This document shows positions 1 to 53,714 of a stretch of 53,714 nt of DNA, piece after piece. A program made the translations under genes and the position numbers. The notes under the pieces are model-generated. The model made no database searches. It was not told where the DNA came from and saw nothing but the letters and a program-made list of their open reading frames with translations. The DNA is taken from sequence record DRR378314_1164. The stretch is one strand, 5' to 3'. Every line of letters starts with the position of its first letter. The stretch's first letter is position 1.

Positions 1-46
1 ATTTATGTCAGGTGAGATATCGTTCCTGACATAAATGTCAGGCTAC
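1..46. repeat. GTAG-family REP doublet (REPIN-like), left arm truncated by the window start
   Basis: atttatgtcagg + 12-nt spacer tgagatatcgtt + cctgacataaatgtcaggctac; same family as the copies at 21109, 45657, 49439 and 52945. Confidence 0.9.
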
Positions 47-56
47 ACACGCCACG

Positions 57-1448
57 TCATGATACATCCACCCCATAACGCTCGCGGATCTTAGCCGCCA
101 ATGCCAACCGCGCATCGGCTTCGCCATGAATTAACCGTATGCGCTTAACCGGCTCTTCGGTGGCGTCAATAAAGTCCAGCAGTTCTTGCTGGTCGGCGTG
201 GGCGGAGTAGCCGCCTAAGGTATAAATACCCGCTTTAATCCAAACCCGCTCGTGGTCAAGCTCAACATAACCGCCGTCCGGGCCATATTGCTGAATATCC
301 CTCCCAGGCGTACCCGCGGCCTGATACCCGACAAACAGCACATCGGTGCGAGGATCGGGCAATAAAGCTTTTAAGTAGTTAAGCATGCGTCCGCCAGTAC
401 ACATACCGCTGGCAGCAATGACTATGCAAGGGTCACCGCTACTCTGCAAAAGGTTCACAATGCGCTCGTGTTCGCTGTGCTCATCTACCGTCAGCAAGCG
501 GTCAAAATTAAGCGGATGGCGATCATCACTTAAACGTTTGCGAGCTTCTTCGTCCCATAAATTCTTCATTGTTCGGTATTGTTTTGTGAACTGCACAGCC
601 AGCGGGGAATCCAGAATAACCGTCATTTTATGCCAAACTTTATTCACCTCACCGGTTTCAGCTTCCTGCTCACGCGCGGTGTGAATAATGTCTTCCAGTT
701 CGTACAGCAGTTCCTGCGTGCGACCAATACTAAAAGCCGGAATTAAAATAACGCCTTTGTTCTCCACACAACGCTCAACTACCGCCTTTAACCGCTGAGA
801 CCGGTCAATGCGGGACTCATGGTTTTTGTCGCCGTAGGTGCTTTCCAGCAACAGAAAGTCAGCACGCTCTAATGGCGTAGGGTCGGGCAATAGCGGAGTG
901 TTTTTACAGCCCAGGTCGCCGGAGAACACCACGCGGTAGTGGGTACTCACATTCTCAATTTCAACATAGGCCGACCCCAGAATATGCCCGGCTTGACGAA
1001 AACGTAGCTTGAAGCGCTCCGGGGCAAACTCAGTAGGCAGTTCAATCCATTTATCGTAAGCCGTAGGTCGCAGCTGGCGTCGTAATCGTGCAATAACCGC
1101 ATCAATAATTTCGCCATTACGGGTTAAGCCAATTTTCAGGGCGTCTTCAATAACTAACGGCAGCAACAGCGCGGTAGCTTTGGTGCAGTATATGGGACCG
1201 ACAAAGCCCGCAATAAGCAACCAGGGCAAACGGCCTACGTGGTCTATGTGGGAGTGAGTCACTACCAGCGCCTGTACCTTACTTATATCGAAGTCAATTT
1301 CCTGGGCGTTAGAATCCGCGCCAGAACCCGAAGTTTCTGCCCCCTGAAACAACCCGCAGTCAATTAAAAGTGAGTGGTTACTGTCTAATAACAGCTCGTG
1401 GCAAGAGCCAGTAACCCCTTCAAACGCGCCGTGGTGTATTACATCCAT
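57..1448 (-). CDS. MBL-fold metallo-hydrolase, beta-CASP / RNA-metabolising family
   Basis: GVTGSCH, LIDCG, THSHIDHVG (HxHxDH), AGHILGS, FSGDLG, ESTYG, PAFSIGRTQE, SAHAD and HGE motifs. Confidence 0.9.
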   Translation of the reverse strand: MDVIHHGAFEGVTGSCHELLLDSNHSLLIDCGLFQGAETSGSGADSNAQEIDFDISKVQALVVTHSHIDHVGRLPWLLIAGFVGPIYCTKATALLLPLVIEDALKIGLTRNGEIIDAVIARLRRQLRPTAYDKWIELPTEFAPERFKLRFRQAGHILGSAYVEIENVSTHYRVVFSGDLGCKNTPLLPDPTPLERADFLLLESTYGDKNHESRIDRSQRLKAVVERCVENKGVILIPAFSIGRTQELLYELEDIIHTAREQEAETGEVNKVWHKMTVILDSPLAVQFTKQYRTMKNLWDEEARKRLSDDRHPLNFDRLLTVDEHSEHERIVNLLQSSGDPCIVIAASGMCTGGRMLNYLKALLPDPRTDVLFVGYQAAGTPGRDIQQYGPDGGYVELDHERVWIKAGIYTLGGYSAHADQQELLDFIDATEEPVKRIRLIHGEADARLALAAKIRERYGVDVS

Positions 1449-1510
1449 GTGTTGGTTTCCTGTGTGTCGATTGGTACAAGATGGTATCTACATTAACCAG
1501 CCCATAAAGC

Positions 1511-3469
1511 CTAAAGCTCAAAGTTTTTTAATGCTTTTTGGGCGCCGTAGCCCGACAAGTGATGGTCGTCGTAATAAATCGCTCTGTCTTTTTCCCCAAT
1601 CAAACAAACTGTGTCCGGGCAAATGGAATCGGAAAAATCATATAACTGAACATTGCTGTGTTGGGTAGCAACCGACTCAAGCCAGTTTTTAACCTCGGCA
1701 TAGCGTCTGTGGTGTTCGCTTTTCGCCAGGCTGGAGTTCTTAGAGTATTTCTCAAACTCCTCATTACCGAAAATTGAGGTCCAGGCATAAAAGTCTCTGG
1801 CATCAATGTGCTGTACCGGCGCCTGATGAAATACCACCACCTCAATACCGGCTTTATTCAAAGCGCTAAAGGTTTCATGTAAGCGAGTTTCTAACGCCTG
1901 TACTGACGGCAGTTCACTGTTCTCAACATCGTAATTAAGGCCTACACGAATAAACTGCCCCGCAATATCGCCAAAGGTGTAATAGCTCCATCGCGCGACT
2001 AAAATCACTTTCTCTACGGGCAGTTTAGTAATTTCGTCGTAAAGGTGCTCGTTTCTGTAGGCGCACGTCTTTCTGCGTGAGTTACCGTAAAGTATGTAAC
2101 CGTCTATGGCGGGCGGGCAACCAGAAATACCAGAAAAAACCAGCCCTTTTCCCTGTTGCTCTGCTTTGCGCGACAGTTCCGGCAAGAACGACAGGGCGTG
2201 GCTGTCGCCAACTAAGGCAACTTTTTTACTCGCCCCTTTAGCGCCCAGCTCACAAAAAATGCCCTCATTACGCATACGCTCAAGCGAGAACCCAAAACAC
2301 TCTTCCTGATATTCTCGGGTATACAGGTCGTGTTTTAGCTTTTCGGAAAGTTGAATTCTGCTTTCGGCACCATCGGTAATATGACCATAAACAGCAAACG
2401 CCAATAGCCCTACACTGAAAGTAGCTGCCACCGCAAACACCTGACGGTGGTTTTTCAGTAAGCCGTTTTTGTGTCTAAACGGTTGCTCAACATACTTCCA
2501 GCTAAAATACGCAAGAGCCAGCGAGAGCCCGGACAATATCAACATCAGCCAGGGTTCAGGTTCGTCTAGTAACCTAATTCGCGCAAAAGCAAACAACGGC
2601 TGATGCCAAAGGTACGCGCTGTAGCTAATGAGCCCAATACCTACCAGAAACCTGCCCGAGAGCAACCGGGCTACCCGGGTGGAAGAGTCGGCAAAAAGGA
2701 TAATCATTGCCGTGCCTATTACCGGCACCAGCGCATACAATGAGGGAAACGGCGTGCTTTCATCGAACACAACCATAGCAAAGGCCAGCAGCATTAAACC
2801 CAGGCCAGATAGCCACTGGTTTGCGTTAACGGACCGGTTGTGCAAAATAAACGCACACACCGCTCCAACGCCTAGCTCCCATGCGCGGGTTGGCAGCAGA
2901 TAGAAATTTGCGGATGCATAAGCGCGCGACGCCCATTCAGAGAAAAATAAGCTAATAAGTGACAGTAAAATAACAATGTAAAAAACGGGGCGCTTGCCAA
3001 AGCACCATAGCGCCAATAGCAATAACGGGAAAAACACATAAAACTGCTCTTCTACCGCTAGGGTCCAGGTGTGCAGTAACGGGTTTTCTTCTGCAGCAGG
3101 CGCAAAATAGTCTTCCTTCCACCAGAACAAAAAGTTCGACAAAAATAAGACTATTGCAGCAAAGCCTTGTGCAAAATCGCGAAACTGCTCCGGAACCATC
3201 CAGAACCAGGCGAAGGGAATGCAGCACAACATAACAAAATATAAGGCGGGCAGAATTCGCCGGGCGCGCCGTTCATAAAAGTGGACAATGGAGAATTTAC
3301 CCAGCTCCAGCTCACGCATAAGAATAGAGGTAATCAAATAACCGCTAATGACAAAAAAGACATCAACACCGACATAGCCGCCGGAAAACCAGCTGAACCC
3401 AGCATGAAACAATATGACAGGAAGTACAGCTACAGCCCGTAAACCGTCAATTTCGCGGCGATAATCCAT
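1511..3469 (-). CDS. OafA/OatA-type O-acetyltransferase (Acyltransferase_3 membrane domain + SGNH domain)
   Basis: YRREIDGLRAVAV, GGYVGVDVFFVISGYLIT, RRARRILP, HTWTLAVEEQFY; C-terminal GDSHA and DDHHLS; start moved to ATG 3469 (AAGGA upstream). Confidence 0.92.
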   Translation of the reverse strand: MDYRREIDGLRAVAVLPVILFHAGFSWFSGGYVGVDVFFVISGYLITSILMRELELGKFSIVHFYERRARRILPALYFVMLCCIPFAWFWMVPEQFRDFAQGFAAIVLFLSNFLFWWKEDYFAPAAEENPLLHTWTLAVEEQFYVFFPLLLLALWCFGKRPVFYIVILLSLISLFFSEWASRAYASANFYLLPTRAWELGVGAVCAFILHNRSVNANQWLSGLGLMLLAFAMVVFDESTPFPSLYALVPVIGTAMIILFADSSTRVARLLSGRFLVGIGLISYSAYLWHQPLFAFARIRLLDEPEPWLMLILSGLSLALAYFSWKYVEQPFRHKNGLLKNHRQVFAVAATFSVGLLAFAVYGHITDGAESRIQLSEKLKHDLYTREYQEECFGFSLERMRNEGIFCELGAKGASKKVALVGDSHALSFLPELSRKAEQQGKGLVFSGISGCPPAIDGYILYGNSRRKTCAYRNEHLYDEITKLPVEKVILVARWSYYTFGDIAGQFIRVGLNYDVENSELPSVQALETRLHETFSALNKAGIEVVVFHQAPVQHIDARDFYAWTSIFGNEEFEKYSKNSSLAKSEHHRRYAEVKNWLESVATQHSNVQLYDFSDSICPDTVCLIGEKDRAIYYDDHHLSGYGAQKALKNFEL

Positions 3470-3508
3470 ATCAGTTAAATCCTTACTCCTTGGCAAAAGC
3501 AGCCGCGG

Positions 3509-3517
3509 ATAATATCA
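3509..3517 (-). promoter_or_regulatory. Possible extended -10 promoter of the acetyltransferase
   Basis: Minus strand reads TGa-TATTAT followed by GC-rich ccgcggc, about 40 nt upstream of the ATG. Confidence 0.35.
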
Positions 3518-3675
3518 CGGTTCCGCTACCATGTACTCACCGCCCAAAGAACTGACCGCTCAAAATTCCATCGAAAAGGGAGTGAAAAGCCTTTGTAGAG
3601 CAAGGGTTGCATGCGCTATTATACGCGCTTCATCTAAATTTAATGAAACATAATAACAACAAAATACCAACACTA

Positions 3676-3713
3676 CCGGTCTATGGGAGCCGCACCCTAT
3701 GGGCGGTAGCGTG
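3676..3713 (+). promoter_or_regulatory. JUMPStart-like leader with ops element (RfaH loading site)
   Basis: GGCGGTAGCGTG at 3702-3713 matches ops GGCGGTAGnnTG exactly, 15 nt before the wzz ATG at the head of a polysaccharide operon. Confidence 0.9.
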
Positions 3714-3728
3714 CCTTAAGGCCTAAAA

Positions 3729-4700
3729 ATGACAAAAGATACTCAAAACGCCCGACTAACACCATCTAACTACGAGCCGCAACGCCATCCGGATTACCAA
3801 GATGACGAAATAGATCTGCGTGAACTATTCGGCATAATCTGGCAAGGTAAATGGCGGATCATTGCCATCACCTTTGTGTTTGCGGTGGGGGCGGTTATTT
3901 ATTCGTTGAGTTTACCCAATATTTATAAGTCGGAAGCAACACTGGCTCCCTCCGAAGAAGCTGGTGGAGGTGGGCTATCGCAGATGGCTGGACAACTGGG
4001 TGGTTTAGCGAGTTTGGCCGGACTAGACTTAGGCCAGCAAGGTGTCGATAAAACCACTATTGCAATAGAAATACTTCAATCACGCGCCTTTATTAAAAAT
4101 TTCGTCGAAAAGTACAACATACTGCCAGAGCTAATGGCGGTAAAAGACTGGAATCGCAATAGCGGCCTGATCTTTGATGAAGAAATGTACAATCTAAATT
4201 CTAAAAAATGGGTTAGAGAAGTTGAACCACCAAAGCCAAGTAGCTGGGAATATGTAAAAGTTTTTAAAGATGATGTGCTCACGGTGAATAGAGATGATAC
4301 GACAGGCTTAGTGACTTTATCTATCAGCCATCAATCCCCGGAGTTGGCTGAGCAATGGGTTGATTGGCTAATTAGCGAGATAAACAATCATATGCGCCAA
4401 CGAGATATTCAGGAAGCACAACGGAGCCTTGAGTACTTAGACGAAGAAATAGAAAAAACATCACTCAGCAATATGCAGCAGGTTTTTTATCAACTAATTG
4501 AAAAGCAAACCCAAACTATCATGTTGGCGAATGTTCGGCCTGAGTATATTTTTCAAGTAATTGATCCTCCTATTGTACCGGAAGAAAAAGCGAAGCCTTC
4601 AAGGGCGTTAATATGTATTCTAGGTGTATTCTTAGGTGGTTTTTTAGGTGTTGGTTTTGTTTTAGTTAGAAATTTTTTCAGAAAGGAAAGTCAAGATTAA
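3729..4700 (+). CDS. wzz: O-antigen chain length determinant Wzz
   Basis: DDEIDLRELF N-terminus, two TM helices, VIDPPIVPEEKAKPSRALI proline-rich motif. Confidence 0.92.
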   Translation: MTKDTQNARLTPSNYEPQRHPDYQDDEIDLRELFGIIWQGKWRIIAITFVFAVGAVIYSLSLPNIYKSEATLAPSEEAGGGGLSQMAGQLGGLASLAGLDLGQQGVDKTTIAIEILQSRAFIKNFVEKYNILPELMAVKDWNRNSGLIFDEEMYNLNSKKWVREVEPPKPSSWEYVKVFKDDVLTVNRDDTTGLVTLSISHQSPELAEQWVDWLISEINNHMRQRDIQEAQRSLEYLDEEIEKTSLSNMQQVFYQLIEKQTQTIMLANVRPEYIFQVIDPPIVPEEKAKPSRALICILGVFLGGFLGVGFVLVRNFFRKESQD

Positions 4701-4821
4701 GACAGGTCCGGAATTTTGGTTTTAAGGATCCGGGCGTTTCTTTATCGGTTAGTTTCCTCAGATTTAAATATCTAAGGACTAATTTACTCGTAAGTTTTTA
4801 TGGATATAAAGTGGGATTCTT

Positions 4822-7106
<2,285 letters not shown>

Positions 7107-7138
7107 TACGCAGTATTCAAAGCGAACAGGTGCATACT

Positions 7139-7717
7139 ATGAGTTATTACCAACATGAATCGGCAATTGTAGATGACGGAGCTCAAATTGGCGAAGGTAG
7201 CCGTGTCTGGCACTTCGTTCATGTTTGCGGTGAAGCCCAAATTGGCAAAGGCGTTTCATTAGGGCAAAACGTTTTCGTCGGTAACCGAGTGAAAATTGGC
7301 GATAACTGTAAAATACAAAACAATGTTTCGGTCTACGATAACGTGTATTTAGAAGAAGGCGTATTTTGTGGGCCTAGTATGGTTTTCACCAATGTGTATA
7401 ACCCTCGTTCGCTGATAGAGCGCAAAGACGAATATAAGGACACCCTAGTTAAAAAAGGTGCTTCTTTAGGGGCTAATTGCACTATTGTTTGCGGTATTAC
7501 TATCGGTGAGTATGCTTTTATTGGTGCCGGAGCCGTTGTGAATAAAGATGTGCCCGCTTATGCACTTATGGTGGGCGTACCGGCAAAACAAATTGGCTGG
7601 ATGAGTGAACACGGTGAACAGTTAGATTTACCGTTGACTGGGGATGCTAAAACTGAGTGTTCTCACTCGGGTGCAGCTTATACGTTAAATGGACAAACCG
7701 TGATTAAAGAAGGTTAA
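7139..7717 (+). CDS. wbpD: UDP-GlcNAc3NA N-acetyltransferase, hexapeptide repeat (WbpD/WlbB-like)
   Basis: [43 protein letters not shown] 7139 after AGGTG. Confidence 0.9.
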
Positions 7718-7722
7718 TTAAC

Positions 7723-8808
7723 ATGCAGTTTATTGATTTAGCCGCTCAGCAGGCAAGAATTAAAGATAAAATTGACGCGGGCATTGCACGCGTTCTTGCC
7801 CACGGCAAGTATATTCTGGGCCCGGAAGTTCAAGAGTTAGAAGAAAAATTAGTTGATTATACAGGAGCAAAGTACTGTATTACCGTGGCAAACGGAACCG
7901 ATGCCCTTCAAATAGCGCAAATGGCATTGGGTATTGGTCCGGGAGATGAAGTTATTACGCCAGGATTTACTTATATTGCGACGGCAGAAACAGTAGCCTT
8001 ATTAGGCGCAAAGCCAGTTTATGTTGATATTGACCCTAAAACTTACAATATTGACCCTGATTTAATTGAAGCTGCTATTACGCCTAAAACAAAAGCAATT
8101 ATTCCCGTGTCACTTTATGGCCAGTGTGCAGATTTCGACCGAATTAATGAGATCGCAAGAAAGCACAACATTCCGGTCATTGAAGACGGTGCTCAAAGCT
8201 TTGGTGCAACTTACAAAGGCAGAAAATCTTGCAACTTAAGTACAATTGCTTGTACTAGCTTCTTCCCAAGCAAACCGTTGGGTTGTTATGGCGATGGTGG
8301 AGCTATTTTTACTAATGATGATGAGTTAGCAACAATAGTGAGACAAATAGCACGACATGGCCAAGATCGTCGGTATCACCATGTGCGAGTCGGTGTTAAT
8401 AGCCGCTTGGATACATTACAAGCGGTTATTTTGTTGCCTAAGCTTGATATTTTGGACGATGAAATTAAATTGCGAAACCAGGCAGCAAAAAATTACGCAC
8501 GCTTACTCAACGGAACCAAAATAATATCGACTCCGTTTATTGAAACTTACAATACGTCAGCTTGGGCGCAGTACACTATCAATGTGAAAAACCGAGAAGG
8601 GTTACAGAAAAAGCTGAAAGACGCGGGTGTACCTACAGCGGTACATTACCCCATACCGTTGAACAAACAACCCGCAGTCGAGGACAAAACGACAAGTTTG
8701 CCCGCGGGGGATGAAATAGCTAAGCAAGTTGTGAGCTTGCCAATGCACCCTTATCTTGGACTAGAAGAGCAGCAAGCTGTGGTTCAAGCGTTGCGGAGTT
8801 GTTGTTGA
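7723..8808 (+). CDS. wbpE: DegT/DnrJ PLP aminotransferase (WbpE/WlbC-like)
   Basis: MQFIDL, NGTDAL, IEDGAQS, SFFPSKPLGCYGDGG, NSRLD. Confidence 0.9.
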   Translation: MQFIDLAAQQARIKDKIDAGIARVLAHGKYILGPEVQELEEKLVDYTGAKYCITVANGTDALQIAQMALGIGPGDEVITPGFTYIATAETVALLGAKPVYVDIDPKTYNIDPDLIEAAITPKTKAIIPVSLYGQCADFDRINEIARKHNIPVIEDGAQSFGATYKGRKSCNLSTIACTSFFPSKPLGCYGDGGAIFTNDDELATIVRQIARHGQDRRYHHVRVGVNSRLDTLQAVILLPKLDILDDEIKLRNQAAKNYARLLNGTKIISTPFIETYNTSAWAQYTINVKNREGLQKKLKDAGVPTAVHYPIPLNKQPAVEDKTTSLPAGDEIAKQVVSLPMHPYLGLEEQQAVVQALRSCC

Positions 8809-8833
8809 TTAATTTGGTTTACTCTAGGTTCCG

Positions 8834-10123
8834 ATGAATTATATTAAGAGGGTAGTGCAGAGGGGGGTTAGTAATCGCTTTTTGCGTGGGGTAGCTTCGC
8901 TAACTTCGGCAAACGCTGCTGGGCAGTTGATTTTACTGGCGTGTATGCCGTTACTTACTCGATTGTATACTCCCGATGATTTTGGAGTTTTTGCCGTATT
9001 CACAGCCGTTATGAGCGTGGTTTTGGTCGCCTCAAGTTTACGCTATGAATTAGCGATCCCACTCCCTAGAAAAGTAAAAGATGCTCAAACACTTTTGAGC
9101 ATTGCTCTTTTGATTAATTTATTTAGCGTTTTAATTGTTGCCGTTGTAGTCCTTAGTTTTGGAAAGTGGATTGCGGGTTGGACGAACACCCCATCACTTA
9201 CAAAAATTTTATGGCTACTGCCCATTGTGATTTTTGTAGCCGGAACCTATAAAGCACTCAAGTTTTGGGCTGTTCGTCAAAAAGACTTTTCTGCAATCGC
9301 AATGACGCGTATTAGCCAAAGTATCGCTAACGCTGTCGCGCAAATTCTTGGAGGTTTAGCGGGTCTAGGTGTTTGGGGTCTCGTGATTGGACAGACAATT
9401 GGTCAAAGTGCAGGGGTGAGGCGTCTCTCTCGTGACCTCCGTATTTCACAGTTCATCAGCGGTGCATTTTCTAATCGATTGCGGACGAAAGCACTTATTC
9501 GCAAGTATAAAAAGTTTCCGAAATACGACGTGCCAGGGTCTGTTGTGAACACTGTTAGTGTTCAGCTTCCCAACTTTCTTTTGGCTGTGTTGTTTAATCC
9601 TATGACTGCTGGAATATATTATTTGGCTGATAGGGCGCTAGCGACCCCCATGACTATGGTAAGTCAAGCGGTGGCTCAAGTCCTCTATGGAGATATCAGG
9701 AATTTGCTGGCGGCGGGCGTGGCACGTCAACGATGCTATCAATTATTACTTGTTATGACTATCATTGGCTTACCTCCTACTTTTTTACTGTTCTTTTATG
9801 CTGAGCCTCTTTTTGCTTTGGTATTTGGTGAAGAATGGCGCGATGCTGGTTTATATGCTAGTTGGTTGGTCTTTGGGCTTTTAGTGCAGTTTCTGTATTC
9901 ACCTTTGTCTATGATTTTGATGGCTACAGATGGTCAAGCCGCCAACTTTTTAATTCATCTTTTGATTAGTGCTCTAAAACTTTGCGCGCTCCTAATGGCT
10001 TATATAACCGAAAGTGAAATCGTTGCAGTGATAGGGATTGGATTTGCAACTGCGCTAGGTTATGGGATTGGAGTTTTTATTGTTTTTAGCAGGTTGCCTA
10101 GATTCGAGCTTAATCGCTGCTAG
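8834..10123 (+). CDS. wzx: O-unit flippase Wzx
   Basis: Many hydrophobic segments; PLLTRLYTPDDFGVF, LRYELAI, GEEWRDAG motifs typical of polysaccharide flippases. Confidence 0.85.
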   Translation: MNYIKRVVQRGVSNRFLRGVASLTSANAAGQLILLACMPLLTRLYTPDDFGVFAVFTAVMSVVLVASSLRYELAIPLPRKVKDAQTLLSIALLINLFSVLIVAVVVLSFGKWIAGWTNTPSLTKILWLLPIVIFVAGTYKALKFWAVRQKDFSAIAMTRISQSIANAVAQILGGLAGLGVWGLVIGQTIGQSAGVRRLSRDLRISQFISGAFSNRLRTKALIRKYKKFPKYDVPGSVVNTVSVQLPNFLLAVLFNPMTAGIYYLADRALATPMTMVSQAVAQVLYGDIRNLLAAGVARQRCYQLLLVMTIIGLPPTFLLFFYAEPLFALVFGEEWRDAGLYASWLVFGLLVQFLYSPLSMILMATDGQAANFLIHLLISALKLCALLMAYITESEIVAVIGIGFATALGYGIGVFIVFSRLPRFELNRC

Positions 10124-10435
10124 TTTGTATCAACTACCAACAGAAATGCTCTCGGCGTGTCATTTCGAATATTAAAATTTAATAGAGTGCCTGTGAGCTT
10201 ACTATCTTCTTGATTATCTCTGGTTAAGTGAAACCTGGCTGTTTCGATATAATATATCTAATTTTATTTTTTTAATATTTGCCTTTTCGGTATATTGGCT
10301 ATTACAACCCTTAAGCCAACTAGTGGTTATTAGTAATCATCAATTATGTTCTGGAATCTACTAGGCTTTAATATTATGACGAGCATTAGTCATTCCAGTA
10401 AAGCCCGTTGAAGCAACTAACAAGGAGTCTATGCA

Positions 10436-11548
10436 TTGATTTCACAGTCATTGAATTTTTTTCGAAATAGAAAGGGCTTTATTTTTTTTGCGTTATGGTT
10501 TTTTTTGTTATTTGGTGCTTTTAACTTTTTTGCATATGAGATTAATCAGGCTAATGCAGCACTAAGATTATTTGTGAAGACTGGCACATGGGAAATAAGA
10601 CGTTTCGACGATCAAGGACTGCCAATCTCAACGTCTGCACGGGTAGGAGAGTTTATATCACCTTTTTATGTTGTTCATTACGGACTTGCCTATTCTGAAG
10701 GACTAGGTGCTAAGGGATTGCAATGGAGAAGTGACCCATCTATGGAATATTGGAACAAGCCTCCTGAGGAGCATTCGCAAGAAACCAATATAAATTATTT
10801 TAAAAATTCAGCGGACTGGGTAATAAAAAATATCACTTTTCATAAAGGTCAAGCACACCTTTTGTACGACTTCGACTGGCCATATAGTAATTATCCAAAC
10901 GAAGGATTGAGTGCTCCTTGGTGGTCCGGTCTCACCGATGGCTACGCAATTATACTGCTTCTTCGAGCATATGATTATTTTGGTGATCTGAAATACTACA
11001 AAATGGCCGAATCATTATACGAGTCAGTTCTCACTCCTGTAAATCAAGGAGGTAGCACACTTACCTTAAACGGATGTGATTGGATAGAGGAATATGTCGA
11101 TCCCGAGTTAGCTAATAAAGATATGTCGTTTGTATTAAATGGCATGGTTTATGCGACTTATGGCATCGAAGCTTTTGAAAGTAACTTTATTGATTCTGAT
11201 AGAAACAAAAAATCACCAAGTTTATATCGTTGTATAGAAAAGAATATCCGTATTTTTGATCTTGGCGGCTGGTCTTATTATGACGGAATAGGTAACCCTG
11301 CAAATATAAAGTACCACTTTATTAATTATGCGATATTTTTAGATATGGTAAATCTAGAAAGAATTTCCGGAGCTGAATTAGAAAAAACTTATGAATCTTG
11401 GAAATTAGGTTTTGATAATCCTGGTATTTTTTATACAATTTATGGTCCTGTTTCAATAGCGTATTACCATTTTATTTTTACTTTTTTAGTTTTTCTTTTT
11501 GCACCTTTAGTTTTAATAAAATTTTTTTATAAAATAAAATGTCATTAA
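10436..11548 (+). CDS. D-glucuronyl C5-epimerase C-terminal-domain-like protein with N- and C-terminal membrane anchors
   Basis: PWWSGLTDG..LLLRAY, WIEEY, FVLNGMVYA..G, WSYYD and YH motifs match the heparan C5-epimerase catalytic domain pattern; TTG start 8 nt after AAGGAG. Confidence 0.75.
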   Translation: MISQSLNFFRNRKGFIFFALWFFLLFGAFNFFAYEINQANAALRLFVKTGTWEIRRFDDQGLPISTSARVGEFISPFYVVHYGLAYSEGLGAKGLQWRSDPSMEYWNKPPEEHSQETNINYFKNSADWVIKNITFHKGQAHLLYDFDWPYSNYPNEGLSAPWWSGLTDGYAIILLLRAYDYFGDLKYYKMAESLYESVLTPVNQGGSTLTLNGCDWIEEYVDPELANKDMSFVLNGMVYATYGIEAFESNFIDSDRNKKSPSLYRCIEKNIRIFDLGGWSYYDGIGNPANIKYHFINYAIFLDMVNLERISGAELEKTYESWKLGFDNPGIFYTIYGPVSIAYYHFIFTFLVFLFAPLVLIKFFYKIKCH

Positions 11549-12798
11549 CAATTTCCCGAGAAAGGTGTGTCGTCACTCTTTTAATAATTGGTTATTTATT
11601 TCTTATAGGATTAGGGTTTGAGGGAATAGGCAATCGATTCAGTTCAGTTGAGGGTTATAATTATCGTGGATTAAGCTTTACCAGTTCTCTCTTAGGCGGA
11701 TGTATTCTTTTGTTTACCTCATTTTTTTTACCTTTATCGAGAACTAAAGTTTCGACTTTTGTAGTTTGGATTGTTTTTTATTTTCATATAATTCCAACCG
11801 TTTTATTGTTTGATGCAGCTATTGATGTTGGTGCGTTGCGGCATGTTTTTTATGTTTTTTTCGTTTCAATTTCTTTTTCATTGGTCGGGGTGGGGCTTAG
11901 GGTTAAAATTCCTTCAATAAGTTTTTTAAAAGTTAGCGACAATATTGTTTTTTTTATTTTCTTGATTGCTTGCGCCTTTCCAATATTCATTCTCTATAGA
12001 GACTTCGGTTTTAAATTCTCAGCTCCTTCTATATACGATGTCTATGGAGTCAGATCAGAATATAAATCTAGCGCATCGGACTTAGTAGGTTATTTTTCAA
12101 TACTTATTGGGTATTTTTTTTCACCCATGCTAATTTTTCTTGGAATCATCCTTTTTAGAAAAAGTAAATTATTTTTGTCGGTGATTTTTATTGGATTAGC
12201 ATTCTTTATGTCCTACCAGGTTTTCGCTATCACTGGTTTTAAAAGTGTTGCATTTATGCTGGTAGTTGTTATCGCTTATGCTGCTGTTTTGATGAAATAT
12301 AAACGAGCCAGTCACGGCCTTTTGGTTTCAAGCCTTTTCCTGGGACTTATTGTGTTTGCTTTTGCGTTGAGTTCGCTTTTAGGTTTTGATGATTTATTGT
12401 TTCACTGGGTACGAAGAGCTTTAATTTCACCGGGAGTTAACAGTTTGTATTTCTATGAATACGAACTGTTGAATGGATTCGGCGAAGGTGTTTCTGCACC
12501 AAATGTAATTTCAAAAAGTTACTATGGAACAGATGGTTCTGCTAATACGGGGATTATAGGTGATGGAGTATTCAAATATGGAGCATTGTTTTTTTGGATT
12601 AACTGTCTCGTGTTCCTTTTTTACATGAAAGCATTAGATTTTTTTGTTGGAAAAAATAACAAGATGGTAGCAGCGCTCTTTTTACCAGCAGCTTATGCGC
12701 TTGCGAATAGCTCTATATCTACGGTTTTATTAACATATGGTTTTGTTCCTATGATTTTATTCACTTTTTTGTTTCGGAAATTTATGAAAAATGCATAG
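11539..12798 (+). CDS. wzy: Probable O-antigen polymerase Wzy
   Basis: About 10-11 TM segments, F/I/L-rich, AT-rich, located between wzx and the glycosyltransferases; DVYGVR and ANTG loops. Confidence 0.7.
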
Positions 12799-13900
12799 TA
12801 TTGTTCACCTTACCTCTGTCCACCCCCGTTTTGATACTCGGATTTTTTTGAAAGAATGTACCTCTCTTGCAAACTATGGATATTCCGTAGCTCTTGTCGT
12901 GGCTGATGGCAAGGGGGATGAGAGAAAAAAAGGGATCGCCATTCATGACGTTGGAGCATCTAAAAGCCGATTAGATCGTATCCGGAATGCTCCTACAAGG
13001 GTCTTCAACAAAGCGTTGGAGCTGAATGCAGATGTGTACCATTTGCATGATCCTGAGCTATTGCCAGTCGGTGTTAAACTCAAGGAGTCGGGAAAGGTAG
13101 TTATTTTCGATGCCCATGAGGATGTACCGAAGCAACTTCTTAGTAAGCCTTACTTAAATAGGCCTGTAAGGTGGGTATTGTCTAAATTCTTTGCAGTTTA
13201 TGAGAAATTTGCATGTCGAAAGCTTGACGCTGTAATTGCGGCCACACCATATATTCGTGACAAGTTCAGAGGAATAGGTGTTCATTCAGTAGATATTAAT
13301 AATTATCCGTTGATAGGAGAGCTTTCTGCCGGGGAGGTGGACTGGTCACAAAAAAAAGCTCACGTAGCCTATGTGGGAGGGATTGGACGAATTCGGGGAA
13401 TTTTTCAAGTGATTCGCGCCATGAGGCTTGTTCAATCAGGAGCTAGTCTGCAGCTAGCTGGTAAGTTTGGAAACGAGACTGATCAGCAAGAAGCTCAAGC
13501 TGATGCAGGATGGCAACAAGTTGATGAATTAGGGTTTGTTGGGCGTGAGGAAGTCAGGAGTGTATTAGCTCATTGTGTTGGCGGGCTAGTTACTTTTTTA
13601 CCGTTACCTAACCATATTGACGCTCAACCAAATAAGATGTTTGAGTACATGAGTGCTGGTGTCCCTGTGATCGGTTCAAACTTTCCGTTGTGGGAAGAGA
13701 TCATAAAGGGAAATGAATGCGGTTTATGTGTTGATCCTCTCGATCCTTGTGCTATCGCAAAGGCGATTGATTACTTAGTTACTCACCCGAGAGAAGCTGA
13801 AGAAATGGGAATCAATGGTCAGGAGGCTGTGCGGAAGGTGTATAACTGGCAAGTTGAAGAGCGAAAGCTCATTCATTTATATAAAACACTGACGGATTGA
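12791..13900 (+). CDS. Glycosyltransferase family 4 (WbpH/WlbE-like)
   Basis: [43 protein letters not shown]. Confidence 0.88.
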
Positions 13901-13906
13901 AATCTT

Positions 13907-14980
13907 ATGAAAAAAATTCTAACCGTTATCGGTGCGCGACCTCAATTCATAAAAGCCAGCGTGGTCTCTCGCGCCATAAAACGAACAGATGGCATTGAAG
14001 AAGTTATGCTGCATACAGGGCAGCATTTCGACGCTAATATGTCGGACATTTTCTTTAATCAACTTGGGATACCTAGACCGGATATTCAATTAGATATTCA
14101 TGGTGGTAATCACGGCGAAATGACCGGACGCATGCTGACGGAAATCGAAAAGAGTCTTTTAGCAGAGAAACCGGATCGTATTTTAGTGTATGGGGATACC
14201 AATTCTACGCTTGCTGGAGCATTGGCAGCGGCAAAATTGCATATTCCAGTTGCTCATGTCGAAGCGGGTTTGAGAAGTTTTAATATGAAAATGCCGGAAG
14301 AAATTAATCGTATTCTTACTGATCAAATCAGCGATTTACTTTTCTGTCCCACGACTACCGCGGTCAAAAACTTGGAAAAAGAAGGCTTTATTGATAAGTC
14401 GGTAAAGGTATTGCAGGTAGGAGATGTCATGCAAGATTCTGCTTTACTATTTGCTGAAAGTGCAATCGCTCCAACCGATAATGTCCTCCCTGAAAGATTC
14501 ATTTTAGCGACTCTTCATCGTGCTGAAAACACCGATATCCCTGAGCGCTTGGCTAATATAGTTAGTGCGTTGAATCAGATACATAAGAACTTAATTCCGG
14601 TAGTTTTGCCTCTTCATCCGCGTGCAAAAAAACTAATTAACCAAGCGGGTCTTGAGTTAAATGTTCACTTAATCGATCCGGTGGGATATTTCGAAATGGT
14701 TTGGTTGCTCGACCATTGTCAATTAGTACTGACAGACAGCGGGGGGGTTCAAAAAGAGGCTTTTTTCTTTGGGAAACCCTGTGTAACAATGCGAGATCAG
14801 ACAGAATGGGTGGAGCTGGTAGAGTCGGGGGCCAATGAGTTAGTTGGTGCTGATCAGCAAAAGATAGTAGATGCTACTAACCGAAGCTTAGGACGTAAGG
14901 TTAAAGATACCGAACAGTTATACGGAGGTGGTGAAGCTGCGCAAAAGATTGTGGATGAGTTGGTGGTGTCTGACTTATGA
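13907..14980 (+). CDS. wbpI: Non-hydrolysing UDP-sugar 2-epimerase (WbpI/WlbD-like, gives UDP-ManNAc3NAcA)
   Basis: GARPQFIK, HTGQHFD, GDTNSTL, HVEAGLRS, PEEINR, TDSGGVQKEA; context of wbpABDE. Confidence 0.85.
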   Translation: MKKILTVIGARPQFIKASVVSRAIKRTDGIEEVMLHTGQHFDANMSDIFFNQLGIPRPDIQLDIHGGNHGEMTGRMLTEIEKSLLAEKPDRILVYGDTNSTLAGALAAAKLHIPVAHVEAGLRSFNMKMPEEINRILTDQISDLLFCPTTTAVKNLEKEGFIDKSVKVLQVGDVMQDSALLFAESAIAPTDNVLPERFILATLHRAENTDIPERLANIVSALNQIHKNLIPVVLPLHPRAKKLINQAGLELNVHLIDPVGYFEMVWLLDHCQLVLTDSGGVQKEAFFFGKPCVTMRDQTEWVELVESGANELVGADQQKIVDATNRSLGRKVKDTEQLYGGGEAAQKIVDELVVSDL

Positions 14981-16200
14981 AAAAAACTGTTTGGATTGTT
15001 AATCAATATGCGTCTACGCCGGAATTCGGATTTGCTGGCAGACATTATTACCTAGGAAAAGAATTAGCTAAACAGGGCTACAATGTTTATTTAATTGCTT
15101 CTGCGGGGCACCACCTTCTGCGTAAAAAACCCAGCGTTCGTTCCAAATTTAGAATTCAGAGGGAAGCCAATCGGTTTAATGTTGTTTGGACGAAAATGCC
15201 TCACTATAGCCAAGCTCATAGTAAAATCAGAGTCATTGGCTGGTTTCTATTTTCTTGGCGCATTCGGGAATTGGCGAAAATAATTCCTGATCCTCCCGAC
15301 GTTGTAATCTGTTCGTCTCCATCTTTACTCTCATTTCTAGGAGCTAGAGATTTGGCTCGAAAGTTTAGAGCGAAACTGGTTTTCGAAGTGCGGGATATTT
15401 GGCCGATGACCTTGGTGGATATAGGAGGCTACTCATCCCGACATCCATTTATTCGTCTCTTACAATGGGTCGAGGATATGGCATATCGTGAATCCAACCG
15501 GGTGGTGTCCAATCTTGAAAATTCGATAGAGCATATGATTAATAGGGGAATGGAAAGAGAAAAATTTGCTTGGGTGCCAAATGGTTTTTCGATGGACGAA
15601 GTTGAGTTGAATGTTAAGCTGAATGATAAGGCATCCGAGCAGTTACCAAGTGAAAAGTTTATTATTGGCTATACAGGAACGCTTGGGGTTGCGAATGCCT
15701 TGGGTTGCATCATAGATGTTGCAGAAAATTTGAGAAAATTTAGTGATATTGCTTTTGTCTTGGTTGGAGATGGGAAGCAAAAGCAAGAATTGCAGCTTCA
15801 AGCTAGGGAAAAAGGATTGACCAATGTTCATTTTGTGGACCCAATCCCTAAGGCGGAAGTACAGGCTATGTTATCGCAGTTTGACGCATGCTATATCGGT
15901 TGGTTGAACGATCCGCTTTATCGTTTTGGTATCGGTGCAAATAAGATTCCCGAATATCTATATTCAGGTAAACCTATTATTCATGCATTCTCAGGTTCGT
16001 GTGATCCCATTCTGAAGGCCGGCGCAGGTATACAAGTACCTGCAGAAGTTCCTAAGGAACTCGCTGATGCTGTATTGAAGCTTTATAATATGTCTCTCAG
16101 AGAGAGGACAAAGATAGGAACCAAAGGACGAAATGCTGCTATTGAGCAATACGAGTATGGGCAACTGGCAGAAAAGCTTGCTAAGGTGCTGTTCGATTGA
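14977..16200 (+). CDS. Glycosyltransferase family 4 (WbpJ/WbuB-like)
   Basis: VNQYA..P, FEVRDIWP, VPNG, YTGTLGVANAL, NKIPEYLYSGKPI. Confidence 0.88.
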   Translation: MKKTVWIVNQYASTPEFGFAGRHYYLGKELAKQGYNVYLIASAGHHLLRKKPSVRSKFRIQREANRFNVVWTKMPHYSQAHSKIRVIGWFLFSWRIRELAKIIPDPPDVVICSSPSLLSFLGARDLARKFRAKLVFEVRDIWPMTLVDIGGYSSRHPFIRLLQWVEDMAYRESNRVVSNLENSIEHMINRGMEREKFAWVPNGFSMDEVELNVKLNDKASEQLPSEKFIIGYTGTLGVANALGCIIDVAENLRKFSDIAFVLVGDGKQKQELQLQAREKGLTNVHFVDPIPKAEVQAMLSQFDACYIGWLNDPLYRFGIGANKIPEYLYSGKPIIHAFSGSCDPILKAGAGIQVPAEVPKELADAVLKLYNMSLRERTKIGTKGRNAAIEQYEYGQLAEKLAKVLFD

Positions 16201-16424
16201 GTTGTTTTTCGCTTCGCATTTTTTAATTATGAATTTAGGATTAATTTTCAAATAGTCTTAGCTGTTGCTGAAGCTTGCAGCGGTTTTCTTCTCTGTAATA
16301 TTTACGAAATCTTTAAGTCTTTAGACAGAAACCCTCTGGTATCCTAAGATTTACTCAAAAGGGTCGGAAACCATGTTAATTGGCATCGGAGCCGCAAAAG
16401 ATAAAATTTTATTTAGGAGTGTTT

Positions 16425-16973
16425 GTGATTCGATTGTTTGATTTTATGTTTGCGTTCTTTGGATTAGTAATAGGTTTCCCTATACTTCTGCTTTTGTTGC
16501 TTATCGGTTTTTTTGATACTGGTTCCCCTCTCTTTTTTCAGGAAAGAGTTGGCCGTGATAAGAAACTATTTACTCTTGTAAAATTTCGCACGATGCGTAA
16601 AGACACCGCATCTGTTGCTAGCCATTTAGCCAGTGCGTCATCTATTACGAAGTTTGGTCACTTTCTACGCCGAACGAAGCTTGACGAGTTACCCCAGCTT
16701 TGGAACGTCCTAAAAGGCGAAATGAGTTTGGTAGGGCCAAGGCCCGGGCTTCTCAACCAAGAAGAGTTAACTGAAGCTCGGGAAAAATATAATGTATTTG
16801 ATGTTCGTCCGGGTATTACAGGGTTGGCTCAAGTTAATGAAATAGATATGTCGACTCCTGAACTGTTGGCGCAAACGGATGCTAAGATGATTAACTCGTT
16901 AAATTTAACGGCTTACTTCCGGTACATCTTTCTGACAGTAACCGGTAAAGGCTCCGGTGATCGCGTAAAATAG
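16425..16973 (+). CDS. Small monotopic undecaprenyl-phosphate sugar-1-phosphate transferase (PglC-like)
   Basis: RLFD, FFQERVG, KFRTM, RRTKLDELPQLWNVLKGEMSLVGPRP, RPGITGLAQV; GTG 16425 after AGGAG. Confidence 0.9.
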   Translation: MIRLFDFMFAFFGLVIGFPILLLLLLIGFFDTGSPLFFQERVGRDKKLFTLVKFRTMRKDTASVASHLASASSITKFGHFLRRTKLDELPQLWNVLKGEMSLVGPRPGLLNQEELTEAREKYNVFDVRPGITGLAQVNEIDMSTPELLAQTDAKMINSLNLTAYFRYIFLTVTGKGSGDRVK

Positions 16974-17010
16974 ACTCTCACTAGAATAGAAAAAAAAAGG
17001 ATTTTAAATT

Positions 17011-18843
17011 ATGTGCGGTATTGTAGGCGCGACGTCCGAGCGTCGCGTAAGTGAAATTTTGCTGGAGGGGTTAAAACGGCTGGAGTACCGGGGCTATGAT
17101 TCAGCGGGTCTCGCAATTATTGATAAAAACCATAAACTCCAAAGCACCCGCCGTACCGGAAAAGTACAGGAGCTGATCAGTGCCTTTAAAGCTAATCCAT
17201 TAGATGGCACTACTGGCATTGCTCATACGCGCTGGGCAACACATGGTGGGGTTACTGAGGCTAACGCCCATCCGCACCTATCAGATAATGAAATTGCTGT
17301 TGTTCACAACGGTATTATTGAAAACCATGAAACGTTGCGCGAACAATTACAAGCTCTGGGTTATGTTTTTAATAGCCAGACCGATACTGAAGTTATAGCT
17401 CATTTAATTCACTATGAGCGTAAAACACACAGTGATTTACTAAGTGCAGTTAAAGCAACCGTACGCCAATTGGAAGGGGCTTACGGTGCCGTTGTTATGG
17501 ATACCAAAGACCCAGAGCGTCTTGTGGTCGCTCGTTCCGGTAGCCCGCTAGTGATAGGCGTAGGCATTGGAGAGAACTTTGTTGCATCTGACCAGCTAGC
17601 ATTGCTTCCAGTTACGCGTAAATTTATCTATTTAGAAGAAGGTGATGTTGCTGACATAAATCGAACCAATATCAGTATTTTTGACCAAAACAATCAACCA
17701 GTAGAGCGCGCTGTTGTCGAGTCTGACAGTAATTACGATGCTGGAGGTAAAGGTCAGTATCGTCACTTTATGCTGAAAGAAATTTATGAACAACCCATTG
17801 CCGTACGCAACACCCTGGAAGGCCGCATCTCGAATGACACGGTGCTGGATGACGCATTCGGTAAAGACGCGAGTGAACTTTTAAAAAATATTGAGCATGT
17901 GAAAATTATTGCCTGTGGTACCAGCTACCATGCTGGCATGGTAGCAAGCTATTGGCTTGAGTCGTTAGCGAATGTTTCCTGTAGTGTAGAAATTGCGTCT
18001 GAATTTCGTTACCGAAAGTCCTATGTGCGCCCGAACAGCCTTTTAGTGACTATTTCCCAAAGTGGTGAAACCGCTGACACGCTGGCGGCATTGCGTTTGT
18101 CAAAAGAGTTAGGTTACAACGGCAGTCTTACTATTTGCAATGTTGCTACCTCTTCAATGGTAAGAGAGTCAGACTTAGCCTTTATGACGCGAGCGGGTAC
18201 AGAAATAGGTGTTGCATCGACAAAAGCTTTTACCACGCAATTAAGCGGGTTGTTGATGCTAACGGTGGCATTAGGTAAATACCAGGGTATGTCAAAGCAG
18301 CAACAAAGCACTATAGTCAGCGCGTTACAAACACTGCCGACGAAGCTAGAAGAGGCGGTGTCGTTAGCCGGTGAAATTGAAAAGCTGGCTCATGAATTTG
18401 CGAATAAAGAGCACAGTATTTTCTTAGGTCGTGGTAATCAGTATCCAATTGCAATGGAAGGTGCGCTTAAGCTGAAAGAGATTTCGTATATTCATGCAGA
18501 AGCTTACGCGTCGGGTGAGTTGAAGCACGGCCCGCTGGCATTAATCGATGATGATATGCCGGTGATTGTGGTTGCTCCAAATAACGAGTTATTAGAGAAA
18601 TTAAAATCTAATGTGGAAGAAGTGCGTGCACGTGGCAGCTTAATGTATATATTTGCCGATAAAAATGCGGAGTTTAAAGGCGATGATACTTTAAACGTAT
18701 TGAGTGTGTGTCACTGCGACGAAATAATTGCTCCTATTGTTTATACCGTTCCGCTCCAATTATTGTCTTACTATGTTGCTCTGGTTAAGGGAACCGATGT
18801 TGATCAGCCTCGTAACCTCGCAAAATCGGTCACGGTCGAATAA
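17011..18843 (+). CDS. glmS: Glutamine--fructose-6-phosphate transaminase
   Basis: [41 protein letters not shown]-terminal [11 protein letters not shown]. Confidence 0.97.
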
Positions 18844-18849
18844 TTACTG

Positions 18850-19902
18850 ATGAAAATATTGGTAACGGGAACAGCGGGGTTTATCGGTTTTCACACGGTA
18901 ATGAAGCTGCTTAAACAAGGTCATACCGTAGTCGGGCTGGACAGTATTAATGACTACTACGACGTAAACCTAAAATATGGGCGGCTACAAGAAAGCGGCA
19001 TAAAGCAAAGTCGCATTGAATACGGTGTAGCGGTTCGGTCTGATTTATATCCTGACTATTCTTTTGTGCAGTTAAAACTTGAAGATAAGCCCGCATTAGG
19101 CGCCCTGTTTGACCAAGAACAGTTTGACGCCGTATGTAACCTGGCTGCTCAGGCAGGGGTGCGCTATTCACTGGAAAACCCCAACGCTTATATAGACTCC
19201 AATATTGTTGGTTTTATGAATGTGCTGGAGGCTTGCCGCCATAACGGTGTTAAGAACTTGAGTTACGCTTCCAGCTCATCGGTGTATGGTTTAAATGAGG
19301 CTATGCCGTTTTCGACCTCGCACAGTGTGAATCATCCGGTTAGCTTGTATGCGGCCACCAAAAAGTCGAACGAGCTTATGGCTCATACTTACGCGCATCT
19401 GTATGGCATACAGTGCACTGGGTTAAGATTTTTCACGGTTTATGGCCCATGGGGGCGTCCCGACATGGCGCCCTTTATTTTTACCAAAGCCGCGTTAAAT
19501 GGCGAGACCATTAAAGTATTTAATAACGGTAAAATGAAGCGTGACTTTACCTATATTGACGACATTGTTGAAGGCGTAGTGCGGGTTATTGAAAGCCCAT
19601 GTCAAGCCAGTAGTAAATGGAGCGGTGAGCAGCCAGATCCGTCCAGCTCCTCGGCGCCTTATAAAATTTATAATATAGGTAATAGCCAGCCCATTGAGCT
19701 TATGTGTTTTATTGAAGCAGTTGAGAACGCGGCTGGGGTTGAAATACAAAAAGACTTGCAGCCTATTCAGCCCGGCGACGTTATAGCCACCTACGCCGAT
19801 GTATCGGAGTTAGAAAACGATATGGGATACAGGCCATTAACGCCGGTGAACGAAGGTATGAAACGTACTGTTGAGTGGTATAAACAGTTTTATAAAGTCT
19901 AA
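18850..19902 (+). CDS. NAD-dependent UDP-glucuronate 4-epimerase (Uge/CapI-like)
   Basis: VTGTAGFIG, LAAQAGVRYSLENP, YASSSSVYG, YAATKK, FFTVYGPWGRPDMA. Confidence 0.88.
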   Translation: MKILVTGTAGFIGFHTVMKLLKQGHTVVGLDSINDYYDVNLKYGRLQESGIKQSRIEYGVAVRSDLYPDYSFVQLKLEDKPALGALFDQEQFDAVCNLAAQAGVRYSLENPNAYIDSNIVGFMNVLEACRHNGVKNLSYASSSSVYGLNEAMPFSTSHSVNHPVSLYAATKKSNELMAHTYAHLYGIQCTGLRFFTVYGPWGRPDMAPFIFTKAALNGETIKVFNNGKMKRDFTYIDDIVEGVVRVIESPCQASSKWSGEQPDPSSSSAPYKIYNIGNSQPIELMCFIEAVENAAGVEIQKDLQPIQPGDVIATYADVSELENDMGYRPLTPVNEGMKRTVEWYKQFYKV

Positions 19903-19935
19903 ATTTCGTAATAAGAACGAATAATTGGATGTTTT

Positions 19936-21102
19936 ATGAAAATAGCAGTAGCAGGCACTGGGTACGTTGGTTTATCAAATGCGGTACTTTTGGCGCAGCA
20001 TAATAAAGTTTATGCGGTTGATATAGTAAAAGAGAAAATCGACCTTATTAACAGTAAGAAGTCACCCATTGAAGACAAAGAAATATCTGAATTTCTTGCG
20101 ACAAAACAACTGAACCTTAAAGCTACACTGAACCCTGAAGAGGCTTACGGTGATGCTGATTATGTCATTATAGCAACACCCACCGATTATGACCCCGAAA
20201 CTAACTATTTTAATACGGAAAGCGCTGAAGCGGTTATAGCTCAGGTTAAGCAAATAAACCCCGACGCTATAATGGTCATAAAGTCGACTATTCCGGTAGG
20301 CTATACCCAAATGCTGAAAGAGAAAATGGGTACCGACAATATTATTTTCTCGCCAGAATTCTTGCGCGAAGGTAAAGCGCTTTACGATAACCTTTATCCC
20401 TCGCGTATTATTGTCGGGGAGCGCTCTAAGCGCGCTGAGGTTTTTGCCAACTTATTAAAGCAGGGCGCTATTAAAAAAGACATTTCAACTTTGTTTACTG
20501 ACAGCACTGAGGCCGAAGCCATTAAGCTTTTTGCCAATACCTACCTAGCTATGCGCGTAGCGTATTTTAACGAGTTAGATACGTATTCAGAAGTACATGG
20601 ACTGGATACCCGTCAAATTATTGAGGGTGTGAGCTTAGATCCTCGTATTGGTGACCATTACAATAACCCAAGCTTTGGTTACGGTGGCTACTGTTTACCA
20701 AAAGACACCAAACAGCTATTAGCCAACTACGAAGACGTGCCGCAGAACATAATGCGCGCTGTGGTCGATGCAAACCGTACCCGAAAAGACTTTATTGCCG
20801 ACAGTGTTATAGCCCGCCAACCGAAGGTGGTAGGGATTTATCGTTTGGTTATGAAGCAAGGTTCTGATAATTTCCGTGCCTCTGCCATACAAGGTGTTAT
20901 GAAGCGTATTAAAGCAAAAGGCATAAAAGTAATAGTTTATGAGCCGGTACTTGAAGACGAACGCTTTTTTAACTCTCGTGTGGTGAACAACTTAGAAGCG
21001 TTTAAAGCTGAAGCGGACGTGATAGTGTCGAACCGTTTGTCCGCAGAGTTGCAAGACGTTGCTGATAAAGTCTACACGCGCGATTTATTTGGGAATGATT
21101 GA
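19936..21102 (+). CDS. ugd: UDP-glucose 6-dehydrogenase
   Basis: [45 protein letters not shown]. Confidence 0.95.
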
Positions 21103-21108
21103 TAGCCA

Positions 21109-21164
21109 GTAGCCTGATGCTATTGCATCAGGTACGATCTTACCTGACGTGAATGTCAGGCTAC
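21109..21164. repeat. GTAG REP doublet (56 bp)
   Basis: gtagcctgatgctattgcatcagg + tacgatctta + cctgacgtgaatgtcaggctac, just after the ugd stop. Confidence 0.9.
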
Positions 21165-21241
21165 CGTAGCATTTTTGTTAGTTAGCTTATAAAATGCTGC
21201 GATTATTGAAGTGTTTGAAAAACGCATAAAGGGGAAATACT

Positions 21242-23989
21242 TTGGTCTCGTTGAAATCTTTCTTGTCTGGTTCGGTATTATACTGTGCGGTATTGCTATT
21301 GATTGCTTCAACTTTTGGGGTAATGAATTTGGCTAGCGCGCAGTCAATGCCAAGCCAGAGCCAAATAGAGCAGTTTAAAAAGCTCCCTCGGGCTCAGCAA
21401 GAAGCATTAGCTAGGCAGTATGGTGTAGATGTCAGTATGCTAGACAGCTTAAACGGTAGCTCGTCGAGTTCACCTGCCGAGAGTCAAAAGCAGCAGCAGA
21501 ACAATGTGGTGTTTCCTCGTGGTACTAACTTTGATGAAAATGGTGACCCGATAATTCCTGAAGACTTAGAGGCTCAGTTCTCGCGTGAAAGCGATGAATT
21601 AAAGCCTTTTGGTTATGAGTTGTTTGCGGGGGAGCCGAAAAGCTTCTCACCAACCTCTTATGCGCCGGTTCCATCCAATTACATTATGGGTGTGGGCGAC
21701 AGTATTAAGGTACAGCTGTTTGGTAAAGAAAACAGAGATTATGATCTAACCATAGACCGCGAAGGTAAAGTGGTTATTCCAGACTTGGGCGAGTTAACGG
21801 TTGCCGGTTTAAGTTACAGCCTAATGCAGGAGCTTATCCAGAACCAGGTAAAGCAGCGGTTAATTGGTTTTAACGCAGCGGTTTCAATGGGCGAGTTGCG
21901 CTCTATTCAAGTATTTATTGCCGGCGAGGCTTATAAACCGGGCTCTTACACGGTCAGCTCTTTATCTACCATTAGCCAGGCGCTTTATGTTGCCGGTGGT
22001 GTATCCGATATTGCTTCGCTACGGTCTGTTCGCTTAATGCGGGCTGGTGAAGTGGTTGCAGAATTCGATTTATACGATTTGCTTTTAGAAGGTGATACCT
22101 CTGACGACAAAATGCTGCAAAGCGGTGATGTCGTTTTTATTCCGGCGCGTGGCGAGATGGTCACTGTTAAAGGTGAAGTGAAGCGGCCAGCTCTGTACGA
22201 GTTAAAAGGTGACGAAACTCTAAAAGATGCGCTGCGTTTTGCTGGTGGCAGCGAAGACGACGCCTACTTAGAGGCCGCACAACTTGAACGTATTGTTAAA
22301 GGCAAACGCTTAATTAGTACCGTCGATTTAACCTCTAACGCTCAGTTAAACGACGCTTTAAAAGGTGGTGACGTACTAACGCTACGCCAGGTTTCAGACT
22401 CTTTAGAAAACAGCTTATTGCTGGTAGGTGCCGTAACGCGACCCGGGCATTATGAATTGAAGCCGGGTTTGCGTATTAATGACGTACTTCGTAGCAGTCG
22501 CCATGACTTACTAGAACAAGCCGATTTACGCTACGGCTTAGTAGTTCGCGAAACCGGACCAAAGCGCGAGCTGAGCTTGTATCAGTTTAATGTAGCTGAA
22601 GCTATTAGCGGCATTGAAGGTGAAAACCTGTTGCTAAAAGAGCGCGATCAGGTTGTTATTTTCAGCCGCTATGAAATGAAAGCGGAAGAAGAGCAGCAGT
22701 TGTCACGTTATACACTGACTAAGCAAGAGCGTGAAGCTGAAGAGCGTCAGGAACTGTTGAATGAATATCGCCAGGCTTTTTTGCGGGACTTAGTTAAAGA
22801 TAAAGGTGTTAAGCTTCAGAAACTTGAAACACAGGAACTTGCTAATGCCACCAAACTCTTTGGTACACCAGACAAAGACGACGTAAATATTGCTAAGGAC
22901 AAATTAGCGCCTTACTCACGTGAAAATTTACTCGAACCGATAATGTTAAGAATACGTCAAGAACGTTCTAAAGCTGGCTCTGCACCGCTGGTTTATGTTG
23001 CTGGAGAGGTTAACCACCCCGGGGTTTACCCCTTAGTTGAAAACGCAACTGCCAGCCGCTTGGTTGATGCCGCTGGAGGCGTGAAAGATTCTGCCTATTT
23101 AAAACGAGCTGAAATTACCCGCTTTAAATATGGTGAAAGCTCCGGTGAAACTGAATATTTAACCTTGTCGTTAAATGACGTTCTTAGTGGGGAAGTTGAC
23201 ATGCCCATTCAGGGGCGTGATCGTTTGAATGTGCTGAGTATTCCTGAATGGCAAAACACTTATGAAGTCAGGCTCCGCGGGGAAGTTCGCTTTCCGGGTA
23301 CTTATGCTATTAAACGGGGAGAAACTCTTACTCAGTTAATAGAACGGGCTGGTGGCTTTACTGAGCATGCTTTTATAGAGGGGGCTGTATTTACCCGCGA
23401 AGAACTTAAAGCCCGGGAGCAGGAGCGTAAACGTATGCTGGCTCAGGAGCTGCAAAGAGAAATAGCCGGTAATATGATGACCGGAACCGGCGACAGTCGC
23501 GTGTCTTATGGCGAAATGCGCACACTGCTGTCCGATTTATTAAATGCCAAACCGGTTGGCCGGTTGATTATGGATTTACCTAAGTTGCTGAGTGGTAACG
23601 GTGCTAACGACGTTCAGTTAAAGGACGGGGATGCGTTGCATGTACCTTCTAAGAGTGATTCTGTTAGTATTATGGGTGAAGTGCAAATGGCAACTTCGTA
23701 CCGCTTTGACCCTGAAGTAAGCGTGGGCGACTACATTGAGCGGAGCGGCGGTACTAAAGAGAAAGCTGACGAAGAACGTATTTATATTGTGAAAGCGAAC
23801 GGTGCCATTGAACCTTATAAGGGCGGCAGCAGTTGGTTTAGCTTTAGCAGTAATGCTCAGTTAGGGCCGGGTGACACTATTATTGTGCCTATGGATACAA
23901 CCTATACCGAGAGTTTAGAGTTATGGTCTCAGGTTACAGGTATTATTTATAATTCGGCTATAGCCATTGCGGCAATTAACGGGCTTTGA
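21242..23989 (+). CDS. Large polysaccharide export protein, Wza/Poly_export plus multiple SLBB domains (OtnA/WbfF/KpsD-like)
   Basis: LKPFGYELF, YIMGVGD, repeated GEVxxPGxY motifs, C-terminal LGPGDTIIVP; TTG start after AAGGGG. Confidence 0.88.
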   Translation: MVSLKSFLSGSVLYCAVLLLIASTFGVMNLASAQSMPSQSQIEQFKKLPRAQQEALARQYGVDVSMLDSLNGSSSSSPAESQKQQQNNVVFPRGTNFDENGDPIIPEDLEAQFSRESDELKPFGYELFAGEPKSFSPTSYAPVPSNYIMGVGDSIKVQLFGKENRDYDLTIDREGKVVIPDLGELTVAGLSYSLMQELIQNQVKQRLIGFNAAVSMGELRSIQVFIAGEAYKPGSYTVSSLSTISQALYVAGGVSDIASLRSVRLMRAGEVVAEFDLYDLLLEGDTSDDKMLQSGDVVFIPARGEMVTVKGEVKRPALYELKGDETLKDALRFAGGSEDDAYLEAAQLERIVKGKRLISTVDLTSNAQLNDALKGGDVLTLRQVSDSLENSLLLVGAVTRPGHYELKPGLRINDVLRSSRHDLLEQADLRYGLVVRETGPKRELSLYQFNVAEAISGIEGENLLLKERDQVVIFSRYEMKAEEEQQLSRYTLTKQEREAEERQELLNEYRQAFLRDLVKDKGVKLQKLETQELANATKLFGTPDKDDVNIAKDKLAPYSRENLLEPIMLRIRQERSKAGSAPLVYVAGEVNHPGVYPLVENATASRLVDAAGGVKDSAYLKRAEITRFKYGESSGETEYLTLSLNDVLSGEVDMPIQGRDRLNVLSIPEWQNTYEVRLRGEVRFPGTYAIKRGETLTQLIERAGGFTEHAFIEGAVFTREELKAREQERKRMLAQELQREIAGNMMTGTGDSRVSYGEMRTLLSDLLNAKPVGRLIMDLPKLLSGNGANDVQLKDGDALHVPSKSDSVSIMGEVQMATSYRFDPEVSVGDYIERSGGTKEKADEERIYIVKANGAIEPYKGGSSWFSFSSNAQLGPGDTIIVPMDTTYTESLELWSQVTGIIYNSAIAIAAINGL

Positions 23990-24012
23990 CTGTAAATTCA
24001 CGTAAATGCCAT

Positions 24013-24041
24013 TTGCATTTTAAGGTGCATCGGCATAGTAT
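24013..24041 (+). promoter_or_regulatory. Putative sigma70 promoter of the gfc operon
   Basis: TTGCAT - 17 nt - TAGTAT upstream of the gfcA-like gene. Confidence 0.45.
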
Positions 24042-24116
24042 GAAGGTTGCTGTTAACTGGAATGTTTTCAGTCACAGCGATACATGTATCTATATCTCTG
24101 GAGTGAGGTGAATATT

Positions 24117-24440
24117 ATGAAAACTTTAGCATTAGCAGTTGTTGCTGCGTTTGGTTTAGCGACCGCGCCGGCAATGGCACAAGATGAAAGCACTGGTACA
24201 GCTGGAACATCAGCTTCAAGTGCAGGTATTGGTGGCTTGTCTACGCAGGCATTAGTGTTTGCTGGTGTTGCAGCCGCTGCAACGGTAGCCGCTGTTTCTG
24301 ACAGCTCATCTAGTCCAATTATTGATGGTGGTTGTACTGGTCCAGATTGTGATGAAGATCCCGATACTACTGTCACTGTAACTGTGACTGGTACAGGTAC
24401 CAATACTTATACAACTACAACGACTGTTCCTGTTCAGTAA
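24117..24440 (+). CDS. Small secreted Thr/Ser/Ala-rich protein, GfcA/YjbE-like
   Basis: Signal peptide ending AMA-Q, Ala/Val stretch, Thr-rich tail; first gene before gfcB-like; ATG 24117 after GAGGTG. Confidence 0.7.
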   Translation: MKTLALAVVAAFGLATAPAMAQDESTGTAGTSASSAGIGGLSTQALVFAGVAAAATVAAVSDSSSSPIIDGGCTGPDCDEDPDTTVTVTVTGTGTNTYTTTTTVPVQ

Positions 24441-24500
24441 CAGTGGTTTAGAGTCGGTTAGTGAAGCGCTTCGCTTGCCTGACTTACAAAAGTTTGTGAT

Positions 24501-24530
24501 AAAATACCGCCGTTCGGGCGGTATTTTTTT
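24501..24530 (+). terminator. Rho-independent terminator / attenuator between gfcA-like and gfcB-like
   Basis: aaaataccgcc-gttcg-ggcggtattttttt: perfect stem followed by a T7 run. Confidence 0.85.
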
Positions 24531-24577
24531 GTTCGTTATATGGTGCTGTTTACTTTGTTGGAATAAGAGATTCATTC

Positions 24578-25261
24578 ATGTTAATTCGCTATTGCTTACT
24601 CACTTTTTTGGCCGTTATTGTTTCTGGCTGCACCGCAGTTACCGACGAAGTTCGCGAAACAGTTGAGTATGCCTTTAAAGAGCAGCAGGACGCCGAACTC
24701 ACTCCTGAAGAAATAAAGGACTTTCCCTATACGGCCTTGTATGCTCAATGGGAAGGGTTTCCGCGTACACTTATTGTGCTGGGCTTTGTTGATAAACCCG
24801 GTGACAGGCATTTTGTAACTGCTGAAAAGGAAACGCTGGTAATACGCAACGGCCGCGTTATAAGAACTCAGGACTTAACCCAGAACTTACTGGCCACGTC
24901 CAATTTAAGTCAGGACCCCTTGCCGTGCATTATTACTCAACCTGCGAAATGCAAAATGAGTTGGCAGCGTGACTACGATTATCAATTAGAAACGCAAACC
25001 CTAAGTCGCACGGTAAATTCTCAGTTTTATGTACAGGAAGAGCAAACTCTGGATCTGCCCTTTGGTGAGGTTAATGTCACTTTAATAGAAGAAAAAGGGC
25101 GCTTTGAATTAACCGGAGAAACCTTTACTAACCGTTTCTGGGTTGAAAGCGACGGGCATGTGGTGAAAAGCGAGCAGCAGTTGTTTCCTGGTGAGGTGAC
25201 GTTGACATTAACTCAAGTGACCTGGATAGGTCGTGATTATTCTAATAAAGTAGCGAAATGA
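24578..25261 (+). CDS. gfcB: Group 4 capsule lipoprotein GfcB/YjbF
   Basis: Lipobox VSGC, FPYTALY, LIVLGF, NGRVIRT, NRFWV..DGHVVKSEQ. Confidence 0.8.
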   Translation: MLIRYCLLTFLAVIVSGCTAVTDEVRETVEYAFKEQQDAELTPEEIKDFPYTALYAQWEGFPRTLIVLGFVDKPGDRHFVTAEKETLVIRNGRVIRTQDLTQNLLATSNLSQDPLPCIITQPAKCKMSWQRDYDYQLETQTLSRTVNSQFYVQEEQTLDLPFGEVNVTLIEEKGRFELTGETFTNRFWVESDGHVVKSEQQLFPGEVTLTLTQVTWIGRDYSNKVAK

Positions 25262-28137
25262 GCCCGTTCATGAAAAAAACAGTGTTACTTTCTTTTACCC
25301 TGGCCGTGCTTGTAATGGTGGCTATGCCGGTAACAGCTAAAACGCAAAAAATTACCTTTGAAGGCCCGGTTCGTTTGCAGCAGGCGTTGTCTGCAATGCA
25401 AGAGCAGGGCCTGTTAGAAAACACCTATTGGCCGACAGCGCGCTTAATAAAAGTGGATGATCAGAGCCAGATAGATGCACAAAAACGTGCCGTACTTGGC
25501 AATTTAGCTGAACTTGAAGATTATTGGCGCGGCCGCAGAGAGACTGATAAAGCAGATGCCGCTGCTTTAGTTGCTAACCAAATAAAACGTTGGCGGTTAG
25601 GTAAACAACTAATCGGTGCTGTTAGCATAGAACAGGCGCGTCAACGTTTGGCAAATAATCCATTGCTGCCTGAAGGTAAGTTTCAACTGGTGGTGTCCGA
25701 TAGACCCGAAGTGACTTATGCCTATGGCCTTTTTGCAGAGCCCGGGCAATATGAGTTTCACTCGGGTAAAACCGTGGCTAACTGGATACATAGTATTGGG
25801 AACAATTCGGCGTTGCTTGCAGCGCACAATAAAACTCAGGCGGTAAAAGTATCGGTTGCAGGTGAGCTGGAAAGTAACTGGAGTTACTTTCAGCAGGATG
25901 CGACAGAGCTGTTACCTGGTAATATTTTGTGGTTAGGTTTCGAACCCAACCAGTTACCGCCTAAATTTAAAAGTTTGAATGCCGATATTCGTGATTTATT
26001 GCAGTACTTTGTTGCGGACGAGTCGGTTCGCGCCACAACTAATATGCCTTCATACAAAGTGAGTTCAGAGCCTACATCAGAGCGGCATTGGTCACGTCAG
26101 GATTTGTCTCCCAGCTATAATAACTATGGCTCGGTAGGTTTAATGCAAAACCCTACCGCTCGTATGGCTAAAGAAGGTGAATTAGCCATTAGTTATTCCG
26201 ATATTGAAGAGTATCGCCGTTACACGGTGAATTTGCAGTTGCTGCCCTGGCTTGAAACCACAGCATTTTATACTCGCTTCCCTAACCGTTTATATAGTGA
26301 TGTGCCAGATTTTAGTGGTGACTCAATATTGACGGACAAAGGCTTTGATGTAAAAGCCCGCTTATGGCAAGAAAGCTACTGGTTACCCGAAGTGAGCGTG
26401 GGCTTACGTGACTTAGCCGGTACCGGGCTTTTTGACGCAGAATATATTGTAGGAAGTAAACGTTTTGGCCCAGTCGATATTAGCTTAGGTGTGGGGTTTG
26501 GGCGTTTAGGTACATACGATGATGTGTCTAACCCTTTTTGTGAAGTGTCTGACGAATACTGCGATAGAAAAACAGGATATAGCGGAAAAGGTGGCGAGCT
26601 GGAATATGACCAGTGGTTTACCGGGCCTATGGCTTTGTTTGGTGGTATAGAGTACCAGACTCCATGGGAACCTTTAACCTTAAAAGCCGAGTACGAAGGC
26701 AATGACTACAGCCGTGACCAGGCCGGTGTGCCCATTGTTGCAGACAGCCGCTGGAACTTTGGAGCGAACTATCAGGTAACTGACTACTTCGATGTACAGT
26801 TAAGTTACGAACGTGGCGATACGCTAATGTTTAATTTTAGCCTGCGTACTAACTTTAACGAGCTAAATCAGGTTAAAACCACGCCATCTAAAACGCCGCC
26901 GCAAAAGCCGAAAGCCAATAACCTGGATGACGTTGACTGGGTAGCGATGCGGAGCGAAATGATTAAGCAGGGTGCTTTTAGTGGCGCTCGTTTTGCCGCA
27001 AGAGATGATGAAGTGACTATGTACGCTTATCATCGCCGTTTTCGTAACAGTGACGAAGCCTATGACCGTGCCGCCCGTATTATGGCCGCAGAGCTTCCTG
27101 AGTCAGTAAAAACTTACAATATGGTTGATCAGGTGCTGTTTGACCCTAGTGTGAATACTCAGGTTATTGCCGAGGAATTTAAACGCCGTATTCGTAATGA
27201 AGAACCGGGTAAAGGCGTTGATGAAACCGAAGAGTTATTTACACGTATTTACCCTGACCAAACACCGGGTAAAGACAGCGACGACTGGAAGCTGAACCCT
27301 GATTATAAGTTTGCTAACAGTTACGGGTTGAAGCCTTTTTTCCAGCAGGACTTTGGCAGCCCGGAAAACTTCCAGACCTATCAGCTGGGTGTGTTTGCAT
27401 TTGGTAGCCGTTGGCTTACAAAGAATATTGAAGTTTTTGCCGAAACTGGCTTTAACCTGGCCAACAACTACGATGGATTCAACTTTCTAGGTGGTGGTCC
27501 ATCTGAGTTGCCAGAAGTGCGTACTCAGGTCAGACGCTATATTAAGAATGACGTATGGCTAGATTCCGCACAGGTGACTTACCATAAACGTCTTGGTGAG
27601 GACTGGTTTGCTATGGCGTACGCTGGGTACCTTGAGCGGATGTTTGGTGGTGCCGGTGCCGAAATTTTATATCGGCCTATTGATAGCCCCTGGGCTTTTG
27701 GTGCGCACATTAACCGAGTGCGCCAACGGAACTTTACGGGTGGTACCGGCTTCTTAGACTATGAAGTGACAACTGGGTTTGTTAGTGCTTATTACCAAAT
27801 GCCGTGGTTGTCTGATACTTTATTGCAGCTGGATGCGGGCCAATTCCTGGCGGGGGACAAAGGCGTTAATGTGACGTTGCAGAAACGCTTTGACAGTGGT
27901 GTTATTGCTGGTGCTTACGCGGCCTTTACCAATGTCTCGTCGGAAGAGTACGGGGAAGGCAGTTTTACTAAGGGCTTTTTCATTAGCATTCCGTTCGATT
28001 TAATGAGCGTACGTAACACGCGTGAACGCGTTGGCTTTAGCTGGGTACCGTTGTCGCGTAATGGTGGCCAACAGTTACACCGAAGAACCCGCTTGTATGA
28101 TTATACGGATGACCGGTCACCGTTCTATAATCGTTAA
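25258..28137 (+). CDS. GfcC(YjbG)-GfcD(YjbH) fusion, capsule biosynthesis outer membrane protein
   Basis: N-terminal about 255 aa is GfcC-like (RLQQAL, NPLL..G.F.L....RP, LLPGNILWLGF); the rest is YjbH-like (GLMQNPTARM, DKGFDVK.RLWQES, GYLERMFGG, GQFLAGDKG, YGEGSFTKG); start may be 25270. Confidence 0.82.
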   Translation: MSPFMKKTVLLSFTLAVLVMVAMPVTAKTQKITFEGPVRLQQALSAMQEQGLLENTYWPTARLIKVDDQSQIDAQKRAVLGNLAELEDYWRGRRETDKADAAALVANQIKRWRLGKQLIGAVSIEQARQRLANNPLLPEGKFQLVVSDRPEVTYAYGLFAEPGQYEFHSGKTVANWIHSIGNNSALLAAHNKTQAVKVSVAGELESNWSYFQQDATELLPGNILWLGFEPNQLPPKFKSLNADIRDLLQYFVADESVRATTNMPSYKVSSEPTSERHWSRQDLSPSYNNYGSVGLMQNPTARMAKEGELAISYSDIEEYRRYTVNLQLLPWLETTAFYTRFPNRLYSDVPDFSGDSILTDKGFDVKARLWQESYWLPEVSVGLRDLAGTGLFDAEYIVGSKRFGPVDISLGVGFGRLGTYDDVSNPFCEVSDEYCDRKTGYSGKGGELEYDQWFTGPMALFGGIEYQTPWEPLTLKAEYEGNDYSRDQAGVPIVADSRWNFGANYQVTDYFDVQLSYERGDTLMFNFSLRTNFNELNQVKTTPSKTPPQKPKANNLDDVDWVAMRSEMIKQGAFSGARFAARDDEVTMYAYHRRFRNSDEAYDRAARIMAAELPESVKTYNMVDQVLFDPSVNTQVIAEEFKRRIRNEEPGKGVDETEELFTRIYPDQTPGKDSDDWKLNPDYKFANSYGLKPFFQQDFGSPENFQTYQLGVFAFGSRWLTKNIEVFAETGFNLANNYDGFNFLGGGPSELPEVRTQVRRYIKNDVWLDSAQVTYHKRLGEDWFAMAYAGYLERMFGGAGAEILYRPIDSPWAFGAHINRVRQRNFTGGTGFLDYEVTTGFVSAYYQMPWLSDTLLQLDAGQFLAGDKGVNVTLQKRFDSGVIAGAYAAFTNVSSEEYGEGSFTKGFFISIPFDLMSVRNTRERVGFSWVPLSRNGGQQLHRRTRLYDYTDDRSPFYNR

Positions 28138-28161
28138 AACAGTCTGAAAAGGATGTAGACA

Positions 28162-30087
28162 TTGAAACTTTTTAAGCTACTGATGCAACTGCCTCGTAAC
28201 GTAAAGCGGGGTATTGGTCTGGTTATTGATATAGGGTCAATAACTGTGGCTATGGTTTTGGCGTACTTATTAAGCTTTGATGCCATTGTGCCGTTGCGTT
28301 GGTCGCAATGGATTATTCTGGGCGGAGTAGTTTTAGGCATTACGCTACTTGCTTTTATTCGTTTTGGTTTGTACCGGGCGGTAGTGCGCTATGTTGGCTT
28401 TAAAGTGCTGAGTTTGGTGTTTTTTAGCGTTATATTCAGCGGTGTGCTGTTGGTCGCCGGGGCATGGGTAATGGGTATTTCTTTGCCTGTGTCCGCTGTT
28501 GTGAATTATGTGCTTATTGCATTTTTGCTGACAGGCGGCAGCCGTCTTGTGGTTCGCGAAGGGTATCAGCGGGTAATGAGTCGGCAAAAAGACCGGGTGA
28601 TTATTTATGGTGCAGGCTCGGCCGGACGGCAATTAGCGCAGGCGATATCTAACGGTGATGAGTTTCACCCGGTGTTGTTTGTTGATGATGACAGTGGCTT
28701 ACAGAACACCTCGGTTCTGGGGTTAAAAGTTATTTCGCCAGAGAATATCGAGCGCGCTATTCGCGACTTGGATATTCAACGTATTTTGTTGGCTTTGCCC
28801 AGCACGCTGCGCTCGCGGCGCCGTCAAATACTGGATGCTTTGGAAGCCCTGCCGGTAAAAGTACAAACCGTACCCGGTATGGCCGATATGGTGAATGGCG
28901 ACTTGTCGATTGACCAGCTACAGGACGTGCGGGTAGAGGATTTACTGGGCCGGGACCCAGTGACTCCGGCGCCGCAGCTAATGGAAAAGCATATTACCGG
29001 GCAAACTGTACTGGTAACGGGAGCGGGTGGCTCTATTGGTTCTGAATTGTGCCGTCAAATACTGAAGCAGCGGCCTAAGGCGTTGGTGCTGTATGAGTTG
29101 TCGGAGTTTGCTTTATACGCCATAGAGCGCGAGTTAACGCAAATTTGTCAGCAGCAGGGCATTGGTGCAGAAATTATTCCTGTTATAGGTACGGTTCAGC
29201 GACGCAACCGTATTGAAACTGTGTTGAGAACGTTTGCTGTGGATACCGTATACCATGCGGCGGCTTATAAGCATGTGCCTTTAGTTGAATACAATATGGT
29301 TGAAGGCGTGCGCAATAACGTATTTGGTACCTGGCATACCGGCGAGGCGGCCATTTCGGCTGGTGTTAAGCAGTTTGTGTTAATTTCAACCGACAAAGCC
29401 GTGCGGCCTACCAATGTTATGGGTACTACCAAACGCTTGTCGGAGCTTGTATTGCAGGGGCTAGCGCAACGCCAGCGCGGAACGCGTTTTTCAATGGTGC
29501 GTTTTGGCAATGTACTGGGGTCTTCCGGTTCGGTTGTGCCTTTGTTTAAAGAGCAGATTGAACACGGCGGGCCGGTAACCGTAACGCACCCCGATATTAC
29601 CCGCTTTTTTATGACCATACCCGAGGCTGCGCAGTTAGTGATTCAGGCTGGTACCATGGGGCATTCCGGCTCGGTGTTTGTACTGGACATGGGCGACTCG
29701 GTTAAAATTGTCGATTTAGCCCGCAAGATGATTCGTTTGTCGGGGCTGGAAGAGAAAACCGAGAAGAATCCGCACGGTGACATTGCTATAGAGTTTAGTG
29801 GCTTGCGGCCGGGCGAGAAGCTATACGAAGAGCTGTTAATTGGTGACAATGTAGAAGCCAGTGACCACCCGCGTATACTGCGTGCCAATGAGCAGTCGCT
29901 AAACTGGGACGAAATGGAGAAATTGCTGGGACTGCTGGATGATGCCTGCCAGCGTTTCGCCATTGACGAACTGCGCCAGTTATTGCTGGACGCTCCAACC
30001 GGCTACGCCCCGCTGGACGACCGTATTTGTGATGTTATTTGGAATAAGCACCGTACGTGTAGCGATGACGAAAGCGACGTCGCGTGA
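28162..30087 (+). CDS. wbpM: Membrane-bound UDP-GlcNAc 4,6-dehydratase (WbpM/PglF/CapD family)
   Basis: Four N-terminal TMs, YGAGSAG, EDLLGR, GAGGSIGSEL, HAAAYKHVP, STDKAVRPTNVMG, RFGNVLGSSGSV, GLRPGEKLYEEL. Confidence 0.92.
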   Translation: MKLFKLLMQLPRNVKRGIGLVIDIGSITVAMVLAYLLSFDAIVPLRWSQWIILGGVVLGITLLAFIRFGLYRAVVRYVGFKVLSLVFFSVIFSGVLLVAGAWVMGISLPVSAVVNYVLIAFLLTGGSRLVVREGYQRVMSRQKDRVIIYGAGSAGRQLAQAISNGDEFHPVLFVDDDSGLQNTSVLGLKVISPENIERAIRDLDIQRILLALPSTLRSRRRQILDALEALPVKVQTVPGMADMVNGDLSIDQLQDVRVEDLLGRDPVTPAPQLMEKHITGQTVLVTGAGGSIGSELCRQILKQRPKALVLYELSEFALYAIERELTQICQQQGIGAEIIPVIGTVQRRNRIETVLRTFAVDTVYHAAAYKHVPLVEYNMVEGVRNNVFGTWHTGEAAISAGVKQFVLISTDKAVRPTNVMGTTKRLSELVLQGLAQRQRGTRFSMVRFGNVLGSSGSVVPLFKEQIEHGGPVTVTHPDITRFFMTIPEAAQLVIQAGTMGHSGSVFVLDMGDSVKIVDLARKMIRLSGLEEKTEKNPHGDIAIEFSGLRPGEKLYEELLIGDNVEASDHPRILRANEQSLNWDEMEKLLGLLDDACQRFAIDELRQLLLDAPTGYAPLDDRICDVIWNKHRTCSDDESDVA

Positions 30088-30106
30088 TGTATAAATGGAC
30101 GAAACA

Positions 30107-31576
30107 ATGATAAAAAACGGACCTTACTTAGCTTTAGACACCAGCTACCAGAAGCTTTCAGTGAACGAACTATTCGAAACTGCGGGCAAACGCTTACCTG
30201 AACACTTTGATGATTACCGCCAGCAGCTGTGCCGTGGTGAATACCGTAACCTAAGTGAAGACCGTCCGGTAACTCATGTACTTAGTCGCTCCGTGCATGC
30301 GGTGGCTAAACAAAGCAACCGTAAAACGCGCTTTGTGGATACCGTGCAAAAACTGCGCTCTGGCCGCTGGTTGGGCAGTACAGGAAAACCTATTACCGAC
30401 GTAGTAAACATTGGCGTGGGCGGATCTGACCTGGGGCCGCAGATGGGCGCGTTTGCCTTGCGGGAATTTGCGGATGACGCTGCAATACATGATTTGCAAG
30501 TACACTTTGTGTCTTCAATGGACGGCGGCCAGCTGTATGCCGTGTTGCCTATTGTAGACCCGGAAACCACTTTGTTTATTATTTCGTCTAAGTCGTTTGG
30601 TACCGTAGACACATTTTGCAATGTCGAAACCGTACGCAAGTGGATTGAGCCCGACTTAACCCAGGAGCAATGGTTGCAAAACCACGTGATAGGGGTGTCG
30701 GCCAATGTACAGGGAATGGCTGACTATGGAATACCGCCGGCGCAGCAGTTTACCTTTGGCGAAGGCGTGGGCGGGCGTTTTTCACTGTGGTCGGCTTTAG
30801 GTTTGAGTATAGCCTTAACCACCGGCGTTCGGCCTTTTGAGCGTATGCTGGAAGGTGCTAAAGCTATGGACGAGCACTTTTTAGACGCGCCGTTGGATGA
30901 AAACCTACCGGTTTTGTTGGCTTTGTATGGTGTGTATAACCGCGAGCAGCTGGGTATTAATAACTTAGCCATTTTGCCGTACGACGGCCGCTTGCGTATG
31001 TTGCCTAACTATTTGCAGCAGCTGGATATGGAAAGTAACGGCAAGCGGTACACTGCTCACAACAAAGCCATTGATTACCCCACCGGGCCTATTATTTGGG
31101 GCGGTTTTGGACCTAACGGACAACACGCGTTTTTCCAGCATTTGCACCAGGGTTATGATCAGTTTACCGCCGACTTTGTTACAGTGCTTAAGCGTGAAGC
31201 CCCGGGCTTTTCCGAAGCCACCCGCAGCGGTCTGGCAGAGCAACAGCGTTTGGCCGTAGCTAACTGCCTGGCACACCGCCGCTTAATGTGGGAAGGCAGC
31301 GAGAATGCCGACTCACCCAGTGACCATTATCCGGGCGGGCACCCTTCCAACCTTTTGATAATGGACGAACTGACCCCCGAGAGTTTTGGTGCCTTAATAG
31401 CCGCCTACGAGCACAAAGTGTTCACCCAGGGCGTTATTTGGGGGCTGAACAGCTTTGACCAGCCCGGCGTTGAAAAGGGCAAGAAAATTGCCATGGACGT
31501 ATTGCGCGTGCTGGATGGCGAGAGCGACGAGTCCTTTGACCAAAGCACCGACGCCATTATTCAGCGTATGCGGTGA
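30107..31576 (+). CDS. pgi: Glucose-6-phosphate isomerase
   Basis: NIGVGGSDLGP, SSKSFGT, VGGRFSLWS, QQLDMESNGK, GQHAFFQ.LHQG, FDQPGVEKGK; alternative start 30095. Confidence 0.93.
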   Translation: MIKNGPYLALDTSYQKLSVNELFETAGKRLPEHFDDYRQQLCRGEYRNLSEDRPVTHVLSRSVHAVAKQSNRKTRFVDTVQKLRSGRWLGSTGKPITDVVNIGVGGSDLGPQMGAFALREFADDAAIHDLQVHFVSSMDGGQLYAVLPIVDPETTLFIISSKSFGTVDTFCNVETVRKWIEPDLTQEQWLQNHVIGVSANVQGMADYGIPPAQQFTFGEGVGGRFSLWSALGLSIALTTGVRPFERMLEGAKAMDEHFLDAPLDENLPVLLALYGVYNREQLGINNLAILPYDGRLRMLPNYLQQLDMESNGKRYTAHNKAIDYPTGPIIWGGFGPNGQHAFFQHLHQGYDQFTADFVTVLKREAPGFSEATRSGLAEQQRLAVANCLAHRRLMWEGSENADSPSDHYPGGHPSNLLIMDELTPESFGALIAAYEHKVFTQGVIWGLNSFDQPGVEKGKKIAMDVLRVLDGESDESFDQSTDAIIQRMR

Positions 31577-31632
31577 TGAGGTGATTGTTGTTTTTTAATT
31601 AAACCTCCGTTAAAAATTGGTTAATTTTTTTA

Positions 31633-31684
31633 TTTACAAAATGTCAACAGTCTCGTTATAGTGTTGTTCCTTCAAGGGGAACAA
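31633..31684 (+). promoter_or_regulatory. Putative sigma70 promoter and 5'-UTR hairpin of the protease operon
   Basis: TTTACA - 18 nt - TATAGT, then ttgttcc-ttcaagg-ggaacaa hairpin followed by taataa before the RBS GAGG. Confidence 0.35.
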
Positions 31685-31700
31685 TAATAACGAGGTAAAA

Positions 31701-33902
31701 ATGCCAATTAAACAATTTAAACTAACGGCATTATCAGCTGCTGTTGTCATGGGGTTAGCAGCCTGTGGTGGCAGTGATGATAATTATGCACCAACAGTTT
31801 CTTCAGTCGAAGTTGCTGCCGAGGGAACTCAATGGGAACCTATGACAGGTCAGGTGACGGCTACCGACCCTAACGGTAGCGATGTTACTTATTCTGCATC
31901 GGTTGTGGCTCCTGAAGAGGGAACTGCGCCAGGCACTGTGGAAATTAATAGTGATGGGGAGTTCACCTATATTCCGTTGCGTGCTGAAACCGCGACAATT
32001 GAAATTACGGTTAGTGACGGCGAATTAAGCACCACTGAAACAGTGACGGTTGAAAGTTCAACTATTAAAAGTGACCCGTTGGCATACCAACAGTGGCATT
32101 TAAATAACACCGGCCAGAAAACTTACACTCAAACACAAGCGGCGCTGGACTTCTTAGTGAACAACTATGGTTGGACAGAAGAAGATGCGCGAGCTCAGTT
32201 TTTTGATGAAAGCATTTATGTTCCCGGCGAAGACATGAACGTTATTGAAGCTTATGCGCAAGGTGCTTTTGGGCAGGGAATGATTGTTGGTGTAGCCGAT
32301 TCCGGGCTGGAAATTCAGCACCCGGATTTACGTGATAATATTGCACCAAATATGTCATTAAACTTTGATCCCAATGCTACCAATAAAATGGATCCTACTA
32401 ACACGCTAAGCAACACCGGTGATCACGGTACCTCTGTTGCGGGCTTGATTGCAGCTGTTGCTGGAAATGGACTGGGTGGACGCGGCGTAGCTCCTCAGGC
32501 TCAAGTGTTTGGAGCTAACTACTTAGGTGGTAATGTTGCTCAGAACGAGCTGAACTCAGCTTTGAGCCACGGTTTACCGGGCAGTGGTGTTTCTGAAAGT
32601 GACCCGCTTATTGCCTACAATCGTAGCTACGGTATTTCTTATCCTGCAGCGCTTTATACCTACCCAACCGACGAAGCTTTTGAAAAGTACGTTGCAACGG
32701 CCTTGCGTAACGGCCTTGGCGCAATCAATGTTAAGTCGGCAGGTAACTCGTTTAATGGCGGGCAAACCGGACTTTGTGACATTAACGGTGCTGTAGCGTC
32801 AGGCTTAACTTGCTTGAACGGTAACATGGATCCGTCAAACGCAAACTTCTACACAACAACCATTGCGGCGGTTAACTCTGACGGCGGACATACCAGCTAC
32901 TCGACTGCGGGCTCTAATATTTTTGTTTCCGCACCGGCAGGTGAGTACGGTGAGTTTGCTCCGGCCATGGTGACTACGGATCAGTCCACTTGTTTGCAAG
33001 GTTATAGCAGTTTCCCTACTCAGGACGCTATTGACGCTCAAGCTGGAGCGCCAGGTTACTTTGAAGCATTCAGAAACTTTAATGCACCGGGTCACGAAGA
33101 AAACCCATCATGTAACTTTACCAGTACGTTTAACGGAACCTCTTCGGCGGCGCCAAATACGAGTGGTGTTGTTGCTTTGATTGGTTCAGCTAACCCAGCG
33201 TTGAGTGCTCGCGAAATTCGTCACATTATGGCTAACACGGCTGATCAGGTCGATGCTGAAGATGAAGGCGTAGTTTTAGAGGTTAACAGTGGCGAGTTTG
33301 TTGCTGACCCAGGCTGGATTGAGAACGATGCCGGTTATGCGTTTAACCTGAAATACGGCTTTGGTCGTGTGAATGCTGGCGCAGCGGTTGCAATGGCAAA
33401 AGAAATGGAAGCCGGTTCAATGGCTGAACTGATTGAAACTGACTGGATGAACGTTTCTCCTGAAACTGCCGTTGATGTTCCTGACAACAATGCTGAAGGC
33501 GCAAGCTACAGCTTTACTGTTGAAGACGACATGACACTGGAAGGTTTGCAATTCTCACTGACAGTAAGTAATGCGGACTTTAACGGTTCAGGCTGTTCTT
33601 TCTACAGCACGGCAGGTTCTGACTTAGCGGTTGAAGTAACGTCTCCTGCAGGTACTACAACTCAATTGTTATCAGGTCGCCAGGAAATTATTGTCGGTGC
33701 TGAAGGTCAATGTAGCCCGTACATTCTTGAAGACACTGTATTTTTGGCAAATGCCTTTTATGGCGAGAGCCTGGCTGGCGAATGGACGGTACGTTTAGTT
33801 GATACCAATGGCGATGATTTGAACCTTAGTGGTTTGCCAGTATCTAACAACACAGTACCTTCAGTTTTTGAAGCCGTTAGCGTTCGTGCGTTCGGTCATT
33901 AA
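31701..33902 (+). CDS. Lipoprotein S8 (kexin-like) serine protease with Ig/cadherin-like domain and P-domain
   Basis: Lipobox LAAC; catalytic D (VADSG), H (HGTSVAG), oxyanion N (KSAGN), S (NGTSSAAP); YGFGRVNA; P-domain GEWTVRLVD. Confidence 0.9.
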   Translation: MPIKQFKLTALSAAVVMGLAACGGSDDNYAPTVSSVEVAAEGTQWEPMTGQVTATDPNGSDVTYSASVVAPEEGTAPGTVEINSDGEFTYIPLRAETATIEITVSDGELSTTETVTVESSTIKSDPLAYQQWHLNNTGQKTYTQTQAALDFLVNNYGWTEEDARAQFFDESIYVPGEDMNVIEAYAQGAFGQGMIVGVADSGLEIQHPDLRDNIAPNMSLNFDPNATNKMDPTNTLSNTGDHGTSVAGLIAAVAGNGLGGRGVAPQAQVFGANYLGGNVAQNELNSALSHGLPGSGVSESDPLIAYNRSYGISYPAALYTYPTDEAFEKYVATALRNGLGAINVKSAGNSFNGGQTGLCDINGAVASGLTCLNGNMDPSNANFYTTTIAAVNSDGGHTSYSTAGSNIFVSAPAGEYGEFAPAMVTTDQSTCLQGYSSFPTQDAIDAQAGAPGYFEAFRNFNAPGHEENPSCNFTSTFNGTSSAAPNTSGVVALIGSANPALSAREIRHIMANTADQVDAEDEGVVLEVNSGEFVADPGWIENDAGYAFNLKYGFGRVNAGAAVAMAKEMEAGSMAELIETDWMNVSPETAVDVPDNNAEGASYSFTVEDDMTLEGLQFSLTVSNADFNGSGCSFYSTAGSDLAVEVTSPAGTTTQLLSGRQEIIVGAEGQCSPYILEDTVFLANAFYGESLAGEWTVRLVDTNGDDLNLSGLPVSNNTVPSVFEAVSVRAFGH

Positions 33903-33910
33903 TAGGAGCA

Positions 33911-34405
33911 ATGAATATGAGTTTAATGAAAGCACTATTAGCGGTGGCCGTAAGTGGCGCAGTTGCGGTATCGGCCACGGCGCAGGAAGTTCCTGCACCA
34001 ATGAAAAAACAACAGCAACCGGCTGTTAAGCAGTTACCAGAAATGGATGCGAAACGTGACTATCAACAGTATAGCTTCACTAAGCTGCCAGAGTCTGCCG
34101 AACAGCAGGCAGAAGACAGCGATGTGCTGCTGGCCGGTACAGAGATGGTTAACCGTATTACTGGTGAAGAAGCCTATGTATCTGGTGTAGTGACTGTTTT
34201 AACCAAAGGCGTTGATGTGGATGCTTTAGCTTCTCAGTTTGGTTTGACGGTTGAGCGCGTTTACTCTCGCTTAAACCTGGCTATGCTGAAAGCGCCTGAA
34301 GGCACTAACATGCTTAAGTTGCGTGACGAAATGCACGGCGTTAGTGGTGTTAATAGTATTAAAGTTGAGATTGTCGAAAACCTTCGTAAGCCTCATAAAC
34401 TTTAA
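33911..34405 (+). CDS. Secreted protein, probable external chaperone of the S8 protease (Aeromonas ASP ORF2-like)
   Basis: Signal peptide, 8 nt after the protease stop, N..TG....VSG.V.V and LASQFGL segments; same arrangement as Aeromonas asp-orf2. Confidence 0.6.
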   Translation: MNMSLMKALLAVAVSGAVAVSATAQEVPAPMKKQQQPAVKQLPEMDAKRDYQQYSFTKLPESAEQQAEDSDVLLAGTEMVNRITGEEAYVSGVVTVLTKGVDVDALASQFGLTVERVYSRLNLAMLKAPEGTNMLKLRDEMHGVSGVNSIKVEIVENLRKPHKL

Positions 34406-34423
34406 GTTGTAGTATGACTAAGT

Positions 34424-34463
34424 AAAAACCGCATTTGGGCATTCGCCTGAATGCGGTTTTTTT
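34424..34463. terminator. Bidirectional Rho-independent terminator
   Basis: aaaaaccgcatttgggc-attc-gcctgaatgcggttttttt between convergent operons. Confidence 0.85.
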
Positions 34464-34472
34464 GTTTTCGAT

Positions 34473-34508
34473 GTAGCCTGACGCTTACGTCAGGAACAAT
34501 ATCTCACC
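34473..34508. repeat. Single GTAG REP arm plus spacer; second arm lost
   Basis: gtagcctgacgcttacgtcagg + aacaatatctca + cc, then unrelated sequence. Confidence 0.85.
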
Positions 34509-34518
34509 AAATATTAGT

Positions 34519-35868
34519 CTACAAAAGCCCCTCAAGCGTGCGAATGTTGTCCCTTAGTTCGGTACGCCCCGGATTGTTGTTGTATATCCCCTGCAACAGC
34601 TCTAGTGCTTTACGGTAGTCTTTTTGGTCGATAGCAATTTGAGCAAGCCCCATATTGGCTTGCTCTTCTACTTCTTTTATAGAGCTTGCGCGTTGGTACA
34701 GGAGTTGCGCCTGAGTTAAATGCCCGCGTTCATAGTTGAGGTTTGCCAACTGAATGAGTCCGGTGCCGTTGGCCGGGTCAACCTGTAGTAATTGTTTAAA
34801 GGTTTTTTCTGCTTGGTCAATATTACCACGACGTTGATGATATTCTGCGTTAAGGAATAAGACTCCGGCATGCTGGGTTGGCGACAAATTAGACTGATTA
34901 ATGTTGCCATAAAGCTTTTCAAACAACTGCCATTGCTCGTTCGCGAGTAGCTTCTGCGCCACTTGCTGTAATGTGGCAAGGTAGCGACGAATAGTCGCGT
35001 CGTCACTAAAGTTTTCCCTGTTCATTGTCTGCAAGATCTCTGCTGCGCGGTGAAGGCTACCCGATTGGGCATGTAACGAGGCGAGTTGCAGTTGCCCTTT
35101 TAGATTATTGCTTTGTAGGTGTACAGCAGACTCTAGACTGCTGATTGCTTTTTGATAATGCTTTTGTTCCATTGCCAGTTGGGCTCGCTGTAACCATAGT
35201 ACTGCGTCATGAGGCTGTTGCTGCAACAGCTCTTCTACTAACGCATTGGCGCGTGATGTCGCTCCGGATTGCACCAGTGCGTACAGTAAGCCCCGTGACC
35301 ACTGTCTATTGTCAGGTTCCAGCATCAGGGCTTTTTCATAAGCGCTAATGGCTGACATTGGCAGTGCTGTTTGCAAATTGATATAACCCAGCTGCCCGTA
35401 CAGCTGAGCTGATATAGCACCAGTTTGTAGGGTTTTCACAAGATAAGGCCGGGCTTTTTTAAGCTCCTGCTGGCTTAAATAGACCGTGGCTAAGTTCTGT
35501 AGCGCAGCCAAATTCTCCGGTTCTAAGGTCAACGAGGCTTTTAAGTCACTTTCCGCTTCCGAAAAGTTTTTTAGAGCCAGGTTAACCTGCCCTCGTAGAC
35601 CTAACAGTAAAGCACTCTCGGCAATAGTTTCACGGTCAAGTTGATGCAATGCCTGCTGGTACTGCTGTTGCTCAATAACCGGCTGTAATTCAGTTAGTAG
35701 TTCACGTTCTTGTGTGGTTAAGGTTTTGCTTTCGCCATCCAACCTTTGCTGCAGAGTCAGTGCCCACTGTGGCGCGTCAATTATCGGGGCTAACTGTTCG
35801 GCCTTTACACCATTGTTAACACTTAGTAGAGCCACAAGCAGGAACGAGGCAAAGTAATGATATTTCAT
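34519..35868 (-). CDS. Periplasmic TPR protein (TtpD-like) of the TonB operon
   Basis: Signal peptide, repeated A...Y/L..AL.LEP.N TPR pattern; last gene after tonB. Confidence 0.8.
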   Translation of the reverse strand: MKYHYFASFLLVALLSVNNGVKAEQLAPIIDAPQWALTLQQRLDGESKTLTTQERELLTELQPVIEQQQYQQALHQLDRETIAESALLLGLRGQVNLALKNFSEAESDLKASLTLEPENLAALQNLATVYLSQQELKKARPYLVKTLQTGAISAQLYGQLGYINLQTALPMSAISAYEKALMLEPDNRQWSRGLLYALVQSGATSRANALVEELLQQQPHDAVLWLQRAQLAMEQKHYQKAISSLESAVHLQSNNLKGQLQLASLHAQSGSLHRAAEILQTMNRENFSDDATIRRYLATLQQVAQKLLANEQWQLFEKLYGNINQSNLSPTQHAGVLFLNAEYHQRRGNIDQAEKTFKQLLQVDPANGTGLIQLANLNYERGHLTQAQLLYQRASSIKEVEEQANMGLAQIAIDQKDYRKALELLQGIYNNNPGRTELRDNIRTLEGLL

Positions 35869-35869
35869 A

Positions 35870-36511
35870 TTAAATTTCTACCTCCAGCGGCCAAATGAAG
35901 CGCGCTTTTACTGTTTTGCCATTTTTTTTCGGGGGTGTGAATTTCGCTTTTTTCACCATTTGTTCTATTGAAAAGCGCAGCTTTGGATCAGGGCTTTCAA
36001 CTATGCGTAGTAAGGTCACCTTACCCTGACTGTTAATGGAGACTTCCAGGCGCAGCAATATAGTGTTGCCCAGCCGTCTTTTGAGGTCAGCTGGTACGTC
36101 TAATGAAACTGTGCTTAGCAGTTGTGGAACGCCATCCAGTTCGCTCAGGCTAAAACCTTGCCAGTTGATTTCCGGTAACTTAATGGGTTGCCTGCTAATA
36201 TCTGGGTTGAGGTTATCCGGTGGAGTGAAATTGGCTAATGGCGTGTTCACCTGCGGAGTATATTCCAACGCCGGGCCGCTACCTGAAACATCCAGTTTCA
36301 GTTTTGACTGCTGTTCAGCCTGTTGCTGCTGAGCCGGTGGTGGCGGTGGCTCTATGATGGCGCTGTCAATGGTGCGTACTTCATAGCGTGGTGGGGAATC
36401 GCTATTAAGTGTGACTGCCACGTCCAATAATATGACCACAGCAGAAGTTAGTAAGGCAGCAAGCAGCAGTGCTATGAATTTGTGTTGATGTGTTAAAAAA
36501 AATTGTCGCAT
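35870..36511 (-). CDS. tonB: TonB energy transducer
   Basis: N-terminal TM, EPPPPP, C-terminal I..QGKV....IVES and AKFTPPKKNGKTV; ATG 36511 directly after the exbD stop. Confidence 0.85.
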   Translation of the reverse strand: MRQFFLTHQHKFIALLLAALLTSAVVILLDVAVTLNSDSPPRYEVRTIDSAIIEPPPPPAQQQQAEQQSKLKLDVSGSGPALEYTPQVNTPLANFTPPDNLNPDISRQPIKLPEINWQGFSLSELDGVPQLLSTVSLDVPADLKRRLGNTILLRLEVSINSQGKVTLLRIVESPDPKLRFSIEQMVKKAKFTPPKKNGKTVKARFIWPLEVEI

Positions 36512-36512
36512 A

Positions 36513-36923
36513 TTAATTGGCTGCGGTAGCAATACTGACACTGTCAGCGCCTGCTAATTTGACCTGATCGATAACATTAACCAGCAATTCAGCGGGCACG
36601 GTTTTGTCTGTTTGCAGAACCACCGGGCGGGACTGGTCACGTAGCAGTTGTTCAATGGTTGCGCGTACGCCGCCGACCCCAATGTTGTTGCCGTCGTAGA
36701 CGATTTGACCACTGCGAGTAATGGCAATAAGAATAGAGGTACGCTCCAGTTCTTTTGCGGTGACCGATTCGGGCTTGTCAACATTGACGCCTGACTCGCG
36801 CACAAACACGGTAGAGACAATAAAGAAGATCAATAAAATAAAGACCACATCTAGCAGTGGAGACAGGTCGATACCGTTAATGGGCTCTTCGTTTTGTGTT
36901 CTAAGCTTGGTTAACAAACTCAC
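36513..36923 (-). CDS. exbD: ExbD/TolR
   Basis: IDLSPLLDVVFILLIFFIV, DK.VPAELLVNVID. Confidence 0.93.
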   Translation of the reverse strand: MSLLTKLRTQNEEPINGIDLSPLLDVVFILLIFFIVSTVFVRESGVNVDKPESVTAKELERTSILIAITRSGQIVYDGNNIGVGGVRATIEQLLRDQSRPVVLQTDKTVPAELLVNVIDQVKLAGADSVSIATAAN

Positions 36924-37317
36924 CTAAGGACTCCATAGTTTTACGCTCTATTTTTGCTTTTGTTGACCAAAGCAATAGCCAGCCGGGAATAGCCAGAGCA
37001 ATGCCTAATAGCGTGGTCATGAGTGCCTGGCTGATACCATTGGTTACTGTGTAAGCCGTGGATGAAGAGTGCACTAAGGCAGAGAAACTGGTCTGCATAC
37101 CCATTATAGTGCCCAGTAAACCGATAAGTGGCAGTGCTGTGATAACAATAGCGGGCACAGTAGTGATTTTTGGCCGTTGCGTAAGTTGTTTAGATGGCGC
37201 TGAGAGACGGATATAAATTAGCCGCGCGTAACTGCTGAAGGCCAGTCCCAGCAGTAACCAGGATAACGGGTGGGCCAGTAGGTGTGAGTAAAATGAACCT
37301 GGCATGAGCTTAGGCAC
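36901..37317 (-). CDS. exbB: Short ExbB (MotA/TolQ/ExbB proton channel)
   Basis: ALPLIGLLGTIMGM, GISQALMTTLLGIALAIPG. Confidence 0.85.
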   Translation of the reverse strand: MPKLMPGSFYSHLLAHPLSWLLLGLAFSSYARLIYIRLSAPSKQLTQRPKITTVPAIVITALPLIGLLGTIMGMQTSFSALVHSSSTAYTVTNGISQALMTTLLGIALAIPGWLLLWSTKAKIERKTMESLGEFVNQA

Positions 37318-38614
37318 CTGCCTGTTGTTTTTTGTGTTGCTCCAGCGCCTCTACCGCGTATTGCTGAAGCTTTTCACTGTCGTTTTTCGCTTTGCGGGTG
37401 AGTACCGCACTTAATATAAGCGATGGAATAGCGACCACTAAACCAAGCTCGGTTGTGATAAGCGCCTGACCTATACCTCCTGAAACAACTTGTGGCTCGC
37501 TGGTGCCGTAAGTGGCCATCATATTAAAGGTCGTGATCATTCCGGACACCGTGCCTAATAGCCCAAGTAACGGAGCAATGGTGGCGATGACCGTAACGAC
37601 CGTTAACCCTTTATGAAGCCTAAAGCGCATCCACTGTATTTGCGCAACCAGTTTGTCTTCTTTTGCATCGAGCTCTAAATGACTTTCTATGATGCGCTCA
37701 AGTTGCTGTTGCATAGGATGCCTAACACGATTATCTATGGCAGGTACGCGATACAGCTGAACGGCTTTAGTAACAGCCATAATGAGCGAAACAAGTGCTG
37801 CTATGACAATGGGAATGATCCATAGACCCCCGTCGTTTAAATATTGCCACGGAGTTTTATCCGCCGACTGATTTTGCTGTGCTTTGCCTAAGGTCGGGTC
37901 AAAGGTAATTTGAGCGGAGCCTGAGTGACGGAGTTTCTGCAACTCTTTTGATTCACTCTCGCTGTAAGCGTACTCCAGTCCAACACCGTTTTCAGACGCA
38001 GAGCCCAGACCGGTAACAGTTTTGTCTGTTTTATCTGCGGCAATTAAACGAACAGGGCCTAACGCCAGAACCGGGCGCTCAAGCTGGCGGCCGTCGGGCA
38101 TTATCGCCTTGCTTTCATGCCAATTAGGTTCAGCTGCTTCAAGCAGTTTATTGGCTTGCTGTTGTAGTAAGTTAAGCTTGTCGCTCTGCGAAAGGTGACT
38201 AATTTCCTGATAACTTAATCCGCTTTGTTGCAGCAACCGAGTAATGGCATTTTGTTGGTGATCCTGCTGTTGCTGCCACAGCTCAAGACGCTGTTCTAGT
38301 GTTTGCAGGGACAATGTTTGTTCATCTTTAGAGCGCCTGGCGGCCGCTGTTTTTGAGCGTAAGTGAGAGACTTGTTGTTCAAGCTCGGTAATTTGAGTTG
38401 CCAGTTTTGAGCGTTTTTCTGTGATACGTTCTTGTGTCTGTTCAAGCCGCTGTTTTGCCTGTTCGATTTTTTTCAGTAAATACTCTTCGTTCAATTCTCC
38501 GCTTTGGCTGGCCGAGGCTTGGGCACTGCTTAGTAATACCAAAGCCACTATAAATAAGCTGCTGATGGCGTTGAAAAGACACGCTGAATAAGAATGTTTT
38601 ACCACAGGCGTCAT
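37310..38614 (-). CDS. TtpC-like large ExbB-family protein with periplasmic coiled-coil domain
   Basis: Signal peptide, coiled coil, FDPT, C-terminal APLLGLLGTVSGMI and GQALITTELGL. Confidence 0.85.
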   Translation of the reverse strand: MTPVVKHSYSACLFNAISSLFIVALVLLSSAQASASQSGELNEEYLLKKIEQAKQRLEQTQERITEKRSKLATQITELEQQVSHLRSKTAAARRSKDEQTLSLQTLEQRLELWQQQQDHQQNAITRLLQQSGLSYQEISHLSQSDKLNLLQQQANKLLEAAEPNWHESKAIMPDGRQLERPVLALGPVRLIAADKTDKTVTGLGSASENGVGLEYAYSESESKELQKLRHSGSAQITFDPTLGKAQQNQSADKTPWQYLNDGGLWIIPIVIAALVSLIMAVTKAVQLYRVPAIDNRVRHPMQQQLERIIESHLELDAKEDKLVAQIQWMRFRLHKGLTVVTVIATIAPLLGLLGTVSGMITTFNMMATYGTSEPQVVSGGIGQALITTELGLVVAIPSLILSAVLTRKAKNDSEKLQQYAVEALEQHKKQQAGA

Positions 38615-39375
38615 TGTGAGCCTCCTTGAGCGGATAACTCAACTGGCAGAGAAATATACTGAGGCAGCGCCTGGTTATTCAGAATTTTAAGAGCTTGCCG
38701 CACGCTTCCCCCGTTCAGGTTAGGGTCCGCCTGCCATTGCCACTGACCGTTAACGACACGGCCGTAGCCAGCTGTTTGGTTATCCTTGCTGACAAACCAG
38801 GCGTAACTGAGCCCCAGGTACAGTTGATCGACCATTAGGGATTGTTGGTTTAGTTCAATAACTCCCTGGTGTTGGCCGACTCGTTGGTTAAATTGCTGCA
38901 GTTGTTCAATGCGTGATAGCACGTATTGGAGTTTTGCGGTGTTGGAGGTTATGTCGTTACCAGAGGTATTCGTGCCTTGTTCGTTAGCCGCTATTGCTGG
39001 CGCGACTCTCATTTGATGATGATTCAATTGCGCAGCTAAACGGTTGATAGTGGCTTCTGTCTGCTTCTGTTGTTGCTCTAGCTGGTTTTGCTGTTGCAGG
39101 AGTTGTGAGCGTTTTTCGTCAACCGAATTTTTGCGCGTTTTTGTTTGTTTAAGAAACTCTGATAATTGATTTATTTCGGCATTCAACAAGCGGATACGCT
39201 GCTCCAGCACTGGTCTGTCTGCTTGCCATCCTGCCTGCAGGGCACGAGCCTGGTCTTCTACGGCTAACCACTGTGCTGTCAGCTTATCGGTTGTCTCAAC
39301 CGTTTGCGCCTGGTTATTTGCGCTAAAAATGGCGGCGATGGAGAGCAGTATGACACTGATAAGTCTTAGCAGCAC
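38611..39375 (-). CDS. DUF3450-like (TtpB-like) periplasmic coiled-coil protein
   Basis: Signal peptide, Q-rich coiled coil, VDQLYLGL..AWF, C-terminal LPV; first gene of the TonB operon. Confidence 0.7.
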   Translation of the reverse strand: MLLRLISVILLSIAAIFSANNQAQTVETTDKLTAQWLAVEDQARALQAGWQADRPVLEQRIRLLNAEINQLSEFLKQTKTRKNSVDEKRSQLLQQQNQLEQQQKQTEATINRLAAQLNHHQMRVAPAIAANEQGTNTSGNDITSNTAKLQYVLSRIEQLQQFNQRVGQHQGVIELNQQSLMVDQLYLGLSYAWFVSKDNQTAGYGRVVNGQWQWQADPNLNGGSVRQALKILNNQALPQYISLPVELSAQGGSQ

Positions 39376-39434
39376 ATGAACACCTTTATCTACTGAGTTT
39401 ACTGGCGGGTAGTTTAAGGGGAATGAGAGTTTAT

Positions 39435-39457
39435 GTAAATGCGAATAATTAGCGTTT
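39435..39457. promoter_or_regulatory. Fur-box-like site 1
   Basis: gtaaatgcgaataattagc matches 13/19 of GATAATGATAATCATTATC, in the divergent tonB/receptor intergenic region. Confidence 0.65.
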
Positions 39458-39486
39458 ATTGACTGTTTAAGGTTTTCGTGGCAACC

Positions 39487-39505
39487 TTAAATGAGAATTA
39501 TTCCT
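39487..39505. promoter_or_regulatory. Fur-box-like site 2
   Basis: ttaaatgagaattattcct, AATGAGAATnATT core, 11/19 to the consensus. Confidence 0.55.
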
Positions 39506-39536
39506 AAAACGTTTTTTCAAGCCAGAGAGTTTCAAG

Positions 39537-41996
39537 ATGCAATTACCTATGTCTTTTTTGCGTAACCCGGTTGCTGCTGCGGTAAGCCTATCCATTTTCA
39601 CCACCTTGTCCTTTTCTACTTATGCGCAGGAAGACCCGGTACAAGAGTTAGCGACCACCAAGGTGGAAAGTGAAAATTCAGAGGTGGAAGTAAAAACTCT
39701 AGGGCCGCTCGATTTGCGGACTTCTACGCGTTCGGATTTAAGCGAGGCGTTATCTATAATTCCATCTTTACGCATTGATAATACGGCAAGCTCCAGTACG
39801 CGGCAGGGCGATATTAAGCCCGCGGAATTTTCAATTCGGGGCGCGGCACCGTATCAGAATAACATTCAACTGGATAACAGTAGCATAGACAGTCTGCTTG
39901 ACCCGGCTAAAGTATTACGCTCGGGAGAATCGCCTGGCTACTCTCAAGTGTCGGGACACTCTCAATCAATTTTCATTGACCCTGAGTTTTTGTCATCAAT
40001 TGAAGTGATTGACAGCAATGCTTCGGCAAAAGAAGGTGGTTTTACCGGTGGCGTGATAAAGGCAAAAACACGTGGGTATCAAGGGGAGAATAGGTTTTCG
40101 GTGAGTCATCGCATGACCAAAGACAGTTGGACCGAGTTTCATATTGATAAGGCGCAGCTGATCAATTTTGAGGAAGGTGCGGGGCAGCTTCCGACGGGGA
40201 CTCCTGGCAAGTTTCAGCCCAACTTTGATAAGTCGGAGACCTCGCTGTCAGGTACCTTTAGGGCTGGTGATATTGGTTTCTTTGTGGGATATAGCGAAAA
40301 GCGCTCGGAGATTACCCAAAAACGTACCGCGGAAAGGGCCTTTATTTCTGACTTAGACTACTTTTTAGAGACAGGCAACGCCTTTAAGCACGGAGATGAA
40401 GATAAACTCGATAGTGAATCGCGTTATTTTACAGTACGTGCTGACGCTTTGGATGTGCCTTACGATTTGTATGCGACTTTTTCTTTCAGTGACTTTTCTG
40501 AAGACAGTTTTTTAATTAATTATCTTAACTCGGATTTTTCCAGTGAGGTAACCGGGTACAATTTAAGTGTAAATTACGGCGATGATTTTGGTGCGACGCG
40601 AATGGATTCAACGGTGGCGTTGAATTTAAGTGATAACAGTCGGGATGCCCAGGTCAATACGCTTGATAACTTTAAAGGTAGGAGTCTCTTCGAGACGGCA
40701 ATTGTCGGCAGTTACGGTGATCTTGAAAATGAGCAGGAGCGCTTGTCGGCATCAGTCGATTTTGATACTGAGCTAAATGAAAACCAGAATTTTCTCTATG
40801 GACTAGAGATTGACCATGTGCGCTTGCACCAGAATAGGCCGGAAGATTTCGTTAGTACCGAGTACTACCCGGACGACTCGAGTTTAACAACCGGAGTCCC
40901 TTACGCTGAGCATCATGTTTATCGTGAAGCTGTCTACGGAGCTGGTGATATTGGCTTTAATGAAACTAATTTTAGTGCATACGGTGAAATAAAAGGTGAA
41001 AGCGAATCGTTGTTTTATTCGGGCGGGCTGCGGGCCAGTCGTGATGCCTGGCTTGGAAACACGAATTTGGCGCCGCGATTGAGCGGGGGAATGTACCTTG
41101 CTGACGACGAAAGCCTTTCTGTAGAAGTTGGGGCTAACCGATATTATGGCAAATCGTTTTTATCGTACCGCTTAAGAGATGAAGAAAAGAAATTTGTGAC
41201 CGTACGCGAGCGCGAAGAAACCTATAATCCGGATTCACCTTTTAATGAATTTTCAGGGGAGGCCAAGTGGCTGCCGAGTGACCTGAACACGCCTTACGAT
41301 GATGAATACAGTATTGGGCTTAGCAGTTTGCAATTTTCCGGAATAGCAAAAGTTGAGTTTGTTGTTCGTAAGGGGCGAGATCAAATTCGCACAGACTATA
41401 ATGGCGAAGATGATACGTACCAGTACGTTAATAGCGGCGAAAGCGATACCAAGCAAATAGACGTGTCCTGGCGGTCGCCGACTTATAACTGGCTAGCCTC
41501 TGACTGGCGAGTGAATGCTGGCGTTTCATGGATGGATACTGAAACCGATGCACAATATCTTGACGGAGGTTATGGCAAAGCCACGAATCCGGATGAAGAG
41601 ATCATCTTTGACGGTAAACGTATGATGAGAGTAGACCTTCCTGCGGATGATTACGCCAGCCCGATTTCGGCCAATATTGATGTGATTATGCAGGCCTTTG
41701 ATAACCGCCTGTTGATGACGAACTCGTTTGGGTACACCAACGGTTATCAGTATTTAGGCCGTGCTGGCACTGATGAAGCGACCGGACTTAAAAATTATGA
41801 GACGGTTGATCAGGGGACGACATTTAACTGGAACCTTGGGGTTGAGTATCAGCTTTTTGCAGGCAGTAACTCGCCGTATGTTAGCCTGGATGTTATTAAC
41901 CTGACGGACAAGTCCAATGTACTTCGTTATGAAACCGGCACCCAATTATTCAGCCTGGGACGCCAGTTCTGGGTTGAAGTGGGTTATCGGTTTTAA
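39537..41996 (+). CDS. TonB-dependent outer membrane receptor
   Basis: Signal peptide, plug motifs SIRG and GGFTGGVI, NLAPRL, C-terminal NLTD...GRQFWVEVGYRF. Confidence 0.92.
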   Translation: MQLPMSFLRNPVAAAVSLSIFTTLSFSTYAQEDPVQELATTKVESENSEVEVKTLGPLDLRTSTRSDLSEALSIIPSLRIDNTASSSTRQGDIKPAEFSIRGAAPYQNNIQLDNSSIDSLLDPAKVLRSGESPGYSQVSGHSQSIFIDPEFLSSIEVIDSNASAKEGGFTGGVIKAKTRGYQGENRFSVSHRMTKDSWTEFHIDKAQLINFEEGAGQLPTGTPGKFQPNFDKSETSLSGTFRAGDIGFFVGYSEKRSEITQKRTAERAFISDLDYFLETGNAFKHGDEDKLDSESRYFTVRADALDVPYDLYATFSFSDFSEDSFLINYLNSDFSSEVTGYNLSVNYGDDFGATRMDSTVALNLSDNSRDAQVNTLDNFKGRSLFETAIVGSYGDLENEQERLSASVDFDTELNENQNFLYGLEIDHVRLHQNRPEDFVSTEYYPDDSSLTTGVPYAEHHVYREAVYGAGDIGFNETNFSAYGEIKGESESLFYSGGLRASRDAWLGNTNLAPRLSGGMYLADDESLSVEVGANRYYGKSFLSYRLRDEEKKFVTVREREETYNPDSPFNEFSGEAKWLPSDLNTPYDDEYSIGLSSLQFSGIAKVEFVVRKGRDQIRTDYNGEDDTYQYVNSGESDTKQIDVSWRSPTYNWLASDWRVNAGVSWMDTETDAQYLDGGYGKATNPDEEIIFDGKRMMRVDLPADDYASPISANIDVIMQAFDNRLLMTNSFGYTNGYQYLGRAGTDEATGLKNYETVDQGTTFNWNLGVEYQLFAGSNSPYVSLDVINLTDKSNVLRYETGTQLFSLGRQFWVEVGYRF

Positions 41997-42001
41997 GCGC
42001 T

Positions 42002-43123
42002 ATGCAATTAGGACGTTTTTTACTAGTTGCTATAGGTAGTTGTCTGCTTATGTTCGGTTCAGTCTGTGAGGCAGAGCCGCAGGACTCTTTAGTTGATGTT
42101 TATCGAGGTCCTCAGCAGCAATGGCCCGCAGCAACTATTGATGACGGGGTAGATTTTAAGCCGTTAGCACCACTTGAGAATAAACCGCCTTTTCCTGAGG
42201 ATAATCCTTATTCGAAAGAAAAATGGGAGCTGGGTAAGCAGCTGTTTTTTGAACGTCGATTATCTAAGTCAAGGCAAGTGGCCTGCGCCAGTTGTCATGA
42301 TCCTGATTTAGGCTGGGCGGATGGACGGCGCAAAGCTATTGGGCATAATCGTATACAACATGATTTAAATTCTCCCTCTATTGTAAACAGTGCCTGGATT
42401 GAGGAGGTGTTTTGGGACGGGCGCGCAGACTCTCTGGAAGAACAAGTACTTGGAAGTTGGCAAAACCCAATAGAAATGGCGGCGAATTTGCCAGACGCTG
42501 TGGCTCGTATTCGGAGTATTGAAGGCTATTCACCTCTTTTTGAACAAGCCTTTGGTTCCAGCGAGGTGTCCGCGATGCGGATCAGCCAGGCAATTGCAAC
42601 CTTCATGCGGAAGATAACGCTGACAAACACACGCTTTGACAAGTTTATGCGAGGTGAGCGTGACGTTTTAACTGAGAACGAGATTAAAGGACTGCATTTG
42701 TTCCGTACAAAAGCTCGTTGCGCCAACTGCCATAACGGTGCCTTGTTGAGCGATGGTGAGTATCATCATTTGGGGTCGTCTTTTCATAACGTTGGAGAGT
42801 TTCAGGGGCGTTATCGCGTAACTGGCAAAGCTGAGGATGTGGGAGCATTCAGAACGCCTGGGTTGCGTGGTATTGGGGAAACGGCTCCTTATCAGCATAA
42901 TGGCTTTGCTAAAAATTTGGATATATTACTGAACCTATACAATATGGGCTGGTGGCAAAATGCTGAATTGGCGGAAAAAGGTAACGATATCCCTACTGCT
43001 CAGTTATCGAGCCACATTCAGGAGCTGAAGTTAAACAAGGAGGAGTTAATTCACCTTAAGGCTTTTTTGGGCACTCTCGATGGAGACATGCCCTGGTATG
43101 AAATGCCAGAAGAACTTGAATAG
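42002..43123 (+). CDS. Periplasmic di-heme cytochrome c, bCcP/MauG superfamily, Tyr-ligated (MauG/MbnH-like) type
   Basis: Signal peptide; CASCH (aa 95-99) and CANCH (aa 240-244); FWDGRA; FRTPGLR; TAPYQHNG with Tyr313 at His+14. Confidence 0.88.
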   Translation: MQLGRFLLVAIGSCLLMFGSVCEAEPQDSLVDVYRGPQQQWPAATIDDGVDFKPLAPLENKPPFPEDNPYSKEKWELGKQLFFERRLSKSRQVACASCHDPDLGWADGRRKAIGHNRIQHDLNSPSIVNSAWIEEVFWDGRADSLEEQVLGSWQNPIEMAANLPDAVARIRSIEGYSPLFEQAFGSSEVSAMRISQAIATFMRKITLTNTRFDKFMRGERDVLTENEIKGLHLFRTKARCANCHNGALLSDGEYHHLGSSFHNVGEFQGRYRVTGKAEDVGAFRTPGLRGIGETAPYQHNGFAKNLDILLNLYNMGWWQNAELAEKGNDIPTAQLSSHIQELKLNKEELIHLKAFLGTLDGDMPWYEMPEELE

Positions 43124-43139
43124 CTGTGTTTTTGCCCAT

Positions 43140-43195
43140 GTAATCTAGCGTTTACGTCAGGTTCTATATTCCATCTAGCATGAATGTCAGGCTAC
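43140..43195. repeat. Degenerate GTAG REP doublet (56 bp)
   Basis: gtaatctagcgtttacgtcagg + ttctatattcca + tctagcatgaatgtcaggctac. Confidence 0.8.
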
Positions 43196-43218
43196 GAAGA
43201 GATAAGCCCGCAAAACAT

Positions 43219-43297
43219 TTGACAAACTCGCGGCTGCAAACTAAATTGATTTATAAGTAACTCATTAAGTGGTTTAAGGGTTTATATATAAATCAAT
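43219..43297 (+). promoter_or_regulatory. Promoter and twin operator of the hipBA-like operon
   Basis: TTGACA (43219) - 17 nt - TAAATT (43242); perfect 11-bp inverted repeat attgatttata (43245) / tataaatcaat (43287); palindrome TGA.TTA.N4.TAA.TCA at 43247-43264 with a partial copy at 43278-43295. Confidence 0.65.
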
Positions 43298-43300
43298 CGT

Positions 43301-43645
43301 ATGCCAAAATCTATAGTACGTACCTACTCACAATACACCAAAGAAGCCCTGACTCTACTGTCTGGGCTTATTCGTGCTGCGCGCATTGAGCGCAAGCTTA
43401 GTACTCAGGAAGTCGCAGAGCGCGCAGGTATTTCAAGAAGTATGCTTCAGCGTATTGAAAAGGCTGATCCTAAGTGTGAAATAGGTGCCGTATTCGAGGT
43501 GGCCAGTATTGTCGGTGTGCCGCTATTCAACGCAGAACTGTCTTCTCCAAAATTAGCGAATAACATTAAGCGTACCGAAGAGAAACTTGCTTTGCTGCCG
43601 CAAAGAGCGCGTAAACCGCAAAAGGCCATTGATGATGACTTCTGA
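43301..43645 (+). CDS. XRE-family HTH regulator, HipB-like antitoxin
   Basis: IRAARIERKLSTQEVAERAGISRSMLQRIEK Cro/C1 HTH; overlaps the downstream kinase gene. Confidence 0.85.
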   Translation: MPKSIVRTYSQYTKEALTLLSGLIRAARIERKLSTQEVAERAGISRSMLQRIEKADPKCEIGAVFEVASIVGVPLFNAELSSPKLANNIKRTEEKLALLPQRARKPQKAIDDDF

Positions 43646-44897
43646 CTCTATTTATAAAGAAGCCTATGTCTGGATCTGGCTGCCGGGAGAAACAACTCCG
43701 GTAGTGGCTGGAAAACTCGAAGCCGATGGCGAGAACCTGCTTTTTAACTACGGTAAGAATTATTTAGCGCGTGTTAATGAAGAGCCTACCGCGATTCCAA
43801 TCTACGAGCCTGAGCTACCATTAAAGCAGGGAGTAATACCCAATTTACAAGGCTTAAGCATGCCTGGGTGTATTCGCGATGCGGCACCGGATGCATGGGG
43901 ACGTCGAGTTGTTATTAATAAGCTGCAGGGTAATAGGGGAGACAATGTCGATACGGCGGTGCTTGATGAACTGACTTACTTGTTGGAGTCTGGCTCAGAC
44001 AGAATTGGGGCTCTCGACTTTCAGTTATCACCAACTGAATATGTGCCTCGCTCAGCAAGAAACGCCACGATGGAAGAGTTAATAGAGTCGGCTGAGCGTG
44101 TTGAAAAAGGTATTCCGCTAACGCCGGAGTTAGATCAGGCTCTTTATCATTGTAGTTCAATTGGAGGGGCTCGTCCGAAAGCACTTATTGAACAAGATGG
44201 TATAAAGTACATTGCAAAATTTTCAGCTTCTAATGATCTTTATAGCGTTGTAAAAGCTGAGTTTATTGCTATGCGTTTAGCTTCGCTGGCTGGGTTAAAT
44301 GTGGCTCCGGTACAAATGGCTAAGGCGGCGGGTAAAGATGTTATTCTAATTGAACGTTTTGACCGTAAGCAGAATAAAAGTGGCTGGATGCGTAAGCCAA
44401 TGGTATCTGCTTTAACGCTCTTTGAGCTTGACGACATGATGGCGCGTTACGCGAGTTACGAAACCCTCGCTGAAATTATTCGGCGTCGTTTCAGCAAGCC
44501 ACAGGAGACGCTTAAAGAACTGTTTTCCCGCTTAGTATTCAATATTTTATGCGGTAACACGGATGATCACGCAAGAAACCATGCGGCTTTTTGGGATGGC
44601 AATAGCTTAAATCTTACCCCTGCTTATGATATTTGCCCACAGGGGCGTACGAGAAATGAGCAGGGGCAGGCAATGCTTATAGTCGGTAACAATAATGCCA
44701 GTCAAATGAGTAGTTGTTTGAAAGCTGCCCCCAACTTTTTGTTGAAACAGGACGAAGCTCTGGCTATTTTTGAGAATCAAAAGTCAGTTATAGAGCAAAA
44801 TTGGCAGAATGTGTGTGATGAGGCAGAATTGAGCGAAGTTGACCGGAAGCTATTCTGGGGGCGCCAATTTCTCAACCCATTTTCATTACAGACGTGA
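43632..44897 (+). CDS. hipA: HipA-family serine/threonine kinase toxin
   Basis: HipA N-terminal region (DAAPDAWGR, DRIGAL), SSIGGARPK, IAKF, IERFDR, NTDDHARN, LTPAYD; ATG 43632 or 43635 overlaps the HTH gene. Confidence 0.88.
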   Translation: MMTSDSIYKEAYVWIWLPGETTPVVAGKLEADGENLLFNYGKNYLARVNEEPTAIPIYEPELPLKQGVIPNLQGLSMPGCIRDAAPDAWGRRVVINKLQGNRGDNVDTAVLDELTYLLESGSDRIGALDFQLSPTEYVPRSARNATMEELIESAERVEKGIPLTPELDQALYHCSSIGGARPKALIEQDGIKYIAKFSASNDLYSVVKAEFIAMRLASLAGLNVAPVQMAKAAGKDVILIERFDRKQNKSGWMRKPMVSALTLFELDDMMARYASYETLAEIIRRRFSKPQETLKELFSRLVFNILCGNTDDHARNHAAFWDGNSLNLTPAYDICPQGRTRNEQGQAMLIVGNNNASQMSSCLKAAPNFLLKQDEALAIFENQKSVIEQNWQNVCDEAELSEVDRKLFWGRQFLNPFSLQT

Positions 44898-44913
44898 CTT
44901 AACGGAATAATTC

Positions 44914-45648
44914 ATGCTTAAAGAAGTAAAAGACATAGCCCGGGATGCAGGCGCTGCCATTATGGATATTTACCAAAGCAATTACTTTGATGTGCAGAAA
45001 AAGGCCGATGACAGTCCGCTGACCAAAGCGGATTTAGCGGCGCATAACATCATTTGTGAGGGTTTGCGTGCGCTGGATATTCAGTACCCGGTTATTTCGG
45101 AAGAGTCGTCAGACATTAGTTGGGCGCAGCGCAAGCACTGGTGCCGCTATTGGCTGGTTGACCCGTTGGACGGCACCAAGGAATTTATTAAGCGAAATGA
45201 CGAATTCACCGTGAACATTGCCCTGATAGAAAAGGGCGTGCCCATTTTAGGTGTGGTGTATGCTCCGGCGTTAGACACCATGTATACCGGCGAACGTGAC
45301 CGCGGTGCTTTTTTAAACGACAAAGCGATTTCGGTTGCCACGCAGGAACCTGAAACCTTGCGCGTGGTTGGTTCCCGTTCACACCCTTCGCAGGAAACGA
45401 CCGACTGGTTAGATGCTCTGGGCAAACCCTACGAGATGCTGGCGGTAGGCAGTTCACTGAAGTTTTGCCTGGTAGCCGAAGGTAAAGCCGACATTTATCC
45501 CCGCTTAGGCCCCACCAGCGAATGGGACACCGCCGCAGCCCATGCGGTATTAAGCGCAGCAGGTGGGGACGTACTGACCCTTAACGGCGAACCGCTGCTG
45601 TACAACCAAAAAGCAGACTACCTCAACCCGCACTTTATTGCCCGGTGA
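44914..45648 (+). CDS. cysQ: 3'(2'),5'-bisphosphate nucleotidase
   Basis: DDSPLTKAD, ISEE, WLVDPLDGTKEF, SRSH, GSSLKFC, EWDTAA. Confidence 0.95.
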   Translation: MLKEVKDIARDAGAAIMDIYQSNYFDVQKKADDSPLTKADLAAHNIICEGLRALDIQYPVISEESSDISWAQRKHWCRYWLVDPLDGTKEFIKRNDEFTVNIALIEKGVPILGVVYAPALDTMYTGERDRGAFLNDKAISVATQEPETLRVVGSRSHPSQETTDWLDALGKPYEMLAVGSSLKFCLVAEGKADIYPRLGPTSEWDTAAAHAVLSAAGGDVLTLNGEPLLYNQKADYLNPHFIAR

Positions 45649-45656
45649 TTGGTGTT

Positions 45657-45712
45657 GTAGCCTGACGTTTACGTCAGGGACGATACCTCACCTGACATGA
45701 ATGTCAGGCTAC
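45657..45712. repeat. GTAG REP doublet (56 bp)
   Basis: gtagcctgacgtttacgtcagg + gacgatacctca + cctgacatgaatgtcaggctac. Confidence 0.92.
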
Positions 45713-45789
45713 GCGCAGTTAAATGTGAGTAAATGTCGATTTTTCCAAATGGATGCTAGACTCTTTAGGTAAGAAAGCAGACCACATAG

Positions 45790-46152
45790 GTGAAACAGAT
45801 GAAACTACTTTTAGCTTTTGCAACAACGGCGCTATTGGCGGGTTGCAGCACCGCTCAGTCAGCAACAGATACTCCGGTCACTATGGCCGATATTAAAGAA
45901 CTGATTGGTAAGCCTGAAGCGCAAAGTATAGATAGCTGTAAGGTACTGCCTGTGGGTAAAAGAGCCTGCGGTGGCCCAGCGAGTTATGTGGTGTACAGTA
46001 GTGAGACCATCACTGATGAGAGTAAATTGCTTAACGCTGTGCATCGCTACAATGAGAAGGCCGAGAAAGATGCTCAAACAGGCTATTCTACGTGTCAGTT
46101 TATTCCCGAGCCCGAACCACAGCTAAAAGCTGGCGTGTGCTGGATACCCTAG
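45790..46152 (+). CDS. Small Cys-containing lipoprotein of unknown function
   Basis: Lipobox LAGC; C..G.RACGGP..Y.VYS...C...P....C pattern; start GTG 45790 or ATG 45799. Confidence 0.75.
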   Translation: MKQMKLLLAFATTALLAGCSTAQSATDTPVTMADIKELIGKPEAQSIDSCKVLPVGKRACGGPASYVVYSSETITDESKLLNAVHRYNEKAEKDAQTGYSTCQFIPEPEPQLKAGVCWIP

Positions 46153-46156
46153 CGCT

Positions 46157-47837
<1,681 letters not shown>

Positions 47838-47848
47838 CAGGATGACTA

Positions 47849-49426
47849 ATGACTAGAGATATCCACGACCACCGAATATTGATTCTGGATTTCGGCTCTC
47901 AGTACACTCAGCTGATTGCCCGCCGCATTCGCGAAATTGGCGTTTACTGTGAACTTTGGGCCTGGGATGTTGATGAAGCCGACATCCGCGAATTTGCGCC
48001 TAAAGGTATTATTTTATCGGGTGGCCCGGAAAGCGTAGCTGAAGAAGGTTCGCCGCGTGCGCCTGAGTACGTATTTAACGCCGGCGTTCCGGTCTTTGGT
48101 ATTTGCTACGGCATGCAGACCATGGCACACCAGCTGGGTGGTTCGGTGCAATGCTCACTGGAGCGCGAATTCGGTTACGCGCAAATTGAGCTGGTAGAGC
48201 AAAGCCCGCTGTTTAAAGCTATTGAAGACGCTGTGTCTGAGTCTGGTGCGCCGTTACTGGATGTGTGGATGAGCCACGGTGACAAAGTGGAAATGATTCC
48301 GGAAGGCTTTCACACCGTAGCGAAAACCTCTTATTGCCCGTATGCCGCAATGGCTGACGAAGAACGCCATTTTTATGGTGTGCAGTTTCACCCGGAAGTG
48401 ACTCATACGCGGCAGGGACAGCGTATGCTGGAGCATTTTGTCAGTGATATCTGCGGTTGTGAGAAGCAATGGACGCCGGCAAAAATCATTGATGACGCCA
48501 TTGAGCGCATCCGTGAACAGGTAGGTAGTGACAAGGTTATTCTTGGTTTGTCTGGCGGTGTTGATTCGTCGGTAACGGCTATGCTGCTGCACCGGGCTAT
48601 TGGCGAGCAGCTGACCTGCGTATTTGTCGACAACGGATTGCTGCGCCTGAACGAAGCTGAGCAGGTGATGGAAATGTTCGGCGACCACTATGGTCTGAAC
48701 ATTTTGCCAATACGTGCAGAAGACCGCTTCTTAGATGCGTTGGCGGGTGAGAATGACCCGGAGAAAAAGCGTAAAATTATTGGTAATACCTTCATTGAAA
48801 TTTTTGATGAAGAAGCCGGTAAGCTGACCGAGGTTGACTGGCTGGCGCAGGGTACAATTTACCCTGATGTAATTGAGTCTGCGGGTTCTAAAACCGGTAA
48901 AGCGCACGTGATTAAATCACACCACAACGTAGGCGGTTTACCGGAGGACATGAAGTTAGGTCTGGTTGAGCCTCTACGTGAATTATTTAAAGACGAAGTG
49001 CGTAAAATTGGGCTTGAGTTAGGCCTGCCTTACAACATGCTTTACCGTCATCCGTTCCCGGGGCCTGGTTTGGGTGTTCGTGTGCTGGGTGAAATTAAGA
49101 AAGAGTACTGTGACTTACTGCGCCGTGCCGATGCTATTTTCATTGAAGAGTTGCACAACGCGGACTGGTATAACAAAGTCAGCCAGGCCTTTGCGGTATT
49201 CCTGCCGGTACGTTCGGTGGGGGTTATGGGTGATCAGCGTAAATACGACTGGGTTATTGCCATACGCGCCGTAGAGACTATCGACTTTATGACCGCGCGC
49301 TGGGCACACCTGCCGTACGAGTTATTAGAGAAGGTATCAAACCGGATTATTAATGAAGTGAACGGCATTTCCCGCGTAACCTACGATATTTCAGGTAAAC
49401 CACCTGCCACCATCGAGTGGGAATAA
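47849..49426 (+). CDS. guaA: GMP synthase (glutamine-hydrolysing)
   Basis: [40 protein letters not shown]. Confidence 0.98.
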
Positions 49427-49438
49427 GCAGGTAAGCAC

Positions 49439-49494
49439 GTAGCCTGATGTTTACATCAGGTGAGATATCCCACCTGACATAAATGTCAGGCTAC
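49439..49494. repeat. GTAG REP doublet (56 bp) between convergent genes
   Basis: gtagcctgatgtttacatcagg + tgagatatccca + cctgacataaatgtcaggctac. Confidence 0.92.
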
Positions 49495-49498
49495 GTGT

Positions 49499-52400
49499 TT
49501 ATTGAACCACCACACCCACAGCATCTAAGTAATAGTCTGTATAGGTGTTGTACTGGCCTTGCAACCACATAATGACTTTGTGTTTTTCTGAGTTAACTAT
49601 CATTGGGCGCAAGTTTTCGTTGTGCTTGTCATTGGTTAACTGCTCCCACTCAATACTGCTTGTATCATCGCTCAAATCAATTTTTGCGTGGAATATTTGA
49701 TGCGGCATATCTAAAGATTCCCCGGTTGCAGGGTTTACGTCGGTTGAAATTACCGCATGAGCTGGGTTTCCCGGGTCAAGCGAGATTAAACCTGTGTAAC
49801 TGGCTTCGCGCTCATATAAGCGGCTACCGGCAAAAGCAACTTCCCGGTCATGCCATTGTTCACCGTCCCAGGATGCCAGCCGATAGCGCTGATCCTGATT
49901 GCTTAGATAGTAGGTATAGGCGATATGCGGGTAGCCTTTATCGTCAAACGCCACAGAGCTGGTCCAGGCGCTTTTCTCTGCACTTAATTCATGACTACGA
50001 AAATCTCCACCGCCGCCTTCAAACAGTTTTTCAGCTTCGGATGGTTTTAACGGGCCGTCTTCTTTTAAGTTTTTGATGAGGGTGCCGTCTACGGTGTAAA
50101 AGTTACCGTTACGGAATTCTGCGTAATAAATGCTGTTACCAAAATCCCGTGGGTGGGCGTCGGTGAACGACAAACCAATGGTGTCTTTACCATTACCTGC
50201 GTAGCGAGCATAAGGTCTTTGTACGCCAGGCACTTCGTTTTGAATGAGGTGAACATGCTCGTCACTCCAGGTGACACCATCATCTTTAGAGGTGACATAA
50301 GTGGGGTTCCAGTCGATGCCCCGATAAAGATTGTACAAAGTGCCTTCTTCCGCTAAATCGTATAAGTTCATATAAGTCACTCTGACAGGGCTTTCTATGG
50401 TTTTTTCTTCGCCCCAATCTAAGAAATCATCCGATTCAGAAATACGGTAATAATGTACTTTCTCTGTATTATGACGAGCGTATACTGTTAATAGGTTCCC
50501 ATCGGGACGGGCGTAAAAAACCGGTGAATTATGGTCGTCGTGATCAAACTCTGGCTTTAATGTTGTCCGGCCCAATAATTGCTGTTTTTCTAAGTCATAG
50601 ACTCCAACGGCCGCATCGCCAATACCATTACCGGCCACGCTACCTATGACCAACTTACCATTCTGAATGATGGCTCGCGGGTCTTGAAACCAACACCAGC
50701 CGGCGTTATGCATGAAGGTTTTTATTGGGCTATAAACGACCTTTTTTTCGCTCTCTTCGGCTTTTAGCAGCTTGTGCATTTCTGTGCCTGCCGCAAGAAA
50801 TGCGCCTACGCCATAAACCTCAGTGAAGTCAGGGAAGGAGTCACCCGGCGCTGCGCCAACGGGTTGCACAAATGCCAGCATGCCCTCGTCAGTCACTGAT
50901 TTTGAGATAGCGCGCCAGGCTTTCATAAGAGCCGGGCGATAGGTGTCTTTATCAAGGTAGCCCTGGTTGATACCCCATGCGAGACCGTACACGTAAAATG
51001 ACGTACCGCTGGTTTCTTTAATGGGATAGCCTTCTTTGCCACCTAATAAGCCCATTGACCAGGTACCGTCATCCCGTTGAATTTCAATTAAACGGGCAGC
51101 AATTTTTTTATATAAGTTAATATAAAAGTCACGCTTTTCCCAAGTGACAGGTAAGTCAGGAATCATCAGCGCAAGGCCACCAAATACCCAGCCATTACCA
51201 CGGGCCCAAAAAACGTCCTCGCCATTTTTTTCACTTTGATCAAAGTAGCTTGAGTCACGCCAGAACAGGTGGTCTTCTTCGCTCCATAGCAAATTGTAGG
51301 TGGCTTTATATTCCTGATGCATGAAGTCTAAATACTTTTTCTCGCCGGTAATTTTTGCTAAACGAGCCCACACAGGAGGCGCCATAAATAGAGCGTCACA
51401 CCAACCCCAACGGTCGTGGGCATGAGTGTGCTCGGCGTGCCAGTTGAGTGTGCCTGTTTTTGGGTTAGCTAAAATCCAGTCAAACTGATTACGCGTTGGC
51501 TCAAGCATTTCGGGCTGGTGAAAGTCTTCATAAAAAGACAAATAGAATTGGCCAACGGCGTGGTCGTCAGCGTGATAGGGGCGTTGGTGCAACGTCCAGT
51601 TATTGCGCTCTCCAATGTCTTTTAACCATTCCATGTATTTTGGGTCATCAGCAATTTTGCGCCATTCATTCATACCCGCGTACAATGCGCCATGGTGCCA
51701 TTCCAGGTCATGATAGCGCTTGCGGTTCATCCATTCGGGCGGCTTACGGGGAAGGGCGCGATATTTTCCTTGTTCCTCATGATGCTCAATTTGCCAGTCA
51801 GCAACCTTTTTAGTTAATGCTTTAACTGAGTTCGCAGTCACTTCGCTCACATTAGCTTTTGCTAAGTAGCTGTCAGCATAATCTTGCCACGCTTCAAAGC
51901 TGGTTATGTCACCGGCTTTTGACCAGACAGAGCCAACATAATAGGTAATCTGGCCTTGTTTATCTGTTTGCGTCACAAGCACTGCGTGAGAGCGATCTTT
52001 TTGCTCAATTTGCTGCAATACATACTGGGTGTGAGTGAATTTAGGCAAGGCTACTGAAGTACCTACCTGGCTGCCGTCAATGGTTTCCCAGGTGGTTATT
52101 GTGTCGCCTTCTGAATTAACGTTTGCCGCGGCTTTACCGTCATGCGTGGTTACCCCAACCGCGACTTGTAACTGAACAGGCTGACCATCTTGAGTAAATT
52201 GACTTTGTGCCTGATAAAACTGGCTACCTTTCTCTAAGGTAATGCGCTTTGTTTCGACAATACCTTGTGCGTTGTAGCTATAGGTGAGTTCAAAAACGAT
52301 TTTATCTGAGGTCTTTTCTATTATCGAGTAGTCGCTATAGACATTAGGCTGCACGAGTTTGTCATCGCCATTTGCTTGCTGATTCCATAAGGCAATTGAG

Positions 52401-52729
52401 CCGCACCCAAGTGAACTACCAACATGGTACGGGTCGTAACCTTCGCCATGGTCTTCATGATAGGAAACGCCATTTGCGTTTTCTTTATACCATTTATCGA
52501 TAATGGGGTAGTCGACTCGTTTGAGCCAGCAGTCAGTACCGTTGTTTTCGGTAGAGTCCTTTAATGCCGGGCCATAAAGACGAAATGCGACCTTGTCATT
52601 TTCAAACGCAAAGTCGTCCATACGCTCTGGCACATGGCGTGCCTGAACGACAGTTTCTGGCGCTTGTGTGGTACAACTACCGAGCAGTAACAGCGAGCTA
52701 ATAGAAGCAAGCCTGAGCAGTTTATTCAT
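49499..52729 (-). CDS. Multidomain lipoprotein: DUF4861-like + GH105/GH88 unsaturated uronyl hydrolase + BNR_4-like beta-propeller
   Basis: Lipobox LGSC; ERMDDFAFENDKVAFRLYG (DUF4861-like); HADD, WCDALFMAPP, FWARGNGW, ETSGT (GH105); WCWFQDPRA, HDDHN, SKDDGVTW (BNR). Confidence 0.8.
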   Translation of the reverse strand: MNKLLRLASISSLLLLGSCTTQAPETVVQARHVPERMDDFAFENDKVAFRLYGPALKDSTENNGTDCWLKRVDYPIIDKWYKENANGVSYHEDHGEGYDPYHVGSSLGCGSIALWNQQANGDDKLVQPNVYSDYSIIEKTSDKIVFELTYSYNAQGIVETKRITLEKGSQFYQAQSQFTQDGQPVQLQVAVGVTTHDGKAAANVNSEGDTITTWETIDGSQVGTSVALPKFTHTQYVLQQIEQKDRSHAVLVTQTDKQGQITYYVGSVWSKAGDITSFEAWQDYADSYLAKANVSEVTANSVKALTKKVADWQIEHHEEQGKYRALPRKPPEWMNRKRYHDLEWHHGALYAGMNEWRKIADDPKYMEWLKDIGERNNWTLHQRPYHADDHAVGQFYLSFYEDFHQPEMLEPTRNQFDWILANPKTGTLNWHAEHTHAHDRWGWCDALFMAPPVWARLAKITGEKKYLDFMHQEYKATYNLLWSEEDHLFWRDSSYFDQSEKNGEDVFWARGNGWVFGGLALMIPDLPVTWEKRDFYINLYKKIAARLIEIQRDDGTWSMGLLGGKEGYPIKETSGTSFYVYGLAWGINQGYLDKDTYRPALMKAWRAISKSVTDEGMLAFVQPVGAAPGDSFPDFTEVYGVGAFLAAGTEMHKLLKAEESEKKVVYSPIKTFMHNAGWCWFQDPRAIIQNGKLVIGSVAGNGIGDAAVGVYDLEKQQLLGRTTLKPEFDHDDHNSPVFYARPDGNLLTVYARHNTEKVHYYRISESDDFLDWGEEKTIESPVRVTYMNLYDLAEEGTLYNLYRGIDWNPTYVTSKDDGVTWSDEHVHLIQNEVPGVQRPYARYAGNGKDTIGLSFTDAHPRDFGNSIYYAEFRNGNFYTVDGTLIKNLKEDGPLKPSEAEKLFEGGGGDFRSHELSAEKSAWTSSVAFDDKGYPHIAYTYYLSNQDQRYRLASWDGEQWHDREVAFAGSRLYEREASYTGLISLDPGNPAHAVISTDVNPATGESLDMPHQIFHAKIDLSDDTSSIEWEQLTNDKHNENLRPMIVNSEKHKVIMWLQGQYNTYTDYYLDAVGVVVQ

Positions 52730-52784
52730 GTGCCATATCTCCCGTGGGTTTATTCATTATTATTACCATGGCTTATAAGATTAT

Positions 52785-52802
52785 TATCATACTGTAATAC
52801 AA
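52785..52802 (-). promoter_or_regulatory. Possible GntR/FadR-type operator upstream of the GH105 fusion
   Basis: Minus strand ttgtattacagtatgata contains the near-palindrome TGTAtTACA. Confidence 0.3.
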
Positions 52803-52915
52803 TTAACTTTAATTCAATATTAGACTTGCTTGGAATAAAAGAATGGTGAGTTATTTTTTGTTTGCATGGGTGGTAAATAAGAAGGGCAATTATTCGGAGC
52901 TCATAAAACAAAAAA

Positions 52916-53044
52916 CCTGACATGAATGTCAGGCTATGTACGTTGCAGCCAGATGTTCACATCAGGTTAGGCATCGCACCTGACATAAATGTCAGGCTAC
53001 GAAATCCTTGTAGCCTGATGTTTACATCAGGTGAGGTATCTCAC
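52916..53044. repeat. Cluster of four alternating GTAG REP arms (BIME-like)
   Basis: Arms at 52916-52937, 52945-52966, 52979-53000 and 53010-53031; the middle pair is a 56-bp doublet. Confidence 0.9.
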
Positions 53045-53046
53045 TT

Positions 53047-53571
53047 TTAGAAGTGGTAAGTCACGCCTAAATGTACTTCATTGTCGATGCTGTTGAAGTT
53101 TCCACGGAAACCCGCGTCAGCAGAGAATTGCTCAGTGAAAGCGTAACGTAAGCGCGCACCAACTGATGCAAAGCCGTCTAAGCCCCAGTCATAACCGGCG
53201 TCTACAATAGCAGTGGTTTGCTGGCTTAACTTAGTCATAGTACCGATACCGGCATAAGCGCTGGTGTCGTCGTAGTTGCCAAAGTCATAGTGGCTAACAC
53301 CGGCTTTCAGGAATGTATTGAACTGCTTACCTGCGCCCATGTCCATGAAATATTTAGCGCCAGCACGAAGTGAGTAGTCACCCATATCTTGCAGTTGTAT
53401 TTCACCAACCCAGTTTGGGGCGATAGTTTTGGATCCTTCTACGTAGAAGTCGGAATCGTAGAAATCGGAGAAACCGCCGCTAACATAGTTTAAATCATCA
53501 GCTTTGCTGGCTGCTGAAAACATAAGCGAGCCGCTTGCGAGTAGAGCTGTTGTTAGTATAAGTTTTTTCAT
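53047..53571 (-). CDS. Small outer membrane beta-barrel protein
   Basis: Signal peptide (ASKA-D), alternating aromatic beta-strands, C-terminal GVTYHF; ATG 53571 after AAGGAGG. Confidence 0.8.
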   Translation of the reverse strand: MKKLILTTALLASGSLMFSAASKADDLNYVSGGFSDFYDSDFYVEGSKTIAPNWVGEIQLQDMGDYSLRAGAKYFMDMGAGKQFNTFLKAGVSHYDFGNYDDTSAYAGIGTMTKLSQQTTAIVDAGYDWGLDGFASVGARLRYAFTEQFSADAGFRGNFNSIDNEVHLGVTYHF

Positions 53572-53685
53572 AGTTTGCCTCCTTGGATATGACATTTGTA
53601 TTATGGCATCTAAGAGGCGAAATAGCAGCCCTTCAACTGTAAAGGTTCAGTAAAATAAAGGGCTGCAGAGGTGGTGTGTGTCGTT

Positions 53686-53714
53686 GTAGCCTGACATTTA
53701 TGTCAGGTGAGATA
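53686..53714. repeat. GTAG REP arm plus partial spacer, truncated by the window end
   Basis: gtagcctgacatttatgtcagg + tgagata. Confidence 0.9.

Follow-up and report, generated by a model that had tools for sequence, protein, structure and literature searches.

A FusA/YddB-family transporter gene joined to a Tyr-type di-heme enzyme gene: a possible iron-regulated import module with redox processing of its cargo

What may a periplasmic di-heme enzyme with a MauG-type tyrosine act upon, when its gene lies directly behind that of a TonB-dependent transporter (TBDT) and diverges from a complete TonB operon? The question is raised by a unit at positions 34519-43123 of a stretch of DNA of 53,714 nucleotides from sequence record DRR378314_1164 (hereafter the window), in which a six-gene TonB2-type operon diverges from a TBDT and di-heme gene pair. 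A first-pass annotation had read the unit as an iron-regulated system of import and oxidation, with an enzyme that attacks the imported ligand or modifies the receptor rather than detoxifying peroxide. That interpretation is in part supported here, namely in the Tyr-type enzyme, the lack of an MbnP- or MADH-like partner, the linkage to the receptor and a plausible iron control, but it had overlooked both the family of the receptor and the association of such TBDTs with peroxidase-family genes already noted by Grinter et al. (2019, PLoS Genet, PMC6793856).

The left border of the unit is likely set by a bidirectional terminator, a hairpin with a 17-bp stem and T/A runs flanking both sides (34424..34461), lying in the interval that separates the upstream convergent gene from the TonB operon's end. 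The operon, on the minus strand, starts with a TtpB-like DUF3450 protein of 254 aa (38611..39375; PF11932, 91.7 bits), followed by a TtpC-like protein of 434 aa (37310..38614) with a long N-terminal part and a MotA/ExbB channel domain at its C-terminus (PF01618 at residues 303-417), a short ExbB of 138 aa (36901..37317; PF01618, 59 bits), an ExbD of 136 aa (36513..36923; PF02472, 97 bits), a TonB of 223 aa (35870..36541; PF03544 TonB_C, 33 bits versus a cut-off of 24.6) and, as last gene, a TtpD-like TPR protein of 449 aa (34519..35868; Pfam TPR families). The genes overlap or abut, and their domains and order agree with the description of the Vibrio TonB2 system, ttpB-ttpC-exbB-exbD-tonB-ttpD (PMC6957404). 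The likeness, drawn from domains, gene order and published description, extends to the number of genes, the TPR gene after tonB at the position of ttpD, an upstream Fur-like site and the leading DUF3450 protein (254 aa versus 255 aa for TtpB2), whereas the operon of the window is peculiar in being divergently paired with one particular TBDT-enzyme cassette. Across a divergent promoter spacer of 161 nt (39376..39536), which holds two Fur-like 7-1-7 sites, the plus strand encodes the TBDT, of the FusA/YddB family (819 aa; 39537..41996), and the periplasmic di-heme enzyme (373 aa; 42002..43123), a Tyr-type member of the CCP/MauG family in the YNMGWWQN clade, with 5 nt between the stop codon of the former and the start of the latter. 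The gene content and coordinates of the first-pass annotation thus stand unchanged.

Neither an M16 domain nor a MADH or MbnP domain was found among the eight unit genes and the 12 flanking genes scanned, and the unit itself is devoid of a reductase or electron donor gene, of a FusD/YddA-like inner-membrane transporter and of a protease. An S8 protease encoded at 31701-33902 was considered as a processing factor and discarded, as it lies outside the unit and was not found in related loci. Two RNA libraries of one sample yielded contigs over 38500-43142 with approximately 92% identity; because these span both divergent operons and may be DNA carry-over, they are not taken as evidence of transcription.

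The enzyme scores 174.1 bits on PF03150 (CCP_MauG; gathering score 25.6), which places it in this superfamily. Its CxxCH motifs are found at 95 and 240, W138 is part of FWDGR, and H299, within PYQHNG, is followed 14 residues later by Y313. From the ungapped HMMER alignment of residues 279-315 to residues 260-296 of MauG, Y313 corresponds to MauG Y294, as had been proposed, and H299 to MauG residue 280. All 115 homologues, the most distant at 42% identity, have Y313, while the nearby M315 is kept in 40 of them; the column of Y313 holds Met in three Met-type paralogues from other genomes and Tyr in all 11 TIGR04039 members, a Tyr that is not rare, being present in every non-Met family member sampled. 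On sequence grounds, then, the enzyme is not a classical Met-type bCCP, again as had been claimed, and it carries the Tyr that marks the ligand column of the MauG-type (His/Tyr heme) class, so that His/Tyr ligation of its electron-transfer heme would be expected. The peroxide-site residues Q148, E158 and M159 are kept in 114-115 of the 115 homologues, the inter-heme W138, whose retention had also been pointed out, in 112, Ala238, two residues ahead of the second CxxCH, in 108, and His115, the distal His typically present in classical enzymes, in 102. The motif YNxGWWQN that follows the Tyr ligand (74/115) is the enzyme clade's own invariant motif.

Phylogenetic analysis placed the Met-type bCCPs as outgroup (SH-aLRT 100) and the window enzyme in a clade of 30 rows (support 100), separate from the 11 MbnH rows (support 100). 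The tree is without a verified MauG row, since the TIGR03791 cut-off was exceeded in none of the 401 Pseudomonadota genomes sampled. The structure model, which is heme-free (pLDDT 93.2), matches the folds of bCCP, MbnH and MauG; the N-terminal heme domain of the enzyme is nearest to classical peroxidases (Nitrosomonas enzyme, 5.7e-51; MbnH, 4.6e-43; MauG, approx. 1e-18), which also provide the best sequence and fold matches of the enzyme. By taking into account this classical-like N-terminal domain and the conservation of His115, the enzyme may also be capable of ordinary peroxidase turnover. With respect to a protein partner, a tblastn search of the window for MbnP-like sequences returned nothing below E = 3.7, and MbnP was absent in five of five carrier genomes, in keeping with the earlier claim that no MADH- or MbnP-like gene is present.

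The identity of the transporter narrows the question. Sequence matches of the TBDT (P0002) in the PDB are limited to FusA (3e-46) and YddB (6ofr; 3.5e-40), and a profile of 44 TBDT orthologues recovered YddB (2.7e-81), FusA (4e-78) and nothing else in the PDB. Foldseek returned FusA at 4.7e-56 (TM 0.73) and YddB at 6.3e-52 (TM 0.72) with the next match at 8e-27, so that the fold match to this pair stands approximately 25 orders of magnitude above that to any other TBDT. Thus, on sequence and fold the receptor is a FusA/YddB-family transporter, an assignment that the first-pass annotation, correct in calling it TonB-dependent, had missed. The alignment to YddB is full-length (E 1e-46), and its 25% identity gives no information about the substrate. 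According to PMC6793856, FusA takes in intact ferredoxin, which FusC then cleaves, and the FusA of Pectobacterium is the one member of the family with a known cargo; the family is very diverse, and no cargo is known outside Pectobacterium. Since the studied member of the family imports a whole protein, the imported cargo itself becomes a tangible candidate for the 'protein partner' that the enzyme lacks. PqqU (YncD) was entertained as an identity for the TBDT and abandoned, because the BLASTP match was confined to the plug region (E 7e-5) and the columns of the PQQ signature Y99/R304/R365 differed between two MAFFT alignments; the ranks of PqqU by fold, 10 and 18, are far below those of FusA and YddB. 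When the TBDT plug (residues 31-195, 44 rows) was co-folded with the enzyme (residues 27-373, 114 rows), the score was 0.00, which is uninformative either way.

The linkage of the two genes, which the first-pass annotation had left to a neighbourhood check, is conserved. Each of the 13 genome loci in which the enzyme was found has a FusA-like TBDT next to the enzyme gene, in nine an orthologous TBDT (45-52% identity) that lies immediately upstream in the same orientation and in the other four a distant FusA-like TBDT, and both metagenome loci that extend past the TBDT (L049, L051) carry the enzyme directly downstream; such a TBDT is adjacent in every locus with a readable context. Sister-clade enzymes (L017, L060) also abut FusA/YddB-like TBDTs, and no TBDT of this kind was found within the 1.5-kb flanks of 25 MbnH or other Tyr-type loci. 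The enzyme clade pairs with at least three divergent TBDT subfamilies (24-32% identity). A search with P0002 yielded matches at E <= 1e-20 in five of 401 Gammaproteobacteria genomes, two of them already-known carriers and three distant matches, one with a di-heme neighbour (G706) and two without one within approximately 7 kb (G064, G739). The association with a TonB operon, also part of the original reading, is more variable: in the window, L049, L050 and L052 the pair is accompanied by a divergent TonB2-type operon, and in L060 an ExbB-ExbD-ExbD-TonB set of a different TonB type lies in the same operon as the pair, but no TonB operon was found within 8 kb in any of the 13 genome loci. The linkage to an energiser arose twice.

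Iron control of the unit is plausible from its regulatory signals. The two Fur-like sites of the spacer (39440-39454 and 39492-39506), both anticipated by the first-pass annotation, each score 10/14 on the palindromic Fur 7-1-7 motif, and two such sites were reached in 10 of 5000 dinucleotide shuffles of the 161-nt spacer; with the 19-mer Fur consensus the best spacer site scores 13/19, a value reached or exceeded at 20 positions of the window, so that single sites are moderate matches. A third Fur-like site (11/14) is found at 39357-39371, within the DUF3450 ORF at its annotated 5' end, and a minus-strand promoter-like site (39439-39411) abuts the first of the two spacer sites. Among relatives, the best 7-1-7 match is at least 11/14 in nine of 13 upstream regions versus 54 of 2000 random windows, the loci being non-independent. 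FecI and FecR genes lie upstream in three loci (L002, L005, L006), and an STN signalling domain is present in many TBDT orthologues.

The best explanation, which we hold tentatively and somewhat short of probable, is that of an iron-regulated Fus-like import module with redox processing of the cargo instead of proteolysis. In this module, the FusA/YddB-family transporter, energised by the divergent TtpB-TtpC-ExbB-ExbD-TonB-TtpD system, would bring a large iron-bearing cargo, most likely a small metalloprotein, into the periplasm, where the di-heme enzyme would take the place of the M16 proteases of the FusC/PqqL type and process the cargo by redox chemistry. With His/Tyr heme ligation as in MauG, MbnH and BthA and an intact peroxide site, the most likely chemistry would be an H2O2-driven oxidation through high-valent hemes, for which the invariant Trp317/Trp318 pair, just past the Tyr ligand, may serve as a relay to the cargo, freeing the iron cofactor. 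The nature of the cargo, the redox direction, the role of the Trp pair and the release of iron are what we infer in this scheme. That the cargo is large is suggested by analogy with loci L009-L012 and L059, where a related TBDT is paired with a lipoprotein of approximately 1050 aa in an arrangement reminiscent of receptor pairs that capture macromolecules. A more specific version, which we consider rather unlikely as it stands, is that marine bacteria with a MauG-type enzyme replacing the M16 protease import a metalloprotein of foreign origin, for instance a small cytochrome or the ferredoxin of phytoplankton, and remove its iron through an H2O2-driven, long-range oxidation of the cofactor via the His/Tyr heme and Trp317/Trp318.

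The alternative that survives best, although unlikely, keeps the same import module and changes the cargo into a small iron chelate (a siderophore, heme or another metal complex), the organic ligand of which would be oxidised by the enzyme with release of the metal in the periplasm. Control by FecI/FecR and the presence of STN domains are features typically seen in receptors for siderophores and heme, small aromatic ligands are easily oxidised by peroxidases, and a conserved two-gene cassette is compatible with any scheme of import followed by processing; however, by sequence the TBDT matches FusA and YddB alone, with receptors for siderophores or heme absent from its matches, by fold the siderophore receptors are far behind, and the Tyr-type enzymes with known substrates, MauG and MbnH, act on proteins. 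Periplasmic esterases that act after some catecholate receptors offer a parallel to such ligand oxidation.

A further possibility is that the di-heme protein gives electrons to the imported protein or complex, which would let go of its iron cofactor without proteolysis, the reduction of Fe(III) being a common route to free iron. Such a reduction is what Grinter et al. (2019, PMC6793856) put forward for the peroxidase-family partner of FusA homologues that lack FusC, but for the present enzyme it appears distinctly improbable: the (near-)invariant peroxide-activating residues Q148 and E158 would be superfluous in a pure electron carrier, it is with His/Tyr ligation that high-valent states are associated in MauG, MbnH and BthA, and neither a reductase nor an electron donor is encoded in the unit.

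We regard as equally improbable an ordinary periplasmic peroxide removal, co-expressed with the iron importer and protecting against Fenton chemistry as iron enters. BthA, according to PMC6405878, is Tyr-ligated and yet a working peroxidase, classical peroxidases are the best matches of the window enzyme, and the distal His and the peroxide site are retained in it; moreover, no Met-type bCCP was found in three of the five carrier genomes (G002, G003, G004), so that the Tyr-type enzyme may be the sole periplasmic peroxidase there. Against this stand the pairing with one rare TBDT family, which persists across gene orders, TBDT subfamilies and host lineages, the clade-specific YNxGWWQN motif and the presumable cost of a two-heme enzyme under iron starvation. 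Even if the enzyme were a plain peroxidase, the conserved pairing with the TBDT would still want explaining. Finally, it is very unlikely that one of the cell's own proteins, the TBDT or another envelope protein, is matured by the enzyme through Trp/Tyr oxidation, as methylamine dehydrogenase is by MauG and MbnP by MbnH, for although the substrates known for Tyr-type enzymes are co-encoded proteins, which they modify, and the TBDT is the sole protein always co-encoded and has invariant Trp657, Trp765 and Trp812 across its family, no conserved target site is evident given the divergence of the TBDT subfamilies paired with the enzyme, no MbnP-like WxW-type motif was seen in the TBDT family, and TBDTs, which are folded into the outer membrane, expose little of themselves to the periplasm.

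Only three Tyr-ligated di-heme enzymes have been the subject of study, MauG, MbnH and BthA, and BthA is without a known substrate. The cassette joins two open questions, the substrates of Tyr-type enzymes and the cargo of the FusA family, and offers for both a delimited clade of enzymes together with a delimited family of transporters, carriers that can be grown in culture, among them Marinobacter, Halopseudomonas and Salinisphaera strains, and growth as a simple phenotype. Should the favoured import module indeed release iron oxidatively from an imported protein, it would represent a new chemical route in marine bacterial iron acquisition and a new mode of iron piracy; it would also add a new kind of substrate for the MauG family, with the first MauG-type enzyme acting on an imported rather than a co-encoded protein.

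Among known systems, FusA-FusB-FusC-FusD of Pectobacterium and YddA-YddB-PqqL of E. coli share with the unit the TBDT family, by sequence and fold, a periplasmic enzyme gene after the TBDT gene as in the yddB-pqqL layout and, in some lineages, a TonB-type energiser encoded nearby. In the window, however, a di-heme redox enzyme takes the place of the M16 protease, an ABC transporter is lacking and a six-gene TonB2-type energiser is found instead of the single FusB; with no M16 protease among the unit and flanking genes scanned, the unit lacks what defines a protease-associated import system (Fus/PAIS). With MauG the enzyme has in common the Tyr at the Y294 position and the fold, but it scores 203.6 bits on TIGR03791 versus a cut-off of 443.85, shows approximately 25% identity in the fold alignment and has neither mau genes nor an MADH-like gene among the unit and flanking genes scanned, so that by score and gene context it is not a member of the MauG family proper. 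The surface Trp199 of MauG lies two residues ahead of the second CxxCH; two residues ahead of its own second CxxCH, the window enzyme has Ala238. MbnH, of the MbnH/MbnP system (with MbnT) of methanotrophs, is similar in the Tyr column, in the inter-heme Trp, in the TBDT in its neighbourhood and in a full-length alignment of the window enzyme to 6e1c. Here too the score (191.6 bits on TIGR04039 versus a cut-off of 362.85), the separate clade and the absence of MbnP from the window and the five carrier genomes, versus 10 of 11 control loci with an MbnP gene (TIGR04052) next to that of MbnH, speak against membership, and the regulatory signals of the unit point to iron, not copper. BthA of Burkholderia resembles the window enzyme in being a di-heme enzyme with Tyr ligation for which no protein partner is known, but its match to the window enzyme is weak and local (3.6e-13 over residues 135-245), and it has no inter-heme Trp, whereas W138 is kept here.

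The closest precedent is given by the clusters of Grinter et al. (2019, PMC6793856), the one source on the cassette in the open-access literature searched. There, FusA homologues without the FusC protease are stated to be often found beside genes that belong to the family of cytochrome c peroxidases, with clusters of Marinobacter, Marinomonas and Pseudoalteromonas named among marine gammaproteobacterial carriers. The likeness lies in a FusA/YddB-family TBDT beside a di-heme CCP-family gene without an M16 protease; the difference is that the association takes up two sentences there, with reduction proposed and without an analysis of the enzyme. The pairing is thus already in print, with no study of it found in that literature, and what the present analysis adds to it is the MauG-type Tyr at the ligand position, the separate YNxGWWQN clade, the Fur-like sites with FecI/FecR, and the linkage to a TonB operon.

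Eight genes make up the unit at 34519-43123, and they form two transcription units that diverge from each other. On the minus strand, the gene order is ttpB-ttpC-exbB-exbD-tonB-ttpD, with Pfam assigning the products to a DUF3450 protein (38611-39375), a protein of 434 aa whose C-terminal part is a MotA/ExbB channel domain (37310-38614), a short ExbB (36901-37317), ExbD (36513-36923), TonB (35870-36541) and a TPR protein (34519-35868); these genes abut or overlap by at most 31 nt, and a strong hairpin (34424-34461) closes the unit at the left. On the plus strand, after a spacer of 161 nt, the gene of the TonB-dependent transporter (39537-41996) is followed by that of the di-heme enzyme (42002-43123), which starts 5 nt past the transporter stop codon. 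The upstream flank carries a capsule/exopolysaccharide cluster, pgi and an S8 protease, and the downstream one an HTH/HipA pair, inositol monophosphatase, guaB and guaA. Since the genes on both sides are unrelated to the unit, its borders had been drawn correctly in the first-pass annotation.

The S8 subtilase, with Big_9 and P-domains, and the 164-aa ORF_2_N protein after it (31701-34405) are convergent with the TonB operon, whose end they face; the pair was not seen in related loci and is therefore probably unrelated to the unit. Farther upstream lie group-4-capsule-like export genes (21242-30087), which code for a Wza-like protein of 915 aa carrying four SLBB domains, for YjbF/GfcB and for a 959-aa protein in which GfcC-like and YjbH domains are fused, with a Polysacc_synt_2 dehydratase after them. 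On the other side, the toxin-antitoxin pair of HTH (43301-43645) and HipA (43587-44897) is probably a strain-specific insertion, because contigs of related strains from three runs (X2, X21 and X22) match the window until 43142, 19 nt past the di-heme stop codon, and continue with unlike sequence.

Pfam detects just the plug of the transporter, for which no NCBIfam match was obtained. A sequence search of the whole PDB returned only FusA (3.1e-46) and 6ofr (3.5e-40), the latter being YddB of E. coli (with complete identity across residues 29-790, in agreement with the entry title), and a profile built from 44 orthologues also matched only these two PDB entries (4e-78 and 2.7e-81, respectively). 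Identity with YddB is 25%, from residue 67 to the end. The AlphaFold model (pLDDT 77.8) matches FusA (E, 4.7e-56; TM, 0.73) and YddB (6.3e-52; 0.72), with PfeA as the next-best fold (8e-27). An initial identification as YncD/PqqU was dropped, the PqqU match being confined to the plug.

The di-heme enzyme contains CxxCH motifs at 95 and 240, the inter-heme Trp138 in FWDGR and His299 in PYQHNG, with Tyr313 fourteen residues past the latter. The assignment of Tyr313 to the ligand position of the second heme is supported by the gap-free HMMER alignment of residues 279-315 with MauG 260-296, which places it onto MauG Tyr294, by the full-length alignment with the MbnH structure 6e1c, where Tyr stands opposite Tyr, and by its invariance among 115 homologues of 42-97% identity, whereas Met315, two residues further, is found in just 40 of them. 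The inter-heme Trp, also annotated as retained, is conserved in 112/115, and the peroxide-site residues Gln148, Glu158 and Met159 in 114-115/115. The heme-free AlphaFold model (pLDDT 93.2) finds classical peroxidases, MbnH and MauG as fold matches, and the enzyme scores below the curated cut-offs for both MauG (203.6 versus 443.85) and MbnH (191.6 versus 362.85). In a maximum-likelihood tree of 68 rows, rooted on three paralogues with the Met ligand of classical peroxidases, all Tyr-type rows group together (SH-aLRT 100), with 11 verified MbnH rows forming a clade of their own (support 100) and the enzyme of the window falling in a 30-row clade (support 100) marked by the motif YNxGWWQN directly after the ligand, which is present in 74/115 homologues. 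Tyr in the ligand column is no rarity in itself, as many of the non-classical family members sampled have it. A Met-type bCCP paralogue of Marinobacter oulmenensis (locus L021 on contig 3 of genome G001) lies at the C-terminus of an open frame of at least 784 aa, with heme motifs at 509 and 655, and may be fused to an N-terminal domain.

A search starting from the enzyme yielded 13 genome loci, from Marinobacter, Halopseudomonas, Pseudomonas abyssi, Thiopseudomonas, Salinisphaera and Alloalcanivorax; Marinobacter oulmenensis DSM 22359, Halopseudomonas salina and Salinisphaera shabanensis are culturable carriers among them. An orthologous transporter (45-52% identity) lies directly upstream on the same strand in nine, and a more distant FusA-like one (24-37%) adjoins the enzyme in the other four, so that the receptor-enzyme linkage holds in 13/13. 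The search starting from the transporter gave four metagenome loci, and the enzyme is encoded in both of those reaching past the transporter end (63% and 70% identity). Sister-clade enzymes devoid of the WW motif also adjoin FusA/YddB-like transporters (loci L017 and L060), and no such transporter was found within 1.5-kb flanks in 25 loci of MbnH or other Tyr-type enzymes. The transporter belongs to a small family, with 46 orthologues of at least 41% identity in a large protein collection, many on contigs matching those of enzyme homologues in length, and among 401 Gammaproteobacteria genomes sampled only two already known carriers encode one. The enzyme is accompanied in Marinobacter and Alloalcanivorax by a lipoprotein of approximately 1050 aa and the distant transporter. 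In this layout (L010, 367-11689, and L012 from Marinobacter; L009 from Alloalcanivorax), the lipoprotein and di-heme genes occur twice in tandem before the transporter, the WW motif being absent from the first enzyme copy and present in the second. The lipoprotein reaches the gathering score of no Pfam family and combines a lipobox and helical repeats with a C-terminus that is acidic and rich in Asp; in locus L059 it is paired with a transporter and there is no di-heme gene.

The six-gene order of the energizing operon is the one described for the Vibrio TonB2 system, in which TtpB2 belongs to DUF3450 and has 255 aa, TPR motifs occur in TtpD2 and the genes are preceded by a Fur site (PMC6957404); the operon of the window is alike in gene order, in its DUF3450 first gene and in its TPR last gene. 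The divergent arrangement recurs in three metagenome loci (L049, L050 and L052; 38-68% identity), and TonB genes are absent within 8 kb in 13/13 genome loci. In L060 (6073-12222, from the 1.7 Mb genome G706), a Tyr-type enzyme, a YddB-like transporter, ExbB, two ExbD and TonB form one operon, in which, unlike the window, the enzyme precedes the transporter and the TonB set is classical rather than TonB2-type. The energizer linkage thus arose at least twice, but it is not universal.

With respect to iron control, two sites in the spacer match 10/14 positions of the palindromic Fur motif, a pair obtained in 10/5000 dinucleotide shuffles; the best match to the 19-mer Fur consensus is 13/19, which is not exceptional within the window. 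The best upstream match reaches at least 11/14 in 9/13 related loci, several of which are close kin, as opposed to 54/2000 random windows. FecI-like and FecR-like genes precede the pair in Halopseudomonas and P. abyssi, and many transporter orthologues carry an STN signalling domain. The first site (39440-39454) has a core, T-G/A-CGAAT-N-ATT, common to sites upstream of the transporter in Salinisphaera and a metagenome lineage (L007, 5126; L008, 5120; L013, 5173; L049, 2118), which hints at a conserved operator variant.

No protein partner of the MbnP type had been annotated, and none was detected by tblastn in the window, with a query that finds MbnP adjoining MbnH in 10/11 MbnH loci, or by the family model (TIGR04052), which identified MbnP beside MbnH in a control locus, in five genomes carrying the pair. 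A MADH domain was likewise absent from the eight genes of the unit and from the 12 flanking genes scanned. Thus, the genes, borders, Tyr313 and missing MbnP or MADH partner are all as first described. The best-supported reading is that of a Fus-like import module, plausibly under iron control, whose FusA/YddB-family transporter would import a cargo (a protein or a small chelate) and the MauG-type enzyme would stand where the protease stands in Fus systems, carrying out a redox step on the cargo, presumably an oxidation, in which Trp317/318 may take part. The initial import-and-oxidize proposal is partly supported, by the Tyr-type enzyme and the conserved transporter linkage; the TonB operon, which may be dedicated to the unit, is linked to the pair in some lineages. 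A plain protective peroxidase is possible, the N-terminal heme domain and with it the distal His115 (102/115 homologues) looking classical, and so is self-maturation of an envelope protein by the enzyme. Reduction, the published idea for peroxidase-family-linked FusA homologues (PMC6793856), is less favoured than oxidation, because the peroxide site is intact and a His/Tyr heme is tied to high-valent chemistry in the accounts of MauG, MbnH and BthA.

The association of FusA-like transporters with the peroxidase family is already in print, as a remark, in the work of Grinter et al. 2019, who defined FusA-related clusters, reported FusC-type M16 proteases beside FusA homologues in 12/24 sequence clusters, and named marine clusters of Marinobacter, Marinomonas and Pseudoalteromonas; a further peroxidase-linked cluster is that of Achromobacter/Bordetella (PMC6793856). 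No later study of it was found in the open-access literature searched, and the locus is a well-defined new case of a kind of cluster noted in 2019 and never examined, to which the present analysis adds the Tyr-type identity and clade of the enzyme, the strength of its linkage to the transporter, and the context of the unit in terms of regulation and energizer.
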